From: a virus
Length of the DNA stretch: 59,163 bases
Strand: one strand, 5' to 3'
IMG/VR virus record: IMGVR_UViG_3300036770_001786
Coordinates: 1 to 59,163 of that record
Shown here: in pieces, positions 1 through 59,163 of the stretch
Layout: each line of letters starts with the position of its first letter
Position numbering within the stretch: position 1 is the stretch's first letter
Translations under genes and position numbers: made by a program
The notes under the pieces: generated by a model
The model's database searches: none
Seen by the model: the letters and a program-made list of their open reading frames with translations, nothing else
Told to the model about the DNA's origin: nothing

Positions 1-126
1 TCAGTGTTGCGCCTACTCCTGACACGCCATTGTCGTAAGTCGCCGTTAATGGTGTTGGAGACTCAACGCGTACCGGAGCGTGAAAATGCACGCCAGAAAC
101 CACCAACGTATCGACATACTGCTTGG
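1..126. repeat. Terminal overlap copy 1, identical to 59038-59163
   Basis: Compared base by base (tcagtgttgcgcctactcc...cgacatactgcttgg): 126/126 identical at the two window ends. This implies circular closure or terminal redundancy. Confidence 0.97.
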
Positions 127-1885
127 TAGCCAGATCAAGCGCATTGCTCGGATCTTGCGTAACAGCGACAGAGGTTAGACCACCGAGCGTTAATGACGAG
201 CTGCCAAGCGATATGGTGGTGGTACCAATCGTGACCGAACTATTGTCTAGCGCCGCATTCGGAATAGAAGTGAAGTTGGCGCCGGTAAGCGACGGTGCAG
301 TACTGTAAGAAGGCGTCGTACCCCCTACCAAGACGCCAGAGGCGGTCGCAAGCATTGCCGTAACACCGGATGCCGTTTGATACGGAATCGATCCCGCAGC
401 ACCGCCTGCAAGATTCGTCGCTGTGGATGCGGTACCAGTCAGATTGGCAGTAATTGTGCCTGCTGAAAAGTTGCCGGATGCATCACGGGCAACGACTTTG
501 TCTGCTGTGTTTGTGCTCGTGGCGTCAACATTGAGGGTAATGGAGCTGTCACCGTTTGTAACGGTCAATCTATTCGCGGTACCTGTGAGCGTAGCTTTCC
601 CAAGGTTTCCGCTGATGCTGCTACCAATTAATAATTGACCATCGGTGTAATTATTAAACCCTGTGCCACCATAAACCGACGTTAAGATGCCGCCCATGGT
701 GATGGTTCCCGATGTCGTTATCGGTCCACCAGTAAATGTGAGTCCTGTAGTTGCTCCACTAACATCAACCGACGTTACTGTTCCAAGAGGGTTGGTGCTC
801 CATACGAAATCAGTGCCATCCCACTCTAAAAATGTGTTCGCAATTGTAGGGGGAACAATAAAGGTCGTACTATTTGCAGCAGCCTGAACAGGTATTGCGT
901 TGGCTACCCCACCTTCAATATTGTTAGACGATTGGGCAATTGGGACGACAACACCTAAAGGCAAAACCCCGGGATTTAGCTGACTCGGATTAATTGCAAT
1001 CGGAATTGTCTGAGCATTGGTCAATTGACCTTGCGCATTGACGGTAAATCTTCCTACCGCCCCTGCCGCACCATAGGTGTCTGCTGTCACCCCGGTATTG
1101 GCAATCGAAATCGTGCCACTTGAAGTAATTGGACCGCCCGTCAGCCCCGTACCTGTATTTATCAGCGTGATCGCACCAGCAGGTAGAGCATTCCAACCGT
1201 TACTATCATAAATCTCAAAAGCGTCAGTTTCCGTATTAAATCTTAACATCCCATCCACACCACCGGGACGCTGCGCTGTCGTACCTTTTGGAATCGTGAC
1301 CGCGCCCGTGCCCGGGAGCACCGGATTCGTGCTAATCGAAATCGTAGGGTTCCCGATACCAAGACCATTTACGACCGTGATCTGGTCAGTCGTGCCGAGG
1401 ATCTCGGAAGTGGTTACCGAGTTAGTGTTCACCAGACTGATGATCCCCGATCCAGATAACCCGGCGAGGGCCGAGAGAGCCCCCGTAAGGGCGATCGTGG
1501 GGTTCCCCGCTATACCATTACCGTCCGTTACCGACAGGCCGCTCCCGGAGGCTACGAGAGCCCTCGGAACGACTGTGCCACCAACCTTAGCCAACATCCC
1601 AGGTCCTGCGGATTCGAGACTACCCGAGACGCCATTCAGAGTGATCTGGAGCGAGCTTAGTGCACCCCCGTCGACTAGTCCCACCCCGGCGCTACCGGAG
1701 AGTGCACGGGAGGCCGGGAGAGTGGGTTCCTGGTTGAGCGTGATAAACGTCTGGAACTGATTCGGGGATGCAGCGATCGCCGCCGTCGTCGTCTGAACCG
1801 TTTGTCCATTCTGAACAATAGGAACCGACTCTGTGCCGGTGATCGGACCTGCGGCGGGCAGTTGGGTGATGGTTACATTGGCCAC
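1..1885 (-). CDS. Tail fibre A, N-terminal 628 codons of a 1,044-aa ORF that crosses the linearisation point and continues at 59037..57788
   Basis: Absent from the ORF track. I read every codon of the minus frame from 1885 to 1 and found no stop. The GTG at 1885 is preceded by GAGGTG and an in-frame TAG at 1897-1895. (1885+59037-57790)=3132=3x1044, so it is in frame with ORF 57788..59143. VANVTITQLPAAGPITGTESVPIVQNGQTVQ and TIPKGTTAQRPGGVDGMLRFNTETDAFEIYDSNGW are typical phage fibre motifs. Confidence 0.88.
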   Translation of the reverse strand, partial: MANVTITQLPAAGPITGTESVPIVQNGQTVQTTTAAIAASPNQFQTFITLNQEPTLPASRALSGSAGVGLVDGGALSSLQITLNGVSGSLESAGPGMLAKVGGTVVPRALVASGSGLSVTDGNGIAGNPTIALTGALSALAGLSGSGIISLVNTNSVTTSEILGTTDQITVVNGLGIGNPTISISTNPVLPGTGAVTIPKGTTAQRPGGVDGMLRFNTETDAFEIYDSNGWNALPAGAITLINTGTGLTGGPITSSGTISIANTGVTADTYGAAGAVGRFTVNAQGQLTNAQTIPIAINPSQLNPGVLPLGVVVPIAQSSNNIEGGVANAIPVQAAANSTTFIVPPTIANTFLEWDGTDFVWSTNPLGTVTSVDVSGATTGLTFTGGPITTSGTITMGGILTSVYGGTGFNNYTDGQLLIGSSISGNLGKATLTGTANRLTVTNGDSSITLNVDATSTNTADKVVARDASGNFSAGTITANLTGTASTATNLAGGAAGSIPYQTASGVTAMLATASGVLVGGTTPSYSTAPSLTGANFTSIPNAALDNSSVTIGTTTISLGSSSLTLGGLTSVAVTQDPSNALDLATKQYVDTLVVSGVHFHAPVRVESPTPLTATYDNGVSGVGATL

Positions 1886-1886
1886 T

Positions 1887-2222
1887 CTACACCTCTATAC
1901 CTGTAAGATTCCCGTTGTCGCTCGGGTTACTGTTGTTTTGTTGTGTGGACACCACATACCCACCATACCCGGTCGTGATAAGGTTATTATCTTGCAGCGC
2001 AATGGACAGATCGGGGCGCGGGAAACGCAACGCGATCCGCTCGGTCTTGCGGGCGGGGAGTCGGTAGGGGTCCTTCTGGTCGGCGCAGCCCTGGTCGCAA
2101 ACGCGCAGCCCTGGAAAATTAGGGTCACTGCGCATCACGGAATAAGCACGCTTCATTTTGCAACGGTCACAAACGGCAATCGCTACCGAAGAATTTCCAC
2201 GAGTGTCGAGGAATAACGGCAT
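1887..2222 (-). CDS. Small Cys4 zinc-ribbon protein (111 aa) in the adaptor/fibre block
   Basis: ATG 2222-2220 overlaps the TAA of the upstream gene (TAATG). Sequence is MPLFLDTRGNSS...CDRC-(20 aa)-CDQGC. Its TAG at 1889-1887 abuts the fibre GTG. Track ORF 1887..2468 is this gene plus an out-of-frame upstream extension. Confidence 0.75.
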   Translation of the reverse strand: MPLFLDTRGNSSVAIAVCDRCKMKRAYSVMRSDPNFPGLRVCDQGCADQKDPYRLPARKTERIALRFPRPDLSIALQDNNLITTGYGGYVVSTQQNNSNPSDNGNLTGIEV

Positions 2223-3295
2223 TATCGTGTGTACACCGAAATATTTGGTGCCCAGTATATTGGGGACTTGTCGCGCTCCTCCTGCTCGGCCTCGTAGAGG
2301 TATTTCTCGGCCTGCTTTTCCAGGTATCCGATACGGTCTACCGCGACTTGCGGAAGTTCGAGCGACATTTGGTGGGCGAGCATCGACTGGATCGCTAAAT
2401 ACCAGCGCTGCGGGATTTCCAGCTCGTCCGTAAGGTCGCCCACGTCTTGAATCTGGCGTGAATACCACACGGTCATCTGTACAAACGGATCCGACGGCAC
2501 CGGCCAGAGGTAGATCTCGGGCTGCGGGATCGTCCGGTTGAACCAGAACTGGTAGGGCTGGTTGGCCGTGAAATTCTTGTTCGGCAGGTTCGTGTAGTCA
2601 TCCCGGTTCAGGCGAGCCATCTGAATCTCGCGGCTGTTATTCCCAAAATACAGTTCGCGAAGAGATAGCGTCGTGCCGTTTGAGGCAACCAGCCGGTAGT
2701 AAGCCACGCTTTGGCCTGGGTCGATGTCGTGCCAGATCCACTGATTGTCCGTGACCGCGACTTCGCCAAAATTGTAGAGTGTGTTCCAGGAAGCACCATC
2801 GACCGAATACTGAAGAGATAGTGTCCAGAGTGCCGACCCGCCACCCACCACATAAGGCAAAATTCCGACCGAGCCTATGTACTGCGGGTCATTAAGCCCG
2901 TAGTTTACCCCAACATTGCCATCTGCGGATACCTGGGTAAAAATGGTATCAATGTCCCCGTCGAAGGCATTCTGAACGTTCCCGCCTGCCGAGGTGAAAT
3001 AACTGCCCACCGGTCGGTTCATGGTGCGGTACAACACGTTCAACGCGTCGTTCGAGCCTACTGGAAGCTTGTAGATGTACTGGTCGGGTTTCAGGCCGAT
3101 GACTGTCTTGTCAATCGCCCAATACTGAATGCCCTTGTTGATGAGGTTCGAGAGAAGGTAGAACAGGCTCTCCCGGGCCGAAAGCGTTTGCTCAGAGGTT
3201 AGTTCTTCAGCGAGTTTTCCGCACCGACGAGCACCATGGTCAATGAGCGTCTGCACATTGATTACGGTTGCTCCAACAGTTCCCGATGTAGCCAT
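2222..3295 (-). CDS. Head-to-tail adaptor (T7 gp11 / P22 gp4-type ends) with an inserted discoidin/galactose-binding-like domain
   Basis: The N-terminus (LIDHGARRCGKLAEELTSEQ...LLSNLINKGIQYW) and C-terminus (LWPVP...IPQRWYLAIQSMLAHQMSLELP...EKYLYEAEQEERD) resemble podovirus adaptor ends. The middle part NAFDGDIDTIFT...LSLQYSVDGASWNTL...AYYRLVAS...LRELYFG matches the F5/8 type C signature. Confidence 0.6.
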   Translation of the reverse strand: MATSGTVGATVINVQTLIDHGARRCGKLAEELTSEQTLSARESLFYLLSNLINKGIQYWAIDKTVIGLKPDQYIYKLPVGSNDALNVLYRTMNRPVGSYFTSAGGNVQNAFDGDIDTIFTQVSADGNVGVNYGLNDPQYIGSVGILPYVVGGGSALWTLSLQYSVDGASWNTLYNFGEVAVTDNQWIWHDIDPGQSVAYYRLVASNGTTLSLRELYFGNNSREIQMARLNRDDYTNLPNKNFTANQPYQFWFNRTIPQPEIYLWPVPSDPFVQMTVWYSRQIQDVGDLTDELEIPQRWYLAIQSMLAHQMSLELPQVAVDRIGYLEKQAEKYLYEAEQEERDKSPIYWAPNISVYTR

Positions 3296-3847
3296 CTAGC
3301 ATTTCCATCTTGCTAATGACGCCGCTTTTCTCGTCGGACGTCCCTTCTCATCTTTCATCGGACCGGGCATACCACTCATTCTGGCACAGAATGACCTCTT
3401 TCTCGGACCGCCCTCAGGCTGTGGGGCTTTTAAATTGCTCCCCGTCTCGCGATTATACTTTGCTCGACCCTTTGCCGTCAAGCCCGCACCCTTCGACACC
3501 GGGAGCTTCTCGCCCCGGCCAACGGCGAGGGATACCCCACCACCGGAAGCCTTCTTAACGGTCTTGGCCGACTCTTTAAAAGCCTGGGCAGTGGGTGCAC
3601 CAGCAGTACCGGGCTTGCGCATCTTTTCGCCCGATCCTGCGGCGATTCGCGCACGCTTGGCGTTAATATTGTCGTAAAGGCCACCCGAGGCCATCTTCGT
3701 GGGCAGCTTCGCGTAGGCTTTTTTACCGACGTTCGATTCGGTGTACTCTTTTGCTACACTCGGCTTAATCCCGACCTTCTTGGCGAACTTCGGGTTGTTC
3801 TCCGCAGCCTTCATCAAGCGAAATTGCGCTTGGCTTTTGGCTGGCAT
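3296..3847 (-). CDS. Basic virion-module protein (DUF3008-like N-terminus, Cys-containing basic C-terminus)
   Basis: MPAKSQAQFRLMKAAENNP start and C-terminal PRKRSFCARMSGM...LARWKC. Lys/Gly/Ala rich. SD GGGGAG. Family names are recalled, not searched. Confidence 0.7.
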   Translation of the reverse strand: MPAKSQAQFRLMKAAENNPKFAKKVGIKPSVAKEYTESNVGKKAYAKLPTKMASGGLYDNINAKRARIAAGSGEKMRKPGTAGAPTAQAFKESAKTVKKASGGGVSLAVGRGEKLPVSKGAGLTAKGRAKYNRETGSNLKAPQPEGGPRKRSFCARMSGMPGPMKDEKGRPTRKAASLARWKC

Positions 3848-3849
3848 GA

Positions 3850-4635
3850 TTACTCCCCGCTATTCTTGATGTAAATGCCCTCAAACGAGGCGGTCACATA
3901 GAAGTTAGAGCCCGACAAAGCGATTGCACGGGCCTCAATGTCCGTCTTCTCGGGGATCGCCAGTGGTATTTCCCAATCGTATCGAAACACGTTTGAATTA
4001 ACCGTAATATCTGCAGCAAGGCGAAATACACCGCCAAAAGGGCGAATTACAAACTCGCCAAGAACGTACTGCGCAGCATTGTTAGAGGCCGCTGAGAACG
4101 TCCCGCCGGTAATGTATAAGGTGTAACCAGCCGGCACCGTCCATACCGCCATAGTGGTCTGATTGTCGCCCAACGTGATGACCGCATAGATGGTTGCCGG
4201 AACCCCTGCGGTGACCATGCCAGTTCCCACATAGATGGTGCCTGCGGCTGTGCCGCCAGATCCTGCAGTAACCACAAAGGCACGACTCACGCGAATAAAT
4301 TGCGTCGTCGTTAGAACCTCTGTCTGCCCATCAAGCTCTACGGTTTCGCTAACCTCGTTGTAATTGGCGTCAAGGCCGGAAACAGTAACCGTACGGGCGC
4401 CTGTGCCTGCGGCATCGTCATCATTGCTGCTGCTGGATACCTTCATGACCGTTGCAGCGGCAGGGTATGCGTACAAGCCGCCCTGACTCCAGATGGTCTC
4501 AAGGGATCCATCGATGTCGTCGTTGTTGCCGAATTTAAATAAAGTCTTGTGACCCTGAATCTGCCCCCGGGCCACTTGAAGCTCAAAAGGTTCGAACGCT
4601 CCCTGCCGCGTGATCGAGGAAATCGTAGTCGACAT
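3850..4635 (-). CDS. Conserved phage structural protein, function unknown
   Basis: 261 aa with SD GGAG. FGNNDDIDGSLETIWSQGG...SSSSNDDDAAGTGARTVTVSGLDANYNEVSETVELDG resembles a virion protein family I recall from marine phages. Confidence 0.7.
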   Translation of the reverse strand: MSTTISSITRQGAFEPFELQVARGQIQGHKTLFKFGNNDDIDGSLETIWSQGGLYAYPAAATVMKVSSSSNDDDAAGTGARTVTVSGLDANYNEVSETVELDGQTEVLTTTQFIRVSRAFVVTAGSGGTAAGTIYVGTGMVTAGVPATIYAVITLGDNQTTMAVWTVPAGYTLYITGGTFSAASNNAAQYVLGEFVIRPFGGVFRLAADITVNSNVFRYDWEIPLAIPEKTDIEARAIALSGSNFYVTASFEGIYIKNSGE

Positions 4636-4652
4636 AAAATTCTCCGTTGAAT

Positions 4653-4668
4653 GGGGGCCTCGGCCCCC
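4653..4668 (-). terminator. GC hairpin GGGGGC-CGAG-GCCCCC downstream of gene 4675..5466
   Basis: Perfect palindrome gggggcctcggccccc, 6 nt after the TAA. No clear U tract follows (AUUCAACGG). Confidence 0.35.
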
Positions 4669-4674
4669 ACCCAG

Positions 4675-5466
4675 TTAGCACTTCTTGGACTTCGCTACAC
4701 GCCCACCGGTCTTAAACGTTCCTGACAAACGATTGATCGACACGGGAGTTGAAGGTGGCTTATTACCTTGCGGCATAGCGACGGGATGTCCAGAATCAAC
4801 ACGACCCCCCGTCGCGAAATGCTTTTTTGCACGGCCACCCCGCTTGTACCCACCTGCATTGCCAAGCTTCACATCACCGGTAGGCGCCGAATTGTGGTCG
4901 GGCTTCGCGGTGGTGTGCTTGGTGGTTTTCTTCGCCATGGTCTTAATAATGCCACCATTCTTGAAACCACCCTGGGCATTAACCACGCCACCAGTTGCAT
5001 ACTCACCGGGTTTAGTGGACTTTACAATCCCGCCGGTATTCAAACCCTTATGAGCTTTACTGGCAGGCATATCAGCATGCTTCTTGAGCTTCGCCGACAT
5101 GTCCATCTTCCCGCCCTTCTTCATGGCAGGCGCAGGCATTGCAGGTGCGGGCATTGAAGGCATCATCGGAGGTGCCTTCGGACGACCAATCGAGGGGGTG
5201 CCACGCGGCATCGCGGCAGGGCGCTTCATCATACGACGAGTGGCCATTGCCTTTGCTGCTGCGGGGTTACCCATCGGAGTCGTGGGAGCCGGGGTACCCG
5301 CTAAAGCGCCCATTGCCCCACCGTCCATCTTTTTTACCGGTTTAAATCCATCCTTAGCGCCCTCTTTCTTCATCCGCTCAAAGGTGGCTGAACCACCTTT
5401 TTTGAGCTTCAGAATGACGGAAGGCTCCGTGGTCTCCATCTTGACCATTGGCTTGAACTGACCCAT
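4675..5466 (-). CDS. Highly basic low-complexity protein with about 9 x-GG-hydrophobic repeats
   Basis: 263 aa with SD AAGGAG. Contains KKGGS, MDGGA, KKGGK, NTGGIV, ATGGVV, KNGGII, KRGGRA, ATGGRV and KTGGRV, plus a PAMPAPAM tract. Lys/Gly/Pro/Ala/Met rich. Confidence 0.8.
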   Translation of the reverse strand: MGQFKPMVKMETTEPSVILKLKKGGSATFERMKKEGAKDGFKPVKKMDGGAMGALAGTPAPTTPMGNPAAAKAMATRRMMKRPAAMPRGTPSIGRPKAPPMMPSMPAPAMPAPAMKKGGKMDMSAKLKKHADMPASKAHKGLNTGGIVKSTKPGEYATGGVVNAQGGFKNGGIIKTMAKKTTKHTTAKPDHNSAPTGDVKLGNAGGYKRGGRAKKHFATGGRVDSGHPVAMPQGNKPPSTPVSINRLSGTFKTGGRVAKSKKC

Positions 5467-5486
5467 TTCTGGCTCCTTTAGTTAGC

Positions 5487-5512
5487 CACTCGGAGGTATC
5501 AGCCCCCGAGTG
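5487..5512 (-). terminator. Hairpin (7-bp stem cactcgg/ccgagtg, 12-nt loop) after the beta-helix gene
   Basis: Seen in the 5467-5516 spacer. No U tract follows, so it may be an attenuator or mRNA-stability element rather than a terminator. Confidence 0.25.
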
Positions 5513-5516
5513 AACA

Positions 5517-6548
5517 TTAGCTCGGATTCACGCCAATACCGCCCGCCGAAGCACTCGGCGCAGCCATATCGACATAAATCTGACCAAGGGAAGCAGCATC
5601 GGATCCGAACTCGCCCACGCCGATCATCGCCGAATTCTGGATTACCACCTGACCACCTGCCGATGAGGCAAGAGTCGCCAAAGCGGTCATAGAAGTCGAT
5701 GTGGAACCCACATTGTTGATGAACGAGCAGCCCTTGAACAGAGCGTAACGATCCATTCCGGACGCCGCGCCAACCGTAAGACCGAGCGGAGTGCCTGCGC
5801 TGCACTGGAAGGGGAACACACAGTCAACGAACGTATTCCGTGCAGTGCCCCCAGCCAGCTCAACCGTAGCATTTGCTGCGCCACGAGCCACCGTATCACC
5901 ACCCAACGTGCAGTTGACGAACGAGTGCTCACCACCACCGTTAAGCTTCAGGGTACGGGCATTAGCGCCGCCTGCGGAGGCAGCATCAGCCATACCATAA
6001 ATGTTAACGTTAGAGTAGGCATTACGCGAGCCACTATCAGTCCAGGCGATCATGCTTGCAGAACCAGTCGAGAAACCACAGAACACCGAGATGTTCGCAA
6101 AGTAGCAGCCCGAGGCGGTCACGTTAATGAAAGCGTCAGAGTTGAAGGTGGCGGCAGTGTAGGTGCCGGTCGGAGGAGCAATACGAGCACGCTGAGCGAC
6201 GCCCGTCGGAGCGCAAACGCCAATCAAGTGAGTAGCGTCTTTGTTCCAATTGAGCGTCCCGGCGGTAGCCGTAGAATCAATGGTCTGGGCCAGAGCCGTG
6301 GAGAGGCGAGCGGAACCAGAAGCGGCGCCGTTTCCTACCAGGATGACCACGTCATTGTTGCCTGCCGTGCATTTAGCGAGAGCGCCATAGAGGGTCTTGA
6401 GAGGCAGCTCAACGCTGCCTTCATTACCATCGGCCCCATTTACCGGGTCTACAAAATAGTAGTTCCCAGTAAATGGTAAGCCTCCGATAGTTCCAAGAAC
6501 CGGCACCCCGAAGCTAGTGATCCCATTGGGGAAATTAGTCAGGGACAT
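5517..6548 (-). CDS. Right-handed parallel beta-helix (pectate-lyase-fold-like) protein next to the capsid gene
   Basis: YYFVDPVNGADGNEGS..PLKTLYGALAKCTAGNNDVVILV is followed by repetitive Gly/Asn/Ala/Thr-rich rungs (NVNIYG, FVNCTLGG, FVDCVF, FINNVG). Confidence 0.65.
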   Translation of the reverse strand: MSLTNFPNGITSFGVPVLGTIGGLPFTGNYYFVDPVNGADGNEGSVELPLKTLYGALAKCTAGNNDVVILVGNGAASGSARLSTALAQTIDSTATAGTLNWNKDATHLIGVCAPTGVAQRARIAPPTGTYTAATFNSDAFINVTASGCYFANISVFCGFSTGSASMIAWTDSGSRNAYSNVNIYGMADAASAGGANARTLKLNGGGEHSFVNCTLGGDTVARGAANATVELAGGTARNTFVDCVFPFQCSAGTPLGLTVGAASGMDRYALFKGCSFINNVGSTSTSMTALATLASSAGGQVVIQNSAMIGVGEFGSDAASLGQIYVDMAAPSASAGGIGVNPS

Positions 6549-6559
6549 GGTGTTCTCCT

Positions 6560-7474
6560 TTAAACGCCGGGCGTGCCGTACATCGCACGGGGATCAGTGA
6601 AGCCAAGGTCATAACGCTCCGTGGCCTTGTAACGCATGGAGTCGGTCTCGAAATCCCCTTCCATGGTCTTCTCCAGCGTGCGGCGCATCAGAAGCTTCAT
6701 GCCTTCCGGTGCATCGGTCTGGACCCACCAAGCGTTCGCGGAGGTGAGACGCGAAAGAACAGCGGCACCCTCGTCGAGCAGCCCAATGGACTTGATCGGG
6801 TTGATGTCGTTGTTCGCGTTACCAGCGCGGAGCACGGACTTCAGCAGAACCTCGGCCTGAAAGACGTTGCCCGGGGCGACCACCAATTGGCGGGGCACCA
6901 GACGGATCTTCTTGCCGTTGTTGTCCACGGCTTGGCGGATCTGAATAAGCATCTGCTCAAGCGAGGTCTGCGAGAGGTTCGCAGGAGTGGTCAACAGGTT
7001 GCTGAACGTGCCATTCACGATTGGGTGTGAAGCGGAGTTCAGCTGAACACCGTCACCGCCGGGGTAGGCACTGTTAAAGGCACGATTAAGCACGTTCGCA
7101 GCCAGGGTCTCCTTCGTCTCAATGAGCGATTGAGCGAGGTGGCGAGCGTAGACTTGACCGATACGGATGTGATCGCCGTCTTCCACGAGCACTTTGGTCA
7201 GCGCGAAGGCAAGGCCATACACGTTGTACACATAGCGCTTCAGGAAGAGTACGCCACCCTGCTGATACGATACCGGGGTACCGTCAGGCAGTTGGGGCGC
7301 GGCGCCAAACCCGTACAGGACTGGCTCTTCGTGATAGTTACGGGGAATCCCTTGCTCCTCACGGAACACACGGGACCATTCATCTTTACGTTGGTCGTAA
7401 ACGCCATCGAAGCACTCGTTGAGGATAGGCTCAACAATGCTCCGAAAGTCGGTACTGCGCATCGGGGCTGCCAT
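6560..7474 (-). CDS. Major capsid protein (HK97 fold, inferred)
   Basis: 304 aa with a strong SD AAGGAG. It lies directly after the scaffold and decoration-like genes, and its composition and length are typical of phage major capsid proteins. Confidence 0.78.
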   Translation of the reverse strand: MAAPMRSTDFRSIVEPILNECFDGVYDQRKDEWSRVFREEQGIPRNYHEEPVLYGFGAAPQLPDGTPVSYQQGGVLFLKRYVYNVYGLAFALTKVLVEDGDHIRIGQVYARHLAQSLIETKETLAANVLNRAFNSAYPGGDGVQLNSASHPIVNGTFSNLLTTPANLSQTSLEQMLIQIRQAVDNNGKKIRLVPRQLVVAPGNVFQAEVLLKSVLRAGNANNDINPIKSIGLLDEGAAVLSRLTSANAWWVQTDAPEGMKLLMRRTLEKTMEGDFETDSMRYKATERYDLGFTDPRAMYGTPGV

Positions 7475-7487
7475 GTTTTAGCCCTCC

Positions 7488-8111
7488 TTAAATGGCTACG
7501 GGGTAAGAATCGGTGCCACTAACATCAATGGCGCCGTACTGATGCTCGGCAATGACGGCACGAACGATGACATAGCTGTCACCCCAAGCATTGTCGGGGT
7601 AAGGAGCGATGTCAATGACGCGCATTTGAGCCGAGTTGCCAGCGCCAGCAGGTGTGATGCTGAGGGTGGCTTGCGACAGTCCCGTGGTCGTGGAACCAGC
7701 GGTCGTGTTGCTCAGATCAAATTCGTCACCGATGGCGGCTTGCGTCAGAGAGCCAGCTGCCTGGATCTCGTACACAATTAGGGGATCGCTGTAGAAATAA
7801 GCGACCACCGAGCCGACTTGGAACGACTCATTGGCGGGCCAATAGTTGGAAACACGGCGACGTCCGGTCGAATCGGTCCACTCAACACCGGCGAAGGCGC
7901 CCAGGAAGGCGTCACCGGCTGCTGCGACTTCGATATAACCGGCAGTGTTCATCTTGACGGGTTGCCCCTTCAGGATGGTGGTGGCATAACCTGCCGACAC
8001 GTTACCGCTCGTAGAAACTGCTTGAATCCCGTTGGCAAGTGCTTGAGCACGATCCAGCCCCGTGGGGTGGAAGGCGGGCCGCAAGCCAAAGGGAGCACTG
8101 GTAGCAGACAT
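7488..8111 (-). CDS. Putative head decoration/cement protein
   Basis: 207 aa, beta-rich, immediately upstream of the MCP. As I recall, this is the position of the cement protein in BPP-1-like podoviruses. Positional inference only. Confidence 0.45.
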   Translation of the reverse strand: MSATSAPFGLRPAFHPTGLDRAQALANGIQAVSTSGNVSAGYATTILKGQPVKMNTAGYIEVAAAGDAFLGAFAGVEWTDSTGRRRVSNYWPANESFQVGSVVAYFYSDPLIVYEIQAAGSLTQAAIGDEFDLSNTTAGSTTTGLSQATLSITPAGAGNSAQMRVIDIAPYPDNAWGDSYVIVRAVIAEHQYGAIDVSGTDSYPVAI

Positions 8112-8148
8112 TGCTGTACTCCTTTAGAAGGTTTGAATACCCATAGCG

Positions 8149-8685
8149 TCAGGTAAAGACGGGGACGGGTTGAGGTTTCTCAAGATCACTTGTACCCTCT
8201 TCAACCATGCCGAGTGGACGACCCCTGCTATCGCGCGGAAGGTTCTCAGCTTGAACCCGAATTTTATCGGCCTCGTCCTGAGGGGCATAATGGTGCAGCT
8301 CTTCCATAATCTGCTGATAGATTTCCATCGGCAGTTTATAGAGTAGCATTTCATTGCAAGCCACGAACCCTTCATGCTCCCCGGCTTTAACTTTGTAGTT
8401 TTCAAAGCCTGGAACTTCTTCGATTCGGACTGGCTGATAGCCCATGCGCATGCGTTTGTGAATCGGGTCATACCCGTTAGTGGTGGAAAGCCAGCACAAG
8501 TGATACCCCGGAATATCCGGTGGCTTTGGGAGGGATTCTTGAATCCACTCATTGCGGAACATCCTACGACGCTCCTGTGCACTTGCCATATCATCAGTAG
8601 CTGAACCGCGCAGTTGTACGTCCTGCGATGCGCGGGACTCACGGCCACCTACCGATAAATCTTTTTTAAGTCGTTCGTCTTTCAT
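8149..8685 (-). CDS. Hypothetical head-module protein
   Basis: 178 aa (PGYHLCWLSTTNGYDPIHKRMRMGYQPV...). The overlapping ORF 8124..8648 in another frame looks non-protein-like. Confidence 0.75.
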   Translation of the reverse strand: MKDERLKKDLSVGGRESRASQDVQLRGSATDDMASAQERRRMFRNEWIQESLPKPPDIPGYHLCWLSTTNGYDPIHKRMRMGYQPVRIEEVPGFENYKVKAGEHEGFVACNEMLLYKLPMEIYQQIMEELHHYAPQDEADKIRVQAENLPRDSRGRPLGMVEEGTSDLEKPQPVPVFT

Positions 8686-8688
8686 CTC

Positions 8689-9657
8689 TTAACCCCTTGT
8701 GCCATTTTGGCGGTCGTATTCCATGTATTTGCGGATCATTTTCTTGCGCTCTTCGATATTGTCCCAGCGCCCAGACTCCTTGATGGCGCGGACACGCTCG
8801 GGGGACAGCCTGAATTCGCTGCCGCCTGCCGAAGAACTGCTTTCCCTACCTGACCCAGTGACCACGGAACGAGGTCTCCTTGTTGAAGACGATGACCTTT
8901 CATCGTTGGACGAATTATAACGGTGCGGAAGGTATTTTGTCAATCTCCTATCCAGCTCATCCCAGTAATCCTCCGTCGTCGGATCGTATCCCTCCTCGGT
9001 TAGAGCCTCGTCGACCTTAATCGTGACACGCGAATCGAGGTCCTTCCCGTTCGGGTCGTACCAGTCATTGCGGGCCATCCAGTCGGAAGCCAACCGCTTG
9101 AGCCTCGGATCGGGTGCTTTAGGCACCGAAGACCCGTCGGCACCGGCCACGGCCTTTTTCTTAAGGGCTTCGAGCGCCTCGGCTTGCCGTCGAGCCTCGT
9201 ACCACTGCTCTTGAGCATTTGCCAGGGCCTCTCCGTCGGCCAATTCGGTGGCCTTCTTAATTTCCATCTTGGCGAATTGCAGTTTTAGATGCGAGTCTTC
9301 GATCGCCTTGTCCAGTCGAGCCATATCCGAACCCGCCGTCCGCTTTTCGAGGACCGCCAGACGCTCGGCCATTTGCTCATTCTGGCGTTTCAGCTGGTTG
9401 ATTAGGTGCTGCGACTCACTGATTTTAGCCTTCGTGAGCTGCTTCTTGAGCTGTCGCTCCTCTCGACGCGCCGCTCGAATCGCTTCGCGCTCGGGATCGA
9501 CCCCCGAAGACCCGTCGGAACCATCATCGGAGTCACTCGGACCCCCTTCCGACATCTCTTGCGACTCCTGAGGCGATGTCTCGCCCTCCGGAAGCTGCAC
9601 CGTGGCCGATCCGTCCTGCTCTTCGGCCACCTGTAGATCTTTATCTTGTTCACTCAT
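8689..9657 (-). CDS. Scaffolding protein (putative)
   Basis: Acidic N-terminus, a long charged coiled-coil segment (QLKKQLTKAKISESQHLINQLKRQNEQMAERLAVLEKR) and a position between portal and MCP. ATGA overlap with the upstream gene. Confidence 0.6.
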   Translation of the reverse strand: MSEQDKDLQVAEEQDGSATVQLPEGETSPQESQEMSEGGPSDSDDGSDGSSGVDPEREAIRAARREERQLKKQLTKAKISESQHLINQLKRQNEQMAERLAVLEKRTAGSDMARLDKAIEDSHLKLQFAKMEIKKATELADGEALANAQEQWYEARRQAEALEALKKKAVAGADGSSVPKAPDPRLKRLASDWMARNDWYDPNGKDLDSRVTIKVDEALTEEGYDPTTEDYWDELDRRLTKYLPHRYNSSNDERSSSSTRRPRSVVTGSGRESSSSAGGSEFRLSPERVRAIKESGRWDNIEERKKMIRKYMEYDRQNGTRG

Positions 9658-10088
9658 AGGAATGCCCTCACTTTCAGCGGATCTCCGGTGACCTTCGCGA
9701 TCACCTCGTGGTCATTGAAGACCGAAAACAGCGCCGTCTCGCCTATTGCGGGATCCCCAAAGGGTACTTCCCAGCGATCGCCGCCCCATTTCGGCACGCG
9801 CACGTAATCACCGACTTCCACCCAATTGCCTTCCGGCCAGGGTTCGAGCGTATCACGCTTTTTGAATGCCAACGGACCCACCGCGATCACCTTTGCTACT
9901 TGGTTGTTCCACTTCTCAGTCTCTTTCGTCTCTTCGACAAGGACTATGCCTGAGGCCGTGGTCTTTTTGATCGTTTGCCGCCACTGGACTAAAATACGTC
10001 CACCGACAGGCGATGCACCCGGGTCCACCTCGGGAAATGCTTCCCGCAACGCGGCTTCATTCGAAGCAACCGGTTCACTCATGTTCAT
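9654..10088 (-). CDS. GroES-like co-chaperonin (Cpn10 fold)
   Basis: GGRILVQWRQ..TASGIVLVEET...VAKVIAVGP...VEVGDYVRVPKWGG...LFSVFNDHEVIAKV aligns by eye with GroES (DRVIVKR..SAGGIVL..GEVLAVGNG..VKVGDIVIF..ILAIV). Confidence 0.7.
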   Translation of the reverse strand: MNMSEPVASNEAALREAFPEVDPGASPVGGRILVQWRQTIKKTTASGIVLVEETKETEKWNNQVAKVIAVGPLAFKKRDTLEPWPEGNWVEVGDYVRVPKWGGDRWEVPFGDPAIGETALFSVFNDHEVIAKVTGDPLKVRAFL

Positions 10089-10266
10089 CTGGTTCCCTTA
10101 AAATTTCGTTAAGTATATCCAGAGCTTTCTCAAGCCCTTGATACTGGCCCACGAGGCGTTGGTACGACTCAAAGTTTACCGCGTGACCCTCAACGAGTGA
10201 CATTGAAATACGATTTTGTTCGGCCTTCACCATTCCGATGAAGTCCGAAGTTGATCGTACGGCCAT
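10075..10266 (-). CDS. Hypothetical small protein (63 aa)
   Basis: ORF tightly packed between neighbouring genes, helical-looking sequence. Confidence 0.6.
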   Translation of the reverse strand: MAVRSTSDFIGMVKAEQNRISMSLVEGHAVNFESYQRLVGQYQGLEKALDILNEILREPDEHE

Positions 10267-10267
10267 A

Positions 10268-10447
10268 CTACTTGGACTTCACACGGGCGAGAGCACCCGA
10301 GGAAGCATTGCCACGAGTGTTCGAGGACGACTTCTGCCCTTGACTACCCTTGGACTGCAGCGAGGTGCCATCAAGCTTAGCACCCATGGCGAGGCGGGCC
10401 TTCATACGAACCATCTCGCTCATTTGTTCTTGATCAGACGTTGCCAT
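10268..10447 (-). CDS. Hypothetical small basic protein (59 aa)
   Basis: ATG 10447 is preceded by AAGGAG at 8 nt. The track start at 10456 is less likely. Confidence 0.6.
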   Translation of the reverse strand: MATSDQEQMSEMVRMKARLAMGAKLDGTSLQSKGSQGQKSSSNTRGNASSGALARVKSK

Positions 10448-12977
10448 TTTCAGCACTCCTTAAGTTTTCGGTTGCGCCTTGCAGCGCGGTTAATGCAGCT
10501 TGCTGCTGCTCCTGCTGCAGAGCGACGGTGTCGCGCGTAATCTCCGCAGTCTTGATTCGTTCATCGGTCAGGTTATCGGCGGCATTCAACGCGATCTTGA
10601 TCTGCTGCTCCCGGTTTGCACGCAATGCCTCCTGGGTCAGTCGCTCTTTTTCCAGCGCCAGATCGGCCTTGTCCTTTTCGGCTCGCCGTTGAGTCTCGGC
10701 CATCGAAGTCTGCAGGATCACCTGATCGCCGCCGTCCATTGGTGGCTTAGGCGCAAACTGCTGCATCACCTGCTGGATCTGCTGAATGGCGGGCATGACC
10801 TTGGAGAAAGACTCCTGCACGTCCATCATCGTGTGCTGCGAAGCCAACGCGAAGAGCTTGTCCACATCGCCCGTGATGCCGGCCACGTGGTAATCTTTGA
10901 TCTTGCCCCCGAGCGACTCTTCCACGTACCCGTTCATGTGGTTCATGTACCAGAGCATTAGGTGCTGCTTGAGGTGCTCCATCACCATCGGCAAGAAAGT
11001 ACGCGCGATGATCGGGTTACTACCTAGCATCGGATTCAGCGCATAGTCCAAGTGCGCCTGGATGTGCGCCAATTGATTCTGGTGTGGGTATGCATAGGCG
11101 GCACGACCAATCGACATTGCGGCATTTTCCTCCGCTGCATTAATCTCCATCGGCTCCGCGATTGCCGGCATAAGCTCGGTGATGTTGGGGATCTTCATCT
11201 GCTTGAGCGCCCGGTACACCACCGCCCGCTGGTCGAACAGCTGCGGGTACTCCTTCATGTACGCCATGACCGCCTGATTCTGGGCCATGCGTTGCGTCTC
11301 GGAGAAAATGTGGGGGTCCGACACCGGAATCACATCGGTCGAGCGATTAAAGTCTTCACGACGGATTTCGAGATTCGCCGGTACCTCGGGGTTCAGCATG
11401 TCCTCGATGTACCAGCGGTTGATCCGCTGCAGGATCATGAGCGTCTTGCGTTGCGACTCGTGCAGGCGGGCGTGAATCGCGGAGAAAACGGCGGCGCCCT
11501 GCTCAATCAGCGCCTGCGTCGTGCCGACGGGAGCAGTGCCCGGGATGTCGGCGATCTTTTCTTCCGATGTGGTGACCACGCCTTTCGCGGCATTCGTCAG
11601 CCACCCAAGCAGCTTGAACAGCGTTTCGCTCGGCGGGTTGAAGGGCATCGGCATCGCGATCTTGCGGATGTCGTCCACACCCGGTGCACCCTCGATCTCG
11701 GTTACCTGAGTGACGTCGACCGACTGGCTTTGCCCCGAAATCTTCGCCCCTTTAAGCTTCAGCATCGTGGCCGAGTTATTGATGTGCGCAGTATCGAGCA
11801 GCGCACGCAACGAGCCAGTGAGTGCAGCAGACAGGCCACCGATCAGGTGCGGCAGGCCGATCGCATAAGCACCACGCCAGGGGATAAACTTCCACTCCAC
11901 GACCCAGTCGAGCTTGGTCATCGTCGGGTCGCCCTGCTCCCAGTTGCGGTACAGACCCAACACCTCGGTGTCTATCTCGTCGATCATCAGGATGTAAGGC
12001 GCGTACTGACCCTCGGAGAATTTGTCGTCCTCCAGCTCCATGTAGCAGTAAATGTGGTACACACGACGCACGCCGTCCTCATTTTCATTCGGCGTCTTGC
12101 CCTCGACCTTGTTCGTGGCCTTCTGCGCCTCGGAGGTCTCGGGCTCCATGGTGGCACGCACGAATGACACGTCGCGGTACAGGCCCTGCGAGATCCGGTC
12201 CTGGAAGGTCTGCTGCGTGATGTCGTGGATCTCGGTCGCACGCTGCGCGGTGTAGAAATTGTTCGACGCGAAGGGCAGTAGCATGTTGTCGATCGGGATA
12301 AACTCGACATCCGGGCGACGCAACCGAGCATCCCACCACATCTTCATGTACTGCGAGCCACCTAGCGGCAGCTGCGTGAGCAGCACCTCTTGCTCGTCCC
12401 GGAAATTCGGGATCTGCTCGGTGAGCTGCCAATTCATGAAATCACGCTTGCGCTCAGCCCGCTTCGTCTGCTCCTCGGTCGCCTCGCCTACCACATGCGT
12501 GCGCACCGGACCATCAGGCGGGAACAGCTCTTTGATCGCCCGTGCCTCGAAGTCCACGCAGGCCTCAGCCATCACCGGGTGCACCACCTTGCTTGCACCC
12601 TGGAAGTCGGCACCACCCGGCGCGTCATTACCAAGACCCGTGCGGCGAATGCCCTCCTCGTACTGTTTATCGCGCTCTTTGCGCGCCTGCTTGTCCTTCT
12701 CGATCAGCTCCAGGTAGCGTAACGCAAGCTTCTGCATCTCGTACTCGGGCATCGTGTCGGCCAGATTCTGGTAGAAGTCCTCGTCCTCATTCGGACCCTT
12801 GAACTCCTCCATGCGCACGATGGCAGACCCATCGGGCTGCTCCTCGACTTCGGCGAATTCCTCCTCGATGTCGACAAACGTGCCGTCATCTTCCTCTTCA
12901 CCTTCCATCATCTCTTCCCCTTCGAGCATCTCTTCATCCTCGACGGGCATTTGGGGTTGCGGAAATTCGATTGCCAT
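10434..12977 (-). CDS. Portal protein
   Basis: 847 aa, one gene downstream of TerL. Acidic N-terminus and a long C-terminal helical/coiled segment (..ALEKERLTQEALRANREQQIKIALNAADNL..) like P22-type portal barrels. Confidence 0.75.
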   Translation of the reverse strand: MAIEFPQPQMPVEDEEMLEGEEMMEGEEEDDGTFVDIEEEFAEVEEQPDGSAIVRMEEFKGPNEDEDFYQNLADTMPEYEMQKLALRYLELIEKDKQARKERDKQYEEGIRRTGLGNDAPGGADFQGASKVVHPVMAEACVDFEARAIKELFPPDGPVRTHVVGEATEEQTKRAERKRDFMNWQLTEQIPNFRDEQEVLLTQLPLGGSQYMKMWWDARLRRPDVEFIPIDNMLLPFASNNFYTAQRATEIHDITQQTFQDRISQGLYRDVSFVRATMEPETSEAQKATNKVEGKTPNENEDGVRRVYHIYCYMELEDDKFSEGQYAPYILMIDEIDTEVLGLYRNWEQGDPTMTKLDWVVEWKFIPWRGAYAIGLPHLIGGLSAALTGSLRALLDTAHINNSATMLKLKGAKISGQSQSVDVTQVTEIEGAPGVDDIRKIAMPMPFNPPSETLFKLLGWLTNAAKGVVTTSEEKIADIPGTAPVGTTQALIEQGAAVFSAIHARLHESQRKTLMILQRINRWYIEDMLNPEVPANLEIRREDFNRSTDVIPVSDPHIFSETQRMAQNQAVMAYMKEYPQLFDQRAVVYRALKQMKIPNITELMPAIAEPMEINAAEENAAMSIGRAAYAYPHQNQLAHIQAHLDYALNPMLGSNPIIARTFLPMVMEHLKQHLMLWYMNHMNGYVEESLGGKIKDYHVAGITGDVDKLFALASQHTMMDVQESFSKVMPAIQQIQQVMQQFAPKPPMDGGDQVILQTSMAETQRRAEKDKADLALEKERLTQEALRANREQQIKIALNAADNLTDERIKTAEITRDTVALQQEQQQAALTALQGATENLRSAENGNV

Positions 12978-12986
12978 AGTTTAGCC

Positions 12987-14294
12987 CTAATCGTAGTAAT
13001 CTTCGTCATCCATCTCGTCAAAAAGCGACTTTGGGTCAAAGTCCTCCTCATACCCATAGTAATCACGGAATTTAGCCTCGTCGAACGGTATACCAAGTTT
13101 AGCAGCCCGCTCCTGTGCAGCTTCTAGACGATTTTGATAGGTTAATGATGGCGACATCTCAGCGATGTCTATGTCGGTTTGACGAGCTGCTTCGATAAGC
13201 TCCTTGTAGAGATCAGGGTTAACCGCCTTAATCTCGCGCAGCGTCTTGCGCAACGGCTCGTCACTCCCTCTATTTAGGAATCGGTTCAGGATGTCGAGTG
13301 GTCCGGGTGCGTAAAGCTCATCGGAGGCGTCGAACACTGAATAAGGGTCGCGCAATCGTGCGACATCGTATTCGGCCATCTCCTCGATAAAATCAGGATC
13401 TAAATCTTGACCCGTTGATTTTAAATAAGACTTAGCGATTTGTTCGTTTGATTTACCTTTTTTAATTCCCTGAGCAACAATACCGGCAAAGGTCGTGGGA
13501 GAGAGTGGTGCAGCTTTCACCACCTCTTTCGCCACACTCATCGGCGTGGACCCCGCTGCTTTCATTAAAGCACCCATCGCACCTCGTGGTGCTGCGGCCT
13601 GAATGGCCTGTCCCACACCAGCACGCAACACGTCGCGACGCGACATGGGCACGTTCATCGCCTCGGTGATCGAAGCGGTGGTCTCACCCTTCTTCGGCGA
13701 CTTCTTGACCTCCTCTTTGACTACGACCTCACCGGGCTTGGGCGTAACGTCCTTGGGCAGTCCGATCGCGGCACGGCGGGACGGATCAGGCGCATCTTTG
13801 GTGGCCTTGGCCTTGCTCTTACCAAGCAGCGTCTGCGCCAGGAAGTCGATCGCACCACCCTTGCCGAACTTCGGCACTTGCTGCTGGTCCAGGGCGTTGA
13901 GGATCGCACTTAACTCGTCCGTCGCCATCTGACCCTCGTTAGGAGCACGACGCGCACGACGCATGCTACCCAACGCGGACTTCGCAACGTCCCTCACACC
14001 ACGCGCAGCGGGCGAAACCATGCCGGCACCAAACAGCGCGTCCATCAGGTACTCGCGATCAGTGGTCTGCGGGATACGCGACCCCGTGCCCTTGGGCGCC
14101 ATGCGAAACAGCGGGTCACCATAGCTGAGCTTCTCCACGAACTCGGAGGAGACAGGCAGCAGCAGGTCAAGCGGCAGCTCCGCGTACTTGTCGATCCCGC
14201 CCTCAATCGCCGACAGATAACGTGCGACTTCGGCAAGGAACTGGTTTTGCTCCGGAGCGCGAAGCTCGGGTGTTTTGCTTTCATCAAATGGCAT
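12987..14294 (-). CDS. Hypothetical protein between TerL and portal, with an internal Tat-signal-like segment and an acidic C-terminus
   Basis: 435 aa. Contains MNVPMSRRDVLRAGVGQAIQAAAP at aa 213-236, KFGKGGAIDF, and ends DEMDDEDYYD. Confidence 0.75.
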   Translation of the reverse strand: MPFDESKTPELRAPEQNQFLAEVARYLSAIEGGIDKYAELPLDLLLPVSSEFVEKLSYGDPLFRMAPKGTGSRIPQTTDREYLMDALFGAGMVSPAARGVRDVAKSALGSMRRARRAPNEGQMATDELSAILNALDQQQVPKFGKGGAIDFLAQTLLGKSKAKATKDAPDPSRRAAIGLPKDVTPKPGEVVVKEEVKKSPKKGETTASITEAMNVPMSRRDVLRAGVGQAIQAAAPRGAMGALMKAAGSTPMSVAKEVVKAAPLSPTTFAGIVAQGIKKGKSNEQIAKSYLKSTGQDLDPDFIEEMAEYDVARLRDPYSVFDASDELYAPGPLDILNRFLNRGSDEPLRKTLREIKAVNPDLYKELIEAARQTDIDIAEMSPSLTYQNRLEAAQERAAKLGIPFDEAKFRDYYGYEEDFDPKSLFDEMDDEDYYD

Positions 14295-15720
14295 ACGGGT
14301 TCACCCTTTGCTGGCGTTGTTCGTCCTCGTCGTAGTACTCGGACTCGGGCGGCGGTGGGTCAATCGAAAGGAAGGTCAAGTCACGCAGCAAACGCAACGC
14401 CTGCGAAACTGTGTCGGTCAGGTCATCACGCTGCGACTCGGGGAAAGAGCAGACCTGCGACACCAACGGCTCTGCCCAATCACGCGGCTGGCCTCGGTGC
14501 TGCAGGGACTCGGGCACGTAGACGCGGCCACGAGCAATCACGTTGGCCACCAGATGCAAACGCTGCACCTTATCGGCTCGCCCAGGATTGTACGCACGGC
14601 ACGGGATACCAGCACGCTGCAGATCCTGAATGATCGAGATGCCTGCGGCCTTGTCCTCAACGAGCACCATGTCGACCTTCTTGCCCGGTTCGCCGTAGAT
14701 CGAGCCGTACTCCTCGATAATCTTGGGGCGAAGGTCGGGGTAGGCCAGGAAGTCCTCCCAACAGTCGATGAGCATGGCGCAGAAGGGCGAGTCGTCGTCA
14801 GGGCGAAAGATGCCCCAGACGCTGCACGCAGTCGGATCGTTGATCGTTTTCTCGGTGTACGCGCAGTCGTAGGACTGCAGCACGTAGATGAACTCGGGGA
14901 ATTCGCGATCGGCAGGCCAGAGGCGAAACCAGTCGCGCTTGATGATGCCGTAGTCCTCGGGGTCGATCACCTCGGCGTAAAGCTCCTGGCGTCCGATGCG
15001 CGTGCCCTCATACTGCGAGATGATTTCGTCCCTAAACGACGGTGCGAGATTCACGAAATTCTCATGCGTCGTGCCTGTGGTCAGGTAAGTGCGCTCATCT
15101 TCCATCAGTCGCCGCACAATGGGAATCGGCTTGGGCGTGGTAGTCACCACACCACGTGGACGAGTACCAAGACGCAGACCGAACATGAGGTTTGACCACA
15201 TCTCCTCGGCATTACGGAACTTGGCCAGCTCATCCACCCAGAATAGGTCGTGCTGCGGTCCCCGGAGTGTCTCGGGGTCATTGTCCGAGTAGATCGTGGC
15301 AATGGCACCGTTGGGCCACTCAATGCGTCTCTTAGATGGCACGAAAGTGGGCTTGCATGACGGGTGCGAGATGGCCAGGATGCCCGATTCGCCCTCAATC
15401 ATAACGTCGCGCGCATCGCCCGCGTCTTCCGCTATCAGTGCGATACGGGAGGCCAGCTTGTTTTCGACGTGATAGCGCACGAACTCGGCGCCGCATCGTG
15501 TTTTGCCCCACCCGCGACCGGCCAAAATGAGCCACGTTACCCACCAGTCCTCCTGAGGCACAAGCTGATTCGGGCGTGCCCAGGTCTGCCAATCATAGAA
15601 GAGTTCGACGACTTCAGGCGGAGTGAGCGAAGCGCAAAACTCCTCCCAGCTCTCGCTTTCAGGAATCTGTTTCTTCTTGCGTCTTTGACTTCGCGCTAAG
15701 CCGTTGGGCAAGACGATCAC
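14284..15720 (-). CDS. terL: Terminase large subunit
   Basis: Walker A LILAGRGWGKTRCGAEFV, FWVDELA, and a C-terminal nuclease half (SYDCAYT...LVEDKAAG...DDLTD). Resembles the GTA/Terminase_6 type TerL of alphaproteobacterial elements. GTG start. Confidence 0.9.
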   Translation of the reverse strand: MIVLPNGLARSQRRKKKQIPESESWEEFCASLTPPEVVELFYDWQTWARPNQLVPQEDWWVTWLILAGRGWGKTRCGAEFVRYHVENKLASRIALIAEDAGDARDVMIEGESGILAISHPSCKPTFVPSKRRIEWPNGAIATIYSDNDPETLRGPQHDLFWVDELAKFRNAEEMWSNLMFGLRLGTRPRGVVTTTPKPIPIVRRLMEDERTYLTTGTTHENFVNLAPSFRDEIISQYEGTRIGRQELYAEVIDPEDYGIIKRDWFRLWPADREFPEFIYVLQSYDCAYTEKTINDPTACSVWGIFRPDDDSPFCAMLIDCWEDFLAYPDLRPKIIEEYGSIYGEPGKKVDMVLVEDKAAGISIIQDLQRAGIPCRAYNPGRADKVQRLHLVANVIARGRVYVPESLQHRGQPRDWAEPLVSQVCSFPESQRDDLTDTVSQALRLLRDLTFLSIDPPPPESEYYDEDEQRQQRVNPYAI

Positions 15721-16330
15721 GGAGACCCTCTACGTTGACGTTGGTATCAAGAGACCCCGACACGTTCAAACTCACGTCCTTCGCCCGGAAGCGTGAGTCG
15801 TAGCCCATCAGGGTGAACTGCAGCAGCGAATCGCTGTACTTTTTGATTCGGTGTCCGGTGTCGGCGCCCTGATAAAACACGGGCTCTTCCACACCAACCA
15901 CCGAGCGACGATAGGCCTCAGCGCGCATCGAGTCCACCATTTCGTCTTGAATCGAATTCAGCAGCGCGTCGAACAGCGGATGATCACCACGCCACAAATA
16001 AAGCGTCTGCCGACTGACGCAAGCTTTTTTGTAAGCGTAGCGCAGCGAAAACCGCTCCTCCTGACCATCACGAAACTCGGCCAGGATGATGAGCATCTTG
16101 AACGCTTTGGTCTCCTCGTATTTCTTGAGCGTCCCGGTCGCGGTAGCACGAGGGTCGTTGCAATTGAGGGAGGCAGGATTCAGGCACCCGTCGCTGTCGG
16201 GCAGGCGTGAGCGAGTGCGCTTGATCTCAGCAAGCAGCGTCTGAATCTGAACACCCGCACGACGCTCGTACTCGGCGATCGTCTCGGGTCCGATTTCTGA
16301 TAAGTTTACGTTGCCGTCGTTGAAGTACAT
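15659..16330 (-). CDS. terS: Terminase small subunit (putative)
   Basis: Immediately upstream of terL and overlapping it. HTH-like ACVSRQTLYLWRGDHPLF and YSDSLLQFTLMGYDSRF. I prefer ATG 16330 because 16395-16423 is occupied by iterons. The start remains uncertain. Confidence 0.6.
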   Translation of the reverse strand: MYFNDGNVNLSEIGPETIAEYERRAGVQIQTLLAEIKRTRSRLPDSDGCLNPASLNCNDPRATATGTLKKYEETKAFKMLIILAEFRDGQEERFSLRYAYKKACVSRQTLYLWRGDHPLFDALLNSIQDEMVDSMRAEAYRRSVVGVEEPVFYQGADTGHRIKKYSDSLLQFTLMGYDSRFRAKDVSLNVSGSLDTNVNVEGLRDRLAQRLSAKSKTQEETDS

Positions 16331-16499
16331 GAGCGTGATGATAACACGCGTTTGGGTCTCGCCACAATTCAAATGGTTGGAGATGCGTGGTGCGCCGTGT
16401 TCCGTGACTGTTCCGTGAAACAACGAATCGCAGAACGTGAAACAGCTCTCGCGAATTCGACTTACGCACGCGTATGAGACCCCTTACCCCAGAGAGACT

Positions 16500-16562
16500 A
16501 TTATAGTAGTAGAGGGATACTTGGCGTCTGAACGACCCTTCTGTGTTCCATTAAGGTGGAAC
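16500..16562 (-). promoter_or_regulatory. Candidate activator-dependent late promoter
   Basis: A TATAAT reads on the minus strand at 16505-16500, with no acceptable -35 and no TGn. The palindrome GTTCCA-N6-TGGAAC is centred about 51 bp upstream of it. A second TATAAT lies at 16656-16651. Confidence 0.3.
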
Positions 16563-16659
16563 GGGTGACGGAACACCCTACTGCCTCGAAGCCCGCGTCC
16601 TTCGGCCTTTTTCGGAAATTGTTCCGTTGTGTATACCGTTCCATCTGCCAATTATACCT

Positions 16660-16679
16660 CTGTCGCAGGCTTGCGACAG
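16660..16679 (-). terminator. 8-bp stem hairpin ctgtcgca-ggct-tgcgacag at the end of the early module
   Basis: Perfect inverted repeat read directly. The tail is A/U-rich but has no U run. Confidence 0.3.
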
Positions 16680-16788
16680 GATAATGGTCGCGTACGCGTG
16701 TAACGGTGGAACAATTGCTCCGGGGTCCTTCTCTTACGGGGGGCTTCGCTGTTCCATCTCTGTTCCGTCAAGGTAGAACGGTAGAACG

Positions 16789-17295
16789 CTATTTTGGTAT
16801 GCTGATGCTCGGTACTACTCGCAACACTGGTGGCGCCATTGCAGCGGTCACACACGAATTAAACCACGCCTGTTGCAGCAAGTCAATCATCATTTTTGCG
16901 TCGCGCACGTTCCACCCCAGGGCTTGGTGGCCGTACTTGATACGAAATTGGTCGACCGAAAGCCTGTTATTCGCGGCCAGCGCGTCGTGGGCGCCGAGCA
17001 CGAAGATCTCGTTCGTCCGGTCGAAGTGAATAACGAGCCACACGGGGGTCAGTGCCTCTGCGAATCGAAGCGCCCAGGCCTGTTGGCCGGCGGTCCAGTT
17101 CGAGATCTTGAATTTCGTCGTGCCGCGTGTCGGTTGCCGGTAGGCTTTCAGTTCGATCCAACCGTGCACCTCGTGGTGCGAGAAAAAGAGGTCGGGCATT
17201 GACTTTTCGACCCGATTCTCAACGCGGGTTGCCACCCATCGCCCGGACATGAGCGACGAGAGGCGGTCCCAGAGGCGTTGTTCAGGCAGTCGCAT
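16789..17295 (-). CDS. VRR-NUC-like PD-(D/E)xK nuclease
   Basis: SMPDLFFSHHEVHGWIELK...WTAGQQAW fits G-x-PD...E-x-K...Q..W. It co-occurs with SNF2 and AEP primase genes, as in many phage replication modules. Confidence 0.55.
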   Translation of the reverse strand: MRLPEQRLWDRLSSLMSGRWVATRVENRVEKSMPDLFFSHHEVHGWIELKAYRQPTRGTTKFKISNWTAGQQAWALRFAEALTPVWLVIHFDRTNEIFVLGAHDALAANNRLSVDQFRIKYGHQALGWNVRDAKMMIDLLQQAWFNSCVTAAMAPPVLRVVPSISIPK

Positions 17296-17662
17296 TTTTC
17301 AGCAGCTTTCGCAGGGCGTTGGACACCCGCATCTTGGCCACTCCCCTATTGGGGGCGGTCGTGACCAGGGTGGGGTCAATCCTGTGCCGCTTGCACAGGG
17401 CGACCAGATCCTCGTCCGAGAAGCACTCCCGAACCATCCGGGAGGCCTCGTCTTGGGGTCCAGCTACTACCCTAGGTACCGACCCCTTCGAGCCCGACGG
17501 AGAGGCTCCGGAGGCCTTCGGCGTGGCCTTGATCCCTAGCGCCTTCAGTGGCATGGGCTTCGGCAACCGGGCCGGGTCGCACACCACCGGGGAGGTGGGT
17601 GCGGTGGCCTTCATGTGGTCGATGAACTCCTGGTCGGTCATGTCGCGGGTCAGCTTAGGCAT
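17282..17662 (-). CDS. Hypothetical protein; its C-terminal NRGVAKMRVSNALRKLL motif is paralogous to 18072..18623
   Basis: 126-aa ORF with a Pro/Ser/Ala-rich middle. Confidence 0.7.
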   Translation of the reverse strand: MPKLTRDMTDQEFIDHMKATAPTSPVVCDPARLPKPMPLKALGIKATPKASGASPSGSKGSVPRVVAGPQDEASRMVRECFSDEDLVALCKRHRIDPTLVTTAPNRGVAKMRVSNALRKLLKNATA

Positions 17663-18044
17663 AGTAAAGCTCCGGTTGGGGTTTAGTGACGTTGCCTATT
17701 CGCATGAACCCTCGGGGCATGACGATCCAGCACTCGTCGTCTTGTGATTTTATCATGTCGCCGACCGAAATCGAGTGCATGGGGGCACGTCGCATGATTT
17801 TGCCTTCGGGTCCGCAATTGCCGATCTCGAAGACCTCCTCCAGCGACTCGGCCTCGATCGCGGCCACGTACTGGTACTTTCGCACGTCTTGCAGCAGCTG
17901 CTCGTAAAACTTCAGTCGCAGGTGGGTCATGTCGGGCACGCCGTTGATGGAGCTTTCGCCCCAAAGGTCGTAAAGCGCGTTTTGCACGTCGAAAAACGCC
18001 TGGGGGGTGGGGGCTTGGTGAATCGCGAAGTAGCTCATTTTCAT
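17655..18044 (-). CDS. Hypothetical protein (YodL-like motif, tentative)
   Basis: SLEEVFEIGNCGPEGKIMRRAPMHSISVGDMI...WIVMPRGFMRI resembles the YodL-like domain pattern I recall from mobile elements. Confidence 0.65.
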   Translation of the reverse strand: MKMSYFAIHQAPTPQAFFDVQNALYDLWGESSINGVPDMTHLRLKFYEQLLQDVRKYQYVAAIEAESLEEVFEIGNCGPEGKIMRRAPMHSISVGDMIKSQDDECWIVMPRGFMRIGNVTKPQPELYYA

Positions 18045-18071
18045 TGTCCTCTATCGTATTGGTGGGGGTGA

Positions 18072-18623
18072 TTAAACGGTGGCGGGTGCCGAAATGGCAC
18101 GGTAGTGGGCGCGCAGCTTGTTGCCCAGGTTCATGCGTTGCATGCCGGCATTCAGGTGGCCGTACCGGGCACGGAGCGACTCGACCGACTCCTGCACCTC
18201 TTTCGCCACGGCCTTGTAGACGAATTCAAGGGCAAGGCAGCGCAGGACCTGTGCCACGCCGTCGCCGTTGTCGAAGGAAGACTTCGTGCCGCGCTTGTAC
18301 GACTGGTACTTGCCCAGGTAGGCCGAGTCGATCACGCCATTCTTGCGCTCCGAGAGCGGCTTGCGAGCCCGGGGTGCGGCAGGAGTACGACCGGCCTTGG
18401 CCGTGGGCTTCTTGGGCTCAGGAAGGGCATTGGCGGCGGTGGCCTGGGCGAAGATCTCGGTCACCGGGGTGCTGGTAGCACGGACGGTGACGGGTTGCAG
18501 CTGAGCGGCACGGAAGGAGCGGGTGGTGCCGTCGGCCATGCGAAGCGTGGTCCAACCCTTCTCGACCTTGACGACTTCGTGGGTGGTGCCGGCTTTGATG
18601 ATCATTGCGTGTTGTGTGTTCAT
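18072..18623 (-). CDS. Hypothetical protein; C-terminal HLNAGMQRMNLGNKLRAHY motif
   Basis: 183 aa, first gene behind promoter 18668-18696, with the ATAGAGGAC leader. Confidence 0.75.
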   Translation of the reverse strand: MNTQHAMIIKAGTTHEVVKVEKGWTTLRMADGTTRSFRAAQLQPVTVRATSTPVTEIFAQATAANALPEPKKPTAKAGRTPAAPRARKPLSERKNGVIDSAYLGKYQSYKRGTKSSFDNGDGVAQVLRCLALEFVYKAVAKEVQESVESLRARYGHLNAGMQRMNLGNKLRAHYRAISAPATV

Positions 18624-18667
18624 TTTGACTGTCCTCTATTAAGTGATTGAAAGTACTACGAAACTGA

Positions 18668-18696
18668 ATTATAGCACGGGTGAAATAGGCTGTCAA
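18668..18696 (-). promoter_or_regulatory. Sigma70 super-consensus early promoter
   Basis: Minus strand reads ACTTGACA-gcctatttcacccg-TGc-TATAAT: -35 at 18696-18691, 17-nt spacer, extended -10, -10 at 18673-18668. Confidence 0.8.
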
Positions 18697-18702
18697 GTAC
18701 CC

Positions 18703-19122
18703 CTATTCGACGCTCTCCTCGGGCAGCTCGGTGTACCCCATTTCCGCCCAGGCCGCGACCAGTTCGACGTCGTCCGAGTGCCTGTTGATCGCCCGGTGGT
18801 CCCCGGCGTCCATCAGGGCCTCGATGGTGCGCATCCTATCGGCGGACTCCAAGAAGAGGTCCCAATAGGCCACGAGGATCTCCTCCCGCTGCTCCCGGGT
18901 GAGTGCCGACTGTTCGGGGGGCAGGATATTGAACGGACCCTCGAAGAACGAGCGAAGGTCGGGGACTAGGTTGCCGGCGCTATGGAGGTTGATCCGACGC
19001 ACATATTCGCCGAGTTCAAGCGCATCGATCCCTTCCAGTCGCTCGAATTCTTGAGCAAGGTCCAGGACTGCCTGCCAGTAGGTCACTTGCTGCTTGGGGT
19101 ATTGGGGTTTTGTCGTGTTCAT
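18703..19122 (-). CDS. Hypothetical protein (139 aa, acidic)
   Basis: ORF start-coupled to the upstream gene at 19122. Confidence 0.75.
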   Translation of the reverse strand: MNTTKPQYPKQQVTYWQAVLDLAQEFERLEGIDALELGEYVRRINLHSAGNLVPDLRSFFEGPFNILPPEQSALTREQREEILVAYWDLFLESADRMRTIEALMDAGDHRAINRHSDDVELVAAWAEMGYTELPEESVE

Positions 19123-19391
19123 TATACGGTCTCCTTGTCGGTAAGCTCTTGATGGTAGGACAGCGGCGAGTGAAGCAGCATGTTTATCAGGGCCTGCATG
19201 GTGGCATCGCGCATCACCTGCACGCCTTGCAGATTATAGAGCGTCCACTCCCCACGCTTGTAGCTCTGGGCGAAAAAGACGTGCACAAGCTTATTCTGCG
19301 CGCGGTCTACTACCTGGATTTTGTAATTACCCTTGCTCCTCTGGGTCAGGTACAGGGTGTGCGAATCGGGGGCGTATTGTACGTAATTCAT
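19122..19391 (-). CDS. Hypothetical protein (89 aa)
   Basis: ATG 19391 is preceded by AATAGAGGACAGACGAA. It lies behind promoter 19435-19464. Confidence 0.75.
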   Translation of the reverse strand: MNYVQYAPDSHTLYLTQRSKGNYKIQVVDRAQNKLVHVFFAQSYKRGEWTLYNLQGVQVMRDATMQALINMLLHSPLSYHQELTDKETV

Positions 19392-19422
19392 TTCGTCTGT
19401 CCTCTATTAGGTTATCAAAGCA

Positions 19423-19836
19423 CTACGAAACTGAATTATAGCATGGGTGGGCTAATTGTGTCAAGTGGGGTAGCTCGACCGGTCGGACGCGGCCTCGCAG
19501 AATCTGCTCGTAGTACGCGTTGACCACAATTTCGAGCATCACGGGCTCGATCGCATCGGCCAGCAGCGTGAGGTTCATGTGGTACTGGTCGTAAGTCCCG
19601 TACTTCAGGTCACCCCGAAAGTCGGTGACCTTAATGCGAAAAACCGGCCACACCTCTTTACTTTCGTTTGCCAGATCCTCGTGGTGCAAATCCCAATAGA
19701 CGTTGGACGCGCGACGAAATCGTTCAAGCGCTTTGTTCGCATAGGGCATTTTTACCTTGCCCACGAATGGTATCAGGTCGTTCAGGGGTTGCAGCAGGTG
19801 CTGATAAGGCGAATTGCCGTCGATGAAGCGTTTCAT
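19423..19836 (-). CDS. Hypothetical protein (137 aa)
   Basis: ATG 19836 is preceded by CATAGAGGACTCTTACGAA. Confidence 0.7.
   Translation of the reverse strand: MKRFIDGNSPYQHLLQPLNDLIPFVGKVKMPYANKALERFRRASNVYWDLHHEDLANESKEVWPVFRIKVTDFRGDLKYGTYDQYHMNLTLLADAIEPVMLEIVVNAYYEQILRGRVRPVELPHLTQLAHPCYNSVS
19435..19464 (-). promoter_or_regulatory. Sigma70 super-consensus early promoter
   Basis: ACTTGACA (19464-19459), 18-nt spacer ending TGc, TATAAT (19440-19435). It is embedded in the 3' end of ORF 19423..19836. Confidence 0.75.
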
Positions 19837-19997
19837 TTCGTAAGAGTCCTCTATGTGAATGATTGCAAAAAAAGTGGTGCCGCTACCGACTCCCGAAGCC
19901 CAAGACCGACTCTCACATCCGTCCCCACTTTCGGGGTCAGACTCACCCTACGAAAGGGGGAAAGAGCGAGTCCGACAAGCAGCAGCACCGCACGCCG

Positions 19998-20006
19998 ATT
20001 ATAGCA
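19998..20006 (-). promoter_or_regulatory. Extended -10 promoter TGcTATAAT overlapping the DUF932 stop codon
   Basis: Minus strand reads aTGCTATAATcgg. No good -35. It is followed by a 160-nt untranslated leader. Confidence 0.45.
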
Positions 20007-20985
20007 TAGCGAGTGCCTGAGCGTACGCCTTGTCTTTCAGTCGTGCCCCAGAGCCGAACCACGCCGATTGCAGGCGCGAGTCGTTCGAGGATGACTTGCG
20101 CTCGTGGTCGACGAATCGGGTGAAGGCGTTCACCAGTCCCCAGGCAGTGCCCTGTGCCGTTTTCGTGTTCTGGCCGATCCCGTTCAGGTAGATCTCGGTC
20201 ACGAGCTTGAGCATCGGACGGGTGACAGTTGTCTCCTCTTCGTCGATCTCGTCCTGGTCGTACAGTACCTGAGTGATGAAGCGTGCAGCTTCCTCTTTCG
20301 ACACTTCGCGCTTCGACAGCTCGACCGCATCCTTTTTGAATCGCTCCCACGATCCACCGATCAGCCCCAGGCGGGTCTTGATAAGCTCGGCGTTGAATTT
20401 CGTGCTATGCGGAATCCGAACCTGCCCTTCGTCCTGGCGTGATGCGGCCATGGACAGCGTGTTATTGCAGACGACGCGGATCGTCTCGAACTGAGCCAGA
20501 TTCGACAGCGAGCCATCGCAGGAGGATGCGAGCAGCAGATAGGGCAGCACCCGATCACCGCCACCCACGTCGAACGAATCGTCGGCCTTGGCCAATGCCC
20601 AATAGGTAGAACCACCGCGTAGCTGCCCTGCCGTCTCCATCTTGAACCCACCGATCTCGATAAGTTCGCGGAAAAACTCCATCACCTGCCGGGGTTGCGT
20701 GATCTGGTAATTGCTGCTCATCACCGAGAGCGGGTTCCCATTGTCCGAGCGGTAGAGTGCCCACCGATTGGGGACGGTGCGAATGCAGACCGGCGCATTT
20801 TCGTCGTCGCGCTGCTCGAAGTGAATGGGTGCGCGCTTGACTTCCCAATTAAAGCCCGCAGCTTCTACCCACGTGTTAAGATCAGCGTCCGCGTCGAGCT
20901 GCTGCCCCAGGCCGTGCCAGGGCTTTTCGCCCGTGTAAGCCATTGCCGCGTTACCGTCTGCCTTGAATGCGAGTTCATGTGCCAT
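19999..20985 (-). CDS. DUF932-family protein (phage/plasmid-like protein)
   Basis: 328 aa. EKPWHGLG...NWEV...SSNYQITQPRQVMEFF..., VVCNNTL and the C-terminal WFGSGARLKDKA fit my memory of DUF932/TIGR03299. Confidence 0.7.
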   Translation of the reverse strand: MAHELAFKADGNAAMAYTGEKPWHGLGQQLDADADLNTWVEAAGFNWEVKRAPIHFEQRDDENAPVCIRTVPNRWALYRSDNGNPLSVMSSNYQITQPRQVMEFFRELIEIGGFKMETAGQLRGGSTYWALAKADDSFDVGGGDRVLPYLLLASSCDGSLSNLAQFETIRVVCNNTLSMAASRQDEGQVRIPHSTKFNAELIKTRLGLIGGSWERFKKDAVELSKREVSKEEAARFITQVLYDQDEIDEEETTVTRPMLKLVTEIYLNGIGQNTKTAQGTAWGLVNAFTRFVDHERKSSSNDSRLQSAWFGSGARLKDKAYAQALAML

Positions 20986-21030
20986 TTTGAAGTGTCCTCT
21001 ATTAAGTGATTAAAAGGTAAAGCAACCCGT

Positions 21031-21059
21031 ATTATAGCACAGGTGCTCTACCCTGTCAA
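21031..21059 (-). promoter_or_regulatory. Sigma70 super-consensus early promoter
   Basis: ACTTGACA (21059-21054), 17-nt spacer ending TGc, TATAAT (21036-21031). Confidence 0.8.
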
Positions 21060-21070
21060 GTCGTCCGATC

Positions 21071-21139
21071 CTAGTAGAACAGAATCACCAGGATCAGGTA
21101 AATGATGAAAAGTACGGCAACAATGCCGAGCGCTTCCAT
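21071..21139 (-). CDS. 22-aa hydrophobic micro-ORF MEALGIVAVLFIIYLILVILFY
   Basis: ATG 21139 sits 5 nt after GGGAGGAAGTC (a strong SD). The peptide is a single predicted TM helix and is too short for the ORF track. Confidence 0.5.
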   Translation of the reverse strand: MEALGIVAVLFIIYLILVILFY

Positions 21140-21153
21140 GACTTCCTCCCTTG

Positions 21154-21438
21154 TCATACGAGTTCCATTTGGCGAAGGTTCATGACCTCCACCTCCTTCG
21201 AGTTCGCATCGAGCCACTCCACGCCGAGCCGGTCGCGCACTTTGTCCATGTCGACCTGGGGGCGGGTGGTGAACACCACTTCGATCTGGTGGTGCTCGCC
21301 GGCGTAGATCCCGGCACCATTCGCACGGAATGCCTCTTTTAGCGTCTTCTCCCGGGCGGTGAGTGAGCGTAGCTGGTCGCGAATCGTCGCGAGTTCGTCC
21401 ACCATGGCCTCGGTAATTACGGGTTTCTTCGTCTTCAT
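21154..21438 (-). CDS. Hypothetical protein (94 aa)
   Basis: ATG is preceded by AATAGAGGACAGACCCGAA. It lies behind promoter 21484-21512. Confidence 0.75.
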   Translation of the reverse strand: MKTKKPVITEAMVDELATIRDQLRSLTAREKTLKEAFRANGAGIYAGEHHQIEVVFTTRPQVDMDKVRDRLGVEWLDANSKEVEVMNLRQMELV

Positions 21439-21483
21439 TTCGGGTCTGTCCTCTATTGGGTTATAAAAGTACTACGAACCCGT

Positions 21484-21512
21484 ATTATAGCACGGGTCCG
21501 GTAATTTGTCAA
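21484..21512 (-). promoter_or_regulatory. Sigma70 super-consensus early promoter
   Basis: ACTTGACA (21512-21507; the TGA stop of gene 21509..21907 lies inside it), 17-nt spacer ending TGc, TATAAT (21489-21484). Confidence 0.8.
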
Positions 21513-21907
21513 GTCGAGAATGCGTCGTACCGCTTGACCATCTCTTTGTACGCGACGTGCGACGGGTCTTCAGGTCGATTGAGCTGGTCGGCCACCAATT
21601 TCGCGTACCCGGCGATGTCGGTCCAAGAGTCCTCGTGGTCAGGGTTCCCGCAGACGATTCGGGCCATCTTCGTGCAGATCAGTTCGAGCGACTCCCACTG
21701 GTAGGGTGCTACCCGACCGGAACCAGCAGCCTCACGGAGCGTGTCCTTGAGTTCCTGCGCGACTTGAGCCATCATCTTGAAATCTCCGTATTGTTCCCCG
21801 CGTTGTGCCAGCACGTGATGCACGTCAGTCACAGGTATTGGTACCATAGTTTCTATACCCGGCTCTATAGTAAAACCGCTCGTAATCTCAACCATTGATT
21901 CCCCCAT
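21509..21907 (-). CDS. Small all-alpha phage protein (DUF6378-like, tentative)
   Basis: RGEQYGDF...LELICTKMARIVCGNPDHEDSWTDIAGYAKL matches a YG..F / K..R / DSW.D.aGYA pattern I recall from phage nucleotide-metabolism neighbourhoods. Confidence 0.6.
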   Translation of the reverse strand: MGESMVEITSGFTIEPGIETMVPIPVTDVHHVLAQRGEQYGDFKMMAQVAQELKDTLREAAGSGRVAPYQWESLELICTKMARIVCGNPDHEDSWTDIAGYAKLVADQLNRPEDPSHVAYKEMVKRYDAFST

Positions 21908-21921
21908 TTCTATACCCCTCT

Positions 21922-23133
21922 CTAGGCAGCTGCTGCCGCGAGTCCACCACGACGATAACGGCCTTTGAAGTCCACGGCGGGGTCACGCGAGCCCCGGAGA
22001 ATGCTTTCTGCGATCTCCTCGGGCGTCAACCCTAGCTGCAGTCCCCGAGTCGCTGCTTCGGTCGTGAGAGCCCTTCCGAGAGCACCCGCACCGAGCCCAC
22101 CGGGTGCCGCTGCCTTGTCCTTGCTTTGTTGAATCACCGGGCCTACGATGCTCTGCAATCTCTTCGTTTCAGCCGGGTGCAGGCTTTGCTCATATCCCGG
22201 AATCCGCGATTGGCGAGCGCGAAACGCGTTCAGCAGCTCCAGATACCCCGCTGCACCCATAGGGTTGTCAATCGCTCCCTTGGCGAGATTTCCGGTCGAG
22301 GCACTAATCATCTGATTGATCCGCTTGTCATACAGATCCGTGGTCCCCAACAGCTGAGACAGATACGCACGCGCGTCGTTCTCTTGCGCTAGTCGATCCC
22401 CTGGCATCCCGAATATCCGGTTGCTCAAACCTTCACTCGGAAACCCCGTACCCTTCTCACTGGTGGGCATCACATTCCTGAGTGATCCTTGAGCGTAGGC
22501 AGTGTTAGCGACGTTTAATGGACGACGCAACGCGTTACGGGAGGTGAGCGCATCAGCCACATTCAAATCCCCGGACGAGCGCATCAGGTCGTAAAGCATC
22601 TGGTATCCCTGGCTCCCCGCCCCCTCGGGCGCAGCAAGAGCACCAAAGTGCATAGGCCGAGGCTCGGGTCCCCCTGCGAATCGACCGAGGTGCAGATTCG
22701 CCATCATCCTCGTCACACCCGGATAAAGCTTCGGATCCAGGACGTACTTATCTTCGTCAATCGTGAAGTACTTGCGGTCGGATCGTAGGATGTCGTCCAT
22801 GCGATCGCCGTAATCTTTCGCCAGAGTACTCTGTGGGAAAAAGCGAACTCTTGAATTCAGCGGAAGTCGAGATCCGAGGGCAGGCTTCATCATCGAAGTG
22901 TCCGACATGTCCATGATGTCGGCTGCATACGGCTCACCCGAGGGCAGTTTGCCGAGCATCTCGTTCTCGGAGTAAAACTGCACGATCTCGCCGGGCGTCA
23001 TTCCCTCGGTCTGCTGTCGCTTGGCCACCGGTACCTTCGCCGATTCCGGCACTTGCCGCACTATCTCCTGGTGGGTCTTGCCAATTCCGGTCAAGAGATC
23101 TACAAGGGACATGGCACGCTTGCTCTTACTCAT
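21922..23133 (-). CDS. Hypothetical 403-aa protein ending FKGRYRRGGLAAAAA
   Basis: ATG 23133 is preceded by GAGGTG. It overlaps the HDAC-like gene end by 8 nt, which suggests coupling. I recognise no family. Confidence 0.75.
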   Translation of the reverse strand: MSKSKRAMSLVDLLTGIGKTHQEIVRQVPESAKVPVAKRQQTEGMTPGEIVQFYSENEMLGKLPSGEPYAADIMDMSDTSMMKPALGSRLPLNSRVRFFPQSTLAKDYGDRMDDILRSDRKYFTIDEDKYVLDPKLYPGVTRMMANLHLGRFAGGPEPRPMHFGALAAPEGAGSQGYQMLYDLMRSSGDLNVADALTSRNALRRPLNVANTAYAQGSLRNVMPTSEKGTGFPSEGLSNRIFGMPGDRLAQENDARAYLSQLLGTTDLYDKRINQMISASTGNLAKGAIDNPMGAAGYLELLNAFRARQSRIPGYEQSLHPAETKRLQSIVGPVIQQSKDKAAAPGGLGAGALGRALTTEAATRGLQLGLTPEEIAESILRGSRDPAVDFKGRYRRGGLAAAAA

Positions 23134-23950
23134 AACACACCTCATCGCAAATATTCAACGTCTGCAGGTGAATGTCGACCACTTTTTGCGTTGGGTGTGA
23201 GTAGCCACCTGCTAGATTCCACACCAGAGGCGTCTTGAAATCACGTGCTGCCTGGAAGATCGCCCGATCTCGCATCGCCAATTGCTCCATCGACAGGTAC
23301 CCCGCGTTGTACGGGTCCTGGTCCCAGGCGTCGGCGCCTGCCTGATAAAAAATTATACCCGGCCTGTAGTGGCTTAGCAAGTCCGACACCCACTGATGCC
23401 ATATGTTCTGTACCGTCCAATTCGCCATCTGCTCCTTGAACCCCCGCCCCCGGGTGATGTTGGTCACCTGCTTTTCGAGCCGCAGCTCCTCGATTATGTC
23501 ATCCGTCCCATCCCCCAGGTGCGCATCCCCGTCCAGAATCAGAATTTTGCCGGCCTTCTCCACCAGATCCGCAGCGGCGATCATAAGCCCGTTGAACGTG
23601 CAGTACCCATACCCGTTGTTGTAGTGTGCATGGTGGAACCCCTGCGAGGCCGAGCAGGTCACGATGCGGTTTTCGAGCGCGTGGCGGGCGGCGGCAAGGA
23701 AGGAGGCGTTTGAGTACCGAAGCGACTCGTTCACGCTCGGGTTCCTGTTCCCGAATCCGTTGACTGTGCGCTGCGAGAACACGTTGTGCACGTACTTCGG
23801 CTCATGTGCTCGCATGAACTGCTGATCGGAGAACGGCTCGAAGTCCGAGTGCGGGAACCGCATGGACTGGTCGACAAACATCGGGATCTTCGACAGCGAA
23901 ACGAAGTCGTAGGACGAGCGCTGCTTCGGGTGAAAGAATATGGGGGTCAT
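23126..23950 (-). CDS. Zn-dependent deacetylase of the HDAC / acetylpolyamine amidohydrolase (arginase-fold) family
   Basis: The catalytic motifs are intact: GFHHA, GYCTFNG, ILILDGDAHLGDGT, YQAGADAWDQDP and NLAGGYS. Confidence 0.8.
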   Translation of the reverse strand: MTPIFFHPKQRSSYDFVSLSKIPMFVDQSMRFPHSDFEPFSDQQFMRAHEPKYVHNVFSQRTVNGFGNRNPSVNESLRYSNASFLAAARHALENRIVTCSASQGFHHAHYNNGYGYCTFNGLMIAAADLVEKAGKILILDGDAHLGDGTDDIIEELRLEKQVTNITRGRGFKEQMANWTVQNIWHQWVSDLLSHYRPGIIFYQAGADAWDQDPYNAGYLSMEQLAMRDRAIFQAARDFKTPLVWNLAGGYSHPTQKVVDIHLQTLNICDEVCYE

Positions 23951-23982
23951 CGTATGTCCTCTATAGTGGTTAAGAATCCGCG

Positions 23983-24012
23983 ATTATACCACGGACGATA
24001 TACCCAGGTCAA
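23983..24012 (-). promoter_or_regulatory. Sigma70 early promoter TTGACC-18-TATAAT
   Basis: The -35 at 24012-24007 contains the TGA stop of gene 24009..24263. The -10 is at 23988-23983. The leader carries CTATAGAGGACATACG. Confidence 0.7.
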
Positions 24013-24263
24013 CGGGGCTGCTTGTTCGCCCACAGTTCGAGGCACGTCTGCTCAAGCTCCAGGCCGGCGGGATTCGTCTTGAGTGCATCCTTATGCCCCA
24101 TGTTGTAGGCCTGGATAATGTCTTTGGGCATGTTCACCGCGCTGGGGTCAGGCGTCGCCATCAGCCGCTCAAAAGCCAGCACCGTGAGCAGCATCATGAC
24201 ACTACCGAAAAACGCCCCCATCCAGAAAGGCTCGTTCTTCATCTCCTGTAGCTCCTGTATCAT
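24009..24263 (-). CDS. Small membrane protein (one TM: WMGAFFGSVMMLLTVLAF)
   Basis: 84 aa with an ATGA overlap with the upstream gene. Confidence 0.7.
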   Translation of the reverse strand: MIQELQEMKNEPFWMGAFFGSVMMLLTVLAFERLMATPDPSAVNMPKDIIQAYNMGHKDALKTNPAGLELEQTCLELWANKQPR

Positions 24264-24565
24264 TCGATTACACTCGCTTTCGTAAGTTTACCATTCTCGT
24301 CGAATTCGACCTCAAGATTCGGCTTGAACGTACCCACCGAGCGTGCGCGACGATAATGCAGGGAAACGCTCCCTCTCTTGGCATTGCGGTCGATGCGCAC
24401 CTTGTACGCCAGATCGGCGGGCGCGGGCTTCACCCGGTGTGGAATCAGCGGCGTGAAGATCGGCGTGTCATCATCGACCCACTTCTTCGTCTGAACGTCG
24501 AAGTATTGAACTTCTGCTCCCTCTGCCCACTGCTTAATTACTTCCGCGTGCGGATGCTTCTTCAT
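24260..24565 (-). CDS. Hypothetical protein (101 aa)
   Basis: ATG 24565 is preceded by GGAGGTG at 6 nt. The longer track ORF (to 24676) has a Trp/Arg-rich, unlikely N-terminus. Confidence 0.65.
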   Translation of the reverse strand: MKKHPHAEVIKQWAEGAEVQYFDVQTKKWVDDDTPIFTPLIPHRVKPAPADLAYKVRIDRNAKRGSVSLHYRRARSVGTFKPNLEVEFDENGKLTKASVIE

Positions 24566-24770
24566 GTCTAACACCTCCGTTGGTCTCACTGAAAAGATCC
24601 ATTTGTCCACTATCCACTCGATCCACCTCATCAACCACCTCCATCTGTGCCTCACGTGTTGTAAATCGAATCCCACACTCCAAGCACTCGCGACGTCTAC
24701 GCACCGTGTTTACCGCATTTTGATAGGTCGTAGTCACGCGGGTGTCACCACCACAAGAAACGCATCTCAT
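24534..24770 (-). CDS. NrdR-like zinc-ribbon protein lacking the ATP-cone
   Basis: MRCVSCGGDTRVTTTYQNAVNTVRRRRECLECGIRFTTRE compares with E. coli NrdR MHCPFCFAVDTKVIDSR...VRRRRQCLVCNERFTTFE. It is only 78 aa, so no ATP-cone can be present. Confidence 0.7.
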   Translation of the reverse strand: MRCVSCGGDTRVTTTYQNAVNTVRRRRECLECGIRFTTREAQMEVVDEVDRVDSGQMDLFSETNGGVRHEEASARGSN

Positions 24771-25327
24771 TTGAATATCCTCACATGCAGAATTCGCTCG
24801 CAGATGATCTGCGTGGCGAAGTACAGAGACAGCTCCGGATGCATCTCCACCGATGCATTGGCGAGTTGGTTTATCGATTGCTCGATTCTAATCAGCACCT
24901 CCTTCGCGTGAATCCCCACCCCGTTATCCTGCAGGAAGTACGCGGCCTCGATCATGTCGGCGAGCTTCACAATCGTCTCGATCGGAGTCCCCTTCACCCG
25001 CATATGTCGTGCGTGATAGTCCGGGTCGGCGATCTTTTCCGCGTCGTTTATGATAGACTCACCACCCGCCTGCCGCAAGCACTCTTTGAAGGGCGACGCC
25101 AAGTCCCCGGTCTTGACCTCGATCAGGTCATGGAACATCGCCCAATGCATGAGTTCTAACCGCTGCTGCGGCACCTGGAGTCCGGGCCACTTGCCGTGCA
25201 GGGCGAGTTCCCCGGCCAGAATACAGACGTGGAAAGAATGCTCGGCCAGGGTCTGCGTGCGTGACGTCTGCACAATCTGCCACCGCTTCACATGGCCGGC
25301 GCGTAGCTGCTCAGTTAATGTTAACAT
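24767..25327 (-). CDS. datZ: HD-domain phosphohydrolase (YfbR-like), DatZ-like dATP hydrolase by context
   Basis: RWQIVQTSRTQTLAEHSFHV...AMFHDLIEVKTGDLASP carries the H...HD...D metal motifs. It lies in the same operon as the PurZ-like and MazG-like genes. Confidence 0.7.
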   Translation of the reverse strand: MLTLTEQLRAGHVKRWQIVQTSRTQTLAEHSFHVCILAGELALHGKWPGLQVPQQRLELMHWAMFHDLIEVKTGDLASPFKECLRQAGGESIINDAEKIADPDYHARHMRVKGTPIETIVKLADMIEAAYFLQDNGVGIHAKEVLIRIEQSINQLANASVEMHPELSLYFATQIICERILHVRIFK

Positions 25328-25571
25328 AAGAAATCACCTTGATTCGTTCGATCATGTCGGCCACCTCATCGGCAGACAGGTTCTTGTCGTACCCTTCCGT
25401 TTCCAGTCGTGCATAAAACTGCTCGGCTGCTGCCGTGAGTGCCGCATTCCAGGTGGCTACCGTCGCTGATACGAGCTTGAATCGCACCTCCGGCGTCTGG
25501 TCCGGGAATAGCACATTGAACCACCGATTGAACTGCACGTGTTTCGGGTCTACTACTGGTTCTGTGCTCAT
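25311..25571 (-). CDS. Hypothetical protein (86 aa)
   Basis: ATG 25571 overlaps the MazG-like stop (ATGA) and is preceded by GAGG. Confidence 0.65.
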   Translation of the reverse strand: MSTEPVVDPKHVQFNRWFNVLFPDQTPEVRFKLVSATVATWNAALTAAAEQFYARLETEGYDKNLSADEVADMIERIKVISYVNIN

Positions 25572-26053
25572 ACGTGCCTCATGATTCGGGTATTTGTGTC
25601 TACCGTCCATTCGCGGTGCTCGTTGATGTCCATCTTCTCGTTTACCGCCTTGTGAATGTCGATTCCGTTCATCGCCGCAGCGTCCAGAAGCAGAATCATA
25701 ACGTCGCCCAATTCGTGCGCAGACTTCGGGTTTCGCGCGTACTCGCCGAGTTCCTCGTAGAGCTTGAGTAGAACGTCAGCAGTGGACCGCCCCGGGAACT
25801 GTTTATCGGCCCAATCCGTCACCCGCTGCTGCAGCTGCCGAATGTCGGCCCCCGACCGCTTCGTGTAGGCGTTCACCGCCCGCGCTGCGAGTTCGCAATT
25901 CTTGTACGCTCCCTCCAACACCCCCAGGGTCGAGTGCCGCACCTCGAACGTCGCGATCATGGCGCCATTGGCGTCTTTAAGCTCGGTATCCTCCGCGTGC
26001 CACGGGGTGGGCGAGAGTTCTTTGGTGTGAAAATCCGATTCATACTTAGGCAT
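25568..26053 (-). CDS. mazZ: MazG-like nucleotide pyrophosphohydrolase, MazZ-like by context
   Basis: ATG 26053 is preceded by ATAGGAGGAATTTCA. The C-terminal half WADKQFPGRS..LLKLYEELGEY...ELGDVMILLLDAAAMNGIDIHKAVNEKM is the MazG EExxE/D helix pattern. Confidence 0.7.
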   Translation of the reverse strand: MPKYESDFHTKELSPTPWHAEDTELKDANGAMIATFEVRHSTLGVLEGAYKNCELAARAVNAYTKRSGADIRQLQQRVTDWADKQFPGRSTADVLLKLYEELGEYARNPKSAHELGDVMILLLDAAAMNGIDIHKAVNEKMDINEHREWTVDTNTRIMRHV

Positions 26054-27188
26054 TGAAATTCCTCCTATAAGTCCGCCACATTTCAAGAATTCGTTTCCGT
26101 CGATCCGTCGATTGCGTGCAGCCCCAGATGGTATCATCAATCTCCAGTACATCCGACTCGGTTGGCCCTAACCCGATCGCCGCAATCCGGCAACCCTCGA
26201 TTGATTCGATAGCGTTCACAATGCGAACGATCTCGGCCTCATCCTGCACATAATTTACGAAGTTCAAAAACACCCGATCCACGCCATTGTATCGAATAGC
26301 CTCCTGAATCTGGGTCTCGCTGAACGTGAACACCCGACGCGGTAGGTTCGTCACCGTGGTGTACTCCTGCGGCTGTCCGATATCGGTGAACGAGATCTCG
26401 CGCTGGTCATCATAGCAAGGTCCGCTCCACTCGGTGAGCTTCACCTCGGTACCATTGTCCGCGTAGCGATTAGCCACCCGGATCGGATAAGTGCGAGCGG
26501 TGCCGTAAACGTGAAAAGCGCTCCCGGATTTGGCTTTCATCACCTTGGTCATTGATACGCCAGCATCGGCCAGGATTTGCATCGTGCTCACATCGCGGGA
26601 GGTGGTGTAAGGATAGAACCCATGGTAGATCGACAGGCTGTAGCCTTGTGCGCCTTCGATCATCAGGTTCTCGGCCTTATCGACTAAATCGTGCCACTCC
26701 TCGGTGGTAACCACAAATTGCATCAAACCCGGGCAATGCGAAGCAACGTTCGGCTCTTCCACCCGACGATTGATCCGGTCGATGATCGCCGCACCTACGC
26801 CTTTTCGCGTAGAACCAATCTTGCCCGGGTTCTCGCTCTCGATCTGGCGGTGCCGTTCAAGCACGACCGCCGCATGAGGGTGAATGTAGAATTTAACCTT
26901 CCGCGCCTCGATGATGTCCTTGCACGCCGCCATCTCGGCCAAAAGCTTCTGGGGGTCGATCACCGAACCCGGCCCCAAGAGCACCTTATCACAGAAGTCC
27001 GACACGATCCCGAGCGCTAATTGGGTGTGCACGAATTTGCGGCCCTCCTTGTCGATGAATGTGTGACCCGCGTTGGGCGCCCAAGTCGTGATCACCGTGT
27101 CGTACGCGTGACGCTTAGCGAGCCACCCGACAAGAAGTCCCTTGCCTGTGCTGCCGTACTGCAGATCTAGTACTAAATCTATACGCAT
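26046..27188 (-). CDS. purZ: Adenylosuccinate-synthetase homologue, PurZ-like (N6-succino-2-amino-2'-deoxyadenylate synthase)
   Basis: PurA scaffold motifs are present: DLQYGSTGKG (PurA: QWGDEGKGK), PNAGHT, IGSTRKGVGAAI, IEGAQGYSLSIYHGFYPYTTS and TYPIRV. It is flanked by a family-A polymerase and by MazG and HD genes. Confidence 0.78.
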   Translation of the reverse strand: MRIDLVLDLQYGSTGKGLLVGWLAKRHAYDTVITTWAPNAGHTFIDKEGRKFVHTQLALGIVSDFCDKVLLGPGSVIDPQKLLAEMAACKDIIEARKVKFYIHPHAAVVLERHRQIESENPGKIGSTRKGVGAAIIDRINRRVEEPNVASHCPGLMQFVVTTEEWHDLVDKAENLMIEGAQGYSLSIYHGFYPYTTSRDVSTMQILADAGVSMTKVMKAKSGSAFHVYGTARTYPIRVANRYADNGTEVKLTEWSGPCYDDQREISFTDIGQPQEYTTVTNLPRRVFTFSETQIQEAIRYNGVDRVFLNFVNYVQDEAEIVRIVNAIESIEGCRIAAIGLGPTESDVLEIDDTIWGCTQSTDRRKRILEMWRTYRRNFNA

Positions 27189-27194
27189 TTGTGT

Positions 27195-29027
27195 TTATCC
27201 CTTTGCATCATACCAGTTATCGCCCAGTCCCCAGTCGCAGGTGATAGGTACCCGCAGCCCGATTGGGCATTCTTTTCCATCGAATGTTGTATATATATGC
27301 GCTATATGTTCCGCGTGCTCCTTCGAGTCGTTGTCTAAAGATATCCCCACTTCATCGTGCACGGTCAGCAGCAGCCGCCCGCATTCATGCTCAGCCAGAT
27401 ACTCGTGCAGCTCGATGAGCTTCTGCTTCATGCAATCAGCGGACGTTGCCTGATAAATAAGCCCCGACGCCTTGTGCACGAACTGCCCACCCGGAAACCG
27501 GATGTGCCGCCCCATGATCGAATGCACGAACCCCCGCTCCTTGGCGATACTGGACGCCTTCTGCGCCATGTTCCGCATCCCAGGATTCGCGGAGTGGTAT
27601 TTCTCGAACAGCTCCATCGCCTCGGGTCCCGCCTTGAGGTACACGTTCCCGTTCGGCCCGGTCTCCTCCGTGTACGGCAACCCGCACTCCTGCGCCAGCT
27701 TCCCCGACCCCATGTTGAAGGCCAGCCCCAGGTTAATCGCCTTGGAAGAGGGACCACCGGCGTATTGGGCGTTCCGGGGGATTCCGGTCATATCAGATAC
27801 TAGCTGGTGGAAGTCCAGATTCGGGTTATCCGCGTACGCCTTGATAATGGCCGGCACGTTCCCGTAGTGGTTCGCCACCCGGAACTCGAATTGCGACCAG
27901 TCCATACCGAGCCATTGAGCGCCGTGGTCGGCCAAGAAGATCGGACGAATCAACGCCTTGATCTCTTTATCCCGTGACGGTATCTGCTGCAGCGCCGGGT
28001 TCGTCACCGAGAGCCGTCCCGTGCCGGTCCCCGCTTCCGCGTCATTCTTGGTCTGGTTGTAATTGCAGTGGATGACCCCGTCGTGGTGGTGCCCCAGAAT
28101 GTGGCCCGACAGAAACGTGTCGCGCGTCTTGAGCATCTTGCGCAGATCCAGAATCATCTTGGCCGCAGGGTGTTTCATCCGCCGCAGGCACTCGGCGTTG
28201 ATCGACGCCTTTCCACCGTCGGTCTTGTCAGCCCGGGTGCCATCGATCAAGTACCATTCATTGTCATCGCGCAGCTCGGGCTTGAACAGTTCGGTGATGG
28301 ATCCGGAAGGGTTCGGGTTCACCTCGAAGCCTGCCATCTTATTCAGATCCCTCTGCATGATGTCGACCCGACGGGTAAGGTCCTCGACGGCCTCCTCGGC
28401 ACGCTCTACATCAACCCGCACGCCCTGCTGCTCCATGTCGATGATCACGGGCATTAACCGCTGCTCAAGGGCGTAGACCTGATGCAGACCCTGCCGCTCG
28501 ATCTCCTGCTCCTGCCACTCGTAAAGCGCGTAGGCCGCGACCACGTCCTGCTTGGCATAGGGTGCTACTACCTGCGCCGGCGCTTTCGATATGTTCGGCA
28601 TCTGTGCGTTCCGCGTGGCCCTCCCGCCGAAAAGCTTCGCCAGCTGCTCGTAGATCTCCTCTTCCTTCTTCTGCCCCGCATACTTGCGTGCCAAGAAGTC
28701 CAACGCGTAGGTGGGCTCGTGCTCGTTTATCAACGCGCCCCGGACCATCGTACAATGCAGCCGGTTCAAGGGCAGCACGATCCCCGCCTCACGCAGAAAA
28801 TGGTAATCGAACTTGATGTTGTGGTTCACCCATCGCGTGACCGCCTTCGACTCGGCGAGGTCCCGCAGGAAGTCCACCGCCGTGGGTGTCTGCCGCAGAT
28901 CCCAGTAGAAGGGCTCGACGCCCGGGAGAAGCAGCGACACACCGAAAACGCGGTCCTGCCACCATTTCAGCCCGGTGGTCTCGCAGTCGATCGTCACGAC
29001 TGTAGGGGAGTCAATACGGGGAAACAT
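27195..29027 (-). CDS. dpoZ: Family-A DNA polymerase with 3'-5' exonuclease, DpoZ-like by context
   Basis: Exo I IDCETTGL, motif A DWSQFEFRV, motif B SSKAINLGLAFNMGSGKL and motif C LLTVHDEV. ATG 29027 overlaps the TGA of the upstream gene, and the 48-aa track extension is out of character. Confidence 0.85.
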   Translation of the reverse strand: MFPRIDSPTVVTIDCETTGLKWWQDRVFGVSLLLPGVEPFYWDLRQTPTAVDFLRDLAESKAVTRWVNHNIKFDYHFLREAGIVLPLNRLHCTMVRGALINEHEPTYALDFLARKYAGQKKEEEIYEQLAKLFGGRATRNAQMPNISKAPAQVVAPYAKQDVVAAYALYEWQEQEIERQGLHQVYALEQRLMPVIIDMEQQGVRVDVERAEEAVEDLTRRVDIMQRDLNKMAGFEVNPNPSGSITELFKPELRDDNEWYLIDGTRADKTDGGKASINAECLRRMKHPAAKMILDLRKMLKTRDTFLSGHILGHHHDGVIHCNYNQTKNDAEAGTGTGRLSVTNPALQQIPSRDKEIKALIRPIFLADHGAQWLGMDWSQFEFRVANHYGNVPAIIKAYADNPNLDFHQLVSDMTGIPRNAQYAGGPSSKAINLGLAFNMGSGKLAQECGLPYTEETGPNGNVYLKAGPEAMELFEKYHSANPGMRNMAQKASSIAKERGFVHSIMGRHIRFPGGQFVHKASGLIYQATSADCMKQKLIELHEYLAEHECGRLLLTVHDEVGISLDNDSKEHAEHIAHIYTTFDGKECPIGLRVPITCDWGLGDNWYDAKG

Positions 29028-29287
29028 CAGAATGGGTAGTCGTCTTCGAGATCGTCGAGATTCTGCGCCTTCGGGGGTGCCTTGGGCTTCACCCCATCCT
29101 TCGGCTTGATCTTCAGATGGAAGTACTTCTGTCCCTCGATCTTGGAACCCTCTTTGCCCGTGTTCACCCAAGCCGACAGCCAGTAATCCACGCCATCGAC
29201 GTTGATTGAACCCGTAAACTCCGGATGCTTTTCGGTCTCGCGATTGCGATTCCGCATCAACATCCCGGTATTGGTATTATCGTACAT
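29027..29287 (-). CDS. Small protein with an SSB-type acidic C-terminal tip (DDLEDDYPF)
   Basis: 86 aa. A beta-rich core (FTGSINVDGVDYWLSAWVNTG..YFHLKIKPK) is followed by a Pro/Lys linker and a tail like SSB DDDIPF. First gene behind promoter 29322-29351. Confidence 0.6.
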   Translation of the reverse strand: MYDNTNTGMLMRNRNRETEKHPEFTGSINVDGVDYWLSAWVNTGKEGSKIEGQKYFHLKIKPKDGVKPKAPPKAQNLDDLEDDYPF

Positions 29288-29321
29288 TGTGGTAGTCCTC
29301 TATTAGTGTTATCGAGTAATA

Positions 29322-29351
29322 ATTATACTGCCGGTGCTGCTATCCTGTCAA
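29322..29351 (-). promoter_or_regulatory. Sigma70 early promoter ACTTGACA-18-TATAAT driving the SSB-like / polymerase / Z-cluster operon
   Basis: -35 at 29351-29346 and -10 at 29327-29322. The leader carries CTAATAGAGGACTACCACA before the ATG. Confidence 0.75.
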
Positions 29352-29353
29352 GT

Positions 29354-30769
29354 CTATAATCTATAGCCGTTGTATCCCTCCACTATGTCCAGTATGTTCT
29401 TACTCCGAGTCATCCCCACGTAGAACACCCGTACCTCATCATCCGGATTATTTTCGGCGGTCTGCTGCACCCGCGTCGTCAGGTCGGTAAGCAGAATCAC
29501 GTGCTCGGCCTCACTACCCTTGGCCGAATGGATCGTGGATAGCCGCAGCGAAGGTACGCTGTCGAGATCCGCATCCATATAGAAATCCACCACCCGCGAT
29601 GGAATGTCGAGCTGCACATAGAACGGACGCGCCACCACCGACTTGTAATCGTTCTGGTCCAGCATCCTTTTGACCTCAGGTACCGCCAACGTCCAGAGCG
29701 CGTTGCGTTCAGTATCAGTGAGCGTCACGCCGCTTTCCATCTTGCGGAACGACCGGATACCGTTCGCTATCTTGTTCTGGTACATTCCGGGACGACCCGA
29801 CTCCCTAAGATACGGTATTCGGCGATCGATGAGCGAGCGCTCGACCTCACGCAGGACTGAGTGCGTCCGCGCCAAAAGTAGCGTATCGGTTCCCCCTTCG
29901 ATGTCCACCGAGTTGATCGAACCGTGTAGGCGTACCAATCCCACATGACCCTTGGAACTAAACTTCTTATCGACTCGGCGAAGGACTCGACGAATGAGGG
30001 CTTGAGATTTCTCGTAGACAGCAACAGGAAGTCGATGTGAGAGCGATAAAACTTGGCTAGTACCACCGTGTTTCTCACAGAAGACAGCCATACCATGCGG
30101 ATCTGCCCCTGCCCAAGTGTAAATCGCTTGGTCATCGTCTCCCGCAATGTGAACCTCATCTGCGCGTTTGCAGAAGCGGTCGATAACCTGCCACTGAAGA
30201 GGTGATAGGTCTTGAGCTTCGTCGACGAAGATAACCTCTGCATCCAACGAAACACCTCGCTTGATCGATCGTTCGAGCATGTCGGTGAAGTCGTAGTAAC
30301 CGTAGGTAGATTTCCAATCAGCGTAAGCCCGAACAAACATATCGAATTCCGCACGAGTTCCTGGTCGTTCGGATAAGTCGTACGCCATCGAGGGTTCCAT
30401 GAAGGTGTTTCGCGCGTTGTTAAGAATGTCAAGATAGTAGTCCCCGTCTGCTCTCTCTTCGTCATCCTCGGGTGATTTTCCGATTACCGGTATCCCGGTC
30501 GCTACCGAGAATTCGCGCAGCTTAATCGTATCCACCACCTGAGCCTGTTTTAAACGTAGATGCCTGAATGCCATCGCATGGATGGTGCTCACATTGTCGG
30601 ACTTCTTGATTCCGAGTCGTGAGAGCGCCTCATGGGCAGCGGCACGGGTGAACGACATAAATGCCACCCGCTCCGCTTGCACTCCTGCATCGCGCGTTTC
30701 TTGGACCCTCCGCAGCAGCTCGGTAGTTTTACCGGTGCCGGGAGGTCCGTAAATCGCTTCAACGCGCAT
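29354..30769 (-). CDS. SF1 (UvrD/Dda-like) DNA helicase
   Basis: Walker A GPPGTGKT, FVDEAQDL, IAGDDDQAIYTWAG, STIHSAKGSEAEHV and VGMTRSK. Confidence 0.85.
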   Translation of the reverse strand: MRVEAIYGPPGTGKTTELLRRVQETRDAGVQAERVAFMSFTRAAAHEALSRLGIKKSDNVSTIHAMAFRHLRLKQAQVVDTIKLREFSVATGIPVIGKSPEDDEERADGDYYLDILNNARNTFMEPSMAYDLSERPGTRAEFDMFVRAYADWKSTYGYYDFTDMLERSIKRGVSLDAEVIFVDEAQDLSPLQWQVIDRFCKRADEVHIAGDDDQAIYTWAGADPHGMAVFCEKHGGTSQVLSLSHRLPVAVYEKSQALIRRVLRRVDKKFSSKGHVGLVRLHGSINSVDIEGGTDTLLLARTHSVLREVERSLIDRRIPYLRESGRPGMYQNKIANGIRSFRKMESGVTLTDTERNALWTLAVPEVKRMLDQNDYKSVVARPFYVQLDIPSRVVDFYMDADLDSVPSLRLSTIHSAKGSEAEHVILLTDLTTRVQQTAENNPDDEVRVFYVGMTRSKNILDIVEGYNGYRL

Positions 30770-31518
30770 TAAAACTCGGTGTCGCTCGCTGGTGTTACTT
30801 CACCATCGAAGTCCGAGGAGACCTTCACTGCGCCGCCACGGATCGTATGGTATAGCTTCTCGGCCTTCTCGTACACATCCTTCGACACGAATCCGAGCGG
30901 GTGAACGGCGAAGTTATAGTAACTTTCATTCCGCGCATTCGTCTCGGTCGCCGCCGACAGCTGGTACGCCCGGGCAAACGAGTCGGTGTTGGTGAGTCGA
31001 ATGAGCGAGTTCCAACGCTTGCTCACCTTCATCTTGGACTTGGCCATCGAGATGACCGCCTCCTGCCAACCACCGTCCTTGAGCTTCACGAGCACAAAAT
31101 GCTGCGCCGTGTCCGTCACTTCCAGGCCTTCCTCACCCAACGCCGCGACTGCGTCATCGGCCTCGGATTTGGAATTGAATGCACCCCGGAACCCATTGCT
31201 CCCCCCGCCACCCACCTTCCGATCCTTCCAAATCAGATACTGCTTGGTGTAGAACACGGGGACCACCGTCACGGTCGAACCATACAGTTCGCGCGTCACG
31301 TTGTTGTAGAGCATACCCTCATCGGCCCCCTCAATGTAGGCCGAATCGTTCTTTTTGCGCGCCGGGGACAGCGCCTGAATCAGTTCGATTCGCGGGATAA
31401 TGAGGTCATCATTCCCCACGTTCTCGGCACCACGATTACCCTGTTTGATGTAATCGGGGATCTGATCGCCAACGATGATTTCGTTAGTCTCTACCACTGC
31501 TAATTGACCTTTGGCCAT
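30769..31518 (-). CDS. Hypothetical replication/recombination-module protein
   Basis: 249 aa with SD AGGAG. It lies between a coiled-coil protein and the helicase. A role in ssDNA binding or annealing is a positional guess only. Confidence 0.7.
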   Translation of the reverse strand: MAKGQLAVVETNEIIVGDQIPDYIKQGNRGAENVGNDDLIIPRIELIQALSPARKKNDSAYIEGADEGMLYNNVTRELYGSTVTVVPVFYTKQYLIWKDRKVGGGGSNGFRGAFNSKSEADDAVAALGEEGLEVTDTAQHFVLVKLKDGGWQEAVISMAKSKMKVSKRWNSLIRLTNTDSFARAYQLSAATETNARNESYYNFAVHPLGFVSKDVYEKAEKLYHTIRGGAVKVSSDFDGEVTPASDTEF

Positions 31519-31546
31519 TTTTAAAGCTCCTAGTTACATGATTAAA

Positions 31547-31564
31547 GACACGCCGGAGCGTGCC
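31547..31564 (-). terminator. Hairpin GGCACGC-UCCG-GCGUGUC followed by UUUAAU
   Basis: 7-bp stem (one G-U pair) in the 72-nt spacer 31519-31590. The short U tract makes this a weak intrinsic terminator or attenuator candidate. Confidence 0.3.
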
Positions 31565-31590
31565 ACGGTATCCGGCTCGCGCCGAATTCT

Positions 31591-32037
31591 TTACTCCTTC
31601 GTTATGCTTGCGCGCTCGAAGGGACTAATATTCAACAGGTCCTCAGGCGGGATCTCGCCTTCCTTGAACATCTTCTTGACCGAAGCCTTCAACGTCGACG
31701 CGTTCACGGTCTCCGAAATCAGATCGGTACGCCCGTTATCCCGCAGCCACTGGTAGAAGTCGTCCTTCTTGTCTGCCTTGATCGACACGTGCATGTCGGC
31801 GGTGATCGACACCCGACCCACACCCTTGACCGAGATCCGGTCGATGTTCTCGTCATTCATGACGGTGGGGATCTTGGTGATGCGCAAGAAGTCGAACGTC
31901 TCGTTCACCTCTTTAAGCGTCTCTTCGAGCGACTCCTTCTGCTTGCGCACGTCGTTCATTTCCATCACTAGATCTACAAGATCCATGCCGTCGTACTTGG
32001 CGAATTTATTATCAGTGGACAAGTTCGTTCTCCTCAA
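31591..32037 (-). CDS. Hypothetical protein with an N-terminal coiled coil
   Basis: The track start is a TTG at 32037. Because GAGGAG lies at 32035-32030, a TTG at 32022 is a better start. The stop is firm. Confidence 0.65.
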   Translation of the reverse strand: MRRTNLSTDNKFAKYDGMDLVDLVMEMNDVRKQKESLEETLKEVNETFDFLRITKIPTVMNDENIDRISVKGVGRVSITADMHVSIKADKKDDFYQWLRDNGRTDLISETVNASTLKASVKKMFKEGEIPPEDLLNISPFERASITKE

Positions 32038-32362
32038 TGCTTATGAATAGGGGTGCATACATCTGGTCGCGGGCGTTCCATTTCAATACCTGGAAGTGCG
32101 AGGTCTTCTCCCTCAAGATCGCGAACACCAGCCCCGTAATGACCGGCGAGCCACTCGGTGCGATGAAGTCGATCTCTTTGTTGAAGTTCTTCAGATTCTC
32201 ACGCAGCACGGCAATGACCTTCTTGTTGTGCACGCTATTCTTGAATTGCGACAGTTCTGACGCGGTGAGGAACACGACTTCACCAAATTGCTCGGCGGGT
32301 CCGTAGTTCGCGGTACGCACCTCTTGGGTCACGTACACCTTGGGCTTTGGTAAAAAGTTCAT
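32012..32362 (-). CDS. Hypothetical protein (116 aa)
   Basis: ATG 32362 is preceded by AGGAGATAGAGGACTT. Confidence 0.75.
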   Translation of the reverse strand: MNFLPKPKVYVTQEVRTANYGPAEQFGEVVFLTASELSQFKNSVHNKKVIAVLRENLKNFNKEIDFIAPSGSPVITGLVFAILREKTSHFQVLKWNARDQMYAPLFISIEENELVH

Positions 32363-32388
32363 AAGTCCTCTATCTCCTAAGAATCTAT

Positions 32389-32397
32389 ATTATAACA
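32389..32397 (-). promoter_or_regulatory. Extended -10 promoter TGtTATAAT just downstream of the SNF2 stop
   Basis: Minus strand reads ccgTGTTATAATatag. There is no good -35. Confidence 0.45.
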
Positions 32398-32401
32398 CGG
32401 G

Positions 32402-34138
32402 CTACGCATCCCCGAATAGATCGCTTGCATTCTTCTCGTTTATGCTCACTCGCACGAACTCCGACACGTCTTTCTTCTCCCGAAGTGCCTGTGCTACAAT
32501 AGAATCTACCGTTCCTTCGGCGATAATGTCAATGTAGGTTACTGACTTCGTCTGTCCTATGCGATGCGCACGGTCCTCGGATTGCTCACGGTCGGTGAAT
32601 GAGAACGAATTCGAGTAGTACACGACGGTCTCGGCCCGAGTCATGTTCAGCCCCACTCCACCGGTGGCCGCGTTACCCACGAGGAACCGCGCCCGCCCCT
32701 TCTGGAATAGCTCCTGCACATTATAATCGCGCTGCTCCTCCGAGATCTCACCATAGATCTGCACGACACTTTCTAGGCCATACTCATCCTGCAGTGCCTC
32801 AGTGACCATGCGGATCTCCTCGACGAATCGACACCAAATGATCATCGAGCCTTCGGTCTCCTCGCAGATCGCCAGAAGCTCCTCGACCTTGGGATTCCTA
32901 CCCCCGATTCTAGAGTGAGTAAACTTCGACCGATCGAACAGATCCGGGTTGCGCTCGAATGTGATCACACCCCCGGTGATCTCCTGCAACCGCAGCATCC
33001 GCTCCAGCACCGATTTGACCGTAATCCCCTGGTCGCCCACCACCGTCTGGTCACGTTTCGCGATGTCCTTGTATAGGCGCCGCTGCTCATCGGTCATCTG
33101 CACTTCTCGGGTCTCGTAGATCTTGGGCGGCAGCTCGGTCAGCACTTCGGACTTGCGCACCTGGAACACGAACGGCGAGATCAGCTCGATCAGCTCCTCC
33201 ATGTTCTGGTACCCGACGATCTCTTTGTTCTCGAATCCGCCCATTACCGCATACCGATTCCGGAATGAGTAGAAATCTCCGATCCCTAGTATATCCGGAT
33301 CTAGGCACTCGAACTGCATATATACATCCATGGGGCCATTCGCCACCGGGGTACCCGTCATGATCAGCCGGTAGGCGACCGACTTCGAGAGCTTCACGCA
33401 ATTGCGGGACCGCACCGCTGAGTGATTCTTGATCATGTGCGCTTCGTCCACGATCATACCCACCCGCGTGCTGGTGTCGACGAATTTTTGCGCGTAGAGA
33501 ATCGCATTGCCGGCAGCGAGTGACTCGGTACCCACAATAAGAATCTTCATCGCGTCACCGGTGCCCGTGTTCCATTCCTCGAACACCTTGGGCTTCGTGG
33601 TGTTCAGAATCATCACATCGGTATTTATCGGCGCATGAATGGCGACTTCGCGCTCCCAGTTCTTTCGCGTCGAGAACTTCGTGACGACCAGAAGGCGATC
33701 GACCTTGGAATCAAGAAAATAAGCCGAGAAGAGATCTAGCGCCGTCTTGGTTTTGCCGGTACCCATGTCCATATAGAAGGCGAACCCGGGCTTGCCGTAG
33801 GCGTGATTCAGCGCCCGCTGCTGGTATGGACGCGGCTCGGTCTTGAACGAATACTTGAACGGGAACTGTACGTTCTCGACCTTCCGACGCTCTAGTGACT
33901 CGACAGCCTTTTGATACGCCTTCTCCTCAAATGTGCCGCGATCAAACGCTCGAAGGAGATAATCACTATTAGAGCGGAGAACAGGAGCAGCCCAGACACT
34001 ACGACGAGCATCCCATCGCCGGTTAGGGACCTTACGAACTCGATCAACGAGCCAAGGAGGACAGCTAATAAGAAAACGACTTGACTTCTCATCGTAACTG
34101 ATCCTTAAATCAGAATTCGGTTTTAAATTCGGGTTCAT
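32402..34138 (-). CDS. SNF2-family helicase/translocase
   Basis: PYQQRAL, DMGTGKT, DEAHMIKN and QSEDRAHRIGQ. Confidence 0.9.
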   Translation of the reverse strand: MNPNLKPNSDLRISYDEKSSRFLISCPPWLVDRVRKVPNRRWDARRSVWAAPVLRSNSDYLLRAFDRGTFEEKAYQKAVESLERRKVENVQFPFKYSFKTEPRPYQQRALNHAYGKPGFAFYMDMGTGKTKTALDLFSAYFLDSKVDRLLVVTKFSTRKNWEREVAIHAPINTDVMILNTTKPKVFEEWNTGTGDAMKILIVGTESLAAGNAILYAQKFVDTSTRVGMIVDEAHMIKNHSAVRSRNCVKLSKSVAYRLIMTGTPVANGPMDVYMQFECLDPDILGIGDFYSFRNRYAVMGGFENKEIVGYQNMEELIELISPFVFQVRKSEVLTELPPKIYETREVQMTDEQRRLYKDIAKRDQTVVGDQGITVKSVLERMLRLQEITGGVITFERNPDLFDRSKFTHSRIGGRNPKVEELLAICEETEGSMIIWCRFVEEIRMVTEALQDEYGLESVVQIYGEISEEQRDYNVQELFQKGRARFLVGNAATGGVGLNMTRAETVVYYSNSFSFTDREQSEDRAHRIGQTKSVTYIDIIAEGTVDSIVAQALREKKDVSEFVRVSINEKNASDLFGDA

Positions 34139-35666
34139 CTAGTTTCACCTCGTAGTCTTCAGTAATGGGCGCCATCCACACATTGATCGTTTTGCCACCG
34201 GGGATCCGGATCTTGTCGTGATCCGCGTTGCAGTCACGCCTCAGACAGGTCCACAGGTCCATGCCGGTGAGCACTTCGGCCTTGTTGCGCTTCAGAAACT
34301 CCGAGAAGGCTGTTCCCTTGAAAACGACACACCGCGTCCCGTTGATCTCCTGCACCACCGGAATGTTGCGCAAAAGCGCCTTCCGATCGGCGGTATCCTT
34401 TCCGTCCCGGGTGAGGTCGGCCTTCTGCACGAACTCCTGGAACTTGGACTGAATCACCCCTGAAGCCGACGCCTCTTTTGGTACCTCAATCACCCGCAAC
34501 CCCGGTACTAGGGGGTCGAGGATCCGCTTTCGCCACGTCTCCTGGGTCATCTTCGGGATGTTAATCTTGAGCTGTTCAAAAATCAGCGTCCCCATAGCGT
34601 TCGGATCCCGCAGCACGGTGGTGGGGATATTGGGGATTAGCGTCCCATTCACGTGCAGGCCCCACCGGGGAGGCTCGGACCGGTATTCAATAAGCTCGGT
34701 GAACTGCGGCAGCGAGTCGTGCGCGTCCAGATCCTTCATCTCGTCCATCGAGATTCCGAACTCCCGGGTTACGCAGGTCTTGCGATCGCAGAGCGACTTG
34801 CACGGCTCCTCGGCACACTTGTATAAATAGTCCCGTCTGGACGCCGACCGAATGACCTTCTTGGCCTCCGAGGGTGCCATGGGTTTATCGAACATCGTTT
34901 GATTCAGCGCCATCGCGTCGTCGAAGAAGGTCTCAGGTCTCGCCCGCTTCAGGTACACCACCACGTTGTACATGGCGTCATTGCGAGCGCCCGACTCCAC
35001 CCCCGAGTGGATCATCTTCTGAATGCAGGGTGGCGCCTCCAGGTGCTCCCGCTGGAACAGGTCTTTAAGCTCGTCCTGCGACACCCGCTTGCTCTGGGCC
35101 AACCGTATGAACAGCTCGAACGAGATCGGGTCGCCAGCCTCGTCGAACCCGTACCGCTTCGTGTCTTTCACGTCGAAGTAGCACAGGTTAATCCAGTTCC
35201 CCAGCGCCCGCTCACCCGAGGAGGTCGCCAACGCGTCCTGCTTGGGGAAAATCTCGGTCTTGTGAGGGATTTCCAGCATATCCCGCCACGAAGTGAGGAT
35301 CCGCTTTACCTGCCGAGCATTCAGATACTCCGACCCGAATAGATACAGGTGGGCGCCCCCACGCTTGGTGCGGCACATCACTAGCGGAAGCCGGTATTCC
35401 CGGATCTTCGCGGCCACGGCCTTGAAGTCAATATCCTCGGGCGACTCGTGCTTGTCGATGTCGATGGCACCAAAGATACAGGTGTCACCGTCTGTGATCG
35501 GCACGATCCCGAGGCCCATTTTGCCATTCAGGTGGTCTTCGTACGCCTGCATCGGTACTTCACCCTTATGGGTGACCATGTCGCCCGTTTTGGGGTTCCA
35601 CTCCCCATACGAACGAAGGTTTCCGGCGAACAGCGCGGCGAAGTCCTGCGATAGATTACTTGCCAT
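34110..35666 (-). CDS. Archaeo-eukaryotic-type primase (AEP/prim-pol) with a PriCT-like domain and a long C-terminal extension
   Basis: Motif I FGAIDIDKH, motif II RGGAHLYLF, and PriCT-like PPCIQKMIHSGVESGARNDAMYNVVVYL. About 220 further residues could bind DNA. Confidence 0.8.
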   Translation of the reverse strand: MASNLSQDFAALFAGNLRSYGEWNPKTGDMVTHKGEVPMQAYEDHLNGKMGLGIVPITDGDTCIFGAIDIDKHESPEDIDFKAVAAKIREYRLPLVMCRTKRGGAHLYLFGSEYLNARQVKRILTSWRDMLEIPHKTEIFPKQDALATSSGERALGNWINLCYFDVKDTKRYGFDEAGDPISFELFIRLAQSKRVSQDELKDLFQREHLEAPPCIQKMIHSGVESGARNDAMYNVVVYLKRARPETFFDDAMALNQTMFDKPMAPSEAKKVIRSASRRDYLYKCAEEPCKSLCDRKTCVTREFGISMDEMKDLDAHDSLPQFTELIEYRSEPPRWGLHVNGTLIPNIPTTVLRDPNAMGTLIFEQLKINIPKMTQETWRKRILDPLVPGLRVIEVPKEASASGVIQSKFQEFVQKADLTRDGKDTADRKALLRNIPVVQEINGTRCVVFKGTAFSEFLKRNKAEVLTGMDLWTCLRRDCNADHDKIRIPGGKTINVWMAPITEDYEVKLDEPEFKTEF

Positions 35667-35698
35667 TAACCATTCCTCTATGTTAGACTATCGGTGTG

Positions 35699-36014
35699 TG
35701 GGAACTACTTCCACACCGGAATTCTATCACACCCCCGAGTTCCGTTCAAGATCTCTTTGTTCCACCGTTCCAGCTTGACGGAACACAGATGGAACGGCCC
35801 CAAACCCCGATCGAACGCCCCAGGGACAGAACTGTTCCACTGTTACACATACGCGGGCGATGTTCTGTCAACGGAATTATGAGTTCATTCGGGGAGATGG
35901 AACGGTGGAACAATGGAACAGACTCTCGAAGCTCGGCCACCGACGCGGCCTCTGAGGCAGTCAGGCCGTTCTATATAAAGTTTATAGACATGGAACGGTG
36001 GAACAGAGAACCGG
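35699..36014. repeat. Iteron cluster B: 12 exact GGAAC/GTTCC cores, including four tandem octamer runs
   Basis: 35898-35921 TGGAACGG|TGGAACAA|TGGAACAG; 35991-36014 TGGAACGG|TGGAACAG|AGAACCGG; 35759-35774 inverted copy (tgttccaccgttccag); 35833-35848 TGTTCCAC|TGTTACAC. Single sites at 35701, 35739, 35780 and 35790. An AT-rich stretch ctatataaagtttataga lies at 35971-35988. Confidence 0.88.
35721..35749 (-). promoter_or_regulatory. Promoter of the primase operon: TTGAAC-17-TGaTAGAAT
   Basis: -35 at 35749-35744 and -10 at 35726-35721. A GTTCC core (35740-35744) overlaps the -35 hexamer and upstream end of the spacer, and an imperfect palindrome GGTGTGGAA-gtag-TTCCCACACACC (35693-35717) spans the predicted start site. 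Confidence 0.55.
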
Positions 36015-36134
36015 TCTTCCAGACGCCAACCCCCACCGGTAGAATAATAATTCCGTAACCTGGGTATACCCCTCATACGTGCGCATAAGTCGAGCAGGAG
36101 CCCACCGTGGGTACTTCCTTGCCTTCTAGGGGAG

Positions 36135-36160
36135 GGGGTAGCTACCATTATAGCCACCCC
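36135..36160 (-). terminator. 10-bp stem hairpin GGGGUGGCUA-uaaugg-UAGCUACCCC, 14 nt after the last late gene
   Basis: Read directly (one G-U pair). No U tract follows. It may mark or stabilise the 3' end of the late transcript. Confidence 0.4.
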
Positions 36161-36173
36161 ATATGCGAGAGCC

Positions 36174-38201
36174 TTACGGAGCTATGCCGAGGGGCATCGA
36201 GAGCGGGTTCTCCGCTCCGGGGTACTGAGGCTTGATGTCGCGGGCACCCGCTTGCTGTCCTGCAACAGTAGCACCTACGTTAGCGAGTCCTGACTGGCGC
36301 ATTAACTGCTGCTCCTCAGCTTTAAGGCTTCCCAAAATGCCGGTGATGACCTGATCCACCTGACTGGTGGGGGTGAGCAGCTTTTGCGCGGTGGGCGTCG
36401 CCACGCGGGAAGGCATCCCAGTGACTGCAGGGAGAGCAGCACGAGCGGTTTCGATAGCACCCGTGACCGGCGAGCCCGACAGGAAGGCGCGAGCAGCGCC
36501 CACCCCACTGGCCCGAGGTTCGAGGTCGGTGTCCATAGGCGAGCGTCGGAATCCGGTCTTCTCGGTCTCCAGCATCCGTTGCTCGTTGAGCAGCCGTTGC
36601 TTGAATTCGTCGAAGGCAGCATCATCACGAAAGGCACGACGGATCTTGGCCTCGGCGTCACGACCAAAAATGGTCTTGTAAGGGTCAGCGGCGGGACCCG
36701 CGACACGAGCACGCTCCAGCATCGCTTGCGCAATACCGGCCCGGAAGGCATCATACTCGGAGGGATTAGTTTTAAAGCGCTCGATGAACTTGCGCATCTC
36801 GGGTTCGGCCATCTTGTAGATGTTCCGGCCCTCTTCCATCGCGGTGATCATCTCGGAGTCGCCGGCGTATACCTGACGGGCAGTACGATAGGCGGGTGAA
36901 CTCTTCTCCATTTCGGCAAGGAGATCCCGCTTCATATCCAGCAGTCGGCTCGCCTCATTCCCGCGACCGGCACGCATAGCCTCATTGATCATATCGTCAA
37001 GGCGCAGTTTCGTGTGGTGCAGACCCTTCAGAATATTTGCCGGGTCATTCGGGTTCAGCCCCTCGTCCTGCAACGCTTTCAGCCCACCCTTCATCGCCTC
37101 CTTGAAGGAAGGCATCTCGCTCAGTCGGGCGAGTCCTGGGTTCGTCTGTGGCGAGAATGGGGTGGCGGTACTCCAGGCCTGCTTGTAGAGAGCGTCGGCG
37201 TCTTTGCTCCGTTGACGAATCAGGTCCTGCACGTCCGTGTAGAAGTCTTTGCTCCCGGACATGAGCTGTCGCATGTCTTCCGAGATCCGATCAGTACGAC
37301 CCGCCTCACGCGCCGCAAGTTCACCTTTCGCGCCCATCCGGGCTTGGCCGGGTGCCGCCGTTGCACGACGCAAAAGGGTACGGGTATTCTCACCCACGTC
37401 GGCGAGCGTGAGTTCGTTTCGGTTCAGCCGCTGCAGCATCGCGTTGGCCTGATCGGGCGTATACCCGTCTTTAGCGAGCGCCTGTGCGATTGCAACATCG
37501 GCCATGCGGTCAGCATCCCCGAACCCAAGCGCACTTTTCAGCGCCTTGAATGCCGGTGCTATGGCGTATTTACCCACCACACCTAGGCCCAGAGTGGTAG
37601 CACCACCGGCAGTCGCCCCCTGCAATGCTTCCTCGAAGGTCTCGGCCAGGGGTTTATCGGATGTACCGACTGCGGACAGGGCTCCCGACCCCGTACCCAG
37701 GGCGGTCGTGCGAGCGATCGAGGGCTGAGTTCCTGCCATCTTGGTAGCTACTTTGGGCAGTGCCGTACGAGCAGCACTCGGCAGAAGCGTGGCACCACCG
37801 GTGACCAGTGCGGGCGCGATGGCCCCACCGATCTCGGCGATCTGGGAAGACACCGGGTTCGCCTCGGCGAACTTCCGTAGACCCTCACGTTCGGCTTTTA
37901 ACAAATCTTCGTATTCACCACCACCCATAGCAGAGCGTAGGCGGGCGATGGCCTCATCGGAGAATCCAAAGGAAAGTCCTTGGAGCGCCTGCCCCCCATA
38001 ACCGGGCAGCAAAGCTTCGGGTCGAGCCGCAGGGGGTTTACCCACACTCGTGGAGGCGGCAGGCTTTGTGGCAGCAGCGACGTCAGGTTCAGCACCGCGA
38101 CTAGCCTCGGCCTGCTTGCGAGCGACAAATGACTCGATCACCTCGGGCTTGGTTCCCGGGTCGAATTCGTACACTACACCGTTGATTACTCGGGTGGTCA
38201 T
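36174..38201 (-). CDS. Internal virion/ejection protein candidate (675 aa)
   Basis: Ala/Gly-rich helical protein, last of a block of four large genes downstream of the nozzle-like gene. I recognise no enzymatic motif. Confidence 0.6.
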   Translation of the reverse strand: MTTRVINGVVYEFDPGTKPEVIESFVARKQAEASRGAEPDVAAATKPAASTSVGKPPAARPEALLPGYGGQALQGLSFGFSDEAIARLRSAMGGGEYEDLLKAEREGLRKFAEANPVSSQIAEIGGAIAPALVTGGATLLPSAARTALPKVATKMAGTQPSIARTTALGTGSGALSAVGTSDKPLAETFEEALQGATAGGATTLGLGVVGKYAIAPAFKALKSALGFGDADRMADVAIAQALAKDGYTPDQANAMLQRLNRNELTLADVGENTRTLLRRATAAPGQARMGAKGELAAREAGRTDRISEDMRQLMSGSKDFYTDVQDLIRQRSKDADALYKQAWSTATPFSPQTNPGLARLSEMPSFKEAMKGGLKALQDEGLNPNDPANILKGLHHTKLRLDDMINEAMRAGRGNEASRLLDMKRDLLAEMEKSSPAYRTARQVYAGDSEMITAMEEGRNIYKMAEPEMRKFIERFKTNPSEYDAFRAGIAQAMLERARVAGPAADPYKTIFGRDAEAKIRRAFRDDAAFDEFKQRLLNEQRMLETEKTGFRRSPMDTDLEPRASGVGAARAFLSGSPVTGAIETARAALPAVTGMPSRVATPTAQKLLTPTSQVDQVITGILGSLKAEEQQLMRQSGLANVGATVAGQQAGARDIKPQYPGAENPLSMPLGIAP

Positions 38202-39808
38202 CGTACTTGTTCCCTTCCATTGGGGTCGACTTTAACCCGTGGTGCGGTGAAATAGGTGCGGTAGTCGACACGATTCGGATTCAGACGGGCGGCGCCAGTC
38301 TTCGGATCTTTATACATAATCGGATTCGCGTCGAGATATTCACGCCACTTAGCCTGTGCATGTGGTCCGAGTACCCCGTTCACCGCCGCATAATTCGACA
38401 TATACTCAGCATAGTCCTTGTCGCGTTTGCGTTGCTCCAATAGGAACTCGATAATGACTTTATTCGCTTCGGGCTGTTTACCCGAACTGAAGGTCCCCAA
38501 TCGCATGAAGGCTAAGTCAGCATTGGACACGTTGGAATCGGACGGCATCCTGTTAGCTTTCGCGGCCAGCGAGGCTAGGGCGTCGAATTCGTCGAATAGC
38601 GTTTTGTCACCTGAAAGTGCCTTAGCGGTGGTACCTATACCCATCGGCAGATCATAGCGCATCCCGGTGCGTAGCTGTTCGTTTAGGGCTTGCGCCCGGG
38701 TGAGGTTATTGATGTCGGCGTCGGCTTGCTGCACATTAGGAATAATCTTCTCATTAATGAACTTCTCGGCTTCGTCGATGTCCTTCGCACGAGCGTCTGC
38801 CGCCTGCCTAACGGACATTCCTTTGTACTTAGTCTGTGGATCCACAGGAACACCTCGCTGCGCTGCGATTTCCGGAACCACGGCAGCATTACCTGCACGA
38901 CTGTTTTCATAGATCTCCTGCTGAGTGCGCAGAATGTTCGTCTTGGTGCTCTCGATCCCGAGCTGCTTGGACTGCAGTTCGAGCTGGCGCTCCTGTGCCA
39001 ACATCTGCTCGGCACGCTTGACGTCCTCAGGCTTGAGCGGGTCACCACCGAAGATCTGCAGCTTCTTGGCCACCTCGGCGTGTTCCTGACGGAATTTATC
39101 GCGCTGCAGCTCCATTCGTGCGCGCTGGACGTCCTCAGGCTTCGACAGGTCGAGTCCCAGACGAGAAGCGACCGGACGTAATGGCTCCATACCACGGGAT
39201 TCGGACATCTTGGCGGCGAAGTTCGGATCGGTGAGGGGAATACCCGATCGAGCGGCGAATTCTTTCATCTCGGGTGTGGCCTGGGTCTGTGCGTAGAGTT
39301 CTCGCGCCCGTGCCATTCCCTCCGTAGATCGTGGGTTCATACCCTCCGACATGATCTGCTTCTGAATCGCGGTCAGCTGCGGCGTTAGTTTCGACGCTAC
39401 TTGGAGCCCAAGCTTCGCGGCCTCCCGTTCTTCATTCAGTCCCGATTGTGCCAATTCGTACCGCATCCGAGCGAGTTCCCGCAGTCGCTGCTCCTCGGAT
39501 TCCTGTGCTTTCAGGTAGTTACCCGATGCAATTCCGAGGCTTTCACCAAAAGACCCCGTCCGGGTGGGGGCAAGGAATCCTTGCGCCAATGCGAGCATCT
39601 GTGGGTCTAGCCTGAATTTCCGGGTAGTAAGCGCCCCTTCCATAGCGGCGCGAGCATCATCTACGGCTTTCTTTTTAGCGAGGTATTCTTCGTTATCACC
39701 ATATACACGGCGCCCGATATCCGAAAGGGATAGGTTCGCGGTTTGGTCGATCTTGAGCAGATCAGCCAGGAATGGACTGTACGAATCGGTGTTGGTGTTA
39801 TCAGCCAT
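38198..39808 (-). CDS. Internal virion/ejection protein candidate (536 aa, coiled-coil rich)
   Basis: ORF overlaps its downstream neighbour (36174..38201) by 4 nt, and there is a 12-nt gap to its upstream neighbour (39820..40812). Charged, helical sequence. Confidence 0.6.
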   Translation of the reverse strand: MADNTNTDSYSPFLADLLKIDQTANLSLSDIGRRVYGDNEEYLAKKKAVDDARAAMEGALTTRKFRLDPQMLALAQGFLAPTRTGSFGESLGIASGNYLKAQESEEQRLRELARMRYELAQSGLNEEREAAKLGLQVASKLTPQLTAIQKQIMSEGMNPRSTEGMARARELYAQTQATPEMKEFAARSGIPLTDPNFAAKMSESRGMEPLRPVASRLGLDLSKPEDVQRARMELQRDKFRQEHAEVAKKLQIFGGDPLKPEDVKRAEQMLAQERQLELQSKQLGIESTKTNILRTQQEIYENSRAGNAAVVPEIAAQRGVPVDPQTKYKGMSVRQAADARAKDIDEAEKFINEKIIPNVQQADADINNLTRAQALNEQLRTGMRYDLPMGIGTTAKALSGDKTLFDEFDALASLAAKANRMPSDSNVSNADLAFMRLGTFSSGKQPEANKVIIEFLLEQRKRDKDYAEYMSNYAAVNGVLGPHAQAKWREYLDANPIMYKDPKTGAARLNPNRVDYRTYFTAPRVKVDPNGREQVR

Positions 39809-39819
39809 AATTCTTCCAA

Positions 39820-40812
39820 TTAGAATGGGGTATAATCACCCTCAAGATTTGGCGAAACGTAATTCGAGCTACCACTTGTATCACCGCCACCACCGAAATC
39901 AAAGTCAATGTTGCCGATCTGGCTGCCGATATAGCCGCCTAATCGACCCAGCACATCACTAAATCCTTCAATAGCGGATGTGCCCTGGGCTCCGGAGGCA
40001 AAGAGTGTGCCAAGACCGGCGATCTGCGATAACGGAGATGTGCTGTAGGCACCGGGGATCGGACCCACGGCAGTTTCAGATACGGTGGACGGGACTTTCA
40101 GATTAGAAAAGAGATTCGCCACCGTCCCTGCTGTCGCTAATGGTGCCAATAGCCTCTGTTGCTCGACATCGCGCTCGGTAGCGCCTAGATCCATCAGCGT
40201 ACGAGCTTCTCGTTCTGCTGCCTGCGATTCGAGTGCTCCTGCCTGCGAGAGGTCAAACGCCGCACCACGCTCAATCCCTGCTTGTTGCAGGGCAGCATTC
40301 ATTGCATCGGTGAAACCTTTTTGACGGAGTGCTGCCTGCTGCCCGTAAAGGTTCGCCGCCACATCTGCGCCCATCTGTCCGAGAGCGCCGGCATAGCGTT
40401 GACCACCAAGACCCCCTGAACCTACGAATGCTCCTTTAAGCGTCGGGAGCATATAGCGCTGCATATTGACCTGCTGCTGCCGCGCCATCTCGTCGATGAC
40501 GTCCTGCTCGTACCCCGACATCAGATTCTTGATGTAGTCGTTGTACAGGTCGATATTGGTCAGCCCAGTGAGGGCCTCCTGCGATGCACCCATGGGGGTG
40601 GTATATGCCCCCATCTGCTCTGGAGCAGCAGCGAGTGCCGCCGACTGCGTGGGGGATAACCCGGCAACGAGCTGTTCACCCGTCTTGTCGAGGAAAGGTG
40701 CGCCGGCCTGGGCGATGTTCTCAAGATAGTCTGTATACCACTCAGGACCAGTGGTCTCGATGTCCTTGGTGGTAGTAATATTTGGTAGTGGTTCACCTTG
40801 GGTGAGACTCAT
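39820..40812 (-). CDS. Internal virion protein candidate (330 aa)
   Basis: Gln/Ala/Gly-rich. Overlaps the upstream gene by 4 nt. Confidence 0.6.
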   Translation of the reverse strand: MSLTQGEPLPNITTTKDIETTGPEWYTDYLENIAQAGAPFLDKTGEQLVAGLSPTQSAALAAAPEQMGAYTTPMGASQEALTGLTNIDLYNDYIKNLMSGYEQDVIDEMARQQQVNMQRYMLPTLKGAFVGSGGLGGQRYAGALGQMGADVAANLYGQQAALRQKGFTDAMNAALQQAGIERGAAFDLSQAGALESQAAEREARTLMDLGATERDVEQQRLLAPLATAGTVANLFSNLKVPSTVSETAVGPIPGAYSTSPLSQIAGLGTLFASGAQGTSAIEGFSDVLGRLGGYIGSQIGNIDFDFGGGGDTSGSSNYVSPNLEGDYTPF

Positions 40813-43800
40813 TTGACGCTCCTAAGATATGCCAACGGGCTTTTTGCTTTCGGTGGGATATCTTTCAAGGATCCCGACCGTTTGTGTCTACGAATAGCTT
40901 CCCTGAATTTATCAAGCTTCTTCGCACCTTCTTTACTCGAACCATCACCGAGTGCCGCTACGATCTCGGCGTCCAAAACATACTCCCCGTCGGCTAACTG
41001 TGCAGGGATTAGATCATCCTGACCACCACCCGCCCCATTGACATAATGGGAACCCTTGTGGGGGATATCCCCATGCGACATCAAAAGTGGCGACATAGGC
41101 ATTTTATCACTCGGAGGGTCATCCTGTACAGTCCCCCCGCGCCGGTAGAATTTGAAGGTATCCGCAGGCGAGGTCTCTTTCCCGTAGGAGTAGAAGGATG
41201 CCGGGGATGCTAAATTGTCGGGGACTCCCGATGCTCTTTGAAGTGCTGAATACACGCTCGCCTCTTGTGCTTCTGGTTCTAATCCTAACAACCGTCGGAA
41301 CCCAGCGGTTGTGTCTGGTGCCGTTCTGAATAGTCCCCCCAACCATGTTTCGCCGGGAGTAGTCGGCTTGTAATCCCCACTGGCCGCAGCAGCCCCCAGG
41401 GCGCCGAGACCAAGCATATTCATGAATGTCCTCGAAGAAGAGGTCGTAACAGGCGTGCCACCACCCTCGCCAGTGCCCTCTCCTTCGCCCTCCCCGGTTC
41501 CAGTCCCGGTGCCACCGGTGCCAATACCCTCACCCTCGGTTCCGGTCCCAGTACCTGTACCCTCATCCCCACGGGCTGTACCCTCCCCCGTTCCTCCCGG
41601 AGTTCCGGTACCTTCCCCACCACCCGGGACCGTTCCGCTTTCGCCACCACCCGGTTGTTCCCCGGTTCCGAATCCACCCGCGCTTGGTGCGCCGGTTCCG
41701 GTCGGAGATCCAGATGGAGTTCCCGGCTCGCCCGCCGTACTTGTTGGCGAGGAGGGTGGTGCCGACGGCTGGGCCGTAGGTACTTCGGGCGCCGGGGTCG
41801 TGGTTAATGGCAGGTTCGAGCCGGTGTCCGTTGATGGACCGGTCGTAGTCGATGTAGATGTTGTCCCCGACGTTTGTGGCACGCTCGGAGTCGTTGTTGG
41901 TGTTCCGGCAATCTCGGGCGTGGTCAAGTCTGCTTGAGGCGTCGTCGTAGAGGGTTCGGAGACTTGAGTTCCAGGAGATGGTGTGGCATCCCCCGGTGTG
42001 CCTTCACGGCCACCGGCAGAACCTTCCGCACCAGCTGCAGCACCACCGGACGTCTCACCCTCCTTTTTCGCTATTTCTTTAGCGATATCCGGGGGAGCTT
42101 TTGACGCATCAACCTCCTGCATCACCGTGGTCTTGGTGGCTGGATCCTGATAGAGTTCAATATAGGTCGGTACTGGCTCGGGCGTCTTCGGCACCAACAC
42201 CTGCCGATCGGGAAGCAGCAGCAACGAGTAAATCTTACCACCCACGTCGACGACGTCATTTGTTCCGGTCTGCGAGGCCCGCGCGACGAGTGACCACGTG
42301 GTTTCCTGTGGATTGCCTGCCCCCATACCTCCTGCGGGGTTGAATATAGCTCGGTTTTGCCCTTCGGGGCCACCCTCACCTGACGTCAAGAAGTTAAACA
42401 GTGTAGTATAGGACGGTGGGGTTGTGGTTTCCGCCACCGGACTCGAATCCACCGGGGGCGGTGCACCCGTTCCAGCCCCGGTTGCCCCTGTACCCGTTCC
42501 CGTTCCAGCGCCTGTACCTGTACCTGTTCCAGCACCCGTCCCTGAGTCAATGGGCGGTAGAGTGGCTGGAACGTTACTTCTGATCACACCACTACTATCG
42601 AATCCAGTGACTCTATCGGACTCGGCCTGCCGTTCGGTTATGATCTCACCTGCGTTTTCGATATCATAATACGTGATACCATACATGGGTGAGTATTCGA
42701 TCATGTACCTGTACGGGGTACCATCGCTCTTATACCCATTCACATACCGATAAGACACCTCGAAGGGTTCGAACTGTCCCTCCGGAGGTAAATTCGGATC
42801 GGGACGGATCACCACATTTTGCTCTTCTTTGTACATTGTCTCGCCAATGGTGGGTGCCACTAGCTTGCTTATGTCGGGGGTCACCACTATTGGGGGTAAC
42901 ATCTGTTCGCCCCCAGGCGTGGTTGCCTGCACCAATTGATATGGATCTTTCGGAAGCTCAATATCTGGGCGCGCCGCCACCTCCTCGATCTTTGACAGCA
43001 AATCCGAATCGGTTGTCGGCGTCTGCGCTACTGCCCCGATCAGCTTCTCAAGTGCGGGGTCGCCATAACCGACTTCAATGATTGAGTACGGCGCATTACG
43101 ATGCTTGCTACCGGTCACCAGCTCGTATTCTTGGTAGGACATTTTACGCCCTTGCGGGTAGGCGCTATCTATATAATACACATCCCCATCTGAGTATTCA
43201 CGAATCGACCGATTCCCCCAGTCATAGGTCTTTGTACCACCCGTACTTGCATCGAACAGAGGAGATGATTTATCCCGAGCTGCAGTAAATCCTGCAACCA
43301 TTTGATTATAATCGCTGCCGGTTATTCTTTCGAACTCTTCAGGGGTTAACTTGGTTTTATTCCCTTCCGCATCAGTCTGCACCAGATCCGGAGTGATGGT
43401 AACGCTGTTGTTCATCCACATTGGCTGATTCACGTCCACACCACTACTGACTAACCGGTCGCGCCGTTCTGTGTAGTCTTGATCCCTTTGGAACGCATTT
43501 TCCGCTGCTTGATAAGCTACCGAAAGCGGCGCACCACTGGTGATTGATTCTAAATAAGCTTGCACTGCTACATCGGATTTTGAAAGATCCTCACCAATCA
43601 TTTCTCGGGGGTCGATGGCTTGAATAGCTGTGACGAGAGCATCTTCGGTGAGATTATAAATCTCCATACCCTCTTCTGCTATTAAGTCATAATAGGGCTC
43701 GGTCATCTTCCATACGGCTTCGAGTTCGGTGTTGTATGCATCGAACTGTCCTTTAGCCGCGTTGTACTCATCCCAAAACCCTTTGTCCTCAAGTGTTTGC

Positions 43801-45020
43801 CAAGACGCGTTATAATCATTAATCGCTTGGTTTAAGTCGGGACGAAGCGCATCGGCCATAGCCTGATTGTCCGCAACGAGTTTCTGTTTCTGAGCTATCT
43901 TGTCTTCGCCGTAATAATCCCAGACGTGCTGGTTCATAGCAATATATTTATGCCATTCGGGATCGTTAAGGTCTTTGTTATGTTGGTCAGCACGCCTTTG
44001 GTATAATGAATAATCTTTATTTATACTATTATATCGATTTTGATAAGCCGTGAAGTTCTGTATATCCTGTTTATTGGCAGCAACGAGTGAGTTTACTTTT
44101 TCTGCAGCTTCGTCCGTTCGAGCCTTCATGGCCTCGAATTCTCGATGCTGATTACCGGCAAAATACAAATCGTCTTTTAGACTCTTATCTTGCATCTTTT
44201 GCGCCATGATCTCGCCCGTGGTCCGGGCAAGACTGGCCACAACCGCGTCACTCACATCCCGATCGAGTACCTTTGCTACCAGTGCCGAATTCGCGGCTCC
44301 AACCACGTATCGAGCGAAGTTCGGATCCTTTTCAATAGCTTTAGCTAATTCGGGAGATTGACTGATCGCTTTGGACACAATCCCAGTCGATTGTACTAAC
44401 GCCGTGAGTGCAGCCTCAGGTACGTCCTGTCCTAATACCGCCGCCTGTGCGGTCGAAGTCAAAACGCTTTGAACCGGCTGCGGGAGCTTTTTAAAGTCAG
44501 CGGACTGACCCAGCGCGAATGGAATTGACTGTGCGGCACCGAGAAGTAATGCTTGATCGATTGGCTTTTGAGTGATAGCAGCTTCAACCGCTCGACCCGC
44601 CATGTTACCTGCGAGTGTACCGAGGACTGTAGGTGCCACCCCCGCGCCAAGCGTTGCACCCGCTCCAGCTGCTGCAGTCACCCCTGCCGCACTCCCCGCA
44701 CCGGCGGTGATCCCGGTCGTACCGGCGGCGCCGGCAGAGATTCCTGTCCCTAGGGTGGACCCGGTGGCCGAACTCACCGAGCTTGTGACGGCGCTGGACA
44801 CCATGCTCCCGACATGGGCACCCACACCTGATAAGACCGCACTTTTAAGAACGTCCCCGGCATCCCCACCCTGCACGGCGGTCAACGTACCGGCAATCAC
44901 CGCAGTACCCACCGCTGTTGCGGCGCCTGCGAGTATGGTACCACCCACGATCGCTGTGCCAATCGCAGTGGCAGCTCCACCGGCTACTGCAGCGCCTATG
45001 ATAATTGGGGCGGCGGGCAT
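40809..45020 (-). CDS. Giant (1,403 aa) virion protein
   Basis: Glycine-zipper membrane-like N-terminus (IIIGAAVAGGAATAIGTAIVGGTILAGAATAVGTAVIAG...), a low-GC central domain, (Gly-Thr)n and Pro/Thr linkers, and C-terminal DDLIPAQLADGEYVLDAEIVAALG. Confidence 0.7.
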   Translation of the reverse strand: MPAAPIIIGAAVAGGAATAIGTAIVGGTILAGAATAVGTAVIAGTLTAVQGGDAGDVLKSAVLSGVGAHVGSMVSSAVTSSVSSATGSTLGTGISAGAAGTTGITAGAGSAAGVTAAAGAGATLGAGVAPTVLGTLAGNMAGRAVEAAITQKPIDQALLLGAAQSIPFALGQSADFKKLPQPVQSVLTSTAQAAVLGQDVPEAALTALVQSTGIVSKAISQSPELAKAIEKDPNFARYVVGAANSALVAKVLDRDVSDAVVASLARTTGEIMAQKMQDKSLKDDLYFAGNQHREFEAMKARTDEAAEKVNSLVAANKQDIQNFTAYQNRYNSINKDYSLYQRRADQHNKDLNDPEWHKYIAMNQHVWDYYGEDKIAQKQKLVADNQAMADALRPDLNQAINDYNASWQTLEDKGFWDEYNAAKGQFDAYNTELEAVWKMTEPYYDLIAEEGMEIYNLTEDALVTAIQAIDPREMIGEDLSKSDVAVQAYLESITSGAPLSVAYQAAENAFQRDQDYTERRDRLVSSGVDVNQPMWMNNSVTITPDLVQTDAEGNKTKLTPEEFERITGSDYNQMVAGFTAARDKSSPLFDASTGGTKTYDWGNRSIREYSDGDVYYIDSAYPQGRKMSYQEYELVTGSKHRNAPYSIIEVGYGDPALEKLIGAVAQTPTTDSDLLSKIEEVAARPDIELPKDPYQLVQATTPGGEQMLPPIVVTPDISKLVAPTIGETMYKEEQNVVIRPDPNLPPEGQFEPFEVSYRYVNGYKSDGTPYRYMIEYSPMYGITYYDIENAGEIITERQAESDRVTGFDSSGVIRSNVPATLPPIDSGTGAGTGTGTGAGTGTGTGATGAGTGAPPPVDSSPVAETTTPPSYTTLFNFLTSGEGGPEGQNRAIFNPAGGMGAGNPQETTWSLVARASQTGTNDVVDVGGKIYSLLLLPDRQVLVPKTPEPVPTYIELYQDPATKTTVMQEVDASKAPPDIAKEIAKKEGETSGGAAAGAEGSAGGREGTPGDATPSPGTQVSEPSTTTPQADLTTPEIAGTPTTTPSVPQTSGTTSTSTTTGPSTDTGSNLPLTTTPAPEVPTAQPSAPPSSPTSTAGEPGTPSGSPTGTGAPSAGGFGTGEQPGGGESGTVPGGGEGTGTPGGTGEGTARGDEGTGTGTGTEGEGIGTGGTGTGTGEGEGEGTGEGGGTPVTTSSSRTFMNMLGLGALGAAAASGDYKPTTPGETWLGGLFRTAPDTTAGFRRLLGLEPEAQEASVYSALQRASGVPDNLASPASFYSYGKETSPADTFKFYRRGGTVQDDPPSDKMPMSPLLMSHGDIPHKGSHYVNGAGGGQDDLIPAQLADGEYVLDAEIVAALGDGSSKEGAKKLDKFREAIRRHKRSGSLKDIPPKAKSPLAYLRSVK
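41440..41990. repeat. Low-complexity coding tract (Gly/Thr/Glu then Pro/Thr/Ser rich) inside the 1,403-aa gene
   Basis: ...GTGTGTGTEGEGIGTGGTGTGTGEGEGEGTGEGGG... and TPSVPQTSGTTSTSTTTGPS... Confidence 0.8.
42455..42548. repeat. Imperfect hexanucleotide (GGN-ACN)n tract encoding SGTGAGTGTGTGAGTGTGTGATGAGTG
   Basis: Read directly from the sequence. Possible slippage-prone linker. Confidence 0.75.
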
Positions 45021-45021
45021 C

Positions 45022-45444
45022 TTAGAACTCCACTATGTAAACGTACATGGGTTTACCATCGATCTCTTCGACTAGTTCTTTATACGGGAGTCGCGTTTGT
45101 CTAGCGATTCGTGCGAACCGCCGATCTTCCGTGTAGGTGTAGGCGAGCTTGACGCCGATCTCTTTTAGATATTCGGCGAGCTTCTTGAAGCCTTTCACCA
45201 TATTGGCGGGAATCAGATCAGCAGCCATCGTATGAACCTCGACCGCACCCTTACCCCGAACCAGAATCAGAAACACAATGTTATCGATATTTATGAGTTT
45301 AGCTCCAGGATCTTGCACCACGGTGGCTAACTTTTTCATCATTACGTCGGCTTCTTGCTGATCCCCACCGGTTTCTCGAAGAAAATACTTATTCAGCACG
45401 CTGAGCAACCGGCGCTCCTGGCCCTGGAAATCGTCAAATTTCAT
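45022..45444 (-). CDS. Hypothetical virion-module protein (140 aa)
   Basis: ORF packed between neighbouring genes. No motif I can name with confidence. Confidence 0.7.
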   Translation of the reverse strand: MKFDDFQGQERRLLSVLNKYFLRETGGDQQEADVMMKKLATVVQDPGAKLINIDNIVFLILVRGKGAVEVHTMAADLIPANMVKGFKKLAEYLKEIGVKLAYTYTEDRRFARIARQTRLPYKELVEEIDGKPMYVYIVEF

Positions 45445-45704
45445 GACCCTACCACCTGAGGGTTAATAGAAGCGAGTAATGCCGAGGCCCAATCAAACCA
45501 ATTATCGTAGGGATCAGGACCGGGAATGGCCTCGTTTGTAAAGACGTCAATCGCCTTCAAGCCGGCACCCCACTCCTTCCAATCGGTCTGTGGTGTCGGG
45601 ATCGAGAGCTGATTCGCCGCGTACTGTTCGACCATTAACGATGCCCAAGACTCGAAGGTGTGGAATCGAGGATCGTATACCAGTGGAGGGGAAATCGTAG
45701 ACAT
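45441..45704 (-). CDS. Hypothetical protein (87 aa, Trp-rich)
   Basis: ORF overlaps both neighbours (1 nt with 45704..47926 upstream, 4 nt with 45022..45444 downstream). Confidence 0.65.
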   Translation of the reverse strand: MSTISPPLVYDPRFHTFESWASLMVEQYAANQLSIPTPQTDWKEWGAGLKAIDVFTNEAIPGPDPYDNWFDWASALLASINPQVVGS

Positions 45705-47926
45705 TAATATCCTCGGACGTCGCCAACCGTAGCGTTGAGGAGCACGCGGCCCAATTGGTAATTACCACCGGCCTCATCTGATTCGAACCTTAGACGAAGC
45801 TCCCGCCGCTGCTCTTTCATATCGATCTTGTTCGTATTTGGTCCGAAGATGTACGGACTTGAAGTGTCGTCTTGGGATTGAGCATACGGGCGCCCGGTGA
45901 CATAGAGTTTCATGTTCCCGGACATCAAAAAGTCAGGTTCAACCCGTTCTAAACGCAACCACCGATTAAGCCCTTCCATAGAAGGTTGTGCCGGTCCACC
46001 AGTCACCAACCCGAGATCACTGGTCTCGAAGTATGACTGGATGGCCAACGTATTCTGTCCGTCTACTTCATCGGTACCAATCTCGTGCTGGTAGATTTTA
46101 ACTAGATCACCCTGGGTGCGGAAAGCTAATATGTCGGTGCCAGAAGAGGTGGCGTTGTCATCCATGACAATATTCTGCACAAAAATTGTGTCCACGTCAA
46201 TGCTGAATCCTGTGCCACCACCAATGTCCGCATCATCAACCGCGATCGTATCACCGACTTGGTACCCAGATCCGGGGTTAACGATTGTAACGACCGTGAC
46301 CACACCCCCTGCGACCGTAATATCTACCGTGGCACCACCACCAGATCCACCCGTGACATCGACTCCAGAATAAGTGTTGTCCGCATACCCAGACCCCGGT
46401 ACAAGGTTAGTCAGGGCATTGATAGCACTGGTCTGAATTTCTAACACTTGCGTGCCAGCCGGGATGCCGGGGCCTACGATCACCTGCCCCACCTGCACCT
46501 GATTATTGTAGGTGTTTGATGGCAGATAAGGACTGCCGTTGGTCGTGGTGTAGCTTTCTGTGAAAACGATCTCGGAGACCGACGCCGGCCAAGTAGCTGC
46601 TATCGGGTAGGCGAACACCTGCGAGAAGTAACCCGCCGTCCGGCGTGAGCCGAGTGCTTCCCCCGCATCATACCAAGTATTCTCACGCACATTATAAATG
46701 ATGGCGTCGTTGCACTCTGTGGAGTCACCTCGGGGGTAATACCACCAGATCTCGCCATAGCGCGGGACCTTCTGCGCCCAGACCTTCTGTCGCTGATTGT
46801 AGTTTAAATTATCGAAGAACCAGTTCTGATTCATCGAATTCGGAATTTCTTTAACCGTACCATTGTAAAGCAAGAATCGGTCAACACCACACCAATAGTA
46901 TATACCGTCATACTCGATGACGCATTGCGAGGACATGATCGAGGTCTGGCTTGAAATAATATCATATCGCCAGAAAGTCGGAGGCGCGAAGTTGGCGGTC
47001 CCGGGGATCCCGAGCGACTGAGGCGCATAGGAGACCCGCACTAAACTATCGAGGCTCCAAAAAAGGCCGCTAGGGCTGTTAGAACCACCCCGCACCGGGA
47101 GACCTTGAACGATCTTGCCGGTGGCTACATTTACCTCGTTCGCGTCCGCAGACACCCAATCCTGGGCGTTACCCGCTGAACAATTCTTAAGTAACCCGTT
47201 ATTACCATAGACGAATACATAAGGGTGCAGCACTACCACACCGCCCGACACTGATACGTTATTATTGAACGTAGCGGTAACTGTACCTGCGGAGACCGAA
47301 TTTGAGAGTTCAATGGTGGTGCCGGTTACAGACACCACCGTGGTGTTCGCCGGGACTCCAGCGCCTGTTACCGTCTGTCCCGCAGCGATGAGCACATTTA
47401 TCGCGGCTATGGTAACGGTAGTCGTGCCCGTAGCAGTGATGGTATCGGTGAAAACGCCGATTTGACTCATCGTGGTGCCATTAATGTCACCTATGAGCAC
47501 CGGAGTGTCGGTGGTGTCATCGATCGAGGCAAGATTCTGCCCCGGATGCGCAACAAGGCTCTGAACACCCGACCCACTAACGTCGAAGAATCCGTCGAAT
47601 TGCCAGAGATTCAGATTTGAAGCCGTAAAATCATTAAGCGTAAAGTCCTGGATGCCGGCACCAATCCCGTTATCATCAATGGTCAGCACCTGCAGACCAT
47701 TGTTGTAGCCACTGAAGATCTGTGTGAAATTGTTCTGGCTGTTTATCCAGATACCACGACTCGGACCTTTAAGCTCATCGGAGATTACTTTAAATCCACC
47801 CATCTTGCGAGGGCGACCGCGTTGGAACCGGACCCACCGACCATCGTTATAATACTGCTTATCGAGGACCGTCCCGTCACGCTGGATTCCGGCCTGCGTG
47901 TCGATTGAAAAGACTTTTTCGGTCAT
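45704..47926 (-). CDS. Tail nozzle / tubular-protein-B-like protein (740 aa)
   Basis: An N-terminus like SIDTQAGIQRDGTVLDKQYYNDGRWVRFQRGRPRKMGGF is a pattern I associate with podovirus nozzle proteins. It has internal G-x-G-(V/I)-P-A-(N/G)-T repeats. TAATG coupling with the upstream gene. Confidence 0.55.
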   Translation of the reverse strand: MTEKVFSIDTQAGIQRDGTVLDKQYYNDGRWVRFQRGRPRKMGGFKVISDELKGPSRGIWINSQNNFTQIFSGYNNGLQVLTIDDNGIGAGIQDFTLNDFTASNLNLWQFDGFFDVSGSGVQSLVAHPGQNLASIDDTTDTPVLIGDINGTTMSQIGVFTDTITATGTTTVTIAAINVLIAAGQTVTGAGVPANTTVVSVTGTTIELSNSVSAGTVTATFNNNVSVSGGVVVLHPYVFVYGNNGLLKNCSAGNAQDWVSADANEVNVATGKIVQGLPVRGGSNSPSGLFWSLDSLVRVSYAPQSLGIPGTANFAPPTFWRYDIISSQTSIMSSQCVIEYDGIYYWCGVDRFLLYNGTVKEIPNSMNQNWFFDNLNYNQRQKVWAQKVPRYGEIWWYYPRGDSTECNDAIIYNVRENTWYDAGEALGSRRTAGYFSQVFAYPIAATWPASVSEIVFTESYTTTNGSPYLPSNTYNNQVQVGQVIVGPGIPAGTQVLEIQTSAINALTNLVPGSGYADNTYSGVDVTGGSGGGATVDITVAGGVVTVVTIVNPGSGYQVGDTIAVDDADIGGGTGFSIDVDTIFVQNIVMDDNATSSGTDILAFRTQGDLVKIYQHEIGTDEVDGQNTLAIQSYFETSDLGLVTGGPAQPSMEGLNRWLRLERVEPDFLMSGNMKLYVTGRPYAQSQDDTSSPYIFGPNTNKIDMKEQRRELRLRFESDEAGGNYQLGRVLLNATVGDVRGY

Positions 47927-49167
47927 TAGAAGGTTCCACCCGACATGCCTGCGGTAAACGTTCCGGTTCCAGTTATAGTCAGACCTAAGTTAGTAAGACC
48001 AAATCTCTGGGATCCGTTGATCGCGATCCCGAATTCAAACGATCCTGGTCTGTAAATGCCAGTATTGGTCTCGGCAGCGAAGTTAAGCGAGGGGGTGCTG
48101 GCCGACCCATCGACCAGAGACAAAGAAGTAGCACCGGCTGCGACCGTGGAGGCATTAAGAATATTGACCGAATCACATAACAGGATCACCTGTTCACCAG
48201 CAGGCACGGTAGCAGTCGCACCCCCCGGAACTCCCGTCTCGAAGGTTATGTCATAGTTAGCCCCCGTCCCATCCGTTTGATTAGTTACATAGTATACTTG
48301 GATGGTGGGTGGAATCTGAATTGTGACATTCCCGGAAAGGGTTCCCGTATATTTCTGAATCACATTGGACGCCTCCGAGGACGTTAACACCACCGTACCG
48401 GAGGTCACCGCCTTGGTAAGCTGCGTAAAGTTAAATTGTGTAGACCTACCCAGACCTATTGTGAAAAAGGCCGTTCCGGAGCATGTTAAAAAGCACGAGT
48501 CCGCCGGCTGTAGCGCAATCGTAGCAGATCCGTTGATGAGGTCGCCACCAGTTGGGGATATCGTAAGGGTGCCGGTGCCACCATTCCGGACTACCATGAA
48601 CCAGTCATTTCCAAGGGTCGGAGCTGACGTAAGCGTGAGTGTCCCGGCACCACCGGTCCATATGTAGGTTTCAGCCCGGTCAGTTGCTATAGCGGTGTAA
48701 TTAGATCCGAAAGAGGTAACGCTGAATGCAGTGTTAAGGGTCGTCGCGATAGCTTTGAGGCCATTTCCCGCTAGGGCTGCAGCATCCACGTTTGATGCAC
48801 CGACACCAAAAGAGATTAGTCCCCAAGTTCCTGCTGTATTTGCGTTGGTGGTGATGTAGATGTATTTGGCTTGCCCCGCAGCAACAGTCGCTATCGTGTT
48901 GCCATCATAATCTGCTACGGTGAAAGTGTTGGCCCCCACGTTTCGGATTAGAGCGTCCTCACCCACTGAGGCTTGGTTCGCGGGCGGCATCCGCAAGGTA
49001 AGACTACCTGCGGTAGCAGTTACATTCATTATTCGAGCGGCATAATCGTCTGTAGCACTGCCGTTGATCGGCCAGCTCAATGCAGTATTAGCTGATAATG
49101 TGATGGCTCGAAAACTTACGTCCGTCGGTTGAATGACGGTGCCAGTAAAAGGAGAAATATAGCTCAT
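47926..49167 (-). CDS. Tail fibre/tail-associated beta-rich protein ending SGGTF
   Basis: 413 aa, Thr/Gly/Ala/Asn rich. C-terminal GSASTPSLNFAAETNTGIYRPG...GMSGGTF. Confidence 0.6.
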   Translation of the reverse strand: MSYISPFTGTVIQPTDVSFRAITLSANTALSWPINGSATDDYAARIMNVTATAGSLTLRMPPANQASVGEDALIRNVGANTFTVADYDGNTIATVAAGQAKYIYITTNANTAGTWGLISFGVGASNVDAAALAGNGLKAIATTLNTAFSVTSFGSNYTAIATDRAETYIWTGGAGTLTLTSAPTLGNDWFMVVRNGGTGTLTISPTGGDLINGSATIALQPADSCFLTCSGTAFFTIGLGRSTQFNFTQLTKAVTSGTVVLTSSEASNVIQKYTGTLSGNVTIQIPPTIQVYYVTNQTDGTGANYDITFETGVPGGATATVPAGEQVILLCDSVNILNASTVAAGATSLSLVDGSASTPSLNFAAETNTGIYRPGSFEFGIAINGSQRFGLTNLGLTITGTGTFTAGMSGGTF

Positions 49168-49799
49168 GAGTCCACCGCGATAGCTTGACGATCGGCGATC
49201 CGGAGATTATCCTCGGTCTTGAGCGACGTCATAATGATGTCGTACTCGGACCTCCACATCGGAATCCGCTCGTCGTTTTTGAGGAAGGGCATCGCCTGCA
49301 GCAAAGAGCCATAGAGCAAAGCCTGGGGTGCATACTGAGTAAACCAATTACTCTGGTTCGACGAATCTAACGGCTGAACCCTTTGATAATACAGGATCTC
49401 GAAATTGTAGTCATCGTCCGGTGTCGGGCCAACCAACCAGTGATCATAGTCATAATCACAGAAGAACTTTGGCACACTCGTCTGTGCGGGGTCCGGCCAA
49501 TATTCGCGAATGTACTCATATTTACGCAACAGCACCGGTTGCCGCACACCGCCGACCGTGATATTAAAAGACACCGTTTTTCTCCACCGGGCAGGTTTAG
49601 GAATTACTGCTTCCCCCTGCACCATTTGGCTCGTGTTTACGGTGAGATTTCCGAGAAATTTAATCTGGGTCGCTATTTGTTGTTCGGCAAGCATTATGAA
49701 CGTCGGAATCTTCTCCAACGTCGCCTGATCGGTGCGCTCAAGATACGATTCAATGTCTTGGACTAGTGAATCGTATGTCATTACCACTGCCGCCGTCAT
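49164..49799 (-). CDS. Putative tail/neck adaptor-like structural protein
   Basis: 211 aa. TYDSLVQDIESYLERTD...FIMLAEQQI resembles connector/adaptor N-termini. Tentative. Confidence 0.5.
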   Translation of the reverse strand: MTAAVVMTYDSLVQDIESYLERTDQATLEKIPTFIMLAEQQIATQIKFLGNLTVNTSQMVQGEAVIPKPARWRKTVSFNITVGGVRQPVLLRKYEYIREYWPDPAQTSVPKFFCDYDYDHWLVGPTPDDDYNFEILYYQRVQPLDSSNQSNWFTQYAPQALLYGSLLQAMPFLKNDERIPMWRSEYDIIMTSLKTEDNLRIADRQAIAVDS

Positions 49800-49807
49800 A
49801 GCGCCAC

Positions 49808-49993
49808 CTAAATTTTAAGTACGATCGTTAAAAGGATCGTGATTATGAAGGCTACCGACCCCATCAGGATCTGCTCGATACGCTTCAGCCGCGAATCAAT
49901 CGACGCATATCGTATTTCGCAAATAGCTTCGTGCTTGTCGATTCGAGCCATGCTCTCCTCGACCATGAGGTTTGTAGTGGTTCCGATTTCCAT
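49808..49993 (-). CDS. Small protein with a C-terminal TM anchor, possibly lysis-associated
   Basis: 61 aa ending MGSVAFIITILLTIVLKI, directly downstream of the endolysin. Confidence 0.55.
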   Translation of the reverse strand: MEIGTTTNLMVEESMARIDKHEAICEIRYASIDSRLKRIEQILMGSVAFIITILLTIVLKI

Positions 49994-50030
49994 TCCGTAT
50001 TTTCCTATCTAAAATATATTTTTGTCAAGT

Positions 50031-50498
50031 CTAGGCCACCAGACCCGGCAAGTACACCGTCTTACCATCCTTCCTCGTCGCAGTGAGCACCTGCTTCTTC
50101 AGATCTTGATCATCATAGCTAACATGAACCCAACCAGAATCAGGTACACCAGGAGTATAAAATTCAAGAATGAGTTGAGTGAACTGAAGATGGTCTCGTA
50201 TATAAGAAGCAAGATCTGCATTGGGGACTCCTGGTATTTCGATGTCTGCGGCCATCCCTCGGCAATGATCCGAGGTCTTAGATCCACCTACCCTGGCGTT
50301 TACTTCAGGTGAACGGTAGCCCGAATTTACCTTTACGCCCTTCTGGTAATGGTCACGGACGGGCTGCAATACGTTTGCACAAAGCTGCAGAAGGTTATTC
50401 AGCTCATCCGGTCCGGGGCTATTCTCCATCCCGTGCCGAAGCGCGGTCTCGGATTTTACCATCTCGGCCAGCGAGAAGTTCTTAGTCAGTTGGGTCAT
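50031..50498 (-). CDS. Endolysin, peptidase M15 (VanY/L-Ala-D-Glu or D-Ala-D-Ala peptidase type)
   Basis: SGYRSPEVNARVGGSKTSDHCRGMAADIE carries the H-x(6)-D Zn motif, with a later H in WVHVSY. Confidence 0.85.
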   Translation of the reverse strand: MTQLTKNFSLAEMVKSETALRHGMENSPGPDELNNLLQLCANVLQPVRDHYQKGVKVNSGYRSPEVNARVGGSKTSDHCRGMAADIEIPGVPNADLASYIRDHLQFTQLILEFYTPGVPDSGWVHVSYDDQDLKKQVLTATRKDGKTVYLPGLVA

Positions 50499-50929
50499 TT
50501 CATCAGATCCTTGATCTTCTGGTCCTTCTCTTTGCTGCCAGCCGACGACCCAAAGTAGTACCCCAGAACCATTGTCACGGCGCTAGTGAGCGCCCCAAGA
50601 ACGTAGATCAGGATGTCTTTTGATTGTTCATCAACGTCTACAAAAATGATCACGGCGTAGAGTAGGAAGGTCAGCGCTACAGTGCCCAGGGCCAGCAGGG
50701 GGGTGACGATCTTGTTGAGAGTCGGTGCAAACTCACTGGTAGCGATCTGCACCTCACGGTCACGAGCCGAGGCCATCTCTTTGGCCTGAAACTCAAGTTC
50801 AGCAAGTTCACCCTTCTGAGCCATTTCCATGAGCTTAGCCTGGGCCTCAGCCTTGGCAGCGGGGTCCGGGATGACCTTATCTAAAACCTTTTCCCCGATT
50901 GATAGAAGGGCGGCGATAGGCAGCATCAT
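50495..50929 (-). CDS. Holin (GTA-type 3-TM holin family)
   Basis: N-terminal LDKVIPDPAAKAEAQAKLMEM, then TM segments (VTPLLALGTVALTFLLYAVIIF, ILIYVLGALTSAVTMVLGYYF). ATGA-coupled to the endolysin. Confidence 0.7.
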   Translation of the reverse strand: MMLPIAALLSIGEKVLDKVIPDPAAKAEAQAKLMEMAQKGELAELEFQAKEMASARDREVQIATSEFAPTLNKIVTPLLALGTVALTFLLYAVIIFVDVDEQSKDILIYVLGALTSAVTMVLGYYFGSSAGSKEKDQKIKDLMK

Positions 50930-50933
50930 TTAC

Positions 50934-53900
50934 TCACATAAATAGCAAGAACATTTCACCAGCACTCACCGGAACCGGTGGTGCCGGGGCAACAGCGAAG
51001 ATAGCCCCGATCTCAGATACGCTGGTTGAATTGGCCCCAACATACCAGACATCGTTGTACGGGAATAACCTCATGCTAGTAAATCGCAAATAATCTAGAT
51101 TTTGAATCGGAAGTGTTGATTTAATTACAAAAACACCAGGATCTCCTAATGACGTACCAATAAAATTAACCACATTTCCAGAGGTTCCGGTTATTGTGAA
51201 GGCATCAACCGTGGTGGTGGTGTTTTGAGGATAAATAGCGTGAGCTACTGTCTTAGTAGACGCTAGTTCCGTAAAGTAGTTGTTGCCACTCAAAATAAAA
51301 TTAGACGTGGTGGTTGTACCACCTATTGTAAGTTTCGGGTACGCAATTGTTATGTTGGCAGCACTACCCGTGAATGTTCTGTTCGACGCAACCGTGCTTG
51401 AGCAAAATATCTCCCCGGAGCCTTTGATTACAGAAAAATTGGTGGAGGTGGACACGTTCCACATGGTTCCGGTAGAAGTCAAATTAAAGACTCCAGACCC
51501 AAAATTGACAGTTCTAGCGGTGGATGTGGTGGAGGTAAATACTGTACACGTTAATGTGTAGCTGGATAAGCTCAATGTGCCGCTATTTAAGGTTATTGTG
51601 TTACTCGATGTCCATGCGCCACTAAGTTGAACGTTTCCATTAATGGAAGTGATGGTCATTGGGAAGGTTACAGTTTTCCCTGCGCTGTCTAGAAACTGAT
51701 TGCCTTGGAATGAAAAGGTTTGAGCAGACGTTCCTGACACCGTAATACCAGAACCCAAAACGATACCGCCATAAACCGTATTGGCCCCGTTAAACGAAAG
51801 AGTAAGCGCAGATGTTCTTGCTGAAGCATCAATTGAACTAATTGCGGTTGTGTAGTTGATGTTATGAGTTCCCGCAGTTGTGCTTTCATCGAATATTGCG
51901 GTGTCTTGCGGCAACGGAAAATTGTCTGTGTTGGCAGATCCACCACTTGACGGTGCCCAGTTATTAGTCAACCAGTTACCGGTTCCAAGACGATATACGT
52001 TCTTAGCGGCGCTCATGGTAATACCGCTATTGCCACCCATGTCTCCAAACCGCGTACCAGAAATCGGGCTTGCCGTTCCAGCAATGGATATGTCCCTGAA
52101 GTTAATGTCCTGAGACGACCCAGCCAATGCGTTTAGCGTAATTGTTCTTTGGGTACCAAGCGTTCCAGATTGAAGAACCGTTCTTCTAATACCACTCGCA
52201 CCAGACGCAGTTAACGTACCACCAATGGTGGTGTTGTTATTGATGTTTAGCGTATTAACCCCATCACCGTTTATGGTTCTGTAGGTTAAGTCATTAAATG
52301 TATTGCCAGCCTGATAAGTATTTTGATTTTGACCATTTATGCTATCAGATCGCGAACTAGATGCTGTTGCATAGGTAAGATTGTAAAAACTCTTGCCATT
52401 CCCATTGAACGTAATGTTCCCGCTGCTTGTAATAGATATTGTCGATGTACCCGCAACAGTGCTTAATGGGTCTGAAGTCAGTATGTTGCTACCAAAATCT
52501 ATAGGAGTACCACCAGATAAAGTGATGGTTCCAGAACCAAAATCAATAATCTTTTTAGTATATCCTGTTGTAGCAGAAATAGCACCGGCTGTCACATTAT
52601 ATGTATCAAAATCTATTGACCCTAATAAAACGACAATACTGCCGGTATTAGTATAAGCCGAAGAAAAAGCCCATTCACCGGTAAATGTACTAACGTTTAA
52701 TGTGCTGGCAAAAGTTACCCCATTTGAGTCAAAAGTATGCCCAGCCGTATATCCATTTAAATTTAATGCGCCCGTAAATGTGCGAGTGATATTTGCGCCA
52801 CCAGCCAACGAGATATCATCGTGAATATACATAGGTTGACTGCCTGCCCATGTGATATTGCCAGTGGCTGGACCGTTTATGGTCAGCTTTTGGCATCTTG
52901 CCCCCAAGGAGCTATCTATGGTCATCGTATAACCGGTAGCATTCGATGAGCTGTCGAACACCACATCATCAAAAGAGGTAGGCTGTGCCTCGCCACCACC
53001 GCCGCCGGAAGACAAAGACCACCGAGCAGAATCTGACCAGTTCCCCGTGCCGCCAACCCAATAAAGAGTTCTAGGAGAAGGAGTGGCAGTAAATACCGCT
53101 CTCGTATTGCCACCACCATCCGTGGAATTAGCGCCCACATAAAATTCTGCAGGAGACAACGTAGATACTGTGCAGTTGATAACGTTTAAATAATCTATTC
53201 CCGACGTGCGCCTGTATAGTAGTAAGTTCCACACCCCACCACTAGCTCTATTTACGGTAACGACGTTACCTGATGTACCGGTAACAGACCACACGCCAAT
53301 GTGATAAGTTGAATTGTTATTAAAAGCAATGGTGTGAGCTACTGTTTTTGTTGATGCAAGCTCACCAATGTATACGGTGTCAGAGGATGCACTGCCCGTA
53401 GAAAAAGTAGTGGTCGATGTAGAAGAAGTTCCACCTATCGTGATTTTTTTGTACGCAGCCCCTCTTGTAAGAAAAGTTCTCGCTGTAGAGGTGTTATTTG
53501 AAAGTAAAAATTCTGTGTTATGGCAAAGTATGTTAGAGGAATCAAATATACCCCCTGAATGCCACACAGTGCCTGTACCCGTTAATGTCCACAAGCCAGT
53601 CCCGCCCTTGACAACACGAACAAACGCCGCGATGCCCGTGGATGTATCAAAATTATTAATCGTTACGTTGTAATTATTGGCATCCATTGTTCCTTGAAAT
53701 AAACTCATTGATTGACCGGCAAATGCATCGCCCAAGACAAAAATTGTACTTTCTGGAGCGTTACTAACCCCACTACCGACAGACAAAGGGAAGCCAGTGG
53801 TAACCCCATTAGAGGTAAATGTTTGAGTTCCTCTTTTAGAAAAAGATATTCCGGCGACAGACACAGTGGATGTAACACCAGTACCCCACGTCCAATTGCC

Positions 53901-56267
53901 ATAACACTGCAAGAAGCCATTCGACGTACCCAATGTCATCGCCGTTGTTCTGGCTGACATGTCAACGTTACCTATAGGCTGTTTACCAACGTTAGCAGCG
54001 CCACCACCAAGCGTCACCGTACCTGCTGCACCGGTATTGTCAAAAACTGCGGTGTCCTGCGCCAAAGGAAAATAGTCGGTTGATGGAGACCCACCTGATG
54101 TGGCTGCCCACCCATTGTCATCCCAGTTTTGGGTGCCAGCAAGGTTCCAATACACCGTTTTAGGGGCGGGAAAAACAATTCCTGAGTTACCACCACAGTC
54201 GCCTGCCCTAGTGGGCGTAGACCCGGCAGCAGACCCTGTAACTGCTATGTCTCTAAAATCGACATCAGACGCCGTTAAGCTACCGATATTCAACGTCCTT
54301 GGCGTACCCGCAGTATTAGACAACAAGAATATTCTATTGTTTCCTGCCGTTCCAGAAGAAGAAAGTGTTCCAATAGTTTGATTGCCACCGAAGAAAATTC
54401 TTTGTTGGGCACGACTACTATTATATGTGGATGCCGTAATTGCTATTGTATTAAAGGTGTTGTCACCAGTAATAGTGCATTCGGTTTGATCTGTTGATAT
54501 AAAATTTACATTATAAAAAGTTTGACCAGCGCCAAAGAAGTTAAAATTCGTAGATATTGATGGTCTATCAATATTAAGGGTTGAAGTTCCAAAATCTGAC
54601 GTAAAGTTGATGGCACCAGTAAAATTAATTGATGGTGCGCCTGCCATAGAAATAGTGCTTGACCCAGCGATAAAAGATCTAGGTAGAGTTCCAGATGTGT
54701 TTAATGCGGTAGCAGTCAAAGCATAACTATCTGTATCAAAAGTGCCAGAAGTAATTGTAATACCTCCGGTGATGGTCAATGCGCTAGTTAACGTTAGGGT
54801 GCCACCGAACAAATTCGTGGTTATGCTAAGGGGCAAGGTTTTACCCGCTGAATCTAAATCTAGGTCATTGTTCCCTGAAAAGGTAAGTGTTCCACTACCA
54901 CCAGCGGTAATTCCAGATCCGAGGGTGAGGTCACCATATATGGCTGTTGATGAAAACGTAAGCGTAAGAGCGGTCGTCCTGGCAGACGCATCTATTGCGG
55001 AAGTGTAAACTGAATTAATGTTTTGCGTACCGGCAGTTGTGTTCTCGTCATAAACTGCCGTGTCCTGGGGCAGCGGGTAATAAATATTGCTAGGAGACCC
55101 GCCGCTTGTGTTTGACCATTGAACAGCATTCCAGTTGCCAGTTCCAATACGGTAAACAGTTTTGGGCGCAGTAAAGGTAACGCCATCGACATTTTCAAGT
55201 TTACCAATTCGAGTACCTGACAACGGGGCTGCGGTACCTTGAATTCTAAGATTTTGAAAATAGGTATCTACTAAAGTGGTAGACGCACTATTGATAGTTA
55301 CTGTTCGTTTAACGCCACTTGCAGATCCCGTATCAAACTTAACCCATCTAACACCGGGTTCTGTATTAGATATAGTAATAGGGCCATTAATAACAATATT
55401 ATCAGCCGCCATTTCAACCTGTATCTGACTAAGTGTTGAGACAGCTTGAGCATTTATTTCAATGCCATTGACCAAGGTAACCGGGCTAGTGATGCGGCAC
55501 AGATTAGCCTTGTTCATTTTAATCTGATAAAAAGTTTTTCCGTTTGCGTTCAGGGTTCCTTGACCAATAGCGCTAGAAAAGGTTAATCCACCTTCTTCTA
55601 CTAAAAATGTTTCCGTGCCTGAAACCCAATTACACGCCGCATTAATTGTTAGACCTTGACCGCTATTAAATCTATAACCTTTTTGCTTTACTGTTGCAGA
55701 TCCAGCATTAAGGGTTATATTTGCACCAACAGAAAAATTAGATTCAAAAAAGAAAAGAGAGCTATTCCAGTTAATTGTGGTTGTTGCAGTACCACTAAAA
55801 TATATGCTTCCAGGATCGGATCTAGCTCTAATGCCAAGTGGGGCATTAATATCAATAGTTGCCCCAGCACCACCGTCAAAAATTGCATCTTTAAAAGTTA
55901 CTGCGTACGCAATGTTAATGGTATTTGTTTTTCCAGCGGCAGCTATAAAGTAAAAAGGTGTGTCATTAGAGGTGTTGAAACCGACTGGGTCATCCCACTG
56001 AACATTGCCGAGCCACCGATTACCGGGAAATGTGCCGCCAGTATCAAAAACTACAGAATATCCAACGCCGGAAATTGTAGAATCATTTACTTGTGCAAAA
56101 TTATAATTAGACACACTAATGTTCGCGCCAGTGTGCGAATTAGCGTCAAAAAACACGTTATCTGTTGATGTAGGAACAGATGCCCCGCCAGAACCACCGG
56201 AGCTTGTAGACCACTTAGCGGTGTCGGTCCATGAACCAGACCCGCCTATCCAATAGCGATCAGCCAT
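50934..56267 (-). CDS. Giant (1,777 aa) repetitive beta-helix fibre/adhesin-like protein
   Basis: There are five copies of the Y-W-x-G-G-x-G-x-W...W...SGG...P...D...(F/Y)D module and two copies of the ELASTKTVAH...TGTSGNVV...DYL...YVGANS end module. GC content is much lower than the rest of the genome. Confidence 0.8.
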   Translation of the reverse strand: MADRYWIGGSGSWTDTAKWSTSSGGSGGASVPTSTDNVFFDANSHTGANISVSNYNFAQVNDSTISGVGYSVVFDTGGTFPGNRWLGNVQWDDPVGFNTSNDTPFYFIAAAGKTNTINIAYAVTFKDAIFDGGAGATIDINAPLGIRARSDPGSIYFSGTATTTINWNSSLFFFESNFSVGANITLNAGSATVKQKGYRFNSGQGLTINAACNWVSGTETFLVEEGGLTFSSAIGQGTLNANGKTFYQIKMNKANLCRITSPVTLVNGIEINAQAVSTLSQIQVEMAADNIVINGPITISNTEPGVRWVKFDTGSASGVKRTVTINSASTTLVDTYFQNLRIQGTAAPLSGTRIGKLENVDGVTFTAPKTVYRIGTGNWNAVQWSNTSGGSPSNIYYPLPQDTAVYDENTTAGTQNINSVYTSAIDASARTTALTLTFSSTAIYGDLTLGSGITAGGSGTLTFSGNNDLDLDSAGKTLPLSITTNLFGGTLTLTSALTITGGITITSGTFDTDSYALTATALNTSGTLPRSFIAGSSTISMAGAPSINFTGAINFTSDFGTSTLNIDRPSISTNFNFFGAGQTFYNVNFISTDQTECTITGDNTFNTIAITASTYNSSRAQQRIFFGGNQTIGTLSSSGTAGNNRIFLLSNTAGTPRTLNIGSLTASDVDFRDIAVTGSAAGSTPTRAGDCGGNSGIVFPAPKTVYWNLAGTQNWDDNGWAATSGGSPSTDYFPLAQDTAVFDNTGAAGTVTLGGGAANVGKQPIGNVDMSARTTAMTLGTSNGFLQCYGNWTWGTGVTSTVSVAGISFSKRGTQTFTSNGVTTGFPLSVGSGVSNAPESTIFVLGDAFAGQSMSLFQGTMDANNYNVTINNFDTSTGIAAFVRVVKGGTGLWTLTGTGTVWHSGGIFDSSNILCHNTEFLLSNNTSTARTFLTRGAAYKKITIGGTSSTSTTTFSTGSASSDTVYIGELASTKTVAHTIAFNNNSTYHIGVWSVTGTSGNVVTVNRASGGVWNLLLYRRTSGIDYLNVINCTVSTLSPAEFYVGANSTDGGGNTRAVFTATPSPRTLYWVGGTGNWSDSARWSLSSGGGGGEAQPTSFDDVVFDSSSNATGYTMTIDSSLGARCQKLTINGPATGNITWAGSQPMYIHDDISLAGGANITRTFTGALNLNGYTAGHTFDSNGVTFASTLNVSTFTGEWAFSSAYTNTGSIVVLLGSIDFDTYNVTAGAISATTGYTKKIIDFGSGTITLSGGTPIDFGSNILTSDPLSTVAGTSTISITSSGNITFNGNGKSFYNLTYATASSSRSDSINGQNQNTYQAGNTFNDLTYRTINGDGVNTLNINNNTTIGGTLTASGASGIRRTVLQSGTLGTQRTITLNALAGSSQDINFRDISIAGTASPISGTRFGDMGGNSGITMSAAKNVYRLGTGNWLTNNWAPSSGGSANTDNFPLPQDTAIFDESTTAGTHNINYTTAISSIDASARTSALTLSFNGANTVYGGIVLGSGITVSGTSAQTFSFQGNQFLDSAGKTVTFPMTITSINGNVQLSGAWTSSNTITLNSGTLSLSSYTLTCTVFTSTTSTARTVNFGSGVFNLTSTGTMWNVSTSTNFSVIKGSGEIFCSSTVASNRTFTGSAANITIAYPKLTIGGTTTTSNFILSGNNYFTELASTKTVAHAIYPQNTTTTVDAFTITGTSGNVVNFIGTSLGDPGVFVIKSTLPIQNLDYLRFTSMRLFPYNDVWYVGANSTSVSEIGAIFAVAPAPPVPVSAGEMFLLFM

Positions 56268-56277
56268 TGCTTACCCC

Positions 56278-56571
56278 TTAAACTTTGTAGTACCAGACGC
56301 CGTTTATTTCAATTAATTTGGCACCCGATGGTGGAACGCCATCAAGCCTTGTGTAAGTCTCTTCCGCAATAACCACCGTATCCGGATGCTCCGGCGTTGG
56401 TTCGGGCGGGGGCGGGGGAGGAGGGTTGTCTACCGCATAAATCCAATTATCCCGGCGCTGCTCTTTCATGGCCTGAATCTCAGCGTCAGAATAAGTGTGA
56501 TTGTCGGGCAGGTTCAATGCATCTTTAAACTTGCCGTGCTTGGTATTAAACTCAAAATCGATCTTAATCAT
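56278..56571 (-). CDS. Small protein with a poly-Pro linker (97 aa), possible fibre chaperone or connector
   Basis: ATG 56571 overlaps the TAA of fibre B (TAATG). Sequence MIKIDFEFNTKHGKF...NPPPPPPPEPTPEHP...INGVWYYKV. The track start at 56631 is unlikely. Confidence 0.65.
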   Translation of the reverse strand: MIKIDFEFNTKHGKFKDALNLPDNHTYSDAEIQAMKEQRRDNWIYAVDNPPPPPPPEPTPEHPDTVVIAEETYTRLDGVPPSGAKLIEINGVWYYKV

Positions 56572-57788
56572 TACGCCTCCTGTGATAAAGCCACTACATC
56601 CCAACGACTGCTTGCAGTGTTGTACACACAACCAAAGTAGGTTGTCTTGTTAATAGTTAGGGCATAGGTAAAGTCGCTGCCAGCCACCGTTAAGTTGGCT
56701 CCAATAGGCTTAAATGCCTTGCTTGCCCCACCCGTAAATGTAATCGTTCGAGCCGTACCATCACAAGTGAACCGAAAGATCATCTTCTGACCGTTGGTCG
56801 GTGATCCAGAGTCTGCGCTAATTGTCAGGTCTCCTGCCTGGGCGGTAGCGGCGTACATGTCATAGTCATCGCTATCCCAGGCCAACGGGGAGGAGATAGA
56901 GGTAGTCGAGTTAACACGCTGCGTGATCGTCTTGTTGGTCAGCGTCTGGGTGTCTGTGGTGCCGACAATAGTCCCAGAAGGCGCCGTTAAAGACGTTGTC
57001 CAGGCAGACCCGGTGGATACCGCTATGCCGGCCCCAGGATAGGCTGTAACGCCCGTATTGCCGATCGTGATAGATCCGGTGCCATTGGTTACCGAAATGC
57101 CCGTACCAGCCGTCAGAGTCGATTTGGTAAGCGTGTTGCCCGTGGTATTTCCGATCAGCAGCTCGCCGTTCACATAGCTGGTCTGGCCGGTACCGCCGTT
57201 GGCCACCGGAACGGTCTGCACATATTCAGGAGCGCTTGCCCCTGCGCGAAGCAGATACCCGCTTGTGCCCAAAGCTAGGGTAGTAGTTGCGCCTGCACCA
57301 GTCTGGTAAACCAGCGATCCCGCCGCGCCTCCAGCCACGTTGGTGGCCGTGGTGGCCGTCCCCACTGACACAGAGGAGGCGGCGGTCCACTGGGGTGCCG
57401 TGCCGCTCGACGTCATGATCGTGGTATTTGCGCCAATGGGGAGCTTGCTCAGTGCCGTGCCGGTGGCGTAGTAAACGATGTCGCCAGCAGTGTATGACGA
57501 CAGCCCAGTACCACCGTTGGACGTGATCAGCGTACCCGAGACCGTAACGTTTCCGCTGGTGCCCGTGCTCGGGGTCAGGCCGGTTGATCCGAATGAGATG
57601 CTTGTGACCGGCGCAGATACCGAAGCGTCTGCAAGAAGTTTTACCACTCCAGAGGCATTTTTGAAGTAGAGCTTCTCGTCTGCAATGTTGATTGCCAGCT
57701 CGCCGTCGTTAAGGTTCAGCGCTGTCGGCACCGCCGCCGGCGTGGTGGAGTGGTAAGAAATAATCGGGGTAAAGCCGGTCTGTGCCAT
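56571..57788 (-). CDS. Tail fibre B (405 aa)
   Basis: N-terminal LNDGELAINIADEKLYFKNASGVVKLL fibre motif. It shares the NGGTGLSSYTAGDIVYYATGTALSKLPIG...SSGTAPQW unit with fibre A. TAATG-coupled to fibre A. Confidence 0.8.
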   Translation of the reverse strand: MAQTGFTPIISYHSTTPAAVPTALNLNDGELAINIADEKLYFKNASGVVKLLADASVSAPVTSISFGSTGLTPSTGTSGNVTVSGTLITSNGGTGLSSYTAGDIVYYATGTALSKLPIGANTTIMTSSGTAPQWTAASSVSVGTATTATNVAGGAAGSLVYQTGAGATTTLALGTSGYLLRAGASAPEYVQTVPVANGGTGQTSYVNGELLIGNTTGNTLTKSTLTAGTGISVTNGTGSITIGNTGVTAYPGAGIAVSTGSAWTTSLTAPSGTIVGTTDTQTLTNKTITQRVNSTTSISSPLAWDSDDYDMYAATAQAGDLTISADSGSPTNGQKMIFRFTCDGTARTITFTGGASKAFKPIGANLTVAGSDFTYALTINKTTYFGCVYNTASSRWDVVALSQEA

Positions 57789-59163
57789 TAGAAGGTACCT
57801 CCAGAAATGCCGCTGGTTGCTACCAGATTCGGAACGGTTAATGTGTTAGTGCTGGGATTGTAGGTAAGGTCTGTGTCCACTTCTATACCCTGATTGCCGG
57901 AGGTAGCATCTACAAAGGCGGGATAAAAGGTCGCATTAGTTGATGTTGCCGTGACCGCTACATTGGTCGCATTGGTCGCGGTACCTACAGATACTGTGGC
58001 GGGGTCTGTGTACTGAGGTGCAGATGCCCCTGCAGTCAAGATGTGCCCTGATGTACCAAGCGCTAAAAATGTTGTGGTGCCCGACGCGGTGTTGTAGACC
58101 AATTGACCCGCGCCACCCCCTGCCACATTGGTGGCAGTGCCTACAGATACGTTGGCAGGGTCAACATACTCCGGCGCACTAGCACCGGCTCTTAGCAAGA
58201 ACGTGGACGATCCAAGCGCCAAGAATGTTGTGGTACTAGATGCTGTGTTGTAAACAATCTGGCCCGCCCCACCGCCAGCGACGTTGGTCGCAACCCCCAC
58301 CGTAACTCCTGTGGGATCACTCCACTGCGGCGCGGTTCCAGAGGATGTGAGAAGGAATGTGCTAGAGCCAATAGCGAGATTGGATAGCGCCGTACCGGTC
58401 GCGTAATAAACAAGATCTCCTGCGGTGTATGTAGATAGTCCTGTGCCGCCATTGCCGATAGGCAGGGTTCCTGTGACTGCCGCTGATTGATCAAGTGACA
58501 CCGCGCCAAATGCGATTGAAGTGCCTGACCGACGCAAGACTTGATGATCGGACGCCGCCGTTATGTCTGCAACATCACCGGTTGAGTTCGCTGATCTACC
58601 GACTACTGAGAGGCCAGCAGACTGTCTAAAGAGCGCGTCTGTAATACCGTTCGTCGTGACCAAAAACTGAGTGCCATTGAGAGTCAGGCCGGTGCCCGCA
58701 GAGTAGATCTGGGCAGAAGATATCTGCACGAATGTGATGGCCGTCGTGCCAAAGGTAATAGTGCCAGTGGTATTGCAGGTATAAAGTTCACCAGCACCAG
58801 TATTACCTTCTTGTACGAATACAGTAGAACCCTCACCCAGGGTGTCCGGACTTGCTAATCCGTAGCTGTCCGCGTCGGTTGCTCGGGTTAATTCCCAGTC
58901 GGTGGAGATTGATCCCGTATTCGAGACGTAATAAATGCCGTTTTCTACAGGGTCGGTCTGAGTATAAATAAGGACGCGATCGTTGAGGCTTAATGTCACG
59001 CCATCGATGACGAGCGCCACCTGCGTACCCGCGTTGGTCAGTGTTGCGCCTACTCCTGACACGCCATTGTCGTAAGTCGCCGTTAATGGTGTTGGAGACT
59101 CAACGCGTACCGGAGCGTGAAAATGCACGCCAGAAACCACCAACGTATCGACATACTGCTTGG
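57788..59163 (-). CDS. Tail fibre A, C-terminal part (same ORF as 1..1885; 59038-59163 duplicates 1-126)
   Basis: The frame is open to the window edge, and the track start (TTG at 59143) is internal. It contains KQYVD, tandem 52-aa units and ends ...TSGISGGTF. Confidence 0.88.
   Translation of the reverse strand, partial: KQYVDTLVVSGVHFHAPVRVESPTPLTATYDNGVSGVGATLTNAGTQVALVIDGVTLSLNDRVLIYTQTDPVENGIYYVSNTGSISTDWELTRATDADSYGLASPDTLGEGSTVFVQEGNTGAGELYTCNTTGTITFGTTAITFVQISSAQIYSAGTGLTLNGTQFLVTTNGITDALFRQSAGLSVVGRSANSTGDVADITAASDHQVLRRSGTSIAFGAVSLDQSAAVTGTLPIGNGGTGLSTYTAGDLVYYATGTALSNLAIGSSTFLLTSSGTAPQWSDPTGVTVGVATNVAGGGAGQIVYNTASSTTTFLALGSSTFLLRAGASAPEYVDPANVSVGTATNVAGGGAGQLVYNTASGTTTFLALGTSGHILTAGASAPQYTDPATVSVGTATNATNVAVTATSTNATFYPAFVDATSGNQGIEVDTDLTYNPSTNTLTVPNLVATSGISGGTF
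57986..58297. repeat. Two tandem 156-nt (52-aa) coding repeats in fibre A
   Basis: G(V/T)ATNVAGGGAGQ(I/L)VYNTAS.TTTFLALG.S...L.AGASAP(E/Q)Y.DPA.VSV occurs twice. A more diverged third unit lies upstream (about 58298-58450), and related units occur in fibre B. Confidence 0.8.
59038..59163. repeat. Terminal overlap copy 2, identical to 1-126
   Basis: See the first feature. Confidence 0.97.

Follow-up and report, generated by a model that had tools for sequence, protein, structure and literature searches.

Repeat arrays in two separated places of one phage genome have been described in several systems. In SPP1, oriL and oriR are distant, similarly organised repeat regions bound by one initiator, gp38; one origin lies at the initiator gene, the other is intergenic in the late part of the genome, and a role in halting forks and initiating the switch to concatemer synthesis has been proposed for the second copy (PMC6316719). 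The SPP1 repeats are few, longer and direct, and are accompanied by a clear AT-rich unwinding element, whereas the window analysed here (a whole stretch of 59,163 nt of DNA from a 2-aminoadenine, or Z-DNA, phage) carries arrays of 10–14 short 9-bp sites spaced by 8, 11 or 13 bp, dyad-symmetric in layout and accompanied by GC hairpins but by no AT-rich stretch. The initiators also differ, being gp38, gp39 and gp40 in SPP1 as opposed to a putative one from an AEP primase module here. In P4, the type I iterons (TGTTCACC) of ori and crr, two separated cis-regions, are bound by the alpha primase-helicase; they are octamer-sized and occur in direct and inverted orientation, and both regions are needed by the initiator, which binds through a C-terminal winged-helix domain. 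However, P4 alpha combines a Toprim primase with an SF3 helicase, while the window protein is of the AEP type, carries PriCT-1 and lacks a helicase domain. It matched the alpha DNA-binding domain neither in sequence nor in fold, and the resemblance between the P4 iteron and the window motif may be a coincidence.

Other parallels are found among regulatory and partition systems. In lambda, OL and OR are two inverted multi-site arrays which flank a block of genes, are bound by one protein and can cooperate through a DNA loop. Each holds three sites of 17 bp overlapping divergent promoters, and they are 2.4 kb apart; the window arrays have approximately 12 short sites each, are 19 kb apart with transcription running one way, and only one of them abuts a promoter. 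Tandem sub-sites of 7–11 bp, direct and inverted, are seen in the MetJ 8-bp boxes, the omega heptads of pSM19035 and parC of plasmid R1, and such ribbon-helix-helix or centromere arrays sometimes form two blocks around a central region. In contrast to those systems, neither a ParA/ParM partner nor a ribbon-helix-helix protein was found among the window ORFs scanned. The core origin of SV40 and polyomavirus has four GAGGC pentanucleotides, two forward then two reverse about a centre, beside palindromic and AT-rich elements. SV40 shares with the window the use of pentamer cores as inverted pairs, but infects eukaryotes and initiates with an SF3 helicase. Literature searches returned no previous description of the arrays reported here.

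Distribution of the motif and comparison of its two clusters

The original prediction described a cluster of at least ten exact GTTCC/GGAAC cores in about 390 bp upstream of terS, where about one would be expected by chance. Ten were counted between 16399 and 16766 (at 16399, 16410, 16545, 16558, 16570, 16621, 16638, 16708, 16751 and 16762), against approximately 1.1 predicted for 394 bp from the genome-wide rate of 168 per 59,163 bp. The palindrome GTTCCA-N6-TGGAAC (16545–16562), the two 11-bp direct pairs (16398/16409 and 16750/16761) and, as letters, a TATAAT on the minus strand (16505–16500) are all present, and the same motif family does recur at 35.7–36.0 kb, with 12 cores. Every statement on the sequence itself was therefore correct. 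A count of the extended motif YGTTCCRY across the whole window gave 35 copies, 10 in region A (upstream of terS), 9 in region B (upstream of the primase gene) and 16 elsewhere. Thus 19/35 sit in two regions of ~400 bp, and no 400-bp window beyond them holds more than two, which agrees with the expected restriction of the motif to the two boundaries. An additional local excess of GTTCC was observed at 41.5–42.5 kb, within a repetitive coding stretch of a 1403-aa ORF; these copies are all on one strand and do not fit the extended motif. Two readings of GGAAC made by eye were dropped: a DnaA box, given the tandems on both strands and the many sites without the CAC of that box, and an ECF -35, the motif being on both strands in tandem.

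Alignment with MAFFT of A (16458–16787, plus strand) against B (36092–35755, minus strand) ran end to end with 77% column identity. In a blastn search of A against the whole window, B was the only match, on the opposite strand (E 2e-9), and the two also share an inverted repeat of 40 nt (88%). On this alignment, A and B are inverted copies of one conserved composite element of ~330 bp (Table 1). The pair brackets the early and replication module, from the AEP primase to PolA, PurZ, MazZ and DatZ. The assembly is circular with all long ORFs on one strand, and both copies lie at operon ends. A terminator-like hairpin, separate from the arrays, follows the late operon at 36135–36160. A quantitative test for concerted evolution of A and B gave only a weak trend, because the extracted lengths were unequal; clearer evidence is a clade-specific centre sequence common to A and B of one genome. 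Neither Rfam nor a tRNA search revealed RNA genes anywhere in the window.

Table 1. Coordinates of terS, the primase gene, their promoters and the two element copies in the window.
Feature	Position	Strand	Remarks
terS	15659..16330	-	phrog_4044 match
Predicted terS (late) promoter	16338..16367	-	-35-like TTGTGG (16367-16362), 18-nt spacer, TG-extended -10 TGtTATCAT (16346-16338)
Clade-specific extra pair TGTTCCGTGAC TGTTCCGTGA	16398..16418	+	11-bp spacing; ~-69 to -84 from terS ATG
Element A, composite repeat copy	16458..16787	.	between last early-module gene (stop codon 16789) and terS
Conserved end block CGACTTACGCACGCGTATGAG	16458..16478	.	common to element B at 36072-36092
TATAAT of the original prediction	16500..16505	-	consensus in relatives CACTTA
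Conserved flank block TTGGCGTCTG	16521..16530	.	common to element B at 36020-36029
terS-proximal module	16545..16574	.	palindrome plus GGAAC at 16570
GC-rich hairpin-like block 2, GAAGCCCGCGTCCTTCGG	16586..16605	.	
Centre sites GTTCCGT and GTTCCAT	16621..16642	+	17-bp spacing here; an 8-bp pair in relatives
Hairpin/palindrome 1, CTGTCGCAGGCTTGCGACAG	16660..16679	.	array centre
Centre pair GTAAC GGT GGAAC	16700..16712	+	8-bp spacing; GTTACA site variant common in relatives
Direct pair TGTTCCATCTC/TGTTCCGT	16750..16768	+	11-bp spacing; inner half of stop-proximal four-site module; site columns 90-100% conserved
Degenerate 8-bp tandem sites GTTCTACC GTTCTACC (gene strand)	16772..16787	-	outer half of stop-proximal four-site module; align to GTTCCACCGTTCCA in relatives
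AEP primase	34110..35666	-	PriCT-1 domain, Cys cluster, 200-aa C-terminal region with winged-helix-like units
Primase promoter TTGAAC-17-TGaTAGAAT	35721..35749	-	starts 9 nt after last array site; leader with Shine-Dalgarno
Element B, second copy	35755..36092	.	directly upstream of primase gene
Element B modules	35759-35795, 35834-35848, 35896-35919, 35989-36011		
Element B block 2	35932-35952		

Architecture and conservation of the elements

A blastn search of the region against 50,697 phage records gave no match. The arrays are kept in dozens of metagenomic relatives, and the geometry of their sites could be compared across 67 distinct homologous regions. Same-strand spacings peak at 8 bp (203 cases), 11 bp (71) and 12 bp (66), and where a forward site precedes a reverse one the spacing peaks at 13 bp (120 cases). 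Conservation by column is 90–100% within the sites, as against 30–70% in the spacers. Since the spacings are conserved across these regions, a chance origin of the cluster is ruled out, and the suggestion that it forms a genuine array of repeats, of a kind that proteins would bind, is upheld. Each copy of the element comprises 10–14 YGTTCCAYC sites, arranged as 8-bp tandems, 11–12-bp direct pairs and 13-bp inverted pairs, together with two conserved hairpin-like blocks, and the overall layout is dyad-symmetric in well-preserved relatives. Short repeats at fixed, helically meaningful spacing and restricted to the element are what characterises iterons.

The two hairpin-like blocks extend beyond close relatives. 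A TGTCGC..GCGACA palindrome is also located at the array centre in two further loci (L097 and L100) and in phages PMBT28 and SH-Ab 15497. The family consensus of block 2 is AAAGCCCCG-acgga-CGGGGCTTTT, and its core, GAAGCCCCG..GGACGSGG, was found in both arrays of PMBT28 and of SH-Ab 15497. The extra pair beside terS is a feature of particular clades; in the clade of L067 it lies at ~-30 to -44, and most relatives have TTATAAC repeats instead.

The predicted terS promoter and the proposed packaging signal

The start of terS is assigned to the ATG at 16330 and not to the TTG at 16423, because homology with relatives starts at residue 27–32 of the longer ORF. A late promoter with only a -10 element, dependent on an activator, had been proposed at the TATAAT, with the palindrome near -60 and centred about 51 bp upstream of it. 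The TATAAT is kept in only 2/48 distinct relatives, and the geometry built on it is consequently without comparative support. A conserved promoter-like element (TTGYGN-18-TGnTWYMMT in relatives) is instead located ~160 bp further downstream, directly before the terS ATG. Its predicted -10 ends 7 nt before the ATG and a Shine-Dalgarno sequence is absent; the terS mRNA is therefore predicted to be leaderless, and the packaging operon would have its own conserved TG-extended promoter.

The suggestion of a pac site next to terS fared no better. PMBT28 carries the same arrays, with its second array 2 kb upstream of terS, and no homologue of the window TerS or TerL was detectable in it. Because the motif is shared without a detectably related TerS or TerL, the pac reading is disfavoured. 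The comparison indicates that the arrays are inherited with the replication module and not with the packaging module. The term iteron used in the original prediction may be the right one, but for a replication element and not one linked to terS.

Arrays in related phages

The window phage and the cultured Z-genome phages PMBT28 and SH-Ab 15497 have just 13 proteins in common, all from the replication and early module. Each nevertheless carries an array at either side of that module, and all contain the same GAAGCCCCG..GGACGSGG block. As phages sharing only this module all carry both arrays, the element belongs to the replication module. PMBT28 has the GTTCC motif of the window phage. In SH-Ab 15497, GGTTGCTC is present in both arrays, which are inverted copies (70.8% over 233 nt, E 2e-29). 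The relative orientation of A and B is inverted in the window group and SH-Ab 15497 and direct in PMBT28. Array A adjoins terS in the window group and in SH-Ab 15497, and an array adjoins the 5′ side of a primase-family gene in every lineage examined. In 11/11 contigs that hold both terL and the primase gene, the two are on the same strand.

Moreover, the repeats ahead of the primase gene are specific to lineages, with GTTACA, GTATCCG, CTATCACA, TCACTAC, ATTCCA and GGTTGCTC each being found. Lineage-specific repeats beside an initiator gene are typical of iterons. The motif also switches in step at the two boundaries, GTATCC occurring in the pre-primase loci L099–L106 and in the pre-terS locus L151. 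Some clades have 55 bp of AT-rich DNA at the array centre, lying between site pairs in inverted orientation. The GTATCCG pairs of the distant phage L138 flank a spacer of ~90% AT directly upstream of an AEP/D5_N/SF3 helicase gene. A pattern scan of viral contigs for GTATCCGNNGTATCCG gave mostly chance matches, only L151 and L138 being informative. The homology of A and B over ~330 bp and the coupled changes of motif fit one binding protein, or protein set, at both boundaries, in line with the earlier proposal of a single DNA-binding protein that touches both.

Candidate binding proteins

A promoter equivalent to that of the window primase is present in 26/26 B regions examined. The distance from the last B site to its -35 is 9–12 nt in most close relatives and 20–22 nt in one clade. 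Array B lies 80–110 nt from the promoter in PMBT28, SH-Ab 15497 and the GTATCC clade. The primase itself is a candidate array binder through its C-terminal region. An AF2 model (pLDDT 90) places two helix-helix-beta-hairpin units, resembling winged helices, within these 200 aa. Foldseek and profile-vs-PDB searches with the primase matched the AEP domain only; for the C-terminal fold no origin-binding-domain match was obtained, the only hit to the T-antigen origin-binding-domain fold being insignificant (E 0.58). Primase identity in 40-residue bins does not follow motif class: the C-terminal part in L100 is 75–90% identical yet its motif is GTATCCG, whereas PMBT28 is 30–45% identical and has GTTCC. 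As a stand-alone plasmid replicon, the primase gave weak AEP-domain matches only.

The second candidate is p183, whose gene comes first behind a perfect early promoter in each of the three phage groups and whose family has a variable N-terminal and an invariant C-terminal domain. The AF2 model (pLDDT 66), searched with Foldseek against PDB and BFVD, gave an SH3-like N-terminus and uncharacterised viral homologues only. In PMBT28 the N-terminal domain is a zinc ribbon and the motif is GTTCC in both phages, so p183 is only a candidate. PHROGs, Pfam and NCBIfam searches of ~60 ORFs detected no HTH, RHH, recombinase, ParB or initiator family, and none of the early ORFs showed a recognisable fold or family of transcription factors. 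Neither an integrase nor a repressor was found among the ORFs scanned, and the phage appears virulent. At the A end, a protein with a PD-(D/E)xK-like motif, read by eye, is encoded.

Discussion

The A/B pair most likely represents elements of the replication-origin type rather than a late promoter or packaging site. In its specific form, a two-copy iteron-type origin or initiator platform similar to SPP1 oriL/oriR, this is the reading we favour, with somewhat less than even confidence. As in SPP1, there is a second, distant and similarly organised copy with matching repeats, and in all relatives B immediately precedes the AEP primase gene, with repeats that are lineage-specific. A protein of the replication module would load on both arrays, the leading candidate being the C-terminal region of the AEP primase and the alternative p183. 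Copy B would feed back on the adjacent primase promoter. Copy A would mark the distal boundary of the module, a short way upstream of the packaging operon, and may serve as a second origin or as a site anchoring forks or a loop. However, an AT-rich unwinding element is absent in this genome, the best 30–50-bp AT content in A and B being ordinary for the genome; an AT-rich array centre is confined to some clades (L067/L091 and L138). Also counting against an origin are the step of one helical turn between the two classes of gap to the -35, as for a transcription factor site, the A/B orientation that is not universal among phages, the primase C-terminal fold that matched no origin-binding domain, and the failure of binned primase similarity to track motif class.

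That helical step leads to the main rival, possible but less likely, in which the arrays are operators of a phage-encoded temporal regulator (e.g. p183) that switches the primase (middle) and terS (late) promoters, perhaps by looping one copy to the other in the way lambda CI joins OL and OR. Array B abuts a conserved sigma70-type promoter, with helical phase kept because the gap is either 9–12 or 20–22 nt, and in several genomes an extra site overlaps the -35 or the spacer. An extra site pair precedes terS, at -69/-84 here and -30/-44 in another clade, and the second array of PMBT28 is 26 nt upstream of a perfect promoter. The 8-bp tandem sub-sites resemble operators of ribbon-helix-helix repressors, and the early position of p183 in all three phage groups, with a variable domain joined to an invariant one, would suit a regulator. 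On the other hand, the 12-site array of A is ~190 bp upstream of the terS promoter, the B-to-promoter distance stretches to 80–110 nt outside the close relatives, no transcription factor fold was recognised in the early ORFs, and p183 differs from its PMBT28 counterpart in the N-terminal domain though both phages use GTTCC. An element with two spacing classes and two hairpin blocks is also more complex than typical operators. We regard it as distinctly improbable that the copies are instead module-boundary insulators, either a protein roadblock combined with a GC hairpin acting as a (bidirectional) terminator against read-through, or the anchor of a 19–22-kb loop. Their placement at operon ends of a circular assembly with one coding strand is in keeping with this reading, and the block 2 consensus can be read as A-run, stem and T-run. 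However, block 2 of copy A has its T-run here only on the antisense strand, and the loop is as conserved as the stem, pointing to sequence recognition and not structure alone. The late operon is already followed by its separate terminator-like hairpin, and the second array of PMBT28 lies inside a region with early-type promoters.

Recognition of array A by TerS as a pac region is very unlikely. It would account for the adjacency to terS in the window group and SH-Ab 15497 and for the clade-specific repeats beside the terS start (a GGAAC pair here, TTATAAC three times in most relatives), and 11-bp-phased repeats are typical of TerS sites. It does not explain a homologous second copy at the primase gene, nor PMBT28, which uses this motif with a TerS and TerL of no detectable relationship and has its second array 2 kb from terS; two inverted pac sites would moreover start packaging in opposing directions. 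It is equally hard to credit that the copies are recombination substrates, as the ends of an invertible or mobile replication cassette or as patches of homology for module exchange between phages. The inverted ~330-bp copies do bracket exactly the module common to otherwise unrelated phages, with signs of concerted evolution between them, and the PD-(D/E)xK-like protein is encoded at the A end. However, inversion was not seen in the 11 contigs with terL and the primase gene, the ORFs scanned gave no match to a recombinase or transposase family, and the copies are direct in PMBT28. The rigid internal geometry of the sites points to a binding platform rather than mere homology.

A broader proposal, which we consider speculative and improbable, joins several of these functions. 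The arrays would delimit, as its functional ends, a self-contained and portable cassette for Z-DNA replication (AEP primase, helicases, PolA, PurZ, MazZ, DatZ, p183 and a nuclease) exchanged among structurally unrelated siphoviruses. A cassette protein would bridge them into a 19–22-kb loop, firing replication and timing the middle and late promoters. A Z:T pair contains three hydrogen bonds. Under this proposal the loop would fire replication without an AT-rich unwinding element, which would be useless in Z:T DNA, and priming or melting would itself take place at the conserved GAAGCCCCG..GGACGSGG block.

Phages with Z-genomes must start replication without the easy melting that AT-rich origins need, since Z:T pairs take it away. 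The arrays provide a defined, conserved cis-element, in two copies that each combine approximately 12 sites in a fixed geometry with a conserved GC block, and this element is inherited with the Z-replication module. The promoter assigned to the packaging operon is corrected, and a leaderless terS mRNA is predicted. Since the element is also carried by cultured, tractable phages, namely Salmonella phage PMBT28 with its Klebsiella and Pseudomonas relatives and Acinetobacter phage SH-Ab 15497, a putative origin function, the identity of the binder and the switch from early to late expression are directly testable.

Two copies of one element border the early and replication module

Bases 1-126 of the window are identical to 59038-59163, indicating a circular assembly and a genome of 59,037 bp. 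The phage is tailed and novel, and 50,697 phage records gave no match at the nucleotide level. The minus strand carries almost all of the long ORFs. The sole stretch where the longest ORFs are on the plus strand is 1-2216 (ORFs 1296-1760 and 1833-2216), and neither was matched in a PHROGs search. PurZ-, MazZ- and DatZ-like genes adjoin PolA, and this full set makes the phage a candidate 2-aminoadenine (Z) genome phage, whose virion DNA probably has Z in place of A, judging from gene content. Unusually for a phage, one ORF of the early/replication module (23126-23950) encodes a domain of the histone-deacetylase family (PF00850, E 8e-33).

Features of the window, in gene-strand order, with conserved blocks of the arrays
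Feature	Position	Context
Tail and virion genes	59.1 to 36.2 kb
Region B (second array, 5′ of the primase gene)		500-bp gap between tail/virion genes and replication module
Primase promoter, sigma70-type, TTGAAC-17-TGaTAGAAT	35749-35721	3′ of B; conserved
AEP (archaeo-eukaryotic-type) primase	34110-35666	replication module
SF2 helicase, Pam3 gp32/33/34-like genes, UvrD-like helicase, small SSB		replication module, after primase
PolA	27195-29171	family A polymerase; replication module
PurZ-like gene	26046-27188	phrog_1211
MazZ-like gene	within 24767-27188	PF04447
DatZ-like gene	within 24767-27188	phrog_7076
Small early genes	21.5 to 16.8 kb	expressed from four perfect TTGACA-17/18-TATAAT promoters
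Region A (array 5′ of terS)		458-bp gap between early genes and terS
TGTCGC..GCGACA palindrome	16660-16679	array centre; conserved block
GC block	16586-16605	within array; conserved block, consensus AAAGCCCCG-acgga-CGGGGCTTTT
terS, terL, head genes		beyond region A

Ten exact GTTCC/GGAAC cores were found in 16399-16766, against about 1.1 expected. The palindrome (16545-16562), both 11-bp direct pairs and the TATAAT (16505-16500) of the original prediction are all present. With its flanking bases the motif is YGTTCCRY, and a genome-wide count gives 35 copies in the window, 10 of them in A and 9 in B. The remaining 16 are scattered, with at most two in any 400-bp window outside A and B. GTTCC is locally enriched at only one further place (41.5-42.5 kb), on one strand of a repetitive coding stretch. 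There, the copies at 41497-41723 and 42469-42530 belong to 24-30-nt coding tandem repeats inside a 1403-aa ORF and are unrelated to the arrays.

The two regions had been thought to share a motif family; alignment reveals that they are copies of one element. The alignment of A (plus strand, 16458-16787) with B (minus strand, 36092-35755) runs from one end to the other and takes in a 40-nt four-site module (88% identical) and the non-repeat blocks CGACTTAYGCRCRCGTATGAG, TTGGCGTCTG and a GC-rich block. When A was searched against the whole genome with blastn, B was the sole match, on the opposite strand. They are 19.3 kb apart, with the early and replication module exactly between them.

Array architecture in relatives

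A count in IMG/VR gave 476 TerL relatives. For comparison, 80 terL loci and 37 primase loci were taken, and arrays were seen wherever the region was included. Relatives keep the design better than the window genome, whose copy is somewhat degenerate (GTTCT and GTAAC variants, and G for A after the core). A typical relative has 12 sites with overall dyad symmetry. The outer module is a forward pair at 8-bp spacing and, 13 bp further on, a reverse pair at 11-bp spacing; the centre opens with a forward pair and closes with a reverse pair, both at 8-bp spacing, around a variable stretch of about 63 bp; the opposite end mirrors the outer module. Across 67 distinct regions, sites conform to the consensus YGTTCCAYC. 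Spacing between sites on one strand is 8 bp in 203 cases, 11 bp in 71 and 12 bp in 66, and forward-then-reverse spacing is 13 bp in 120 cases. In an alignment of 48 region A sequences, site columns are 90-100% conserved versus 30-70% for spacers. Loop and stem of the GC block are equally conserved.

Promoters next to the arrays

The TATAAT upstream of terS had been read as a -10-only promoter with the palindrome near -60. This was not supported, the hexamer being retained in just 2 of 48 relatives. TerS homology begins at ATG 16330, not at the upstream TTG. In essentially all relatives this ATG is preceded by TTG(T/C)G(N)-18-TG-N-T(A/T)(T/C)(A/C)(A/C)T and 7 nt (TTGTGG-18-TGtTATCAT, 16367-16338, in the window), and it has no Shine-Dalgarno sequence, whereas other genes have one. 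We infer a host-type TG-extended promoter, predicted to yield a leaderless terS mRNA. The -10-like hexamer is TTTAAT in most relatives, and is a weaker match to the canonical -10 because T occupies -11, where A is normally invariant.

The leader of the primase promoter has a Shine-Dalgarno sequence and runs into the primase gene. An equivalent promoter was found in 26/26 B regions examined, with 9-12 nt between it and the last B site in most, and 20-22 nt in one clade.

On the minus strand a ~76-nt repeat occurs four times (18623-18698, 19395-19464, 20986-21061, 21439-21514). Every copy has a GAGGA ribosome-binding site and a sigma70 promoter that matches perfectly, 12/12 (TTGACA-17/18-TGnTATAAT). 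These are presumably immediate-early promoters, and the cultured phages PMBT28 (Salmonella) and SH-Ab 15497 (Acinetobacter) have equally perfect equivalents. Directly past the stop of the last late gene lies a minus-strand hairpin with a 10-bp stem (GGGGTGGCTA-taat-GGTAGCTACCCC, 36135-36160). Though without a T-run, it probably serves as the tail operon terminator; relatives have similar AGCTA..TAGCT hairpins in the corresponding position.

Arrays in cultured phages and turnover of the repeat

Cultured Z-genome siphoviruses encode primase homologues (40-43% identical). SH-Ab 15497 shares the genome plan: one gap of ~460-480 bp precedes the primase gene and another precedes terS, and the two align as inverted copies (70.8% over 233 nt, E 2e-29). 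Its repeat, however, is different: GGTTGCTC in 8-bp tandems, with 9 of 11 genomic copies in the two gaps. In PMBT28 the GTTCC motif is the same (TGGAAC three times at 8 bp, paired GTTCCA at 11 bp). One array precedes the primase gene and the other lies at 43.5-44.0 kb, here in direct orientation; the second is followed by a perfect promoter and is 2 kb from terS, on its upstream side. A GAAGCCCCG..GGACGSGG block and the TGTCGC palindrome are common to the arrays of all three phages. Only 13 window proteins have detectable homologues in both cultured phages, whilst none were detected for TerS, TerL or structural proteins. All 13 belong to the replication/early module; therefore, it is this module that the arrays accompany, not the packaging module.

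In all lineages examined, an array precedes the gene for this primase family; the repeat varies by lineage. Among pre-primase arrays of metagenomic relatives (L-numbered loci), GTTACA is mixed with GTTCC in L107, GTATCCG at 9-bp spacing replaces the 8-bp class in L100 and L102 with the 11-bp GTTCCA pair retained, and L110, L111 and L114/L115 have CTATCACA, TCACTAC and ATTCCA, respectively; the distant L112 has GTTCC. The centre sequence is clade-specific and common to A and B within one genome, and the pre-terS region of L151 (TerL 71% identical) has GTATCC sites. Thus A and B change together, as would be expected if one phage-encoded protein, or protein set, reads both.

In L138, a distant AT-rich phage (TerL 41% identical), 9840-9943 comprises GTATCCGatGTATCCG, a ~70-bp spacer of ~90% AT and CGGATACacCGGATAC, immediately upstream of a gene (10088-12391) with AEP/PriCT-2, D5_N and SF3 helicase domains. 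A half-copy lies 7 kb away (2852-2867). The heptamer is that of the L100 clade, and the layout resembles a textbook origin.

Candidate binding proteins and a neighbour of array A

In a confident model (pLDDT 90), the primase combines an AEP domain with a helical PriCT domain, a Cys cluster and 200 C-terminal residues that include two helix-helix-beta-hairpin units. Structure and profile searches matched the AEP domain alone, and primase sequence similarity did not correspond to motif class. Besides a nuclease-like protein, the sole conserved non-replication protein is the early protein p183 (18072-18623, phrog_8941), whose gene is the first behind a perfect early promoter in each of the three phage groups. 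Its N-terminal domain is lineage-variable (SH3-like in the window phage versus a zinc ribbon in PMBT28 and SH-Ab 15497) and is followed by a basic linker and an invariant C-terminal HLNxGMQRMNLGNxLR; a fold search gave no annotated match. Adjoining array A, a 168-aa protein (16789-17295), one of the 13 common to PMBT28 and SH-Ab 15497, has by eye a PD..E-x-K-like motif (PDLFF...GWIELK); PHROGs calls its family 'DNA helicase'.

Origin or operator

We rank first, tentatively, a putative two-copy iteron-type origin or initiator platform formed by the paired arrays. This is because the element is linked to the replication module and keeps a constant place at the primase gene with lineage-specific repeats, because AT-rich centres separate inverted site pairs in some clades, and because L138 combines heptamer pairs, an AT spacer and a helicase gene. 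The two-copy organisation also parallels oriL/oriR of SPP1 (PMC6316719). Two points count against an origin: B and the primase promoter are helically phased, and the arrays of the window genome lack any AT-rich stretch. The main rival, an operator array for a temporal regulator, is possible but less probable. The two are compatible rather than exclusive, since it is common for an initiator's sites to control the promoter of its own gene.

An insulator or loop anchor is unlikely. A recombination substrate is very improbable; terL and the primase gene are on the same strand in 11/11 contigs holding both, with no sign of segment inversion. The suggested pac site is equally hard to credit and largely removed, the arrays following the replication and not the packaging module. 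Most pre-terS regions (e.g. L033, ~5290-5345) have three TTATAAC repeats between the array and the terS promoter, where the window genome has TTTCACG and CACGGAACA repeats instead; this second clade-specific set may be the actual pac site recognised by TerS.

Paired iteron or operator arrays are a known kind of element; no description of these particular arrays was found in the searchable literature on PMBT28, SH-Ab 15497 and Z-genome phages. The element is widespread, well defined and present in experimentally tractable phages. If the virion DNA has Z, every A in the array sites and promoters would be affected.

Follow-up and report, generated by a model that had tools for sequence, protein, structure and literature searches.

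We have analysed a 59-kb window (the whole 59,163-nt stretch of DNA) which very probably contains a Z-genome operon that is complete and of the phiVC8 / SH-Ab 15497 type. The source is an uncultured phage of ~59 kb, and its gene content strongly predicts that 2-aminoadenine (Z) takes the place of A in virion DNA. The window is a complete phage genome that closes circularly, with a 126-bp terminal overlap. The window comes from a metagenome assembly, in which Z cannot show; enzyme activities, dependence on host enzymes and virion base content are predicted here from sequence. The genes of the Z operon are all located on the minus strand, four Z genes being tightly packed at 24767-29027, and the best solved-structure match of each is the corresponding Z-genome enzyme, in agreement with the four-gene set proposed in the initial annotation. 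S583 of DpoZ is the sole departure among the published catalytic and specificity residues mapped in the four enzymes.

Operon organisation and selection

The operon is led by a gene for an 86-aa SSB-like protein (29027..29287, minus strand), an SSB-family match ahead of DpoZ that corresponds to the SSB-tip protein of the initial annotation. This gene overlaps dpoZ by 1 nt (TGATG), dpoZ and purZ are separated by a gap of 6 nt, purZ and mazZ overlap by 8 nt, mazZ meets a conserved 86-aa ORF (ORF86) at ATGA, ORF86 and datZ overlap by 17 nt, and datZ runs into a zinc ribbon gene at ATGA. The overlapping or few-nucleotide junctions claimed initially are present as overlaps and the one 6-nt gap, and suggest translational coupling. 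A sigma-70 consensus promoter, a perfect TTGACA-N18-TATAAT (12/12 match), is located at 29322..29351 on the minus strand and is followed by the conserved leader AATAGAGGAC, an ATG and the small SSB-like gene, likely marking the head of the Z operon. Two small conserved ORFs of 101 and 84 aa (24009..24565, minus strand) close the transcription unit, the next promoter after them being at 24012-23983. Six 12/12 sigma-70 promoters were detected, every one on the coding strand, and such a series of perfect promoters with a shared leader in the early region is unusual.

Upstream, 29354..35666 (minus strand) contains replication genes of the same module, coding for an AEP primase, SNF2 helicase, Pam3_gp32-like, DUF7307 and Pam3_Gp34-like proteins and a UvrD-type helicase, in an order matched by homologues in the known Z phages SH-Ab 15497, K21lambda1 and BCSR129. 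Every operon gene is under purifying selection, with dN/dS of 0.03-0.24. Pfam scores for DNA_pol_A, Adenylsucc_synt, dATP-dGTP_PPHyd, YfbR-like and Zn_ribbon_NrdR exceed the curated cut-offs and are far above chance expectation for the operon proteins.

Predicted pathway

Following infection, host sigma-70 RNA polymerase would transcribe the unit from the 29351-29322 promoter. MazZ, of the DUF550 type, would convert dGTP to dGMP, and PurZ would combine dGMP with aspartate, using ATP, to form N6-succino-2-amino-2'-deoxyadenylate, which host adenylosuccinate lyase and host kinases are assumed to carry to dZTP. DatZ would destroy dATP, and DpoZ, assisted by the small SSB and UvrD-type helicase, would copy the genome from dZTP, its proofreading being more prone to backtrack at A:T than at Z:T pairs. 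The expected outcome is 2-aminoadenine virion DNA that would be partly shielded from host restriction. Phages whose genomes are stated to be ZTGC also have the Z cassette observed here. The A-containing palindromes CTCGAG and GAGCTC are missing from the window (0 found, 16-21 expected) and therefore restriction protection, if present, is probably not complete. Incomplete protection fits the finding, in PMC12944874, that about half of the restriction enzymes tested continue to cut dZ DNA.

Continued avoidance of some A-containing restriction sites would also be consistent with an active cluster in which A-to-Z replacement is partial or conditional, yielding mixed virion DNA, and in E. coli the conversion of DNA to Z by datZ, mazZ and purZ alone was only partial (PMC8342488). 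Such an outcome is nevertheless improbable, as the window encodes the full set of four, DatZ and DpoZ among them, like the phages described as fully substituted, and strong purifying selection acts on each of the four.

PurZ

The PurA homologue (26046..27188, minus strand, 380 aa) is of the PurZ type as judged by structure match, PHROGs family, tree and residues. LQYGSTGKG, NAGHT, GSTRKGVG and EGAQG..YPYTTS, the motifs initially quoted for it, were all found in the translation, and Pfam Adenylsucc_synt scores 125 bits. The window synthetase resembles solved PurZ structures more than PurZ0 or cellular PurA, with E-values of 8e-80 (7odx) and 2e-66 (6fm1), whereas 7vf6 gives 3e-30 and archaeal PurA 5e-29; the corresponding scores are 272 bits for S-2L PurZ and 228 for phiVC8 PurZ, compared with 109 for 7vf6, 105 for archaeal PurA and ≤77 for bacterial PurA. 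The PHROGs match is phrog_1211, a synthetase family named '2-aminooxy adenylosuccinate synthetase'. The P-loop, GSTGKG, has S13 where PurA has the catalytic Asp13, and the TTVT loop is kept at T277-T280, where PurA has GATT. F310/Y313 correspond to the ATP-stacking F295/Y298 (phiVC8 numbering), sites occupied in PurZ0 by M or F then Q and in PurA by K and V of TKLD, the GTP motif that reads FLNFVNY in the window synthetase. Roles of these signature residues are described in bioRxiv 10.1101/2025.10.22.683976 and PMC8342488.

Phylogeny against PurZ, PurZ0 and cellular PurA had been suggested as a check. In a neighbour-joining tree (335 columns, 200 bootstraps) with three PurZ0 sequences and Salmonella PurA as the only cellular outgroup, archaeal PurA being left out, the window synthetase fell inside the PurZ clade with 100% bootstrap, not with PurA, and PurZ0 formed a separate clade, also at 100%. 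Within PurZ, the window sequence belongs to a subclade without a cultured member. Its predicted product is dSMP, formed from dGMP, aspartate and ATP.

These results bear on whether the synthetase could instead be an auxiliary PurA which raises AMP from IMP, the MazG and HD proteins serving pool housekeeping in a phage with ordinary ATGC DNA. Pfam reports Adenylsucc_synt only, JGI names the protein adenylosuccinate synthase, and phages commonly carry HD and MazG genes; however, this interpretation is very improbable given the substitution of Asp13 by Ser and of TKLD by FLNFVNY, the ≤77 bits for bacterial PurA against 272 for PurZ, the position in the tree, and an HD protein that keeps the dATP-specific W20 and I22. 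Less credible still is a PurZ0-type pathway like that of Wayne-like actinophages, with GTP and DutZ, DmtZ and DUF5664 helpers, since, although PurZ0, too, is a PurA homologue of phages and adjoins a family A polymerase, its P-loop is GSEAKG and its 295/298 residues M/Q as opposed to GSTGKG and F/Y in the window, the three PurZ0 sequences form their own clade, the window polymerase has L455 and G548, both reported to be lacking from Wayne-like DpoZ, and the ORFs scanned contained neither a dUTPase nor an NDT domain.

DatZ, MazZ and DpoZ

The three remaining enzymes of the Z-genome operon were compared with their characterised counterparts. DatZ, a YfbR-type HD dATP triphosphohydrolase of 186 aa (24767..25327, minus strand), has 6zpa as best structure (2.3e-15), matches phrog_7076 (1.5e-30), named 'dATP triphosphohydrolase' in PHROGs, and scores 51 bits with YfbR-like. 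The metal ligands H34, H66, D67 and D119 are all kept, as are the phosphate contacts R19, K81 and K116, K81 being the K of SPFK in a gap-corrected alignment, and the specificity residues W20, I22 (both in RWQIVQT) and P79. W20 contacts deoxyribose, I22 excludes the 2-amino group and P79 contributes to specificity (PMC8065100), and the pairing of W20 with I22 was confined to dZ-enriched contigs in an enrichment study. Hydrolysis specific for dATP, sparing dZTP and dGTP, is predicted.

MazZ (25568..26053, minus strand, 161 aa), a MazZ-1/DUF550-type (d)GTP pyrophosphohydrolase, is preceded at 8 nt by an AGGAGG ribosome-binding site, scores 39.1 bits with PF04447 (dATP-dGTP_PPHyd; cut-off 23 bits) and has 7ody as best structure (6e-11). 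Catalytic E34, E35, E38, E50, D53 and R83 and the guanine-contacting I56 and D60 (PMC8342488) are kept, 8 of 8, and the protein carries an additional N-terminal region of ~66 aa. ORF86 (25311..25571, minus strand), located between mazZ and datZ, is kept in the relatives L001 and L014 with dN/dS within 0.03-0.24 and has no match in Pfam or PHROG. ORF86 shows no similarity to phiVC8 MazZ-2 and is unrelated to it.

DpoZ (27195..29027, minus strand) is a family A DNA polymerase of 610 aa with a 3'-5' exonuclease domain, starting at the ATG at 29027 in agreement with the JGI gene call. It scores 166 bits with DNA_pol_A, and its best structure is 7pbk, phiVC8 DpoZ, at E=1.9e-136, compared with 3e-36 for Klenow. 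R440, L455, F459 and G548 are kept, the last three in motifs B and 6, and the three clade-specific insertions are all present, the third being 5 aa shorter than that of phiVC8; roles of the insertions and of L455/F459/G548 are given in PMC8599892. S583 of motif C is E in the window, as it is in DpoZ of Acinetobacter phage SH-Ab 15497. The exonuclease matches PF01612, its motifs DCETTGL, NIKFD and YAKQD are readable and the extended E1/E2 helix segments align gap-free, the 3'-5' exonuclease thus being intact. A preference of DpoZ for dZTP over dATP is predicted.

Comparison with known phages

The arrangement had been put forward as new, a claim that does not hold, as the genes for UvrD, SSB, DpoZ, PurZ, DUF550/MazZ and DatZ share synteny and homology with those of the known phages SH-Ab 15497, Klebsiella K21lambda1, Burkholderia BCSR129 and phiVC8, and SSB precedes dpoZ in phiVC8 and BCSR129 as well. 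Gene order is near-identical to the window in SH-Ab 15497, vB_Kpn_K21lambda1 and also Salmonella phage PMBT28. These phages, with the order DUF7307, Gp34-like, UvrD/PcrA, DpoZ, SSB, PurZ, DUF550/MazZ, DatZ, have the closest cultured DpoZ (49-51% identity) and PurZ (40-44%). In this group, however, SSB follows dpoZ rather than preceding it, MazZ has a long DUF5664-type domain in place of the short N-terminal region, and the genome is 43-48 kb rather than 59 kb with an unrelated structural module; the window adds ORF86 between mazZ and datZ and, after datZ, genes for an NrdR-type ribbon and an HDAC-like protein. phiVC8 resembles the window in its SSB upstream of DpoZ, in a DpoZ that belongs to the same clade and has the three insertions along with L455/F459/G548, in the PurZ specificity residues and in having DatZ, but differs in a primase between dpoZ and purZ, an unrelated MazZ-2 and an identity of ~41%. 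S-2L provides the best structure matches for PurZ, MazZ and DatZ and has the purZ-mazZ-datZ order with overlapping junctions, whereas it lacks DpoZ, relying on a non-selective PrimPol and DatZ (PMC8065100), and its MazZ has no N-terminal extension.

Structural genes have other affinities. The major capsid protein is 90%, the portal 61% and the large terminase 50-59% identical to those of the uncultured virus MW202545.1 (Manatee Spring), and several tail genes are shared with Caulobacter phage RW. tblastn with the Z-operon and replication proteins gave no hit over all 57 kb of MW202545 and, for RW, of which the first 50 kb were covered, no more than a weak (20%) SNF2 match; on this basis, the Z module is joined to a capsid module otherwise associated with ordinary DNA. 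This combination is in line with published work in which the Z trait is seen as spreading in modular form.

Of the suggestion that the phage represents a new lineage, the part that stands is the lack of a close cultured phage, as PurZ is ≤44% and DpoZ ≤51% identical to any cultured relative; novelty beyond this does not, since public metagenomes hold numerous relatives of 55-59 kb with the same Z module. The clade is apparently one of uncultured, widespread predicted Z-DNA phages of 55-59 kb, for which the window provides a complete genome. Knowledge of the Z pathway is unchanged by the window, and its divergent PurZ, DatZ, MazZ and DpoZ sequences are useful for enzyme work.

Accessory genes

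The SSB-like protein matches phrog_18154 and phrog_7364 (annotated SSB), ends in an acidic C-terminal tip, DDLEDDYPF, and shares 33% identity (E=3e-16) with a 99-aa protein of SH-Ab 15497 named 'ssDNA binding protein', whose tip is similar. The NrdR-like ribbon reported in the operon was recovered directly after datZ as a 78-aa zinc ribbon (24534..24770, minus strand), matching PF22811 (Zn_ribbon_NrdR) at 37.7 bits (cut-off 27.2 bits), matches to NrdR in the PDB being weak. It follows datZ in the relatives L001, L014, L016 and L020 and was absent after datZ from the cultured Z phages compared, a distribution that marks it as specific to the window lineage. The NrdR repressor consists of an N-terminal zinc ribbon and an ATP-cone sensing ATP/dATP, and binds NrdR boxes. 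A true NrdR repressor was rejected for this 78-aa protein, which has no ATP-cone match, and a scan of the window for NrdR-box-like sites at ≤3 mismatches gave none; by its domain content, the protein is a ribbon-only NrdR relative.

Z:T pairs have three hydrogen bonds, and dATP is the signal that NrdR normally reads. It is conceivable, if unlikely, that these lineage-specific features serve the Z lifestyle instead of being mere passengers, the ribbon being a dATP-blind mimic or antagonist of host NrdR, the repressor of ribonucleotide reductase genes, and the perfect promoters an adaptation to Z-DNA. The ribbon would then keep deoxynucleotide supply, hence dGTP for dZTP, high while DatZ removes dATP, and consensus promoters with the shared leader would let host RNA polymerase open a -10 element with Z:T pairs. 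The ribbon-only NrdR relative and the HDAC-like amidohydrolase are conserved neighbours of the Z genes and candidates for accessory roles.

Genome and operon organization

The window spans the whole of a 59,163-bp contig from a JGI metagenome. Its first and last 126 bp (1-126 and 59038-59163) are identical; with this exact terminal overlap the assembly is circularly closing, and at 59,037 bp it is most likely a complete phage genome. The minus strand carries nearly all genes, and no tRNA genes were found in the window. A Z-genome gene set had been assigned to 24767-29027 in the initial annotation, an interval that runs exactly from the stop codon of the HD hydrolase gene to the start codon of the family A polymerase gene, and the genes were recovered at these positions. 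In transcription order on the minus strand, the genes encode an SSB-like protein with the C-terminus DDLEDDYPF (29287-29027, 86 aa), the family A polymerase (29027-27195, 610 aa), the PurA homologue (27188-26046, 380 aa), the MazG-like protein (26053-25568, 161 aa), ORF86, which has no assigned family (25571-25311, 86 aa), the HD hydrolase (25327-24767, 186 aa), an NrdR-type zinc ribbon (24770-24534, 78 aa) and two small ORFs (24565-24260, 101 aa; 24263-24009, 84 aa). Successive junctions from the SSB-like gene to the ribbon are TGATG, a 6-nt gap, an 8-nt overlap, ATGA, a 17-nt overlap and ATGA. Directly 5' of the SSB-like gene, at 29351-29322 (-), is a promoter that matches the sigma-70 consensus perfectly (TTGACA-N18-TATAAT), in agreement with the proposal that an SSB-tip protein leads the operon. 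Since no further promoter-like site occurs on this strand before 24012-23983 (11/12 matches), 5' of an HDAC-like gene, the Z genes appear to form a single nine-gene transcription unit in which the SSB-like gene is first. Every gene of the unit has a dN/dS of 0.03-0.24 against two related contigs, which argues that these are working genes and not remnants. Among the other early-region ORFs scanned, Pfam detected no dUTPase, NDT, thymidylate synthase or other nucleotide-metabolism domain.

Outside this region, a 1,777-aa ORF at 50934-56267 (-) has no Pfam or PHROG match, and G+C falls from about 56% to 43-47% around it; the ORF may encode a host-range or tail protein of recent acquisition. A further large ORF, at 40809-45020 (1,403 aa), likewise has no family match.

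Predicted Z pathway and identity of the four enzymes

Taken together with the pathway summarised in PMC12884076 and PMC8342488, the gene set makes it very probable that the phage synthesizes Z-substituted DNA. By analogy, MazZ would convert dGTP to dGMP, PurZ would join dGMP to aspartate, with ATP, to give a succinyl intermediate, and host adenylosuccinate lyase and kinases would complete dZTP, while DatZ would remove dATP and DpoZ, with SSB and helicase, would copy the genome with Z substituted for A. The enzyme activities and the virion's base content are predictions from homology; what the sequences show directly is the identity of the genes, the retention of key residues, the structure of the operon and the selection acting on it. 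Partial rather than full substitution of A by Z is quite improbable.

The prediction of Z-substituted DNA draws on comparison of the four enzymes with all solved structures, in which the best match was taken and proved in each case to be the corresponding Z-genome enzyme. The synthetase matched S-2L PurZ (7odx, 8e-80) and phiVC8 PurZ (6fm1, 2e-66) before a 'PurA-like' structure (7vf6, 3e-30), archaeal PurA (5e-29) and bacterial PurA (1e-20 or weaker), and its PHROGs family is phrog_1211, '2-aminooxy adenylosuccinate synthetase'. The synthetase motifs quoted in the initial annotation are all present. Alignment with reference enzymes from phage records places Ser at residue 13, where PurA has the catalytic Asp13, and the P-loop reads GSTGKG, as against GSEAKG in PurZ0, the PurA-like synthetase of Wayne-like actinophages, and GDEGKG in PurA. 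The TTVT loop is retained, as is the F/Y pair equivalent to F295 and Y298 of phiVC8 PurZ, which stack on the adenine of ATP (residue roles from bioRxiv 10.1101/2025.10.22.683976 and PMC8342488); at these positions PurZ0 has M or F, then Q, and PurA has the GTP-type TKLD. The phylogeny of the PurA homologue that had been suggested as a check was obtained as a neighbour-joining tree (335 columns, 200 bootstraps) with three PurZ0 and Salmonella PurA for comparison, and the synthetase falls inside PurZ with 100% support, in a subclade of metagenomic sequences only (96% support). That the synthetase is an ordinary auxiliary PurA is very improbable, given the Asp-to-Ser change at residue 13, loss of the GTP motif, the ranking of PurZ structures first and the position in the tree.

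The polymerase matched phiVC8 DpoZ (7pbk, 1.9e-136) best, followed by Klenow fragment (3e-36). All three insertions of the phiVC8-like clade (clade features from PMC8599892) are found, R440, L455, F459 and G548 are retained, and the exonuclease and polymerase motifs are intact; E stands in place of S583, a change shared with the polymerase of SH-Ab 15497. A PurZ0-type pathway is scarcely credible, as the P-loop is GSTGKG and not GSEAKG, the nucleotide-site residues are F/Y, the tree and the polymerase residues point elsewhere, and no DutZ or DmtZ partners were found by Pfam in the ORFs scanned.

The HD protein also fits a Z-genome enzyme, matching S-2L DatZ (6zpa, 2.3e-15) before E. coli YfbR (7e-8) and belonging to phrog_7076, 'dATP triphosphohydrolase'. 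With residue roles taken from PMC8065100, the metal ligands H34, H66, D67 and D119, the phosphate contacts R19, K81 and K116 and the specificity residues W20, I22 and P79 are all retained. Among the aquatic virome contigs of a restriction-enrichment study, only the dZ-enriched ones had the W20-I22 pair. An apparent lack of DatZ in L001, a related 58-kb metagenomic contig with a 151-aa gene of no Pfam hit at this position, was rejected, since tblastn finds a 78%-identical DatZ and the gene call is truncated.

For the MazG-like protein, S-2L MazZ (7ody, 6e-11) is the sole solved-structure match and PF04447 (dATP/dGTP pyrophosphohydrolase, formerly DUF550) the Pfam family. Retention of E34, E35, E38, E50, D53 and R83, together with the guanine-contacting I56 and D60, argues that it is of the MazZ-1 type. 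An N-terminal extension of ~66 aa without a family match (25856-26053, -) precedes the MazG domain; it is conserved (MPKYESDFHTKELSPTPWHAED...) and is unlike the DUF5664-type domain that SH-Ab 15497 and K21lambda1 have fused to DUF550. N-terminal fusions of MazZ-1 are reported to be frequent (PMC8342488). ORF86, between mazZ and datZ, was considered as a MazZ-2 like the 86-aa p26 of phiVC8 and rejected for want of similarity.

Relatives and novelty

When the operon's DNA was compared with 50,697 phage records at near identity, no match was found, so that no close cultured relative exists in this collection. The closest cultured PurZ proteins, among them those of S-2L, the Klebsiella phages K21lambda1 and VLCpiS6a and the group of Acinetobacter SH-Ab 15497, are 40-44% identical, and the closest cultured DpoZ 48-51%. 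Public metagenomes contain many relatives closer than the cultured phages, including a 22.5-kb contig with a 97% identical PurZ and L001, with DpoZ 91% and PurZ 69% identical. Among the 120 best-scoring of 1,983 homologues at E <= 1e-10, nearly all have identities of 50-69%, and contigs of 55-59 kb carry several of them. Metagenomic relatives have in common a module of AEP primase, SNF2 helicase, Pam3_gp32-like, DUF7307, Pam3_Gp34-like, UvrD helicase, small SSB, DpoZ, PurZ, DUF550 and DatZ. The suggestion of a new lineage thus holds with respect to phage records, which lack near-identical DNA, but metagenomes hold closer relatives with the same module. The arrangement, also put forward as possibly new, did not prove to be so: SH-Ab 15497, K21lambda1 and BCSR129 carry these genes in almost identical order, phiVC8 matches in part, and the SSB gene precedes dpoZ in phiVC8 and BCSR129, so that on gene order the window is a minor variant of a published arrangement. 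The pathway, the four enzymes and the arrangement are already published; the phage is an uncultured addition to the known Z phages, with a complete genome and support down to individual residues. It would not surprise a specialist, and it makes no open question newly testable.

The major capsid protein (6560-7474), portal (10434-12977) and large terminase (14284-15720), all on the minus strand, are 90%, 61% and 50-59% identical, respectively, to those of MW202545, an uncultured virus from Manatee Spring. tblastn of the Z-operon and replication proteins against its full 57 kb found nothing, so that closely similar capsids accompany a Z replication module in one virus and a non-Z module in the other. 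The Z-replication cassette is here combined with a capsid module found otherwise in company with ordinary DNA, in line with the description of at least seven groups of Z phages, the majority tied to non-Z phages whose hosts are related (PMC12884076). Tail genes are common to the window and Caulobacter phage RW.

As a proxy for protection by Z, observed/expected ratios of 6-bp palindromes were compared between the window and MW202545. Avoidance is weaker overall in the window, with ratios of 0.83 vs 0.63 for palindromes containing A/T and 0.70 vs 0.29 for GC-only palindromes. CTCGAG, GAGCTC, CGGCCG and CCGCGG, two of which contain A, are absent from the window (16-21 expected each); because about half of the restriction enzymes tested in PMC12944874, which gives no results for the enzymes of these four sites, still cut dZ DNA, the missing sites need not count against Z.

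Downstream genes, promoters and variation within the lineage

Three genes that follow datZ are specific to the lineage, those for the NrdR-type ribbon, the HDAC-like protein and a variable protein of 407 aa. The window and the related contigs L001, L014, L016 and L020 have them, whereas L017, L021 and L022, which are more distant, and the cultured Z phages examined lack them. The ribbon protein, whose gene is joined to datZ by the ATGA overlap, has the NrdR zinc ribbon CxxC...RRRRxCxxCxxRFTT without the ATP-cone. No NrdR boxes (ACACWATATWTWGTGT, <=3 mismatches) were matched in the window, with 1.1 expected by chance, and there is thus no sign of the ribbon acting on canonical boxes in the phage genome. 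The HDAC/acetylpolyamine-amidohydrolase-like protein (23126-23950, -; PF00850, 8e-33) has readable catalytic HH, DxH, GAD and GGY motifs, and its gene, with a near-consensus promoter of its own, is also conserved beside the Z operon in relatives.

Six perfect (12/12) sigma-70 promoters occur in the window, all on the coding strand, where ~0.02 would be expected by chance: 29351-29322, 21512-21484, 21059-21031, 19464-19435, 18696-18668 and 8943-8914 (-), with a variant at 24012-23983. Five share a cassette of CTTGACA, N17/18, TATAAT, ~25 nt, AATAGAGGAC, 6-9 nt and ATG. Related Z contigs have 5-6 such promoters per 20 kb, and none was found in MW202545 (57 kb) or in the first 50 kb of phage RW. 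These could be an early-gene promoter family; a tie to transcription of Z-DNA is speculative. That the cone-less ribbon, the HDAC-like enzyme and the consensus promoters are functional parts of the Z lifestyle is unlikely.

The 407-aa protein (21922-23145, -), encoded after the HDAC-like gene, has no family match and is 42% identical in a relative in which its flanking genes are 92-100% identical, which marks it as hypervariable. The purZ gene (26046-27188; 11837-12967 in L001) is 69% identical with a dS of 1.66, whereas the flanking dpoZ and mazZ are 91-92% identical with dS of 0.8-0.9, which suggests that purZ alleles are exchanged within the lineage by recombination.

Follow-up and report, generated by a model that had tools for sequence, protein, structure and literature searches.

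Two repeat modules at the ends of the replication genes

The DNA analysed here, a window of 59,163 nucleotides, is the genome of a circular 59-kb phage of the 2-aminoadenine ("Z-genome") kind that encodes both PurZ and DpoZ, each above the NCBIfam cut-off. Its ORF map shows two large non-coding stretches, the sole ones in the genome, one of which lies upstream of a primase gene:

16331..16788, unstranded: intergenic region B, flanked by the small terminase gene and the final gene of the replication module
34110..35666, minus strand: AEP primase of 518 aa, with an AEP domain, PriCT_1, a Cys-rich motif and a C-terminal two-domain region (aa ~320-518)
35667..36173, unstranded: intergenic region A (507 bp), between a 675-aa virion/tail gene and the primase gene

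Each gap holds one copy of a module of about 335 bp (copy A, 35759-36093; copy B, 16457-16787). The two copies stand at both ends of the replication-gene block, 19 kb apart, and copy B is inverted relative to copy A, as revealed by a plus/minus match with 64% identity over 348 columns (E 3e-25). An earlier note on this DNA had reported clustered repeats upstream of the primase gene, and our analysis confirms this observation. All twelve GGAAC/GTTCC cores that it counted are found, at 35701-36004, so that gap A has 23.7 cores per kb compared with 2.5 per kb elsewhere, about ten times the genome background (Poisson P ~1e-8). The second cluster that it placed at 16.4-16.8 kb is also real, with 10 cores (P ~4e-7), and by the inverted alignment this distant locus is homologous to the one beside the primase. 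A longer motif, TGGAACGGTGGAACA, has 8 matches with up to 3 mismatches where 2.0 are expected, a count reached in 0 of 100 shuffles, and 8-bp tandem dimers occur five times in gap A, once in the 16.3-16.8 kb gap and nowhere else in the genome. A third GGAAC cluster at 41.5-41.7 kb was rejected as unrelated, being made of Gly-Thr codons of a low-complexity protein linker.

The repeats fall into two classes and occur in both orientations. Class I consists of 8-bp tandem TGGAACNN units in twos or threes, while class II consists of GGAAC pairs with their cores 11-12 bp apart. The cluster groups recur at intervals of about 85 bp, close to eight turns of the helix. Several repeats of one unit are thereby found in non-coding DNA beside a replication-initiation gene, as in an iteron origin. 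The elements of the two copies and their gaps are given below with reference to two alignments of relatives, A1 (14 primase-side loci) and A2 (12 terminase-side loci):

35758..35772, minus strand: class I iteron dimer TGGAACGGTGGAACA (8-bp tandem), exact match, in conserved columns of A1
35780..35795, plus strand: class II pair GGAACACAGATGGAAC with an 11-bp core-to-core distance, conserved in both alignments
35833..35847, minus strand: degenerate class I dimer TGTAACAGTGGAACA, 2 mismatches, repeat family D3
35844..35855, unstranded: alternating purine-pyrimidine tract TACACATACGCG beside an array; consensus of the relatives CGCGTGCGCG
35898..35921, plus strand: class I iteron trimer TGGAACGG/TGGAACAA/TGGAACAG, exact
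35935..35957, unstranded: G+C stem GGCC-ACCGACGC-GGCC followed by TCTGAGG, read from the sequence
35971..35988, unstranded: AT-rich 18-mer, genome-specific, outside the conserved module
35991..36014, plus strand: class I dimer TGGAACGG/TGGAACAG and, as a degenerate third copy, AGAACCGG; 85 bp beyond the trimer
36020..36027, unstranded: CAGACGCC box at the distal module end; consensus TCCAGACGCCAAG in A2, present in part of A1
36074..36087, unstranded: second alternating purine-pyrimidine tract CATACGTGCGCATA, homologous to 16463-16476
16660..16679, unstranded: perfect palindrome CTGTCGC-AGGCTT-GCGACAG, stem family-wide, loop variable
16699..16713, plus strand: class I dimer TGTAACGGTGGAACA, from the motif search
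16751..16788, unstranded: class II pair GTTCCATCTCTGTTCC, then a degenerate class I dimer TAGAACGGTAGAACG, from the motif search

The head-to-tail octamers described earlier are exact in the trimer at 35898-35921 and in the dimer at 35991-36006, but the third unit reaching to 36014 is degenerate, and the inverted 15-mer is present one base away from its reported position, at 35758-35772 rather than 35759-35773. Between the arrays, a GACGCGG / CTCTGAG box is conserved in A1, in A2 and in phages VLCpiS6a and SH-Ab 15497, and a TGTCGC..GCGACA stem like that of the palindrome is also found in relatives, including VLCpiS6a (two copies) and SH-Ab 15497. Alternating purine-pyrimidine runs of at least 11 are concentrated here, with 4 of the genome's 15 in the two gaps. 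Neither gap has an Rfam match at the gathering score or a tRNA; no intrinsic terminator lies within gap A, and those in gap B sit on the antisense strand. DnaA boxes (TTATCCACA, up to 1 mismatch) are absent from both gaps and number 6 genome-wide against 9.7 expected. Cumulative GC skew, suggested earlier as a means of mapping the origin, is monotonic because all genes lie on one strand, and it carries no information on the origin. Single-strand folding gives z values of about -3.2 to -3.4 for both copies because the inverted iterons pair with each other; these values were not used as evidence.

Promoter features have been identified near the modules at both loci:

35721..35749, minus strand: primase-operon promoter TTGAAC-17-TAGAAT, TG-extended, sigma-70-type; A1 form TTGAnG...TGnTATAAT
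35693..35717, minus strand: dyad GTGTGG-N9-CCACAC at the predicted transcription start; CCCACC..GGTGGG at the same place in relatives
16338..16367, minus strand: inferred small-terminase promoter TTGTGG-18-(TGT)TATCAT; A2 block ATTGTG...TGTGTTnTAAT-N7-ATG

Both the primase-operon and the terminase-operon promoters are non-consensus and would be weak. The latter, predicted 7 nt before the ATG at 16330 and of the leaderless type, is absent from the output of the consensus promoter scan. Four consensus early promoters (TTGACA-17-TATAAT) at 18.6-21.5 kb carry no arrays. The sites reported at the primase promoter are present, one directly against the -35 (35739-35743) and one shortly after the start (35701-35705), but both are isolated, bare GGAAC cores and not full TGGAAC units. 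The start-site dyad is conserved as a dyad, its sequence is not, and it may serve as an operator or form a hairpin in the 5' UTR. The nearest array, the dimer at 35758..35772, ends 8 bp upstream of the primase -35; an array-to-promoter distance of about 8 bp is typical of this clade, and in SH-Ab 15497 and VLCpiS6a the distance is 75-90 bp. Tandem 8-bp units, in dimers and trimers, stand at a promoter like the 7-8-bp units of ribbon-helix-helix operator arrays, and in this clade the arrays could plausibly serve to autoregulate the primase promoter. TATAAT-like hexamers at 36040 and 16500 were considered as a shared late promoter and rejected, since they occur only in this genome and L041 while other relatives have CCACCACCACA.

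The AT-rich tract at 35971-35988 (15/18 A/T) had been proposed as an unwinding element lying between the arrays. The tract is present, but it is not conserved: in the closest relative, L001, and in other relatives its position holds G+C-rich sequence (as in L001) or more TGGAAC sites, and the 18-mer was not found in copy B either. No conserved AT-rich DNA-unwinding element is therefore found beside the iterons, and the classic element is missing. In genomes with PurZ and DpoZ, triple-bonded Z:T pairs are expected to take the place of A:T pairs (PMC8599892). Since both proteins are encoded here, Z:T pairs are expected in this genome, and because such pairs are not weak, iterons plus an AT-rich unwinding element do not represent the conserved layout.

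Conservation, concerted change and recurrence of the arrays

The module is conserved in dozens of relatives, among them the cultured Z-genome phages Klebsiella VLCpiS6a, Salmonella PMBT28 and Acinetobacter SH-Ab 15497. Across the 14 primase-side and 12 terminase-side loci, site positions are kept and spacers have diverged. One module in two inverted copies is likewise found in all 11 related genomes from which both loci were recovered (62-77% identity), and also in SH-Ab 15497; MazZ and PurZ as queries for the relatives' whole replication modules returned few loci. In each genome the dominant hexamer is identical at both loci, being GTTCCA in most, GTTACA in L002 and GGATAC in L022. The repeat unit thus changes at both loci together, which points to a phage-encoded binder. 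The cultured relatives, with primases 40-43% identical, show the same synteny, the same tandem layout of 8-bp units and a spacing of 84-86 bp. VLCpiS6a, PMBT28 and PSA28 have the same unit as this phage, while SH-Ab 15497 has GAGCAACC and L030 has CTATCACAA; the TGGAAC unit is common to Klebsiella, Salmonella, Pseudomonas and Providencia phages, and Acinetobacter phages have another unit. Units also differ among close relatives with primases 68-80% identical (GTTACA; the 9-bp GGATACAGC). In a more distant phage, DSL-LC04 (primase 28% identical), no comparable arrays were recognised. These results bear out the claim that the repeats upstream of the primase are non-random, conserved and co-evolving candidate binding-site arrays.

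The orientation of the module relative to flanking genes varies among lineages, as expected for an orientation-independent cis element. In VLCpiS6a the two copies point the same way, and lineages differ in which way the primase-side copy faces; both facts weaken the idea, suggested by the inverted layout, of two convergent unidirectional origins. The terminase-proximal gap of VLCpiS6a is without arrays, and its second copy lies five genes away, where it precedes a consensus promoter.

An exact-match scan also found identical arrays in five unrelated viral contigs, laid out as 3+3 around an alternating purine-pyrimidine tract. In four of the five the arrays lie directly 3' of an SF3/DUF927 helicase-primase gene, a position that is the same as that of crr in satellite phage P4; the fifth, L148, is not annotated. 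One of these helicase-primases carries the Cch HTH_56 domain. The arrays precede the terminase large-subunit gene in L141, and a phrog_15261 protein in both L141 and L195.

The adjacent primase and the search for a candidate binder

The neighbouring gene had been described as an AEP primase with a C-terminal extension, and this is correct: AEP-TOTE covers residues 40-200 and PriCT_1 residues 221-280, followed by about 238 residues without assignment. The C-terminal two-domain region (aa ~320-518) is our candidate for the iteron binder. This region is conserved more strongly than the catalytic domain, and its models are confident (pLDDT 86 and 82) and end in a helix-strand-strand-helix-helix-strand-strand unit (H-E-E-H-H-E-E). 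Of 124 columns invariant in GGAA-type genomes, K485 is the sole one changed in all 4 genomes with another unit, a correlation of a single column over about 3 independent events, and in the GGATAC clade the hairpin that follows K485 is longer by one inserted residue. A helicase control showed no column tracking the repeat unit among the 20 columns testable.

Profile and structure comparison of the C-terminal domain gave no significant match to any DNA-binding fold. Foldseek with the whole C-terminal region and with the last domain returned nothing significant (best E 0.07-0.09, mixed matches), and its matches to Cch and SaPIbov1 Rep were likewise insignificant (probability 0.33-0.41). A Pfam scan of 72 primase homologues at E <=5 found PriCT_1 only. 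Among 20 other ORFs, mostly small ones of the replication module, there was no HTH or RHH Pfam match, a scan that tiny or divergent proteins could escape. The C-terminal domain has no homologue among the helicases or any other ORF of the unrelated array contigs, which suggests that the binder may be something else, possibly a host factor.

Possible functions of the modules

The interpretation given in the earlier note, a candidate replication origin and early operator, is partly supported by these findings. We propose that the modules are iteron-type initiator sites, an origin together with a second origin or an enhancer, that also influence the adjacent weak promoters, and we give this reading a probability of about 45%. 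In this model the arrays would be bound cooperatively by a sequence-specific protein that the phage itself encodes, the likeliest candidate being the C-terminal domain of the neighbouring AEP primase, and the nucleoprotein complex so formed would mark the site of replication priming. The module pair would then act as two origins, or as one origin helped by an enhancer of the crr type. Since the weak promoters of the primase and terminase operons lie next to the arrays, the bound protein would also affect middle and late transcription.

Comparison with known systems offers several partial parallels to such initiator sites. What the earlier note said of the P4 octamers is accurate: the P4 record, NC_001609, annotates 8-bp 'ori type 1 repeats' TGTTCACC, 6 at ori and 10 at crr. 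As here, the sites are short (~8 bp), occur in both orientations and cluster at two loci, one beside the primase gene, and the P4 site GGTGAACA is close to GGTGGAACA of this phage. P4 needs both repeat loci in cis; in this genome two loci of clustered 8-bp units are present. However, P4 sites are spaced 9-11 bp whereas the main arrays here run head-to-tail at 8 bp, and P4 crr consists of two 120-bp direct repeats whereas the ~335-bp copies here are 19 kb apart and, in this clade, inverted. P4 alpha combines a DnaG/Toprim-type primase, an SF3 helicase and a solved winged helix (1KA8), in contrast to the primase of this phage, which has AEP and PriCT_1 and no helicase/SF3 domain in Pfam. No similarity of the primase to P4 alpha was detectable by BLASTP (best E 0.16 over 14 residues), and hhalign against the alpha C-terminus gave a probability of 0.1%. 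P4 is therefore an analogy rather than a sign of family membership. In SaPI/PICI and SCCmec-type elements, whose Rep/Cch proteins have a DUF927/MCM-like helicase and a C-terminal HTH, short-repeat arrays adjoin the initiator gene as they do here, and the five unrelated contigs pair identical TGGAACNN arrays with nearby SF3/DUF927 helicase-primase genes. The phage itself differs in being without a DUF927/SF3 initiator. SaPI origins have an AT-rich centre, whereas an alternating purine-pyrimidine tract or a G+C tract occupies the centre of the module here.

Classical iteron origins (lambda ori/O, P1 oriR/RepA, R6K, pPS10) also have repeats adjoining an initiator gene and promoter; the second cluster here is comparable to P1 incA, and autoregulation is plausible as in those systems. 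Their units, however, are 17-22 bp and not 8 bp, and here there are no conserved AT-rich element, no DnaA boxes and, as expected, Z:T pairs. In RSF1010 oriV, in a further parallel, a dedicated plasmid-encoded primase, RepB', which has an AEP-like fold, begins synthesis at two hairpin signals, ssiA and ssiB, placed on opposite strands. In that plasmid, however, the two single hairpins lie side by side in the same oriV and another protein, RepC, recognises the iterons, whereas the copies here are 19 kb apart and their relative orientation varies across the family.

A serious rival to the initiator-site reading, though a somewhat unlikely one, is that the arrays are purely transcriptional, that is, multi-site operators or enhancer-like activator sites through which an early phage regulator, such as a small MetJ-like RHH protein, would activate or repress the weak primase-operon and terminase-operon promoters, with no role in replication. 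MetJ-type repressors are known to bind 8-bp tandem units, direct and inverted, and both the MetJ metbox and omega/ParG operators place 7-8-bp units head-to-tail or head-to-head immediately upstream of promoters. Both module gaps hold promoters of non-early operons (replication and structural), and the contrast between these non-consensus promoters and the array-free consensus early promoters fits activator sites equally well; the array lying 8 bp from the -35 in this clade also speaks for this reading. However, neither the distance to the promoter (75-90 bp in SH-Ab 15497 and VLCpiS6a) nor the orientation is conserved, and the promoter that follows the second copy in VLCpiS6a is of consensus type and ought to work without an activator. 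In addition, the ORFs scanned yielded no HTH or RHH protein, the module is larger and more composite than MetJ or omega/ParG sites and is conserved with replication genes, and identical arrays recur beside helicase-primase genes of unrelated contigs.

It is decidedly unlikely that a widely conserved host protein binds the TGGAAC arrays and is used by mobile elements to recruit host machinery to their origins or promoters. Such a protein would account for identical arrays next to initiators of three unrelated types, among which no common DNA-binding domain could be detected, and for one unit in phages of four genera (Klebsiella, Salmonella, Pseudomonas, Providencia) with another in those of Acinetobacter. 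Differing units in relatives as close as those with primases 68-80% identical are nevertheless hard to ascribe to hosts, and contigs with the TGGAAC unit differ widely in G+C, as read, without quantification, from the array flanks. Neither gap has DnaA boxes, an 8-bp register is too tight for DnaA-type binding, and we know of no host factor for a TGGAAC site. Highly improbable, finally, is recognition of the arrays by the small terminase as pac or cosB-like packaging sites: terminase small subunits do bind repeated sites, the small terminase gene of this phage, like that of SH-Ab 15497, has copy B immediately upstream of it, and the arrays of L141 and L195 precede the terminase large-subunit gene (L141) or phrog_15261 protein (both), but a packaging site would be expected once per genome, in or beside the small terminase gene, whereas there are two copies here, copy A, always beside the primase, is separated from the terminase genes by 19 kb, the terminase-proximal gap of VLCpiS6a is without arrays, its second copy being five genes away, and the small terminase has no similarity to the protein after the arrays in L141.

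The biosynthesis and the polymerase of 2-aminoadenine phages are well studied, and our literature search turned up no paper on the site or mechanism of their replication initiation. The module, read as an initiator site, offers a concrete, conserved origin candidate in the cultured phages SH-Ab 15497, PMBT28 and VLCpiS6a. If it is an origin, it shows a layout for initiation where Z:T replaces A:T and AT-rich unwinding fails in its usual form. A more specific version, which we consider unlikely as a whole, is an origin design of the Z-genome phages of this lineage, adapted to genomes with no weak pairs, in which two iteron modules would be bound by the C-terminal domain of the AEP primase, opening would proceed through the conserved alternating tracts, stem-forming palindromes or neighbouring promoters instead of an AT-rich element, and the primase would prime directly at both copies. 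If true, the combination of iterons and an alternating tract, common to unrelated helicase-primase replicons, would be a widespread, undescribed origin type. The lineage-specific units, changing at both loci, represent a natural experiment for a protein-DNA recognition code, and the identical arrays beside unrelated helicase-primase genes suggest that the design extends far beyond this phage group.

Genome setting

An exact 126-bp overlap joins bases 1-126 of the window to bases 59038-59163, and the assembly closes into a circle of 59,037 bp. Nearly all genes lie on the minus strand, and the genome holds only two large non-coding regions, gap A and gap B. Between them lie, on one side of the circle, a 19-kb block for replication and nucleotide metabolism and, on the other, a structural block of 39 kb. 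The features on which the analysis draws are as follows.

Main features of the genome
16331-16788: gap B, non-coding, 5' of the small terminase gene
18600-18705, 19380-19470, 20960-21070 and 21425-21520, minus strand: four direct repeats of about 90 bp with consensus sigma-70 promoters, ACTTGACA-17-TGCTATAAT
24767-25327: DatZ-like enzyme
25568-26152: MazZ-like enzyme
26046-27188: PurZ, 325.6 bits against an NCBIfam cut-off of 300
27195-29171: DpoZ, 822.9 bits against an NCBIfam cut-off of 500
35667-36173: gap A, 507 bp, non-coding, 5' of the primase gene, between two minus-strand genes
35749-35721: sigma-70-type promoter of the primase operon, TTGAAC-17-TAGAAT with TG extension, kept in relatives
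Bordering gap A, minus strand: AEP primase, 518 aa, with AEP-TOTE at 40-200, PriCT_1 at 221-280 and about 238 unassigned C-terminal residues
Bordering gap A, minus strand: 675-aa protein, phrog_5880, function not known

Because PurZ and DpoZ score above their cut-offs and DatZ- and MazZ-like enzymes accompany them, the phage is a 2-aminoadenine 'Z-genome' phage, and its gene content indicates that 2-aminoadenine should replace adenine in its DNA. The primase matches phrog_21866 'primase' over its full length and is 40-43% identical, also over full length, to the primases of Acinetobacter phage SH-Ab 15497, Salmonella phage PMBT28 and Klebsiella phage VLCpiS6a, the first two of which are PurZ phages according to the literature (PMC8342488; bioRxiv 10.1101/2025.10.22.683976).

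The replication/early block also encodes a histone-deacetylase-domain protein (23126-23950; PF00850, E 8e-33) and a DUF932 protein (19999-20985), and three proteins like Pam3 gp32/gp33/gp34 lie at 30769-32362. At 50000-56300 the G+C content falls to 43-47%, as against about 55% elsewhere, across a 1777-aa ORF (50934-56267) with no Pfam match; the gene may serve the virion or host range and have been acquired recently or evolve fast.

The two-copy repeat module

Gap A contains 12 GGAAC/GTTCC cores spanning 35701-36004, a density of 23.7 per kb compared with 2.5 per kb in the rest of the genome (Poisson P ~1e-8). The 15-mer TGGAACGGTGGAACA occurs there in three exact copies, at 35758-72 (minus strand), 35898-912 and 35991-36005, and in eight copies when up to 3 mismatches are allowed, against 2.0 expected and with none of 100 shuffles reaching eight. 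Head-to-tail dimers of 8 bp are confined, genome-wide, to gap A (five) and to the gap at 16.3-16.8 kb (one). The earlier note had taken octamer arrays and an AT-rich tract beside the primase gene for a candidate origin and operator, and our motif search of the window places its gap A repeats correctly to within 1 base. Arrays lie upstream of the primase in most of 37 IMG/VR loci with primases 42-87% identical to this one; a further 80 loci were collected via the small terminase. The arrays are real, functional-looking and conserved at depth. GGAAC cores also cluster at 41.5-41.7 kb, a place that the earlier note does not mention; these were rejected as an array, since they are Gly-Thr codons repeated in the linker of a 1403-aa protein, a low-complexity stretch rich in Gly, Thr, Glu and Pro (41450-41760; GTGTGTGEGEGEG...).

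The arrays are part of a larger unit that the earlier note had not recognised. The plus strand of A (35759-36093) aligns with the minus strand of B (16787-16457) at 64% identity over 348 columns (E 3e-25), showing that both gaps carry one module of about 335 bp in mutually inverted copies. Both loci were recovered in 11 relatives, and in every one of them A and B align best in plus/minus orientation (62-77% identity over 150-350 bp), as they do in SH-Ab 15497, where 20773-21227 matches 43201-42949. Alignment of 14 A-type and 12 B-type regions reveals that TGGAAC units form the conserved columns while the spacers drift, and the site groups are phased at 83-86 bp in all lineages looked at.

Elements of the module
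Class I sites: two or three 8-bp units in tandem
Class II sites: pairs of GGAAC at 11-12 bp spacing
Stem CTGTCGC..GCGACAG, with a varying loop
G+C hairpin with a GACGCGG/CTCTGAG box
CAGACGCC box

Alternating purine-pyrimidine tracts also belong to the module, and gaps A and B together (965 bp) hold 4 of the 15 runs of at least 11 in the genome. The 18-bp AT-rich stretch proposed as an unwinding element does not belong to the conserved design: it is G+C-rich in the closest relative, L001, is missing from copy B, and its place is taken by extra TGGAAC sites in other relatives. Nor would A+T-rich DNA be expected to melt readily in a Z-genome (PMC8599892). Directly after the stop of the 675-aa gene lies an inverted repeat, GCTA-N6-TAGC (36138-36156), several columns of which are invariant in 14 of 14 aligned relatives.

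Repeat unit and candidate binder

We tentatively read the arrays as an iteron-type initiator-binding module, either an origin or an origin plus enhancer, which would also affect the adjoining promoters and has the C-terminal domain of the primase as leading candidate binder (probability about 0.45). The dominant hexamer of each genome is identical at loci A and B, and its switches affect both: it is GTTCCA in most genomes, GTTACA in viral locus L002 (mixed in L014 and L017) and GGATAC in L022. The clade of L019, L022 and L023 has altered the tandem class I sites alone, to 9-bp GGATACAGC units, and its 11-bp-spaced pairs are still GGAAC. TGGAAC-type units are retained in the distant cultured phages VLCpiS6a (ATGGAACGGTGGAACGGTGGAACGG), PMBT28, PSA28 and Kokobel2; the units are GAGCAACC in SH-Ab 15497, GGGGTAACA in JeffCo, CTATCACAA in L030 and TCACTACA in L031. 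Such switching at both loci is the behaviour expected if the sites co-evolve with a sequence-specific protein encoded by the phage.

The primase region after PriCT_1 is conserved at 75-95% identity per 40-residue bin, compared with 50-85% in the catalytic domain, and its AlphaFold model is confident (pLDDT 86). In this model the last 80 or so residues follow the helix-strand-strand-helix-helix-strand-strand order of a winged helix. Foldseek searches of the PDB with both C-terminal models gave no significant match (best E 0.07-0.09; a mixture of histidine-kinase domains, PadR, Cch and SaPIbov1 Rep), and a Pfam search of the region found no family. Among 124 columns invariant in all 21 genomes with GGAA-type units (this clade, enteric phages, L032 and L035), only K485, just past the putative recognition helix, is replaced (by A, V, R and S) in each of the four genomes that use other units. 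A control on the SNF2 helicase gave no unit-tracking column among 20 testable ones. Where the tandem unit has become one base longer (GGAACA to GGATACA), the clade concerned also has one residue inserted in the following hairpin (PGGK-T to PGHTYP or similar). Both correlations point to the C-terminal domain; they involve few evolutionary events and are suggestive only.

Adjoining promoters and comparable systems

A purely transcriptional role, as operator or activator arrays, is the next reading, less likely but a serious rival. Eight bp separate the -35 of the primase promoter from the closest class I dimer upstream, and an activator model predicts what is seen, namely weak promoters with arrays and strong ones without: no arrays accompany the four promoters at 18.6-21.5 kb, which have TTGACA-17-TGcTATAAT followed by a conserved leader and ribosome-binding site (AATAGAGGA) and are probably early promoters ahead of small genes of function not known. 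In SH-Ab 15497 and VLCpiS6a, however, the distance between arrays and primase promoter is 75-90 bp, and the second copy in VLCpiS6a precedes a consensus promoter five genes off the terminase gene, whose own gap lacks arrays. Module orientation relative to genes also varies among lineages, copy A of this phage being inverted relative to that of VLCpiS6a and the copy pair being direct in VLCpiS6a and inverted in this phage and SH-Ab 15497.

A dyad at the predicted primase transcription start, GTGTGG-N9-CCACAC (35693-35717), could act as an operator or form a hairpin in the 5' UTR; in relatives another dyad, CCCACC..GGTGGG, occupies this position. The small terminase apparently starts at ATG 16330, 7 nt past an extended -10 conserved among the B-type regions (16331-16345), which suggests that its mRNA would be leaderless; TTG 16423, which opens the longest ORF, is probably not the real start.

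A scan of viral contigs for the exact 15-mer listed 79 new loci, 25 of them with dense arrays, of which 20 are A or B loci of relatives and five lie on unrelated contigs that match none of six proteins of this phage.

Arrays of TGGAACNN tandem units on unrelated contigs
L141, 7070-7453: 3' of helicase-primase, phrog_21086/35358
L148, 4000-4206: layout only
L165, 220-470: 3' of helicase-primase, DUF927
L195, 2620-2880: 3' of helicase-primase, phrog_21086/35358
L202, 160-420: 3' of helicase-primase, DUF927 plus Cch HTH_56 domain

All five share a layout in which an alternating purine-pyrimidine tract separates three tandem units from three inverted ones, and in the four whose flanking genes could be called the array directly follows an SF3/DUF927 helicase-primase gene, the same position as crr directly downstream of alpha in satellite phage P4. 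The origins of SaPIs, which adjoin rep, match this position too. None of the five encodes a homologue of the primase C-terminal domain, so another protein, or else a host factor, can evidently serve identical repeats. Sites for a conserved host factor are an improbable reading, and recognition sites for the terminase, in spite of the position of copy B, a very improbable one.

The analogy with P4 drawn in the earlier note is sound in its facts, since the P4 record has TGTTCACC type-1 repeats at ori and crr, and alpha has at its C-terminus a winged-helix domain that binds DNA (PMC2777425). Membership in that family fails because the primase of this phage is an AEP that lacks an SF3 helicase and has no detected similarity to alpha, and because the spacing of the repeats is 9-11 bp in P4 as against 8 bp in the window. 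Classical iteron origins are set apart by the length of their units, by their AT-rich element and by their DnaA boxes, of which gaps A and B contain none. Within a limited literature collection we found no paper on these arrays or on an origin in PurZ phages. The module is directly testable in cultured phages.
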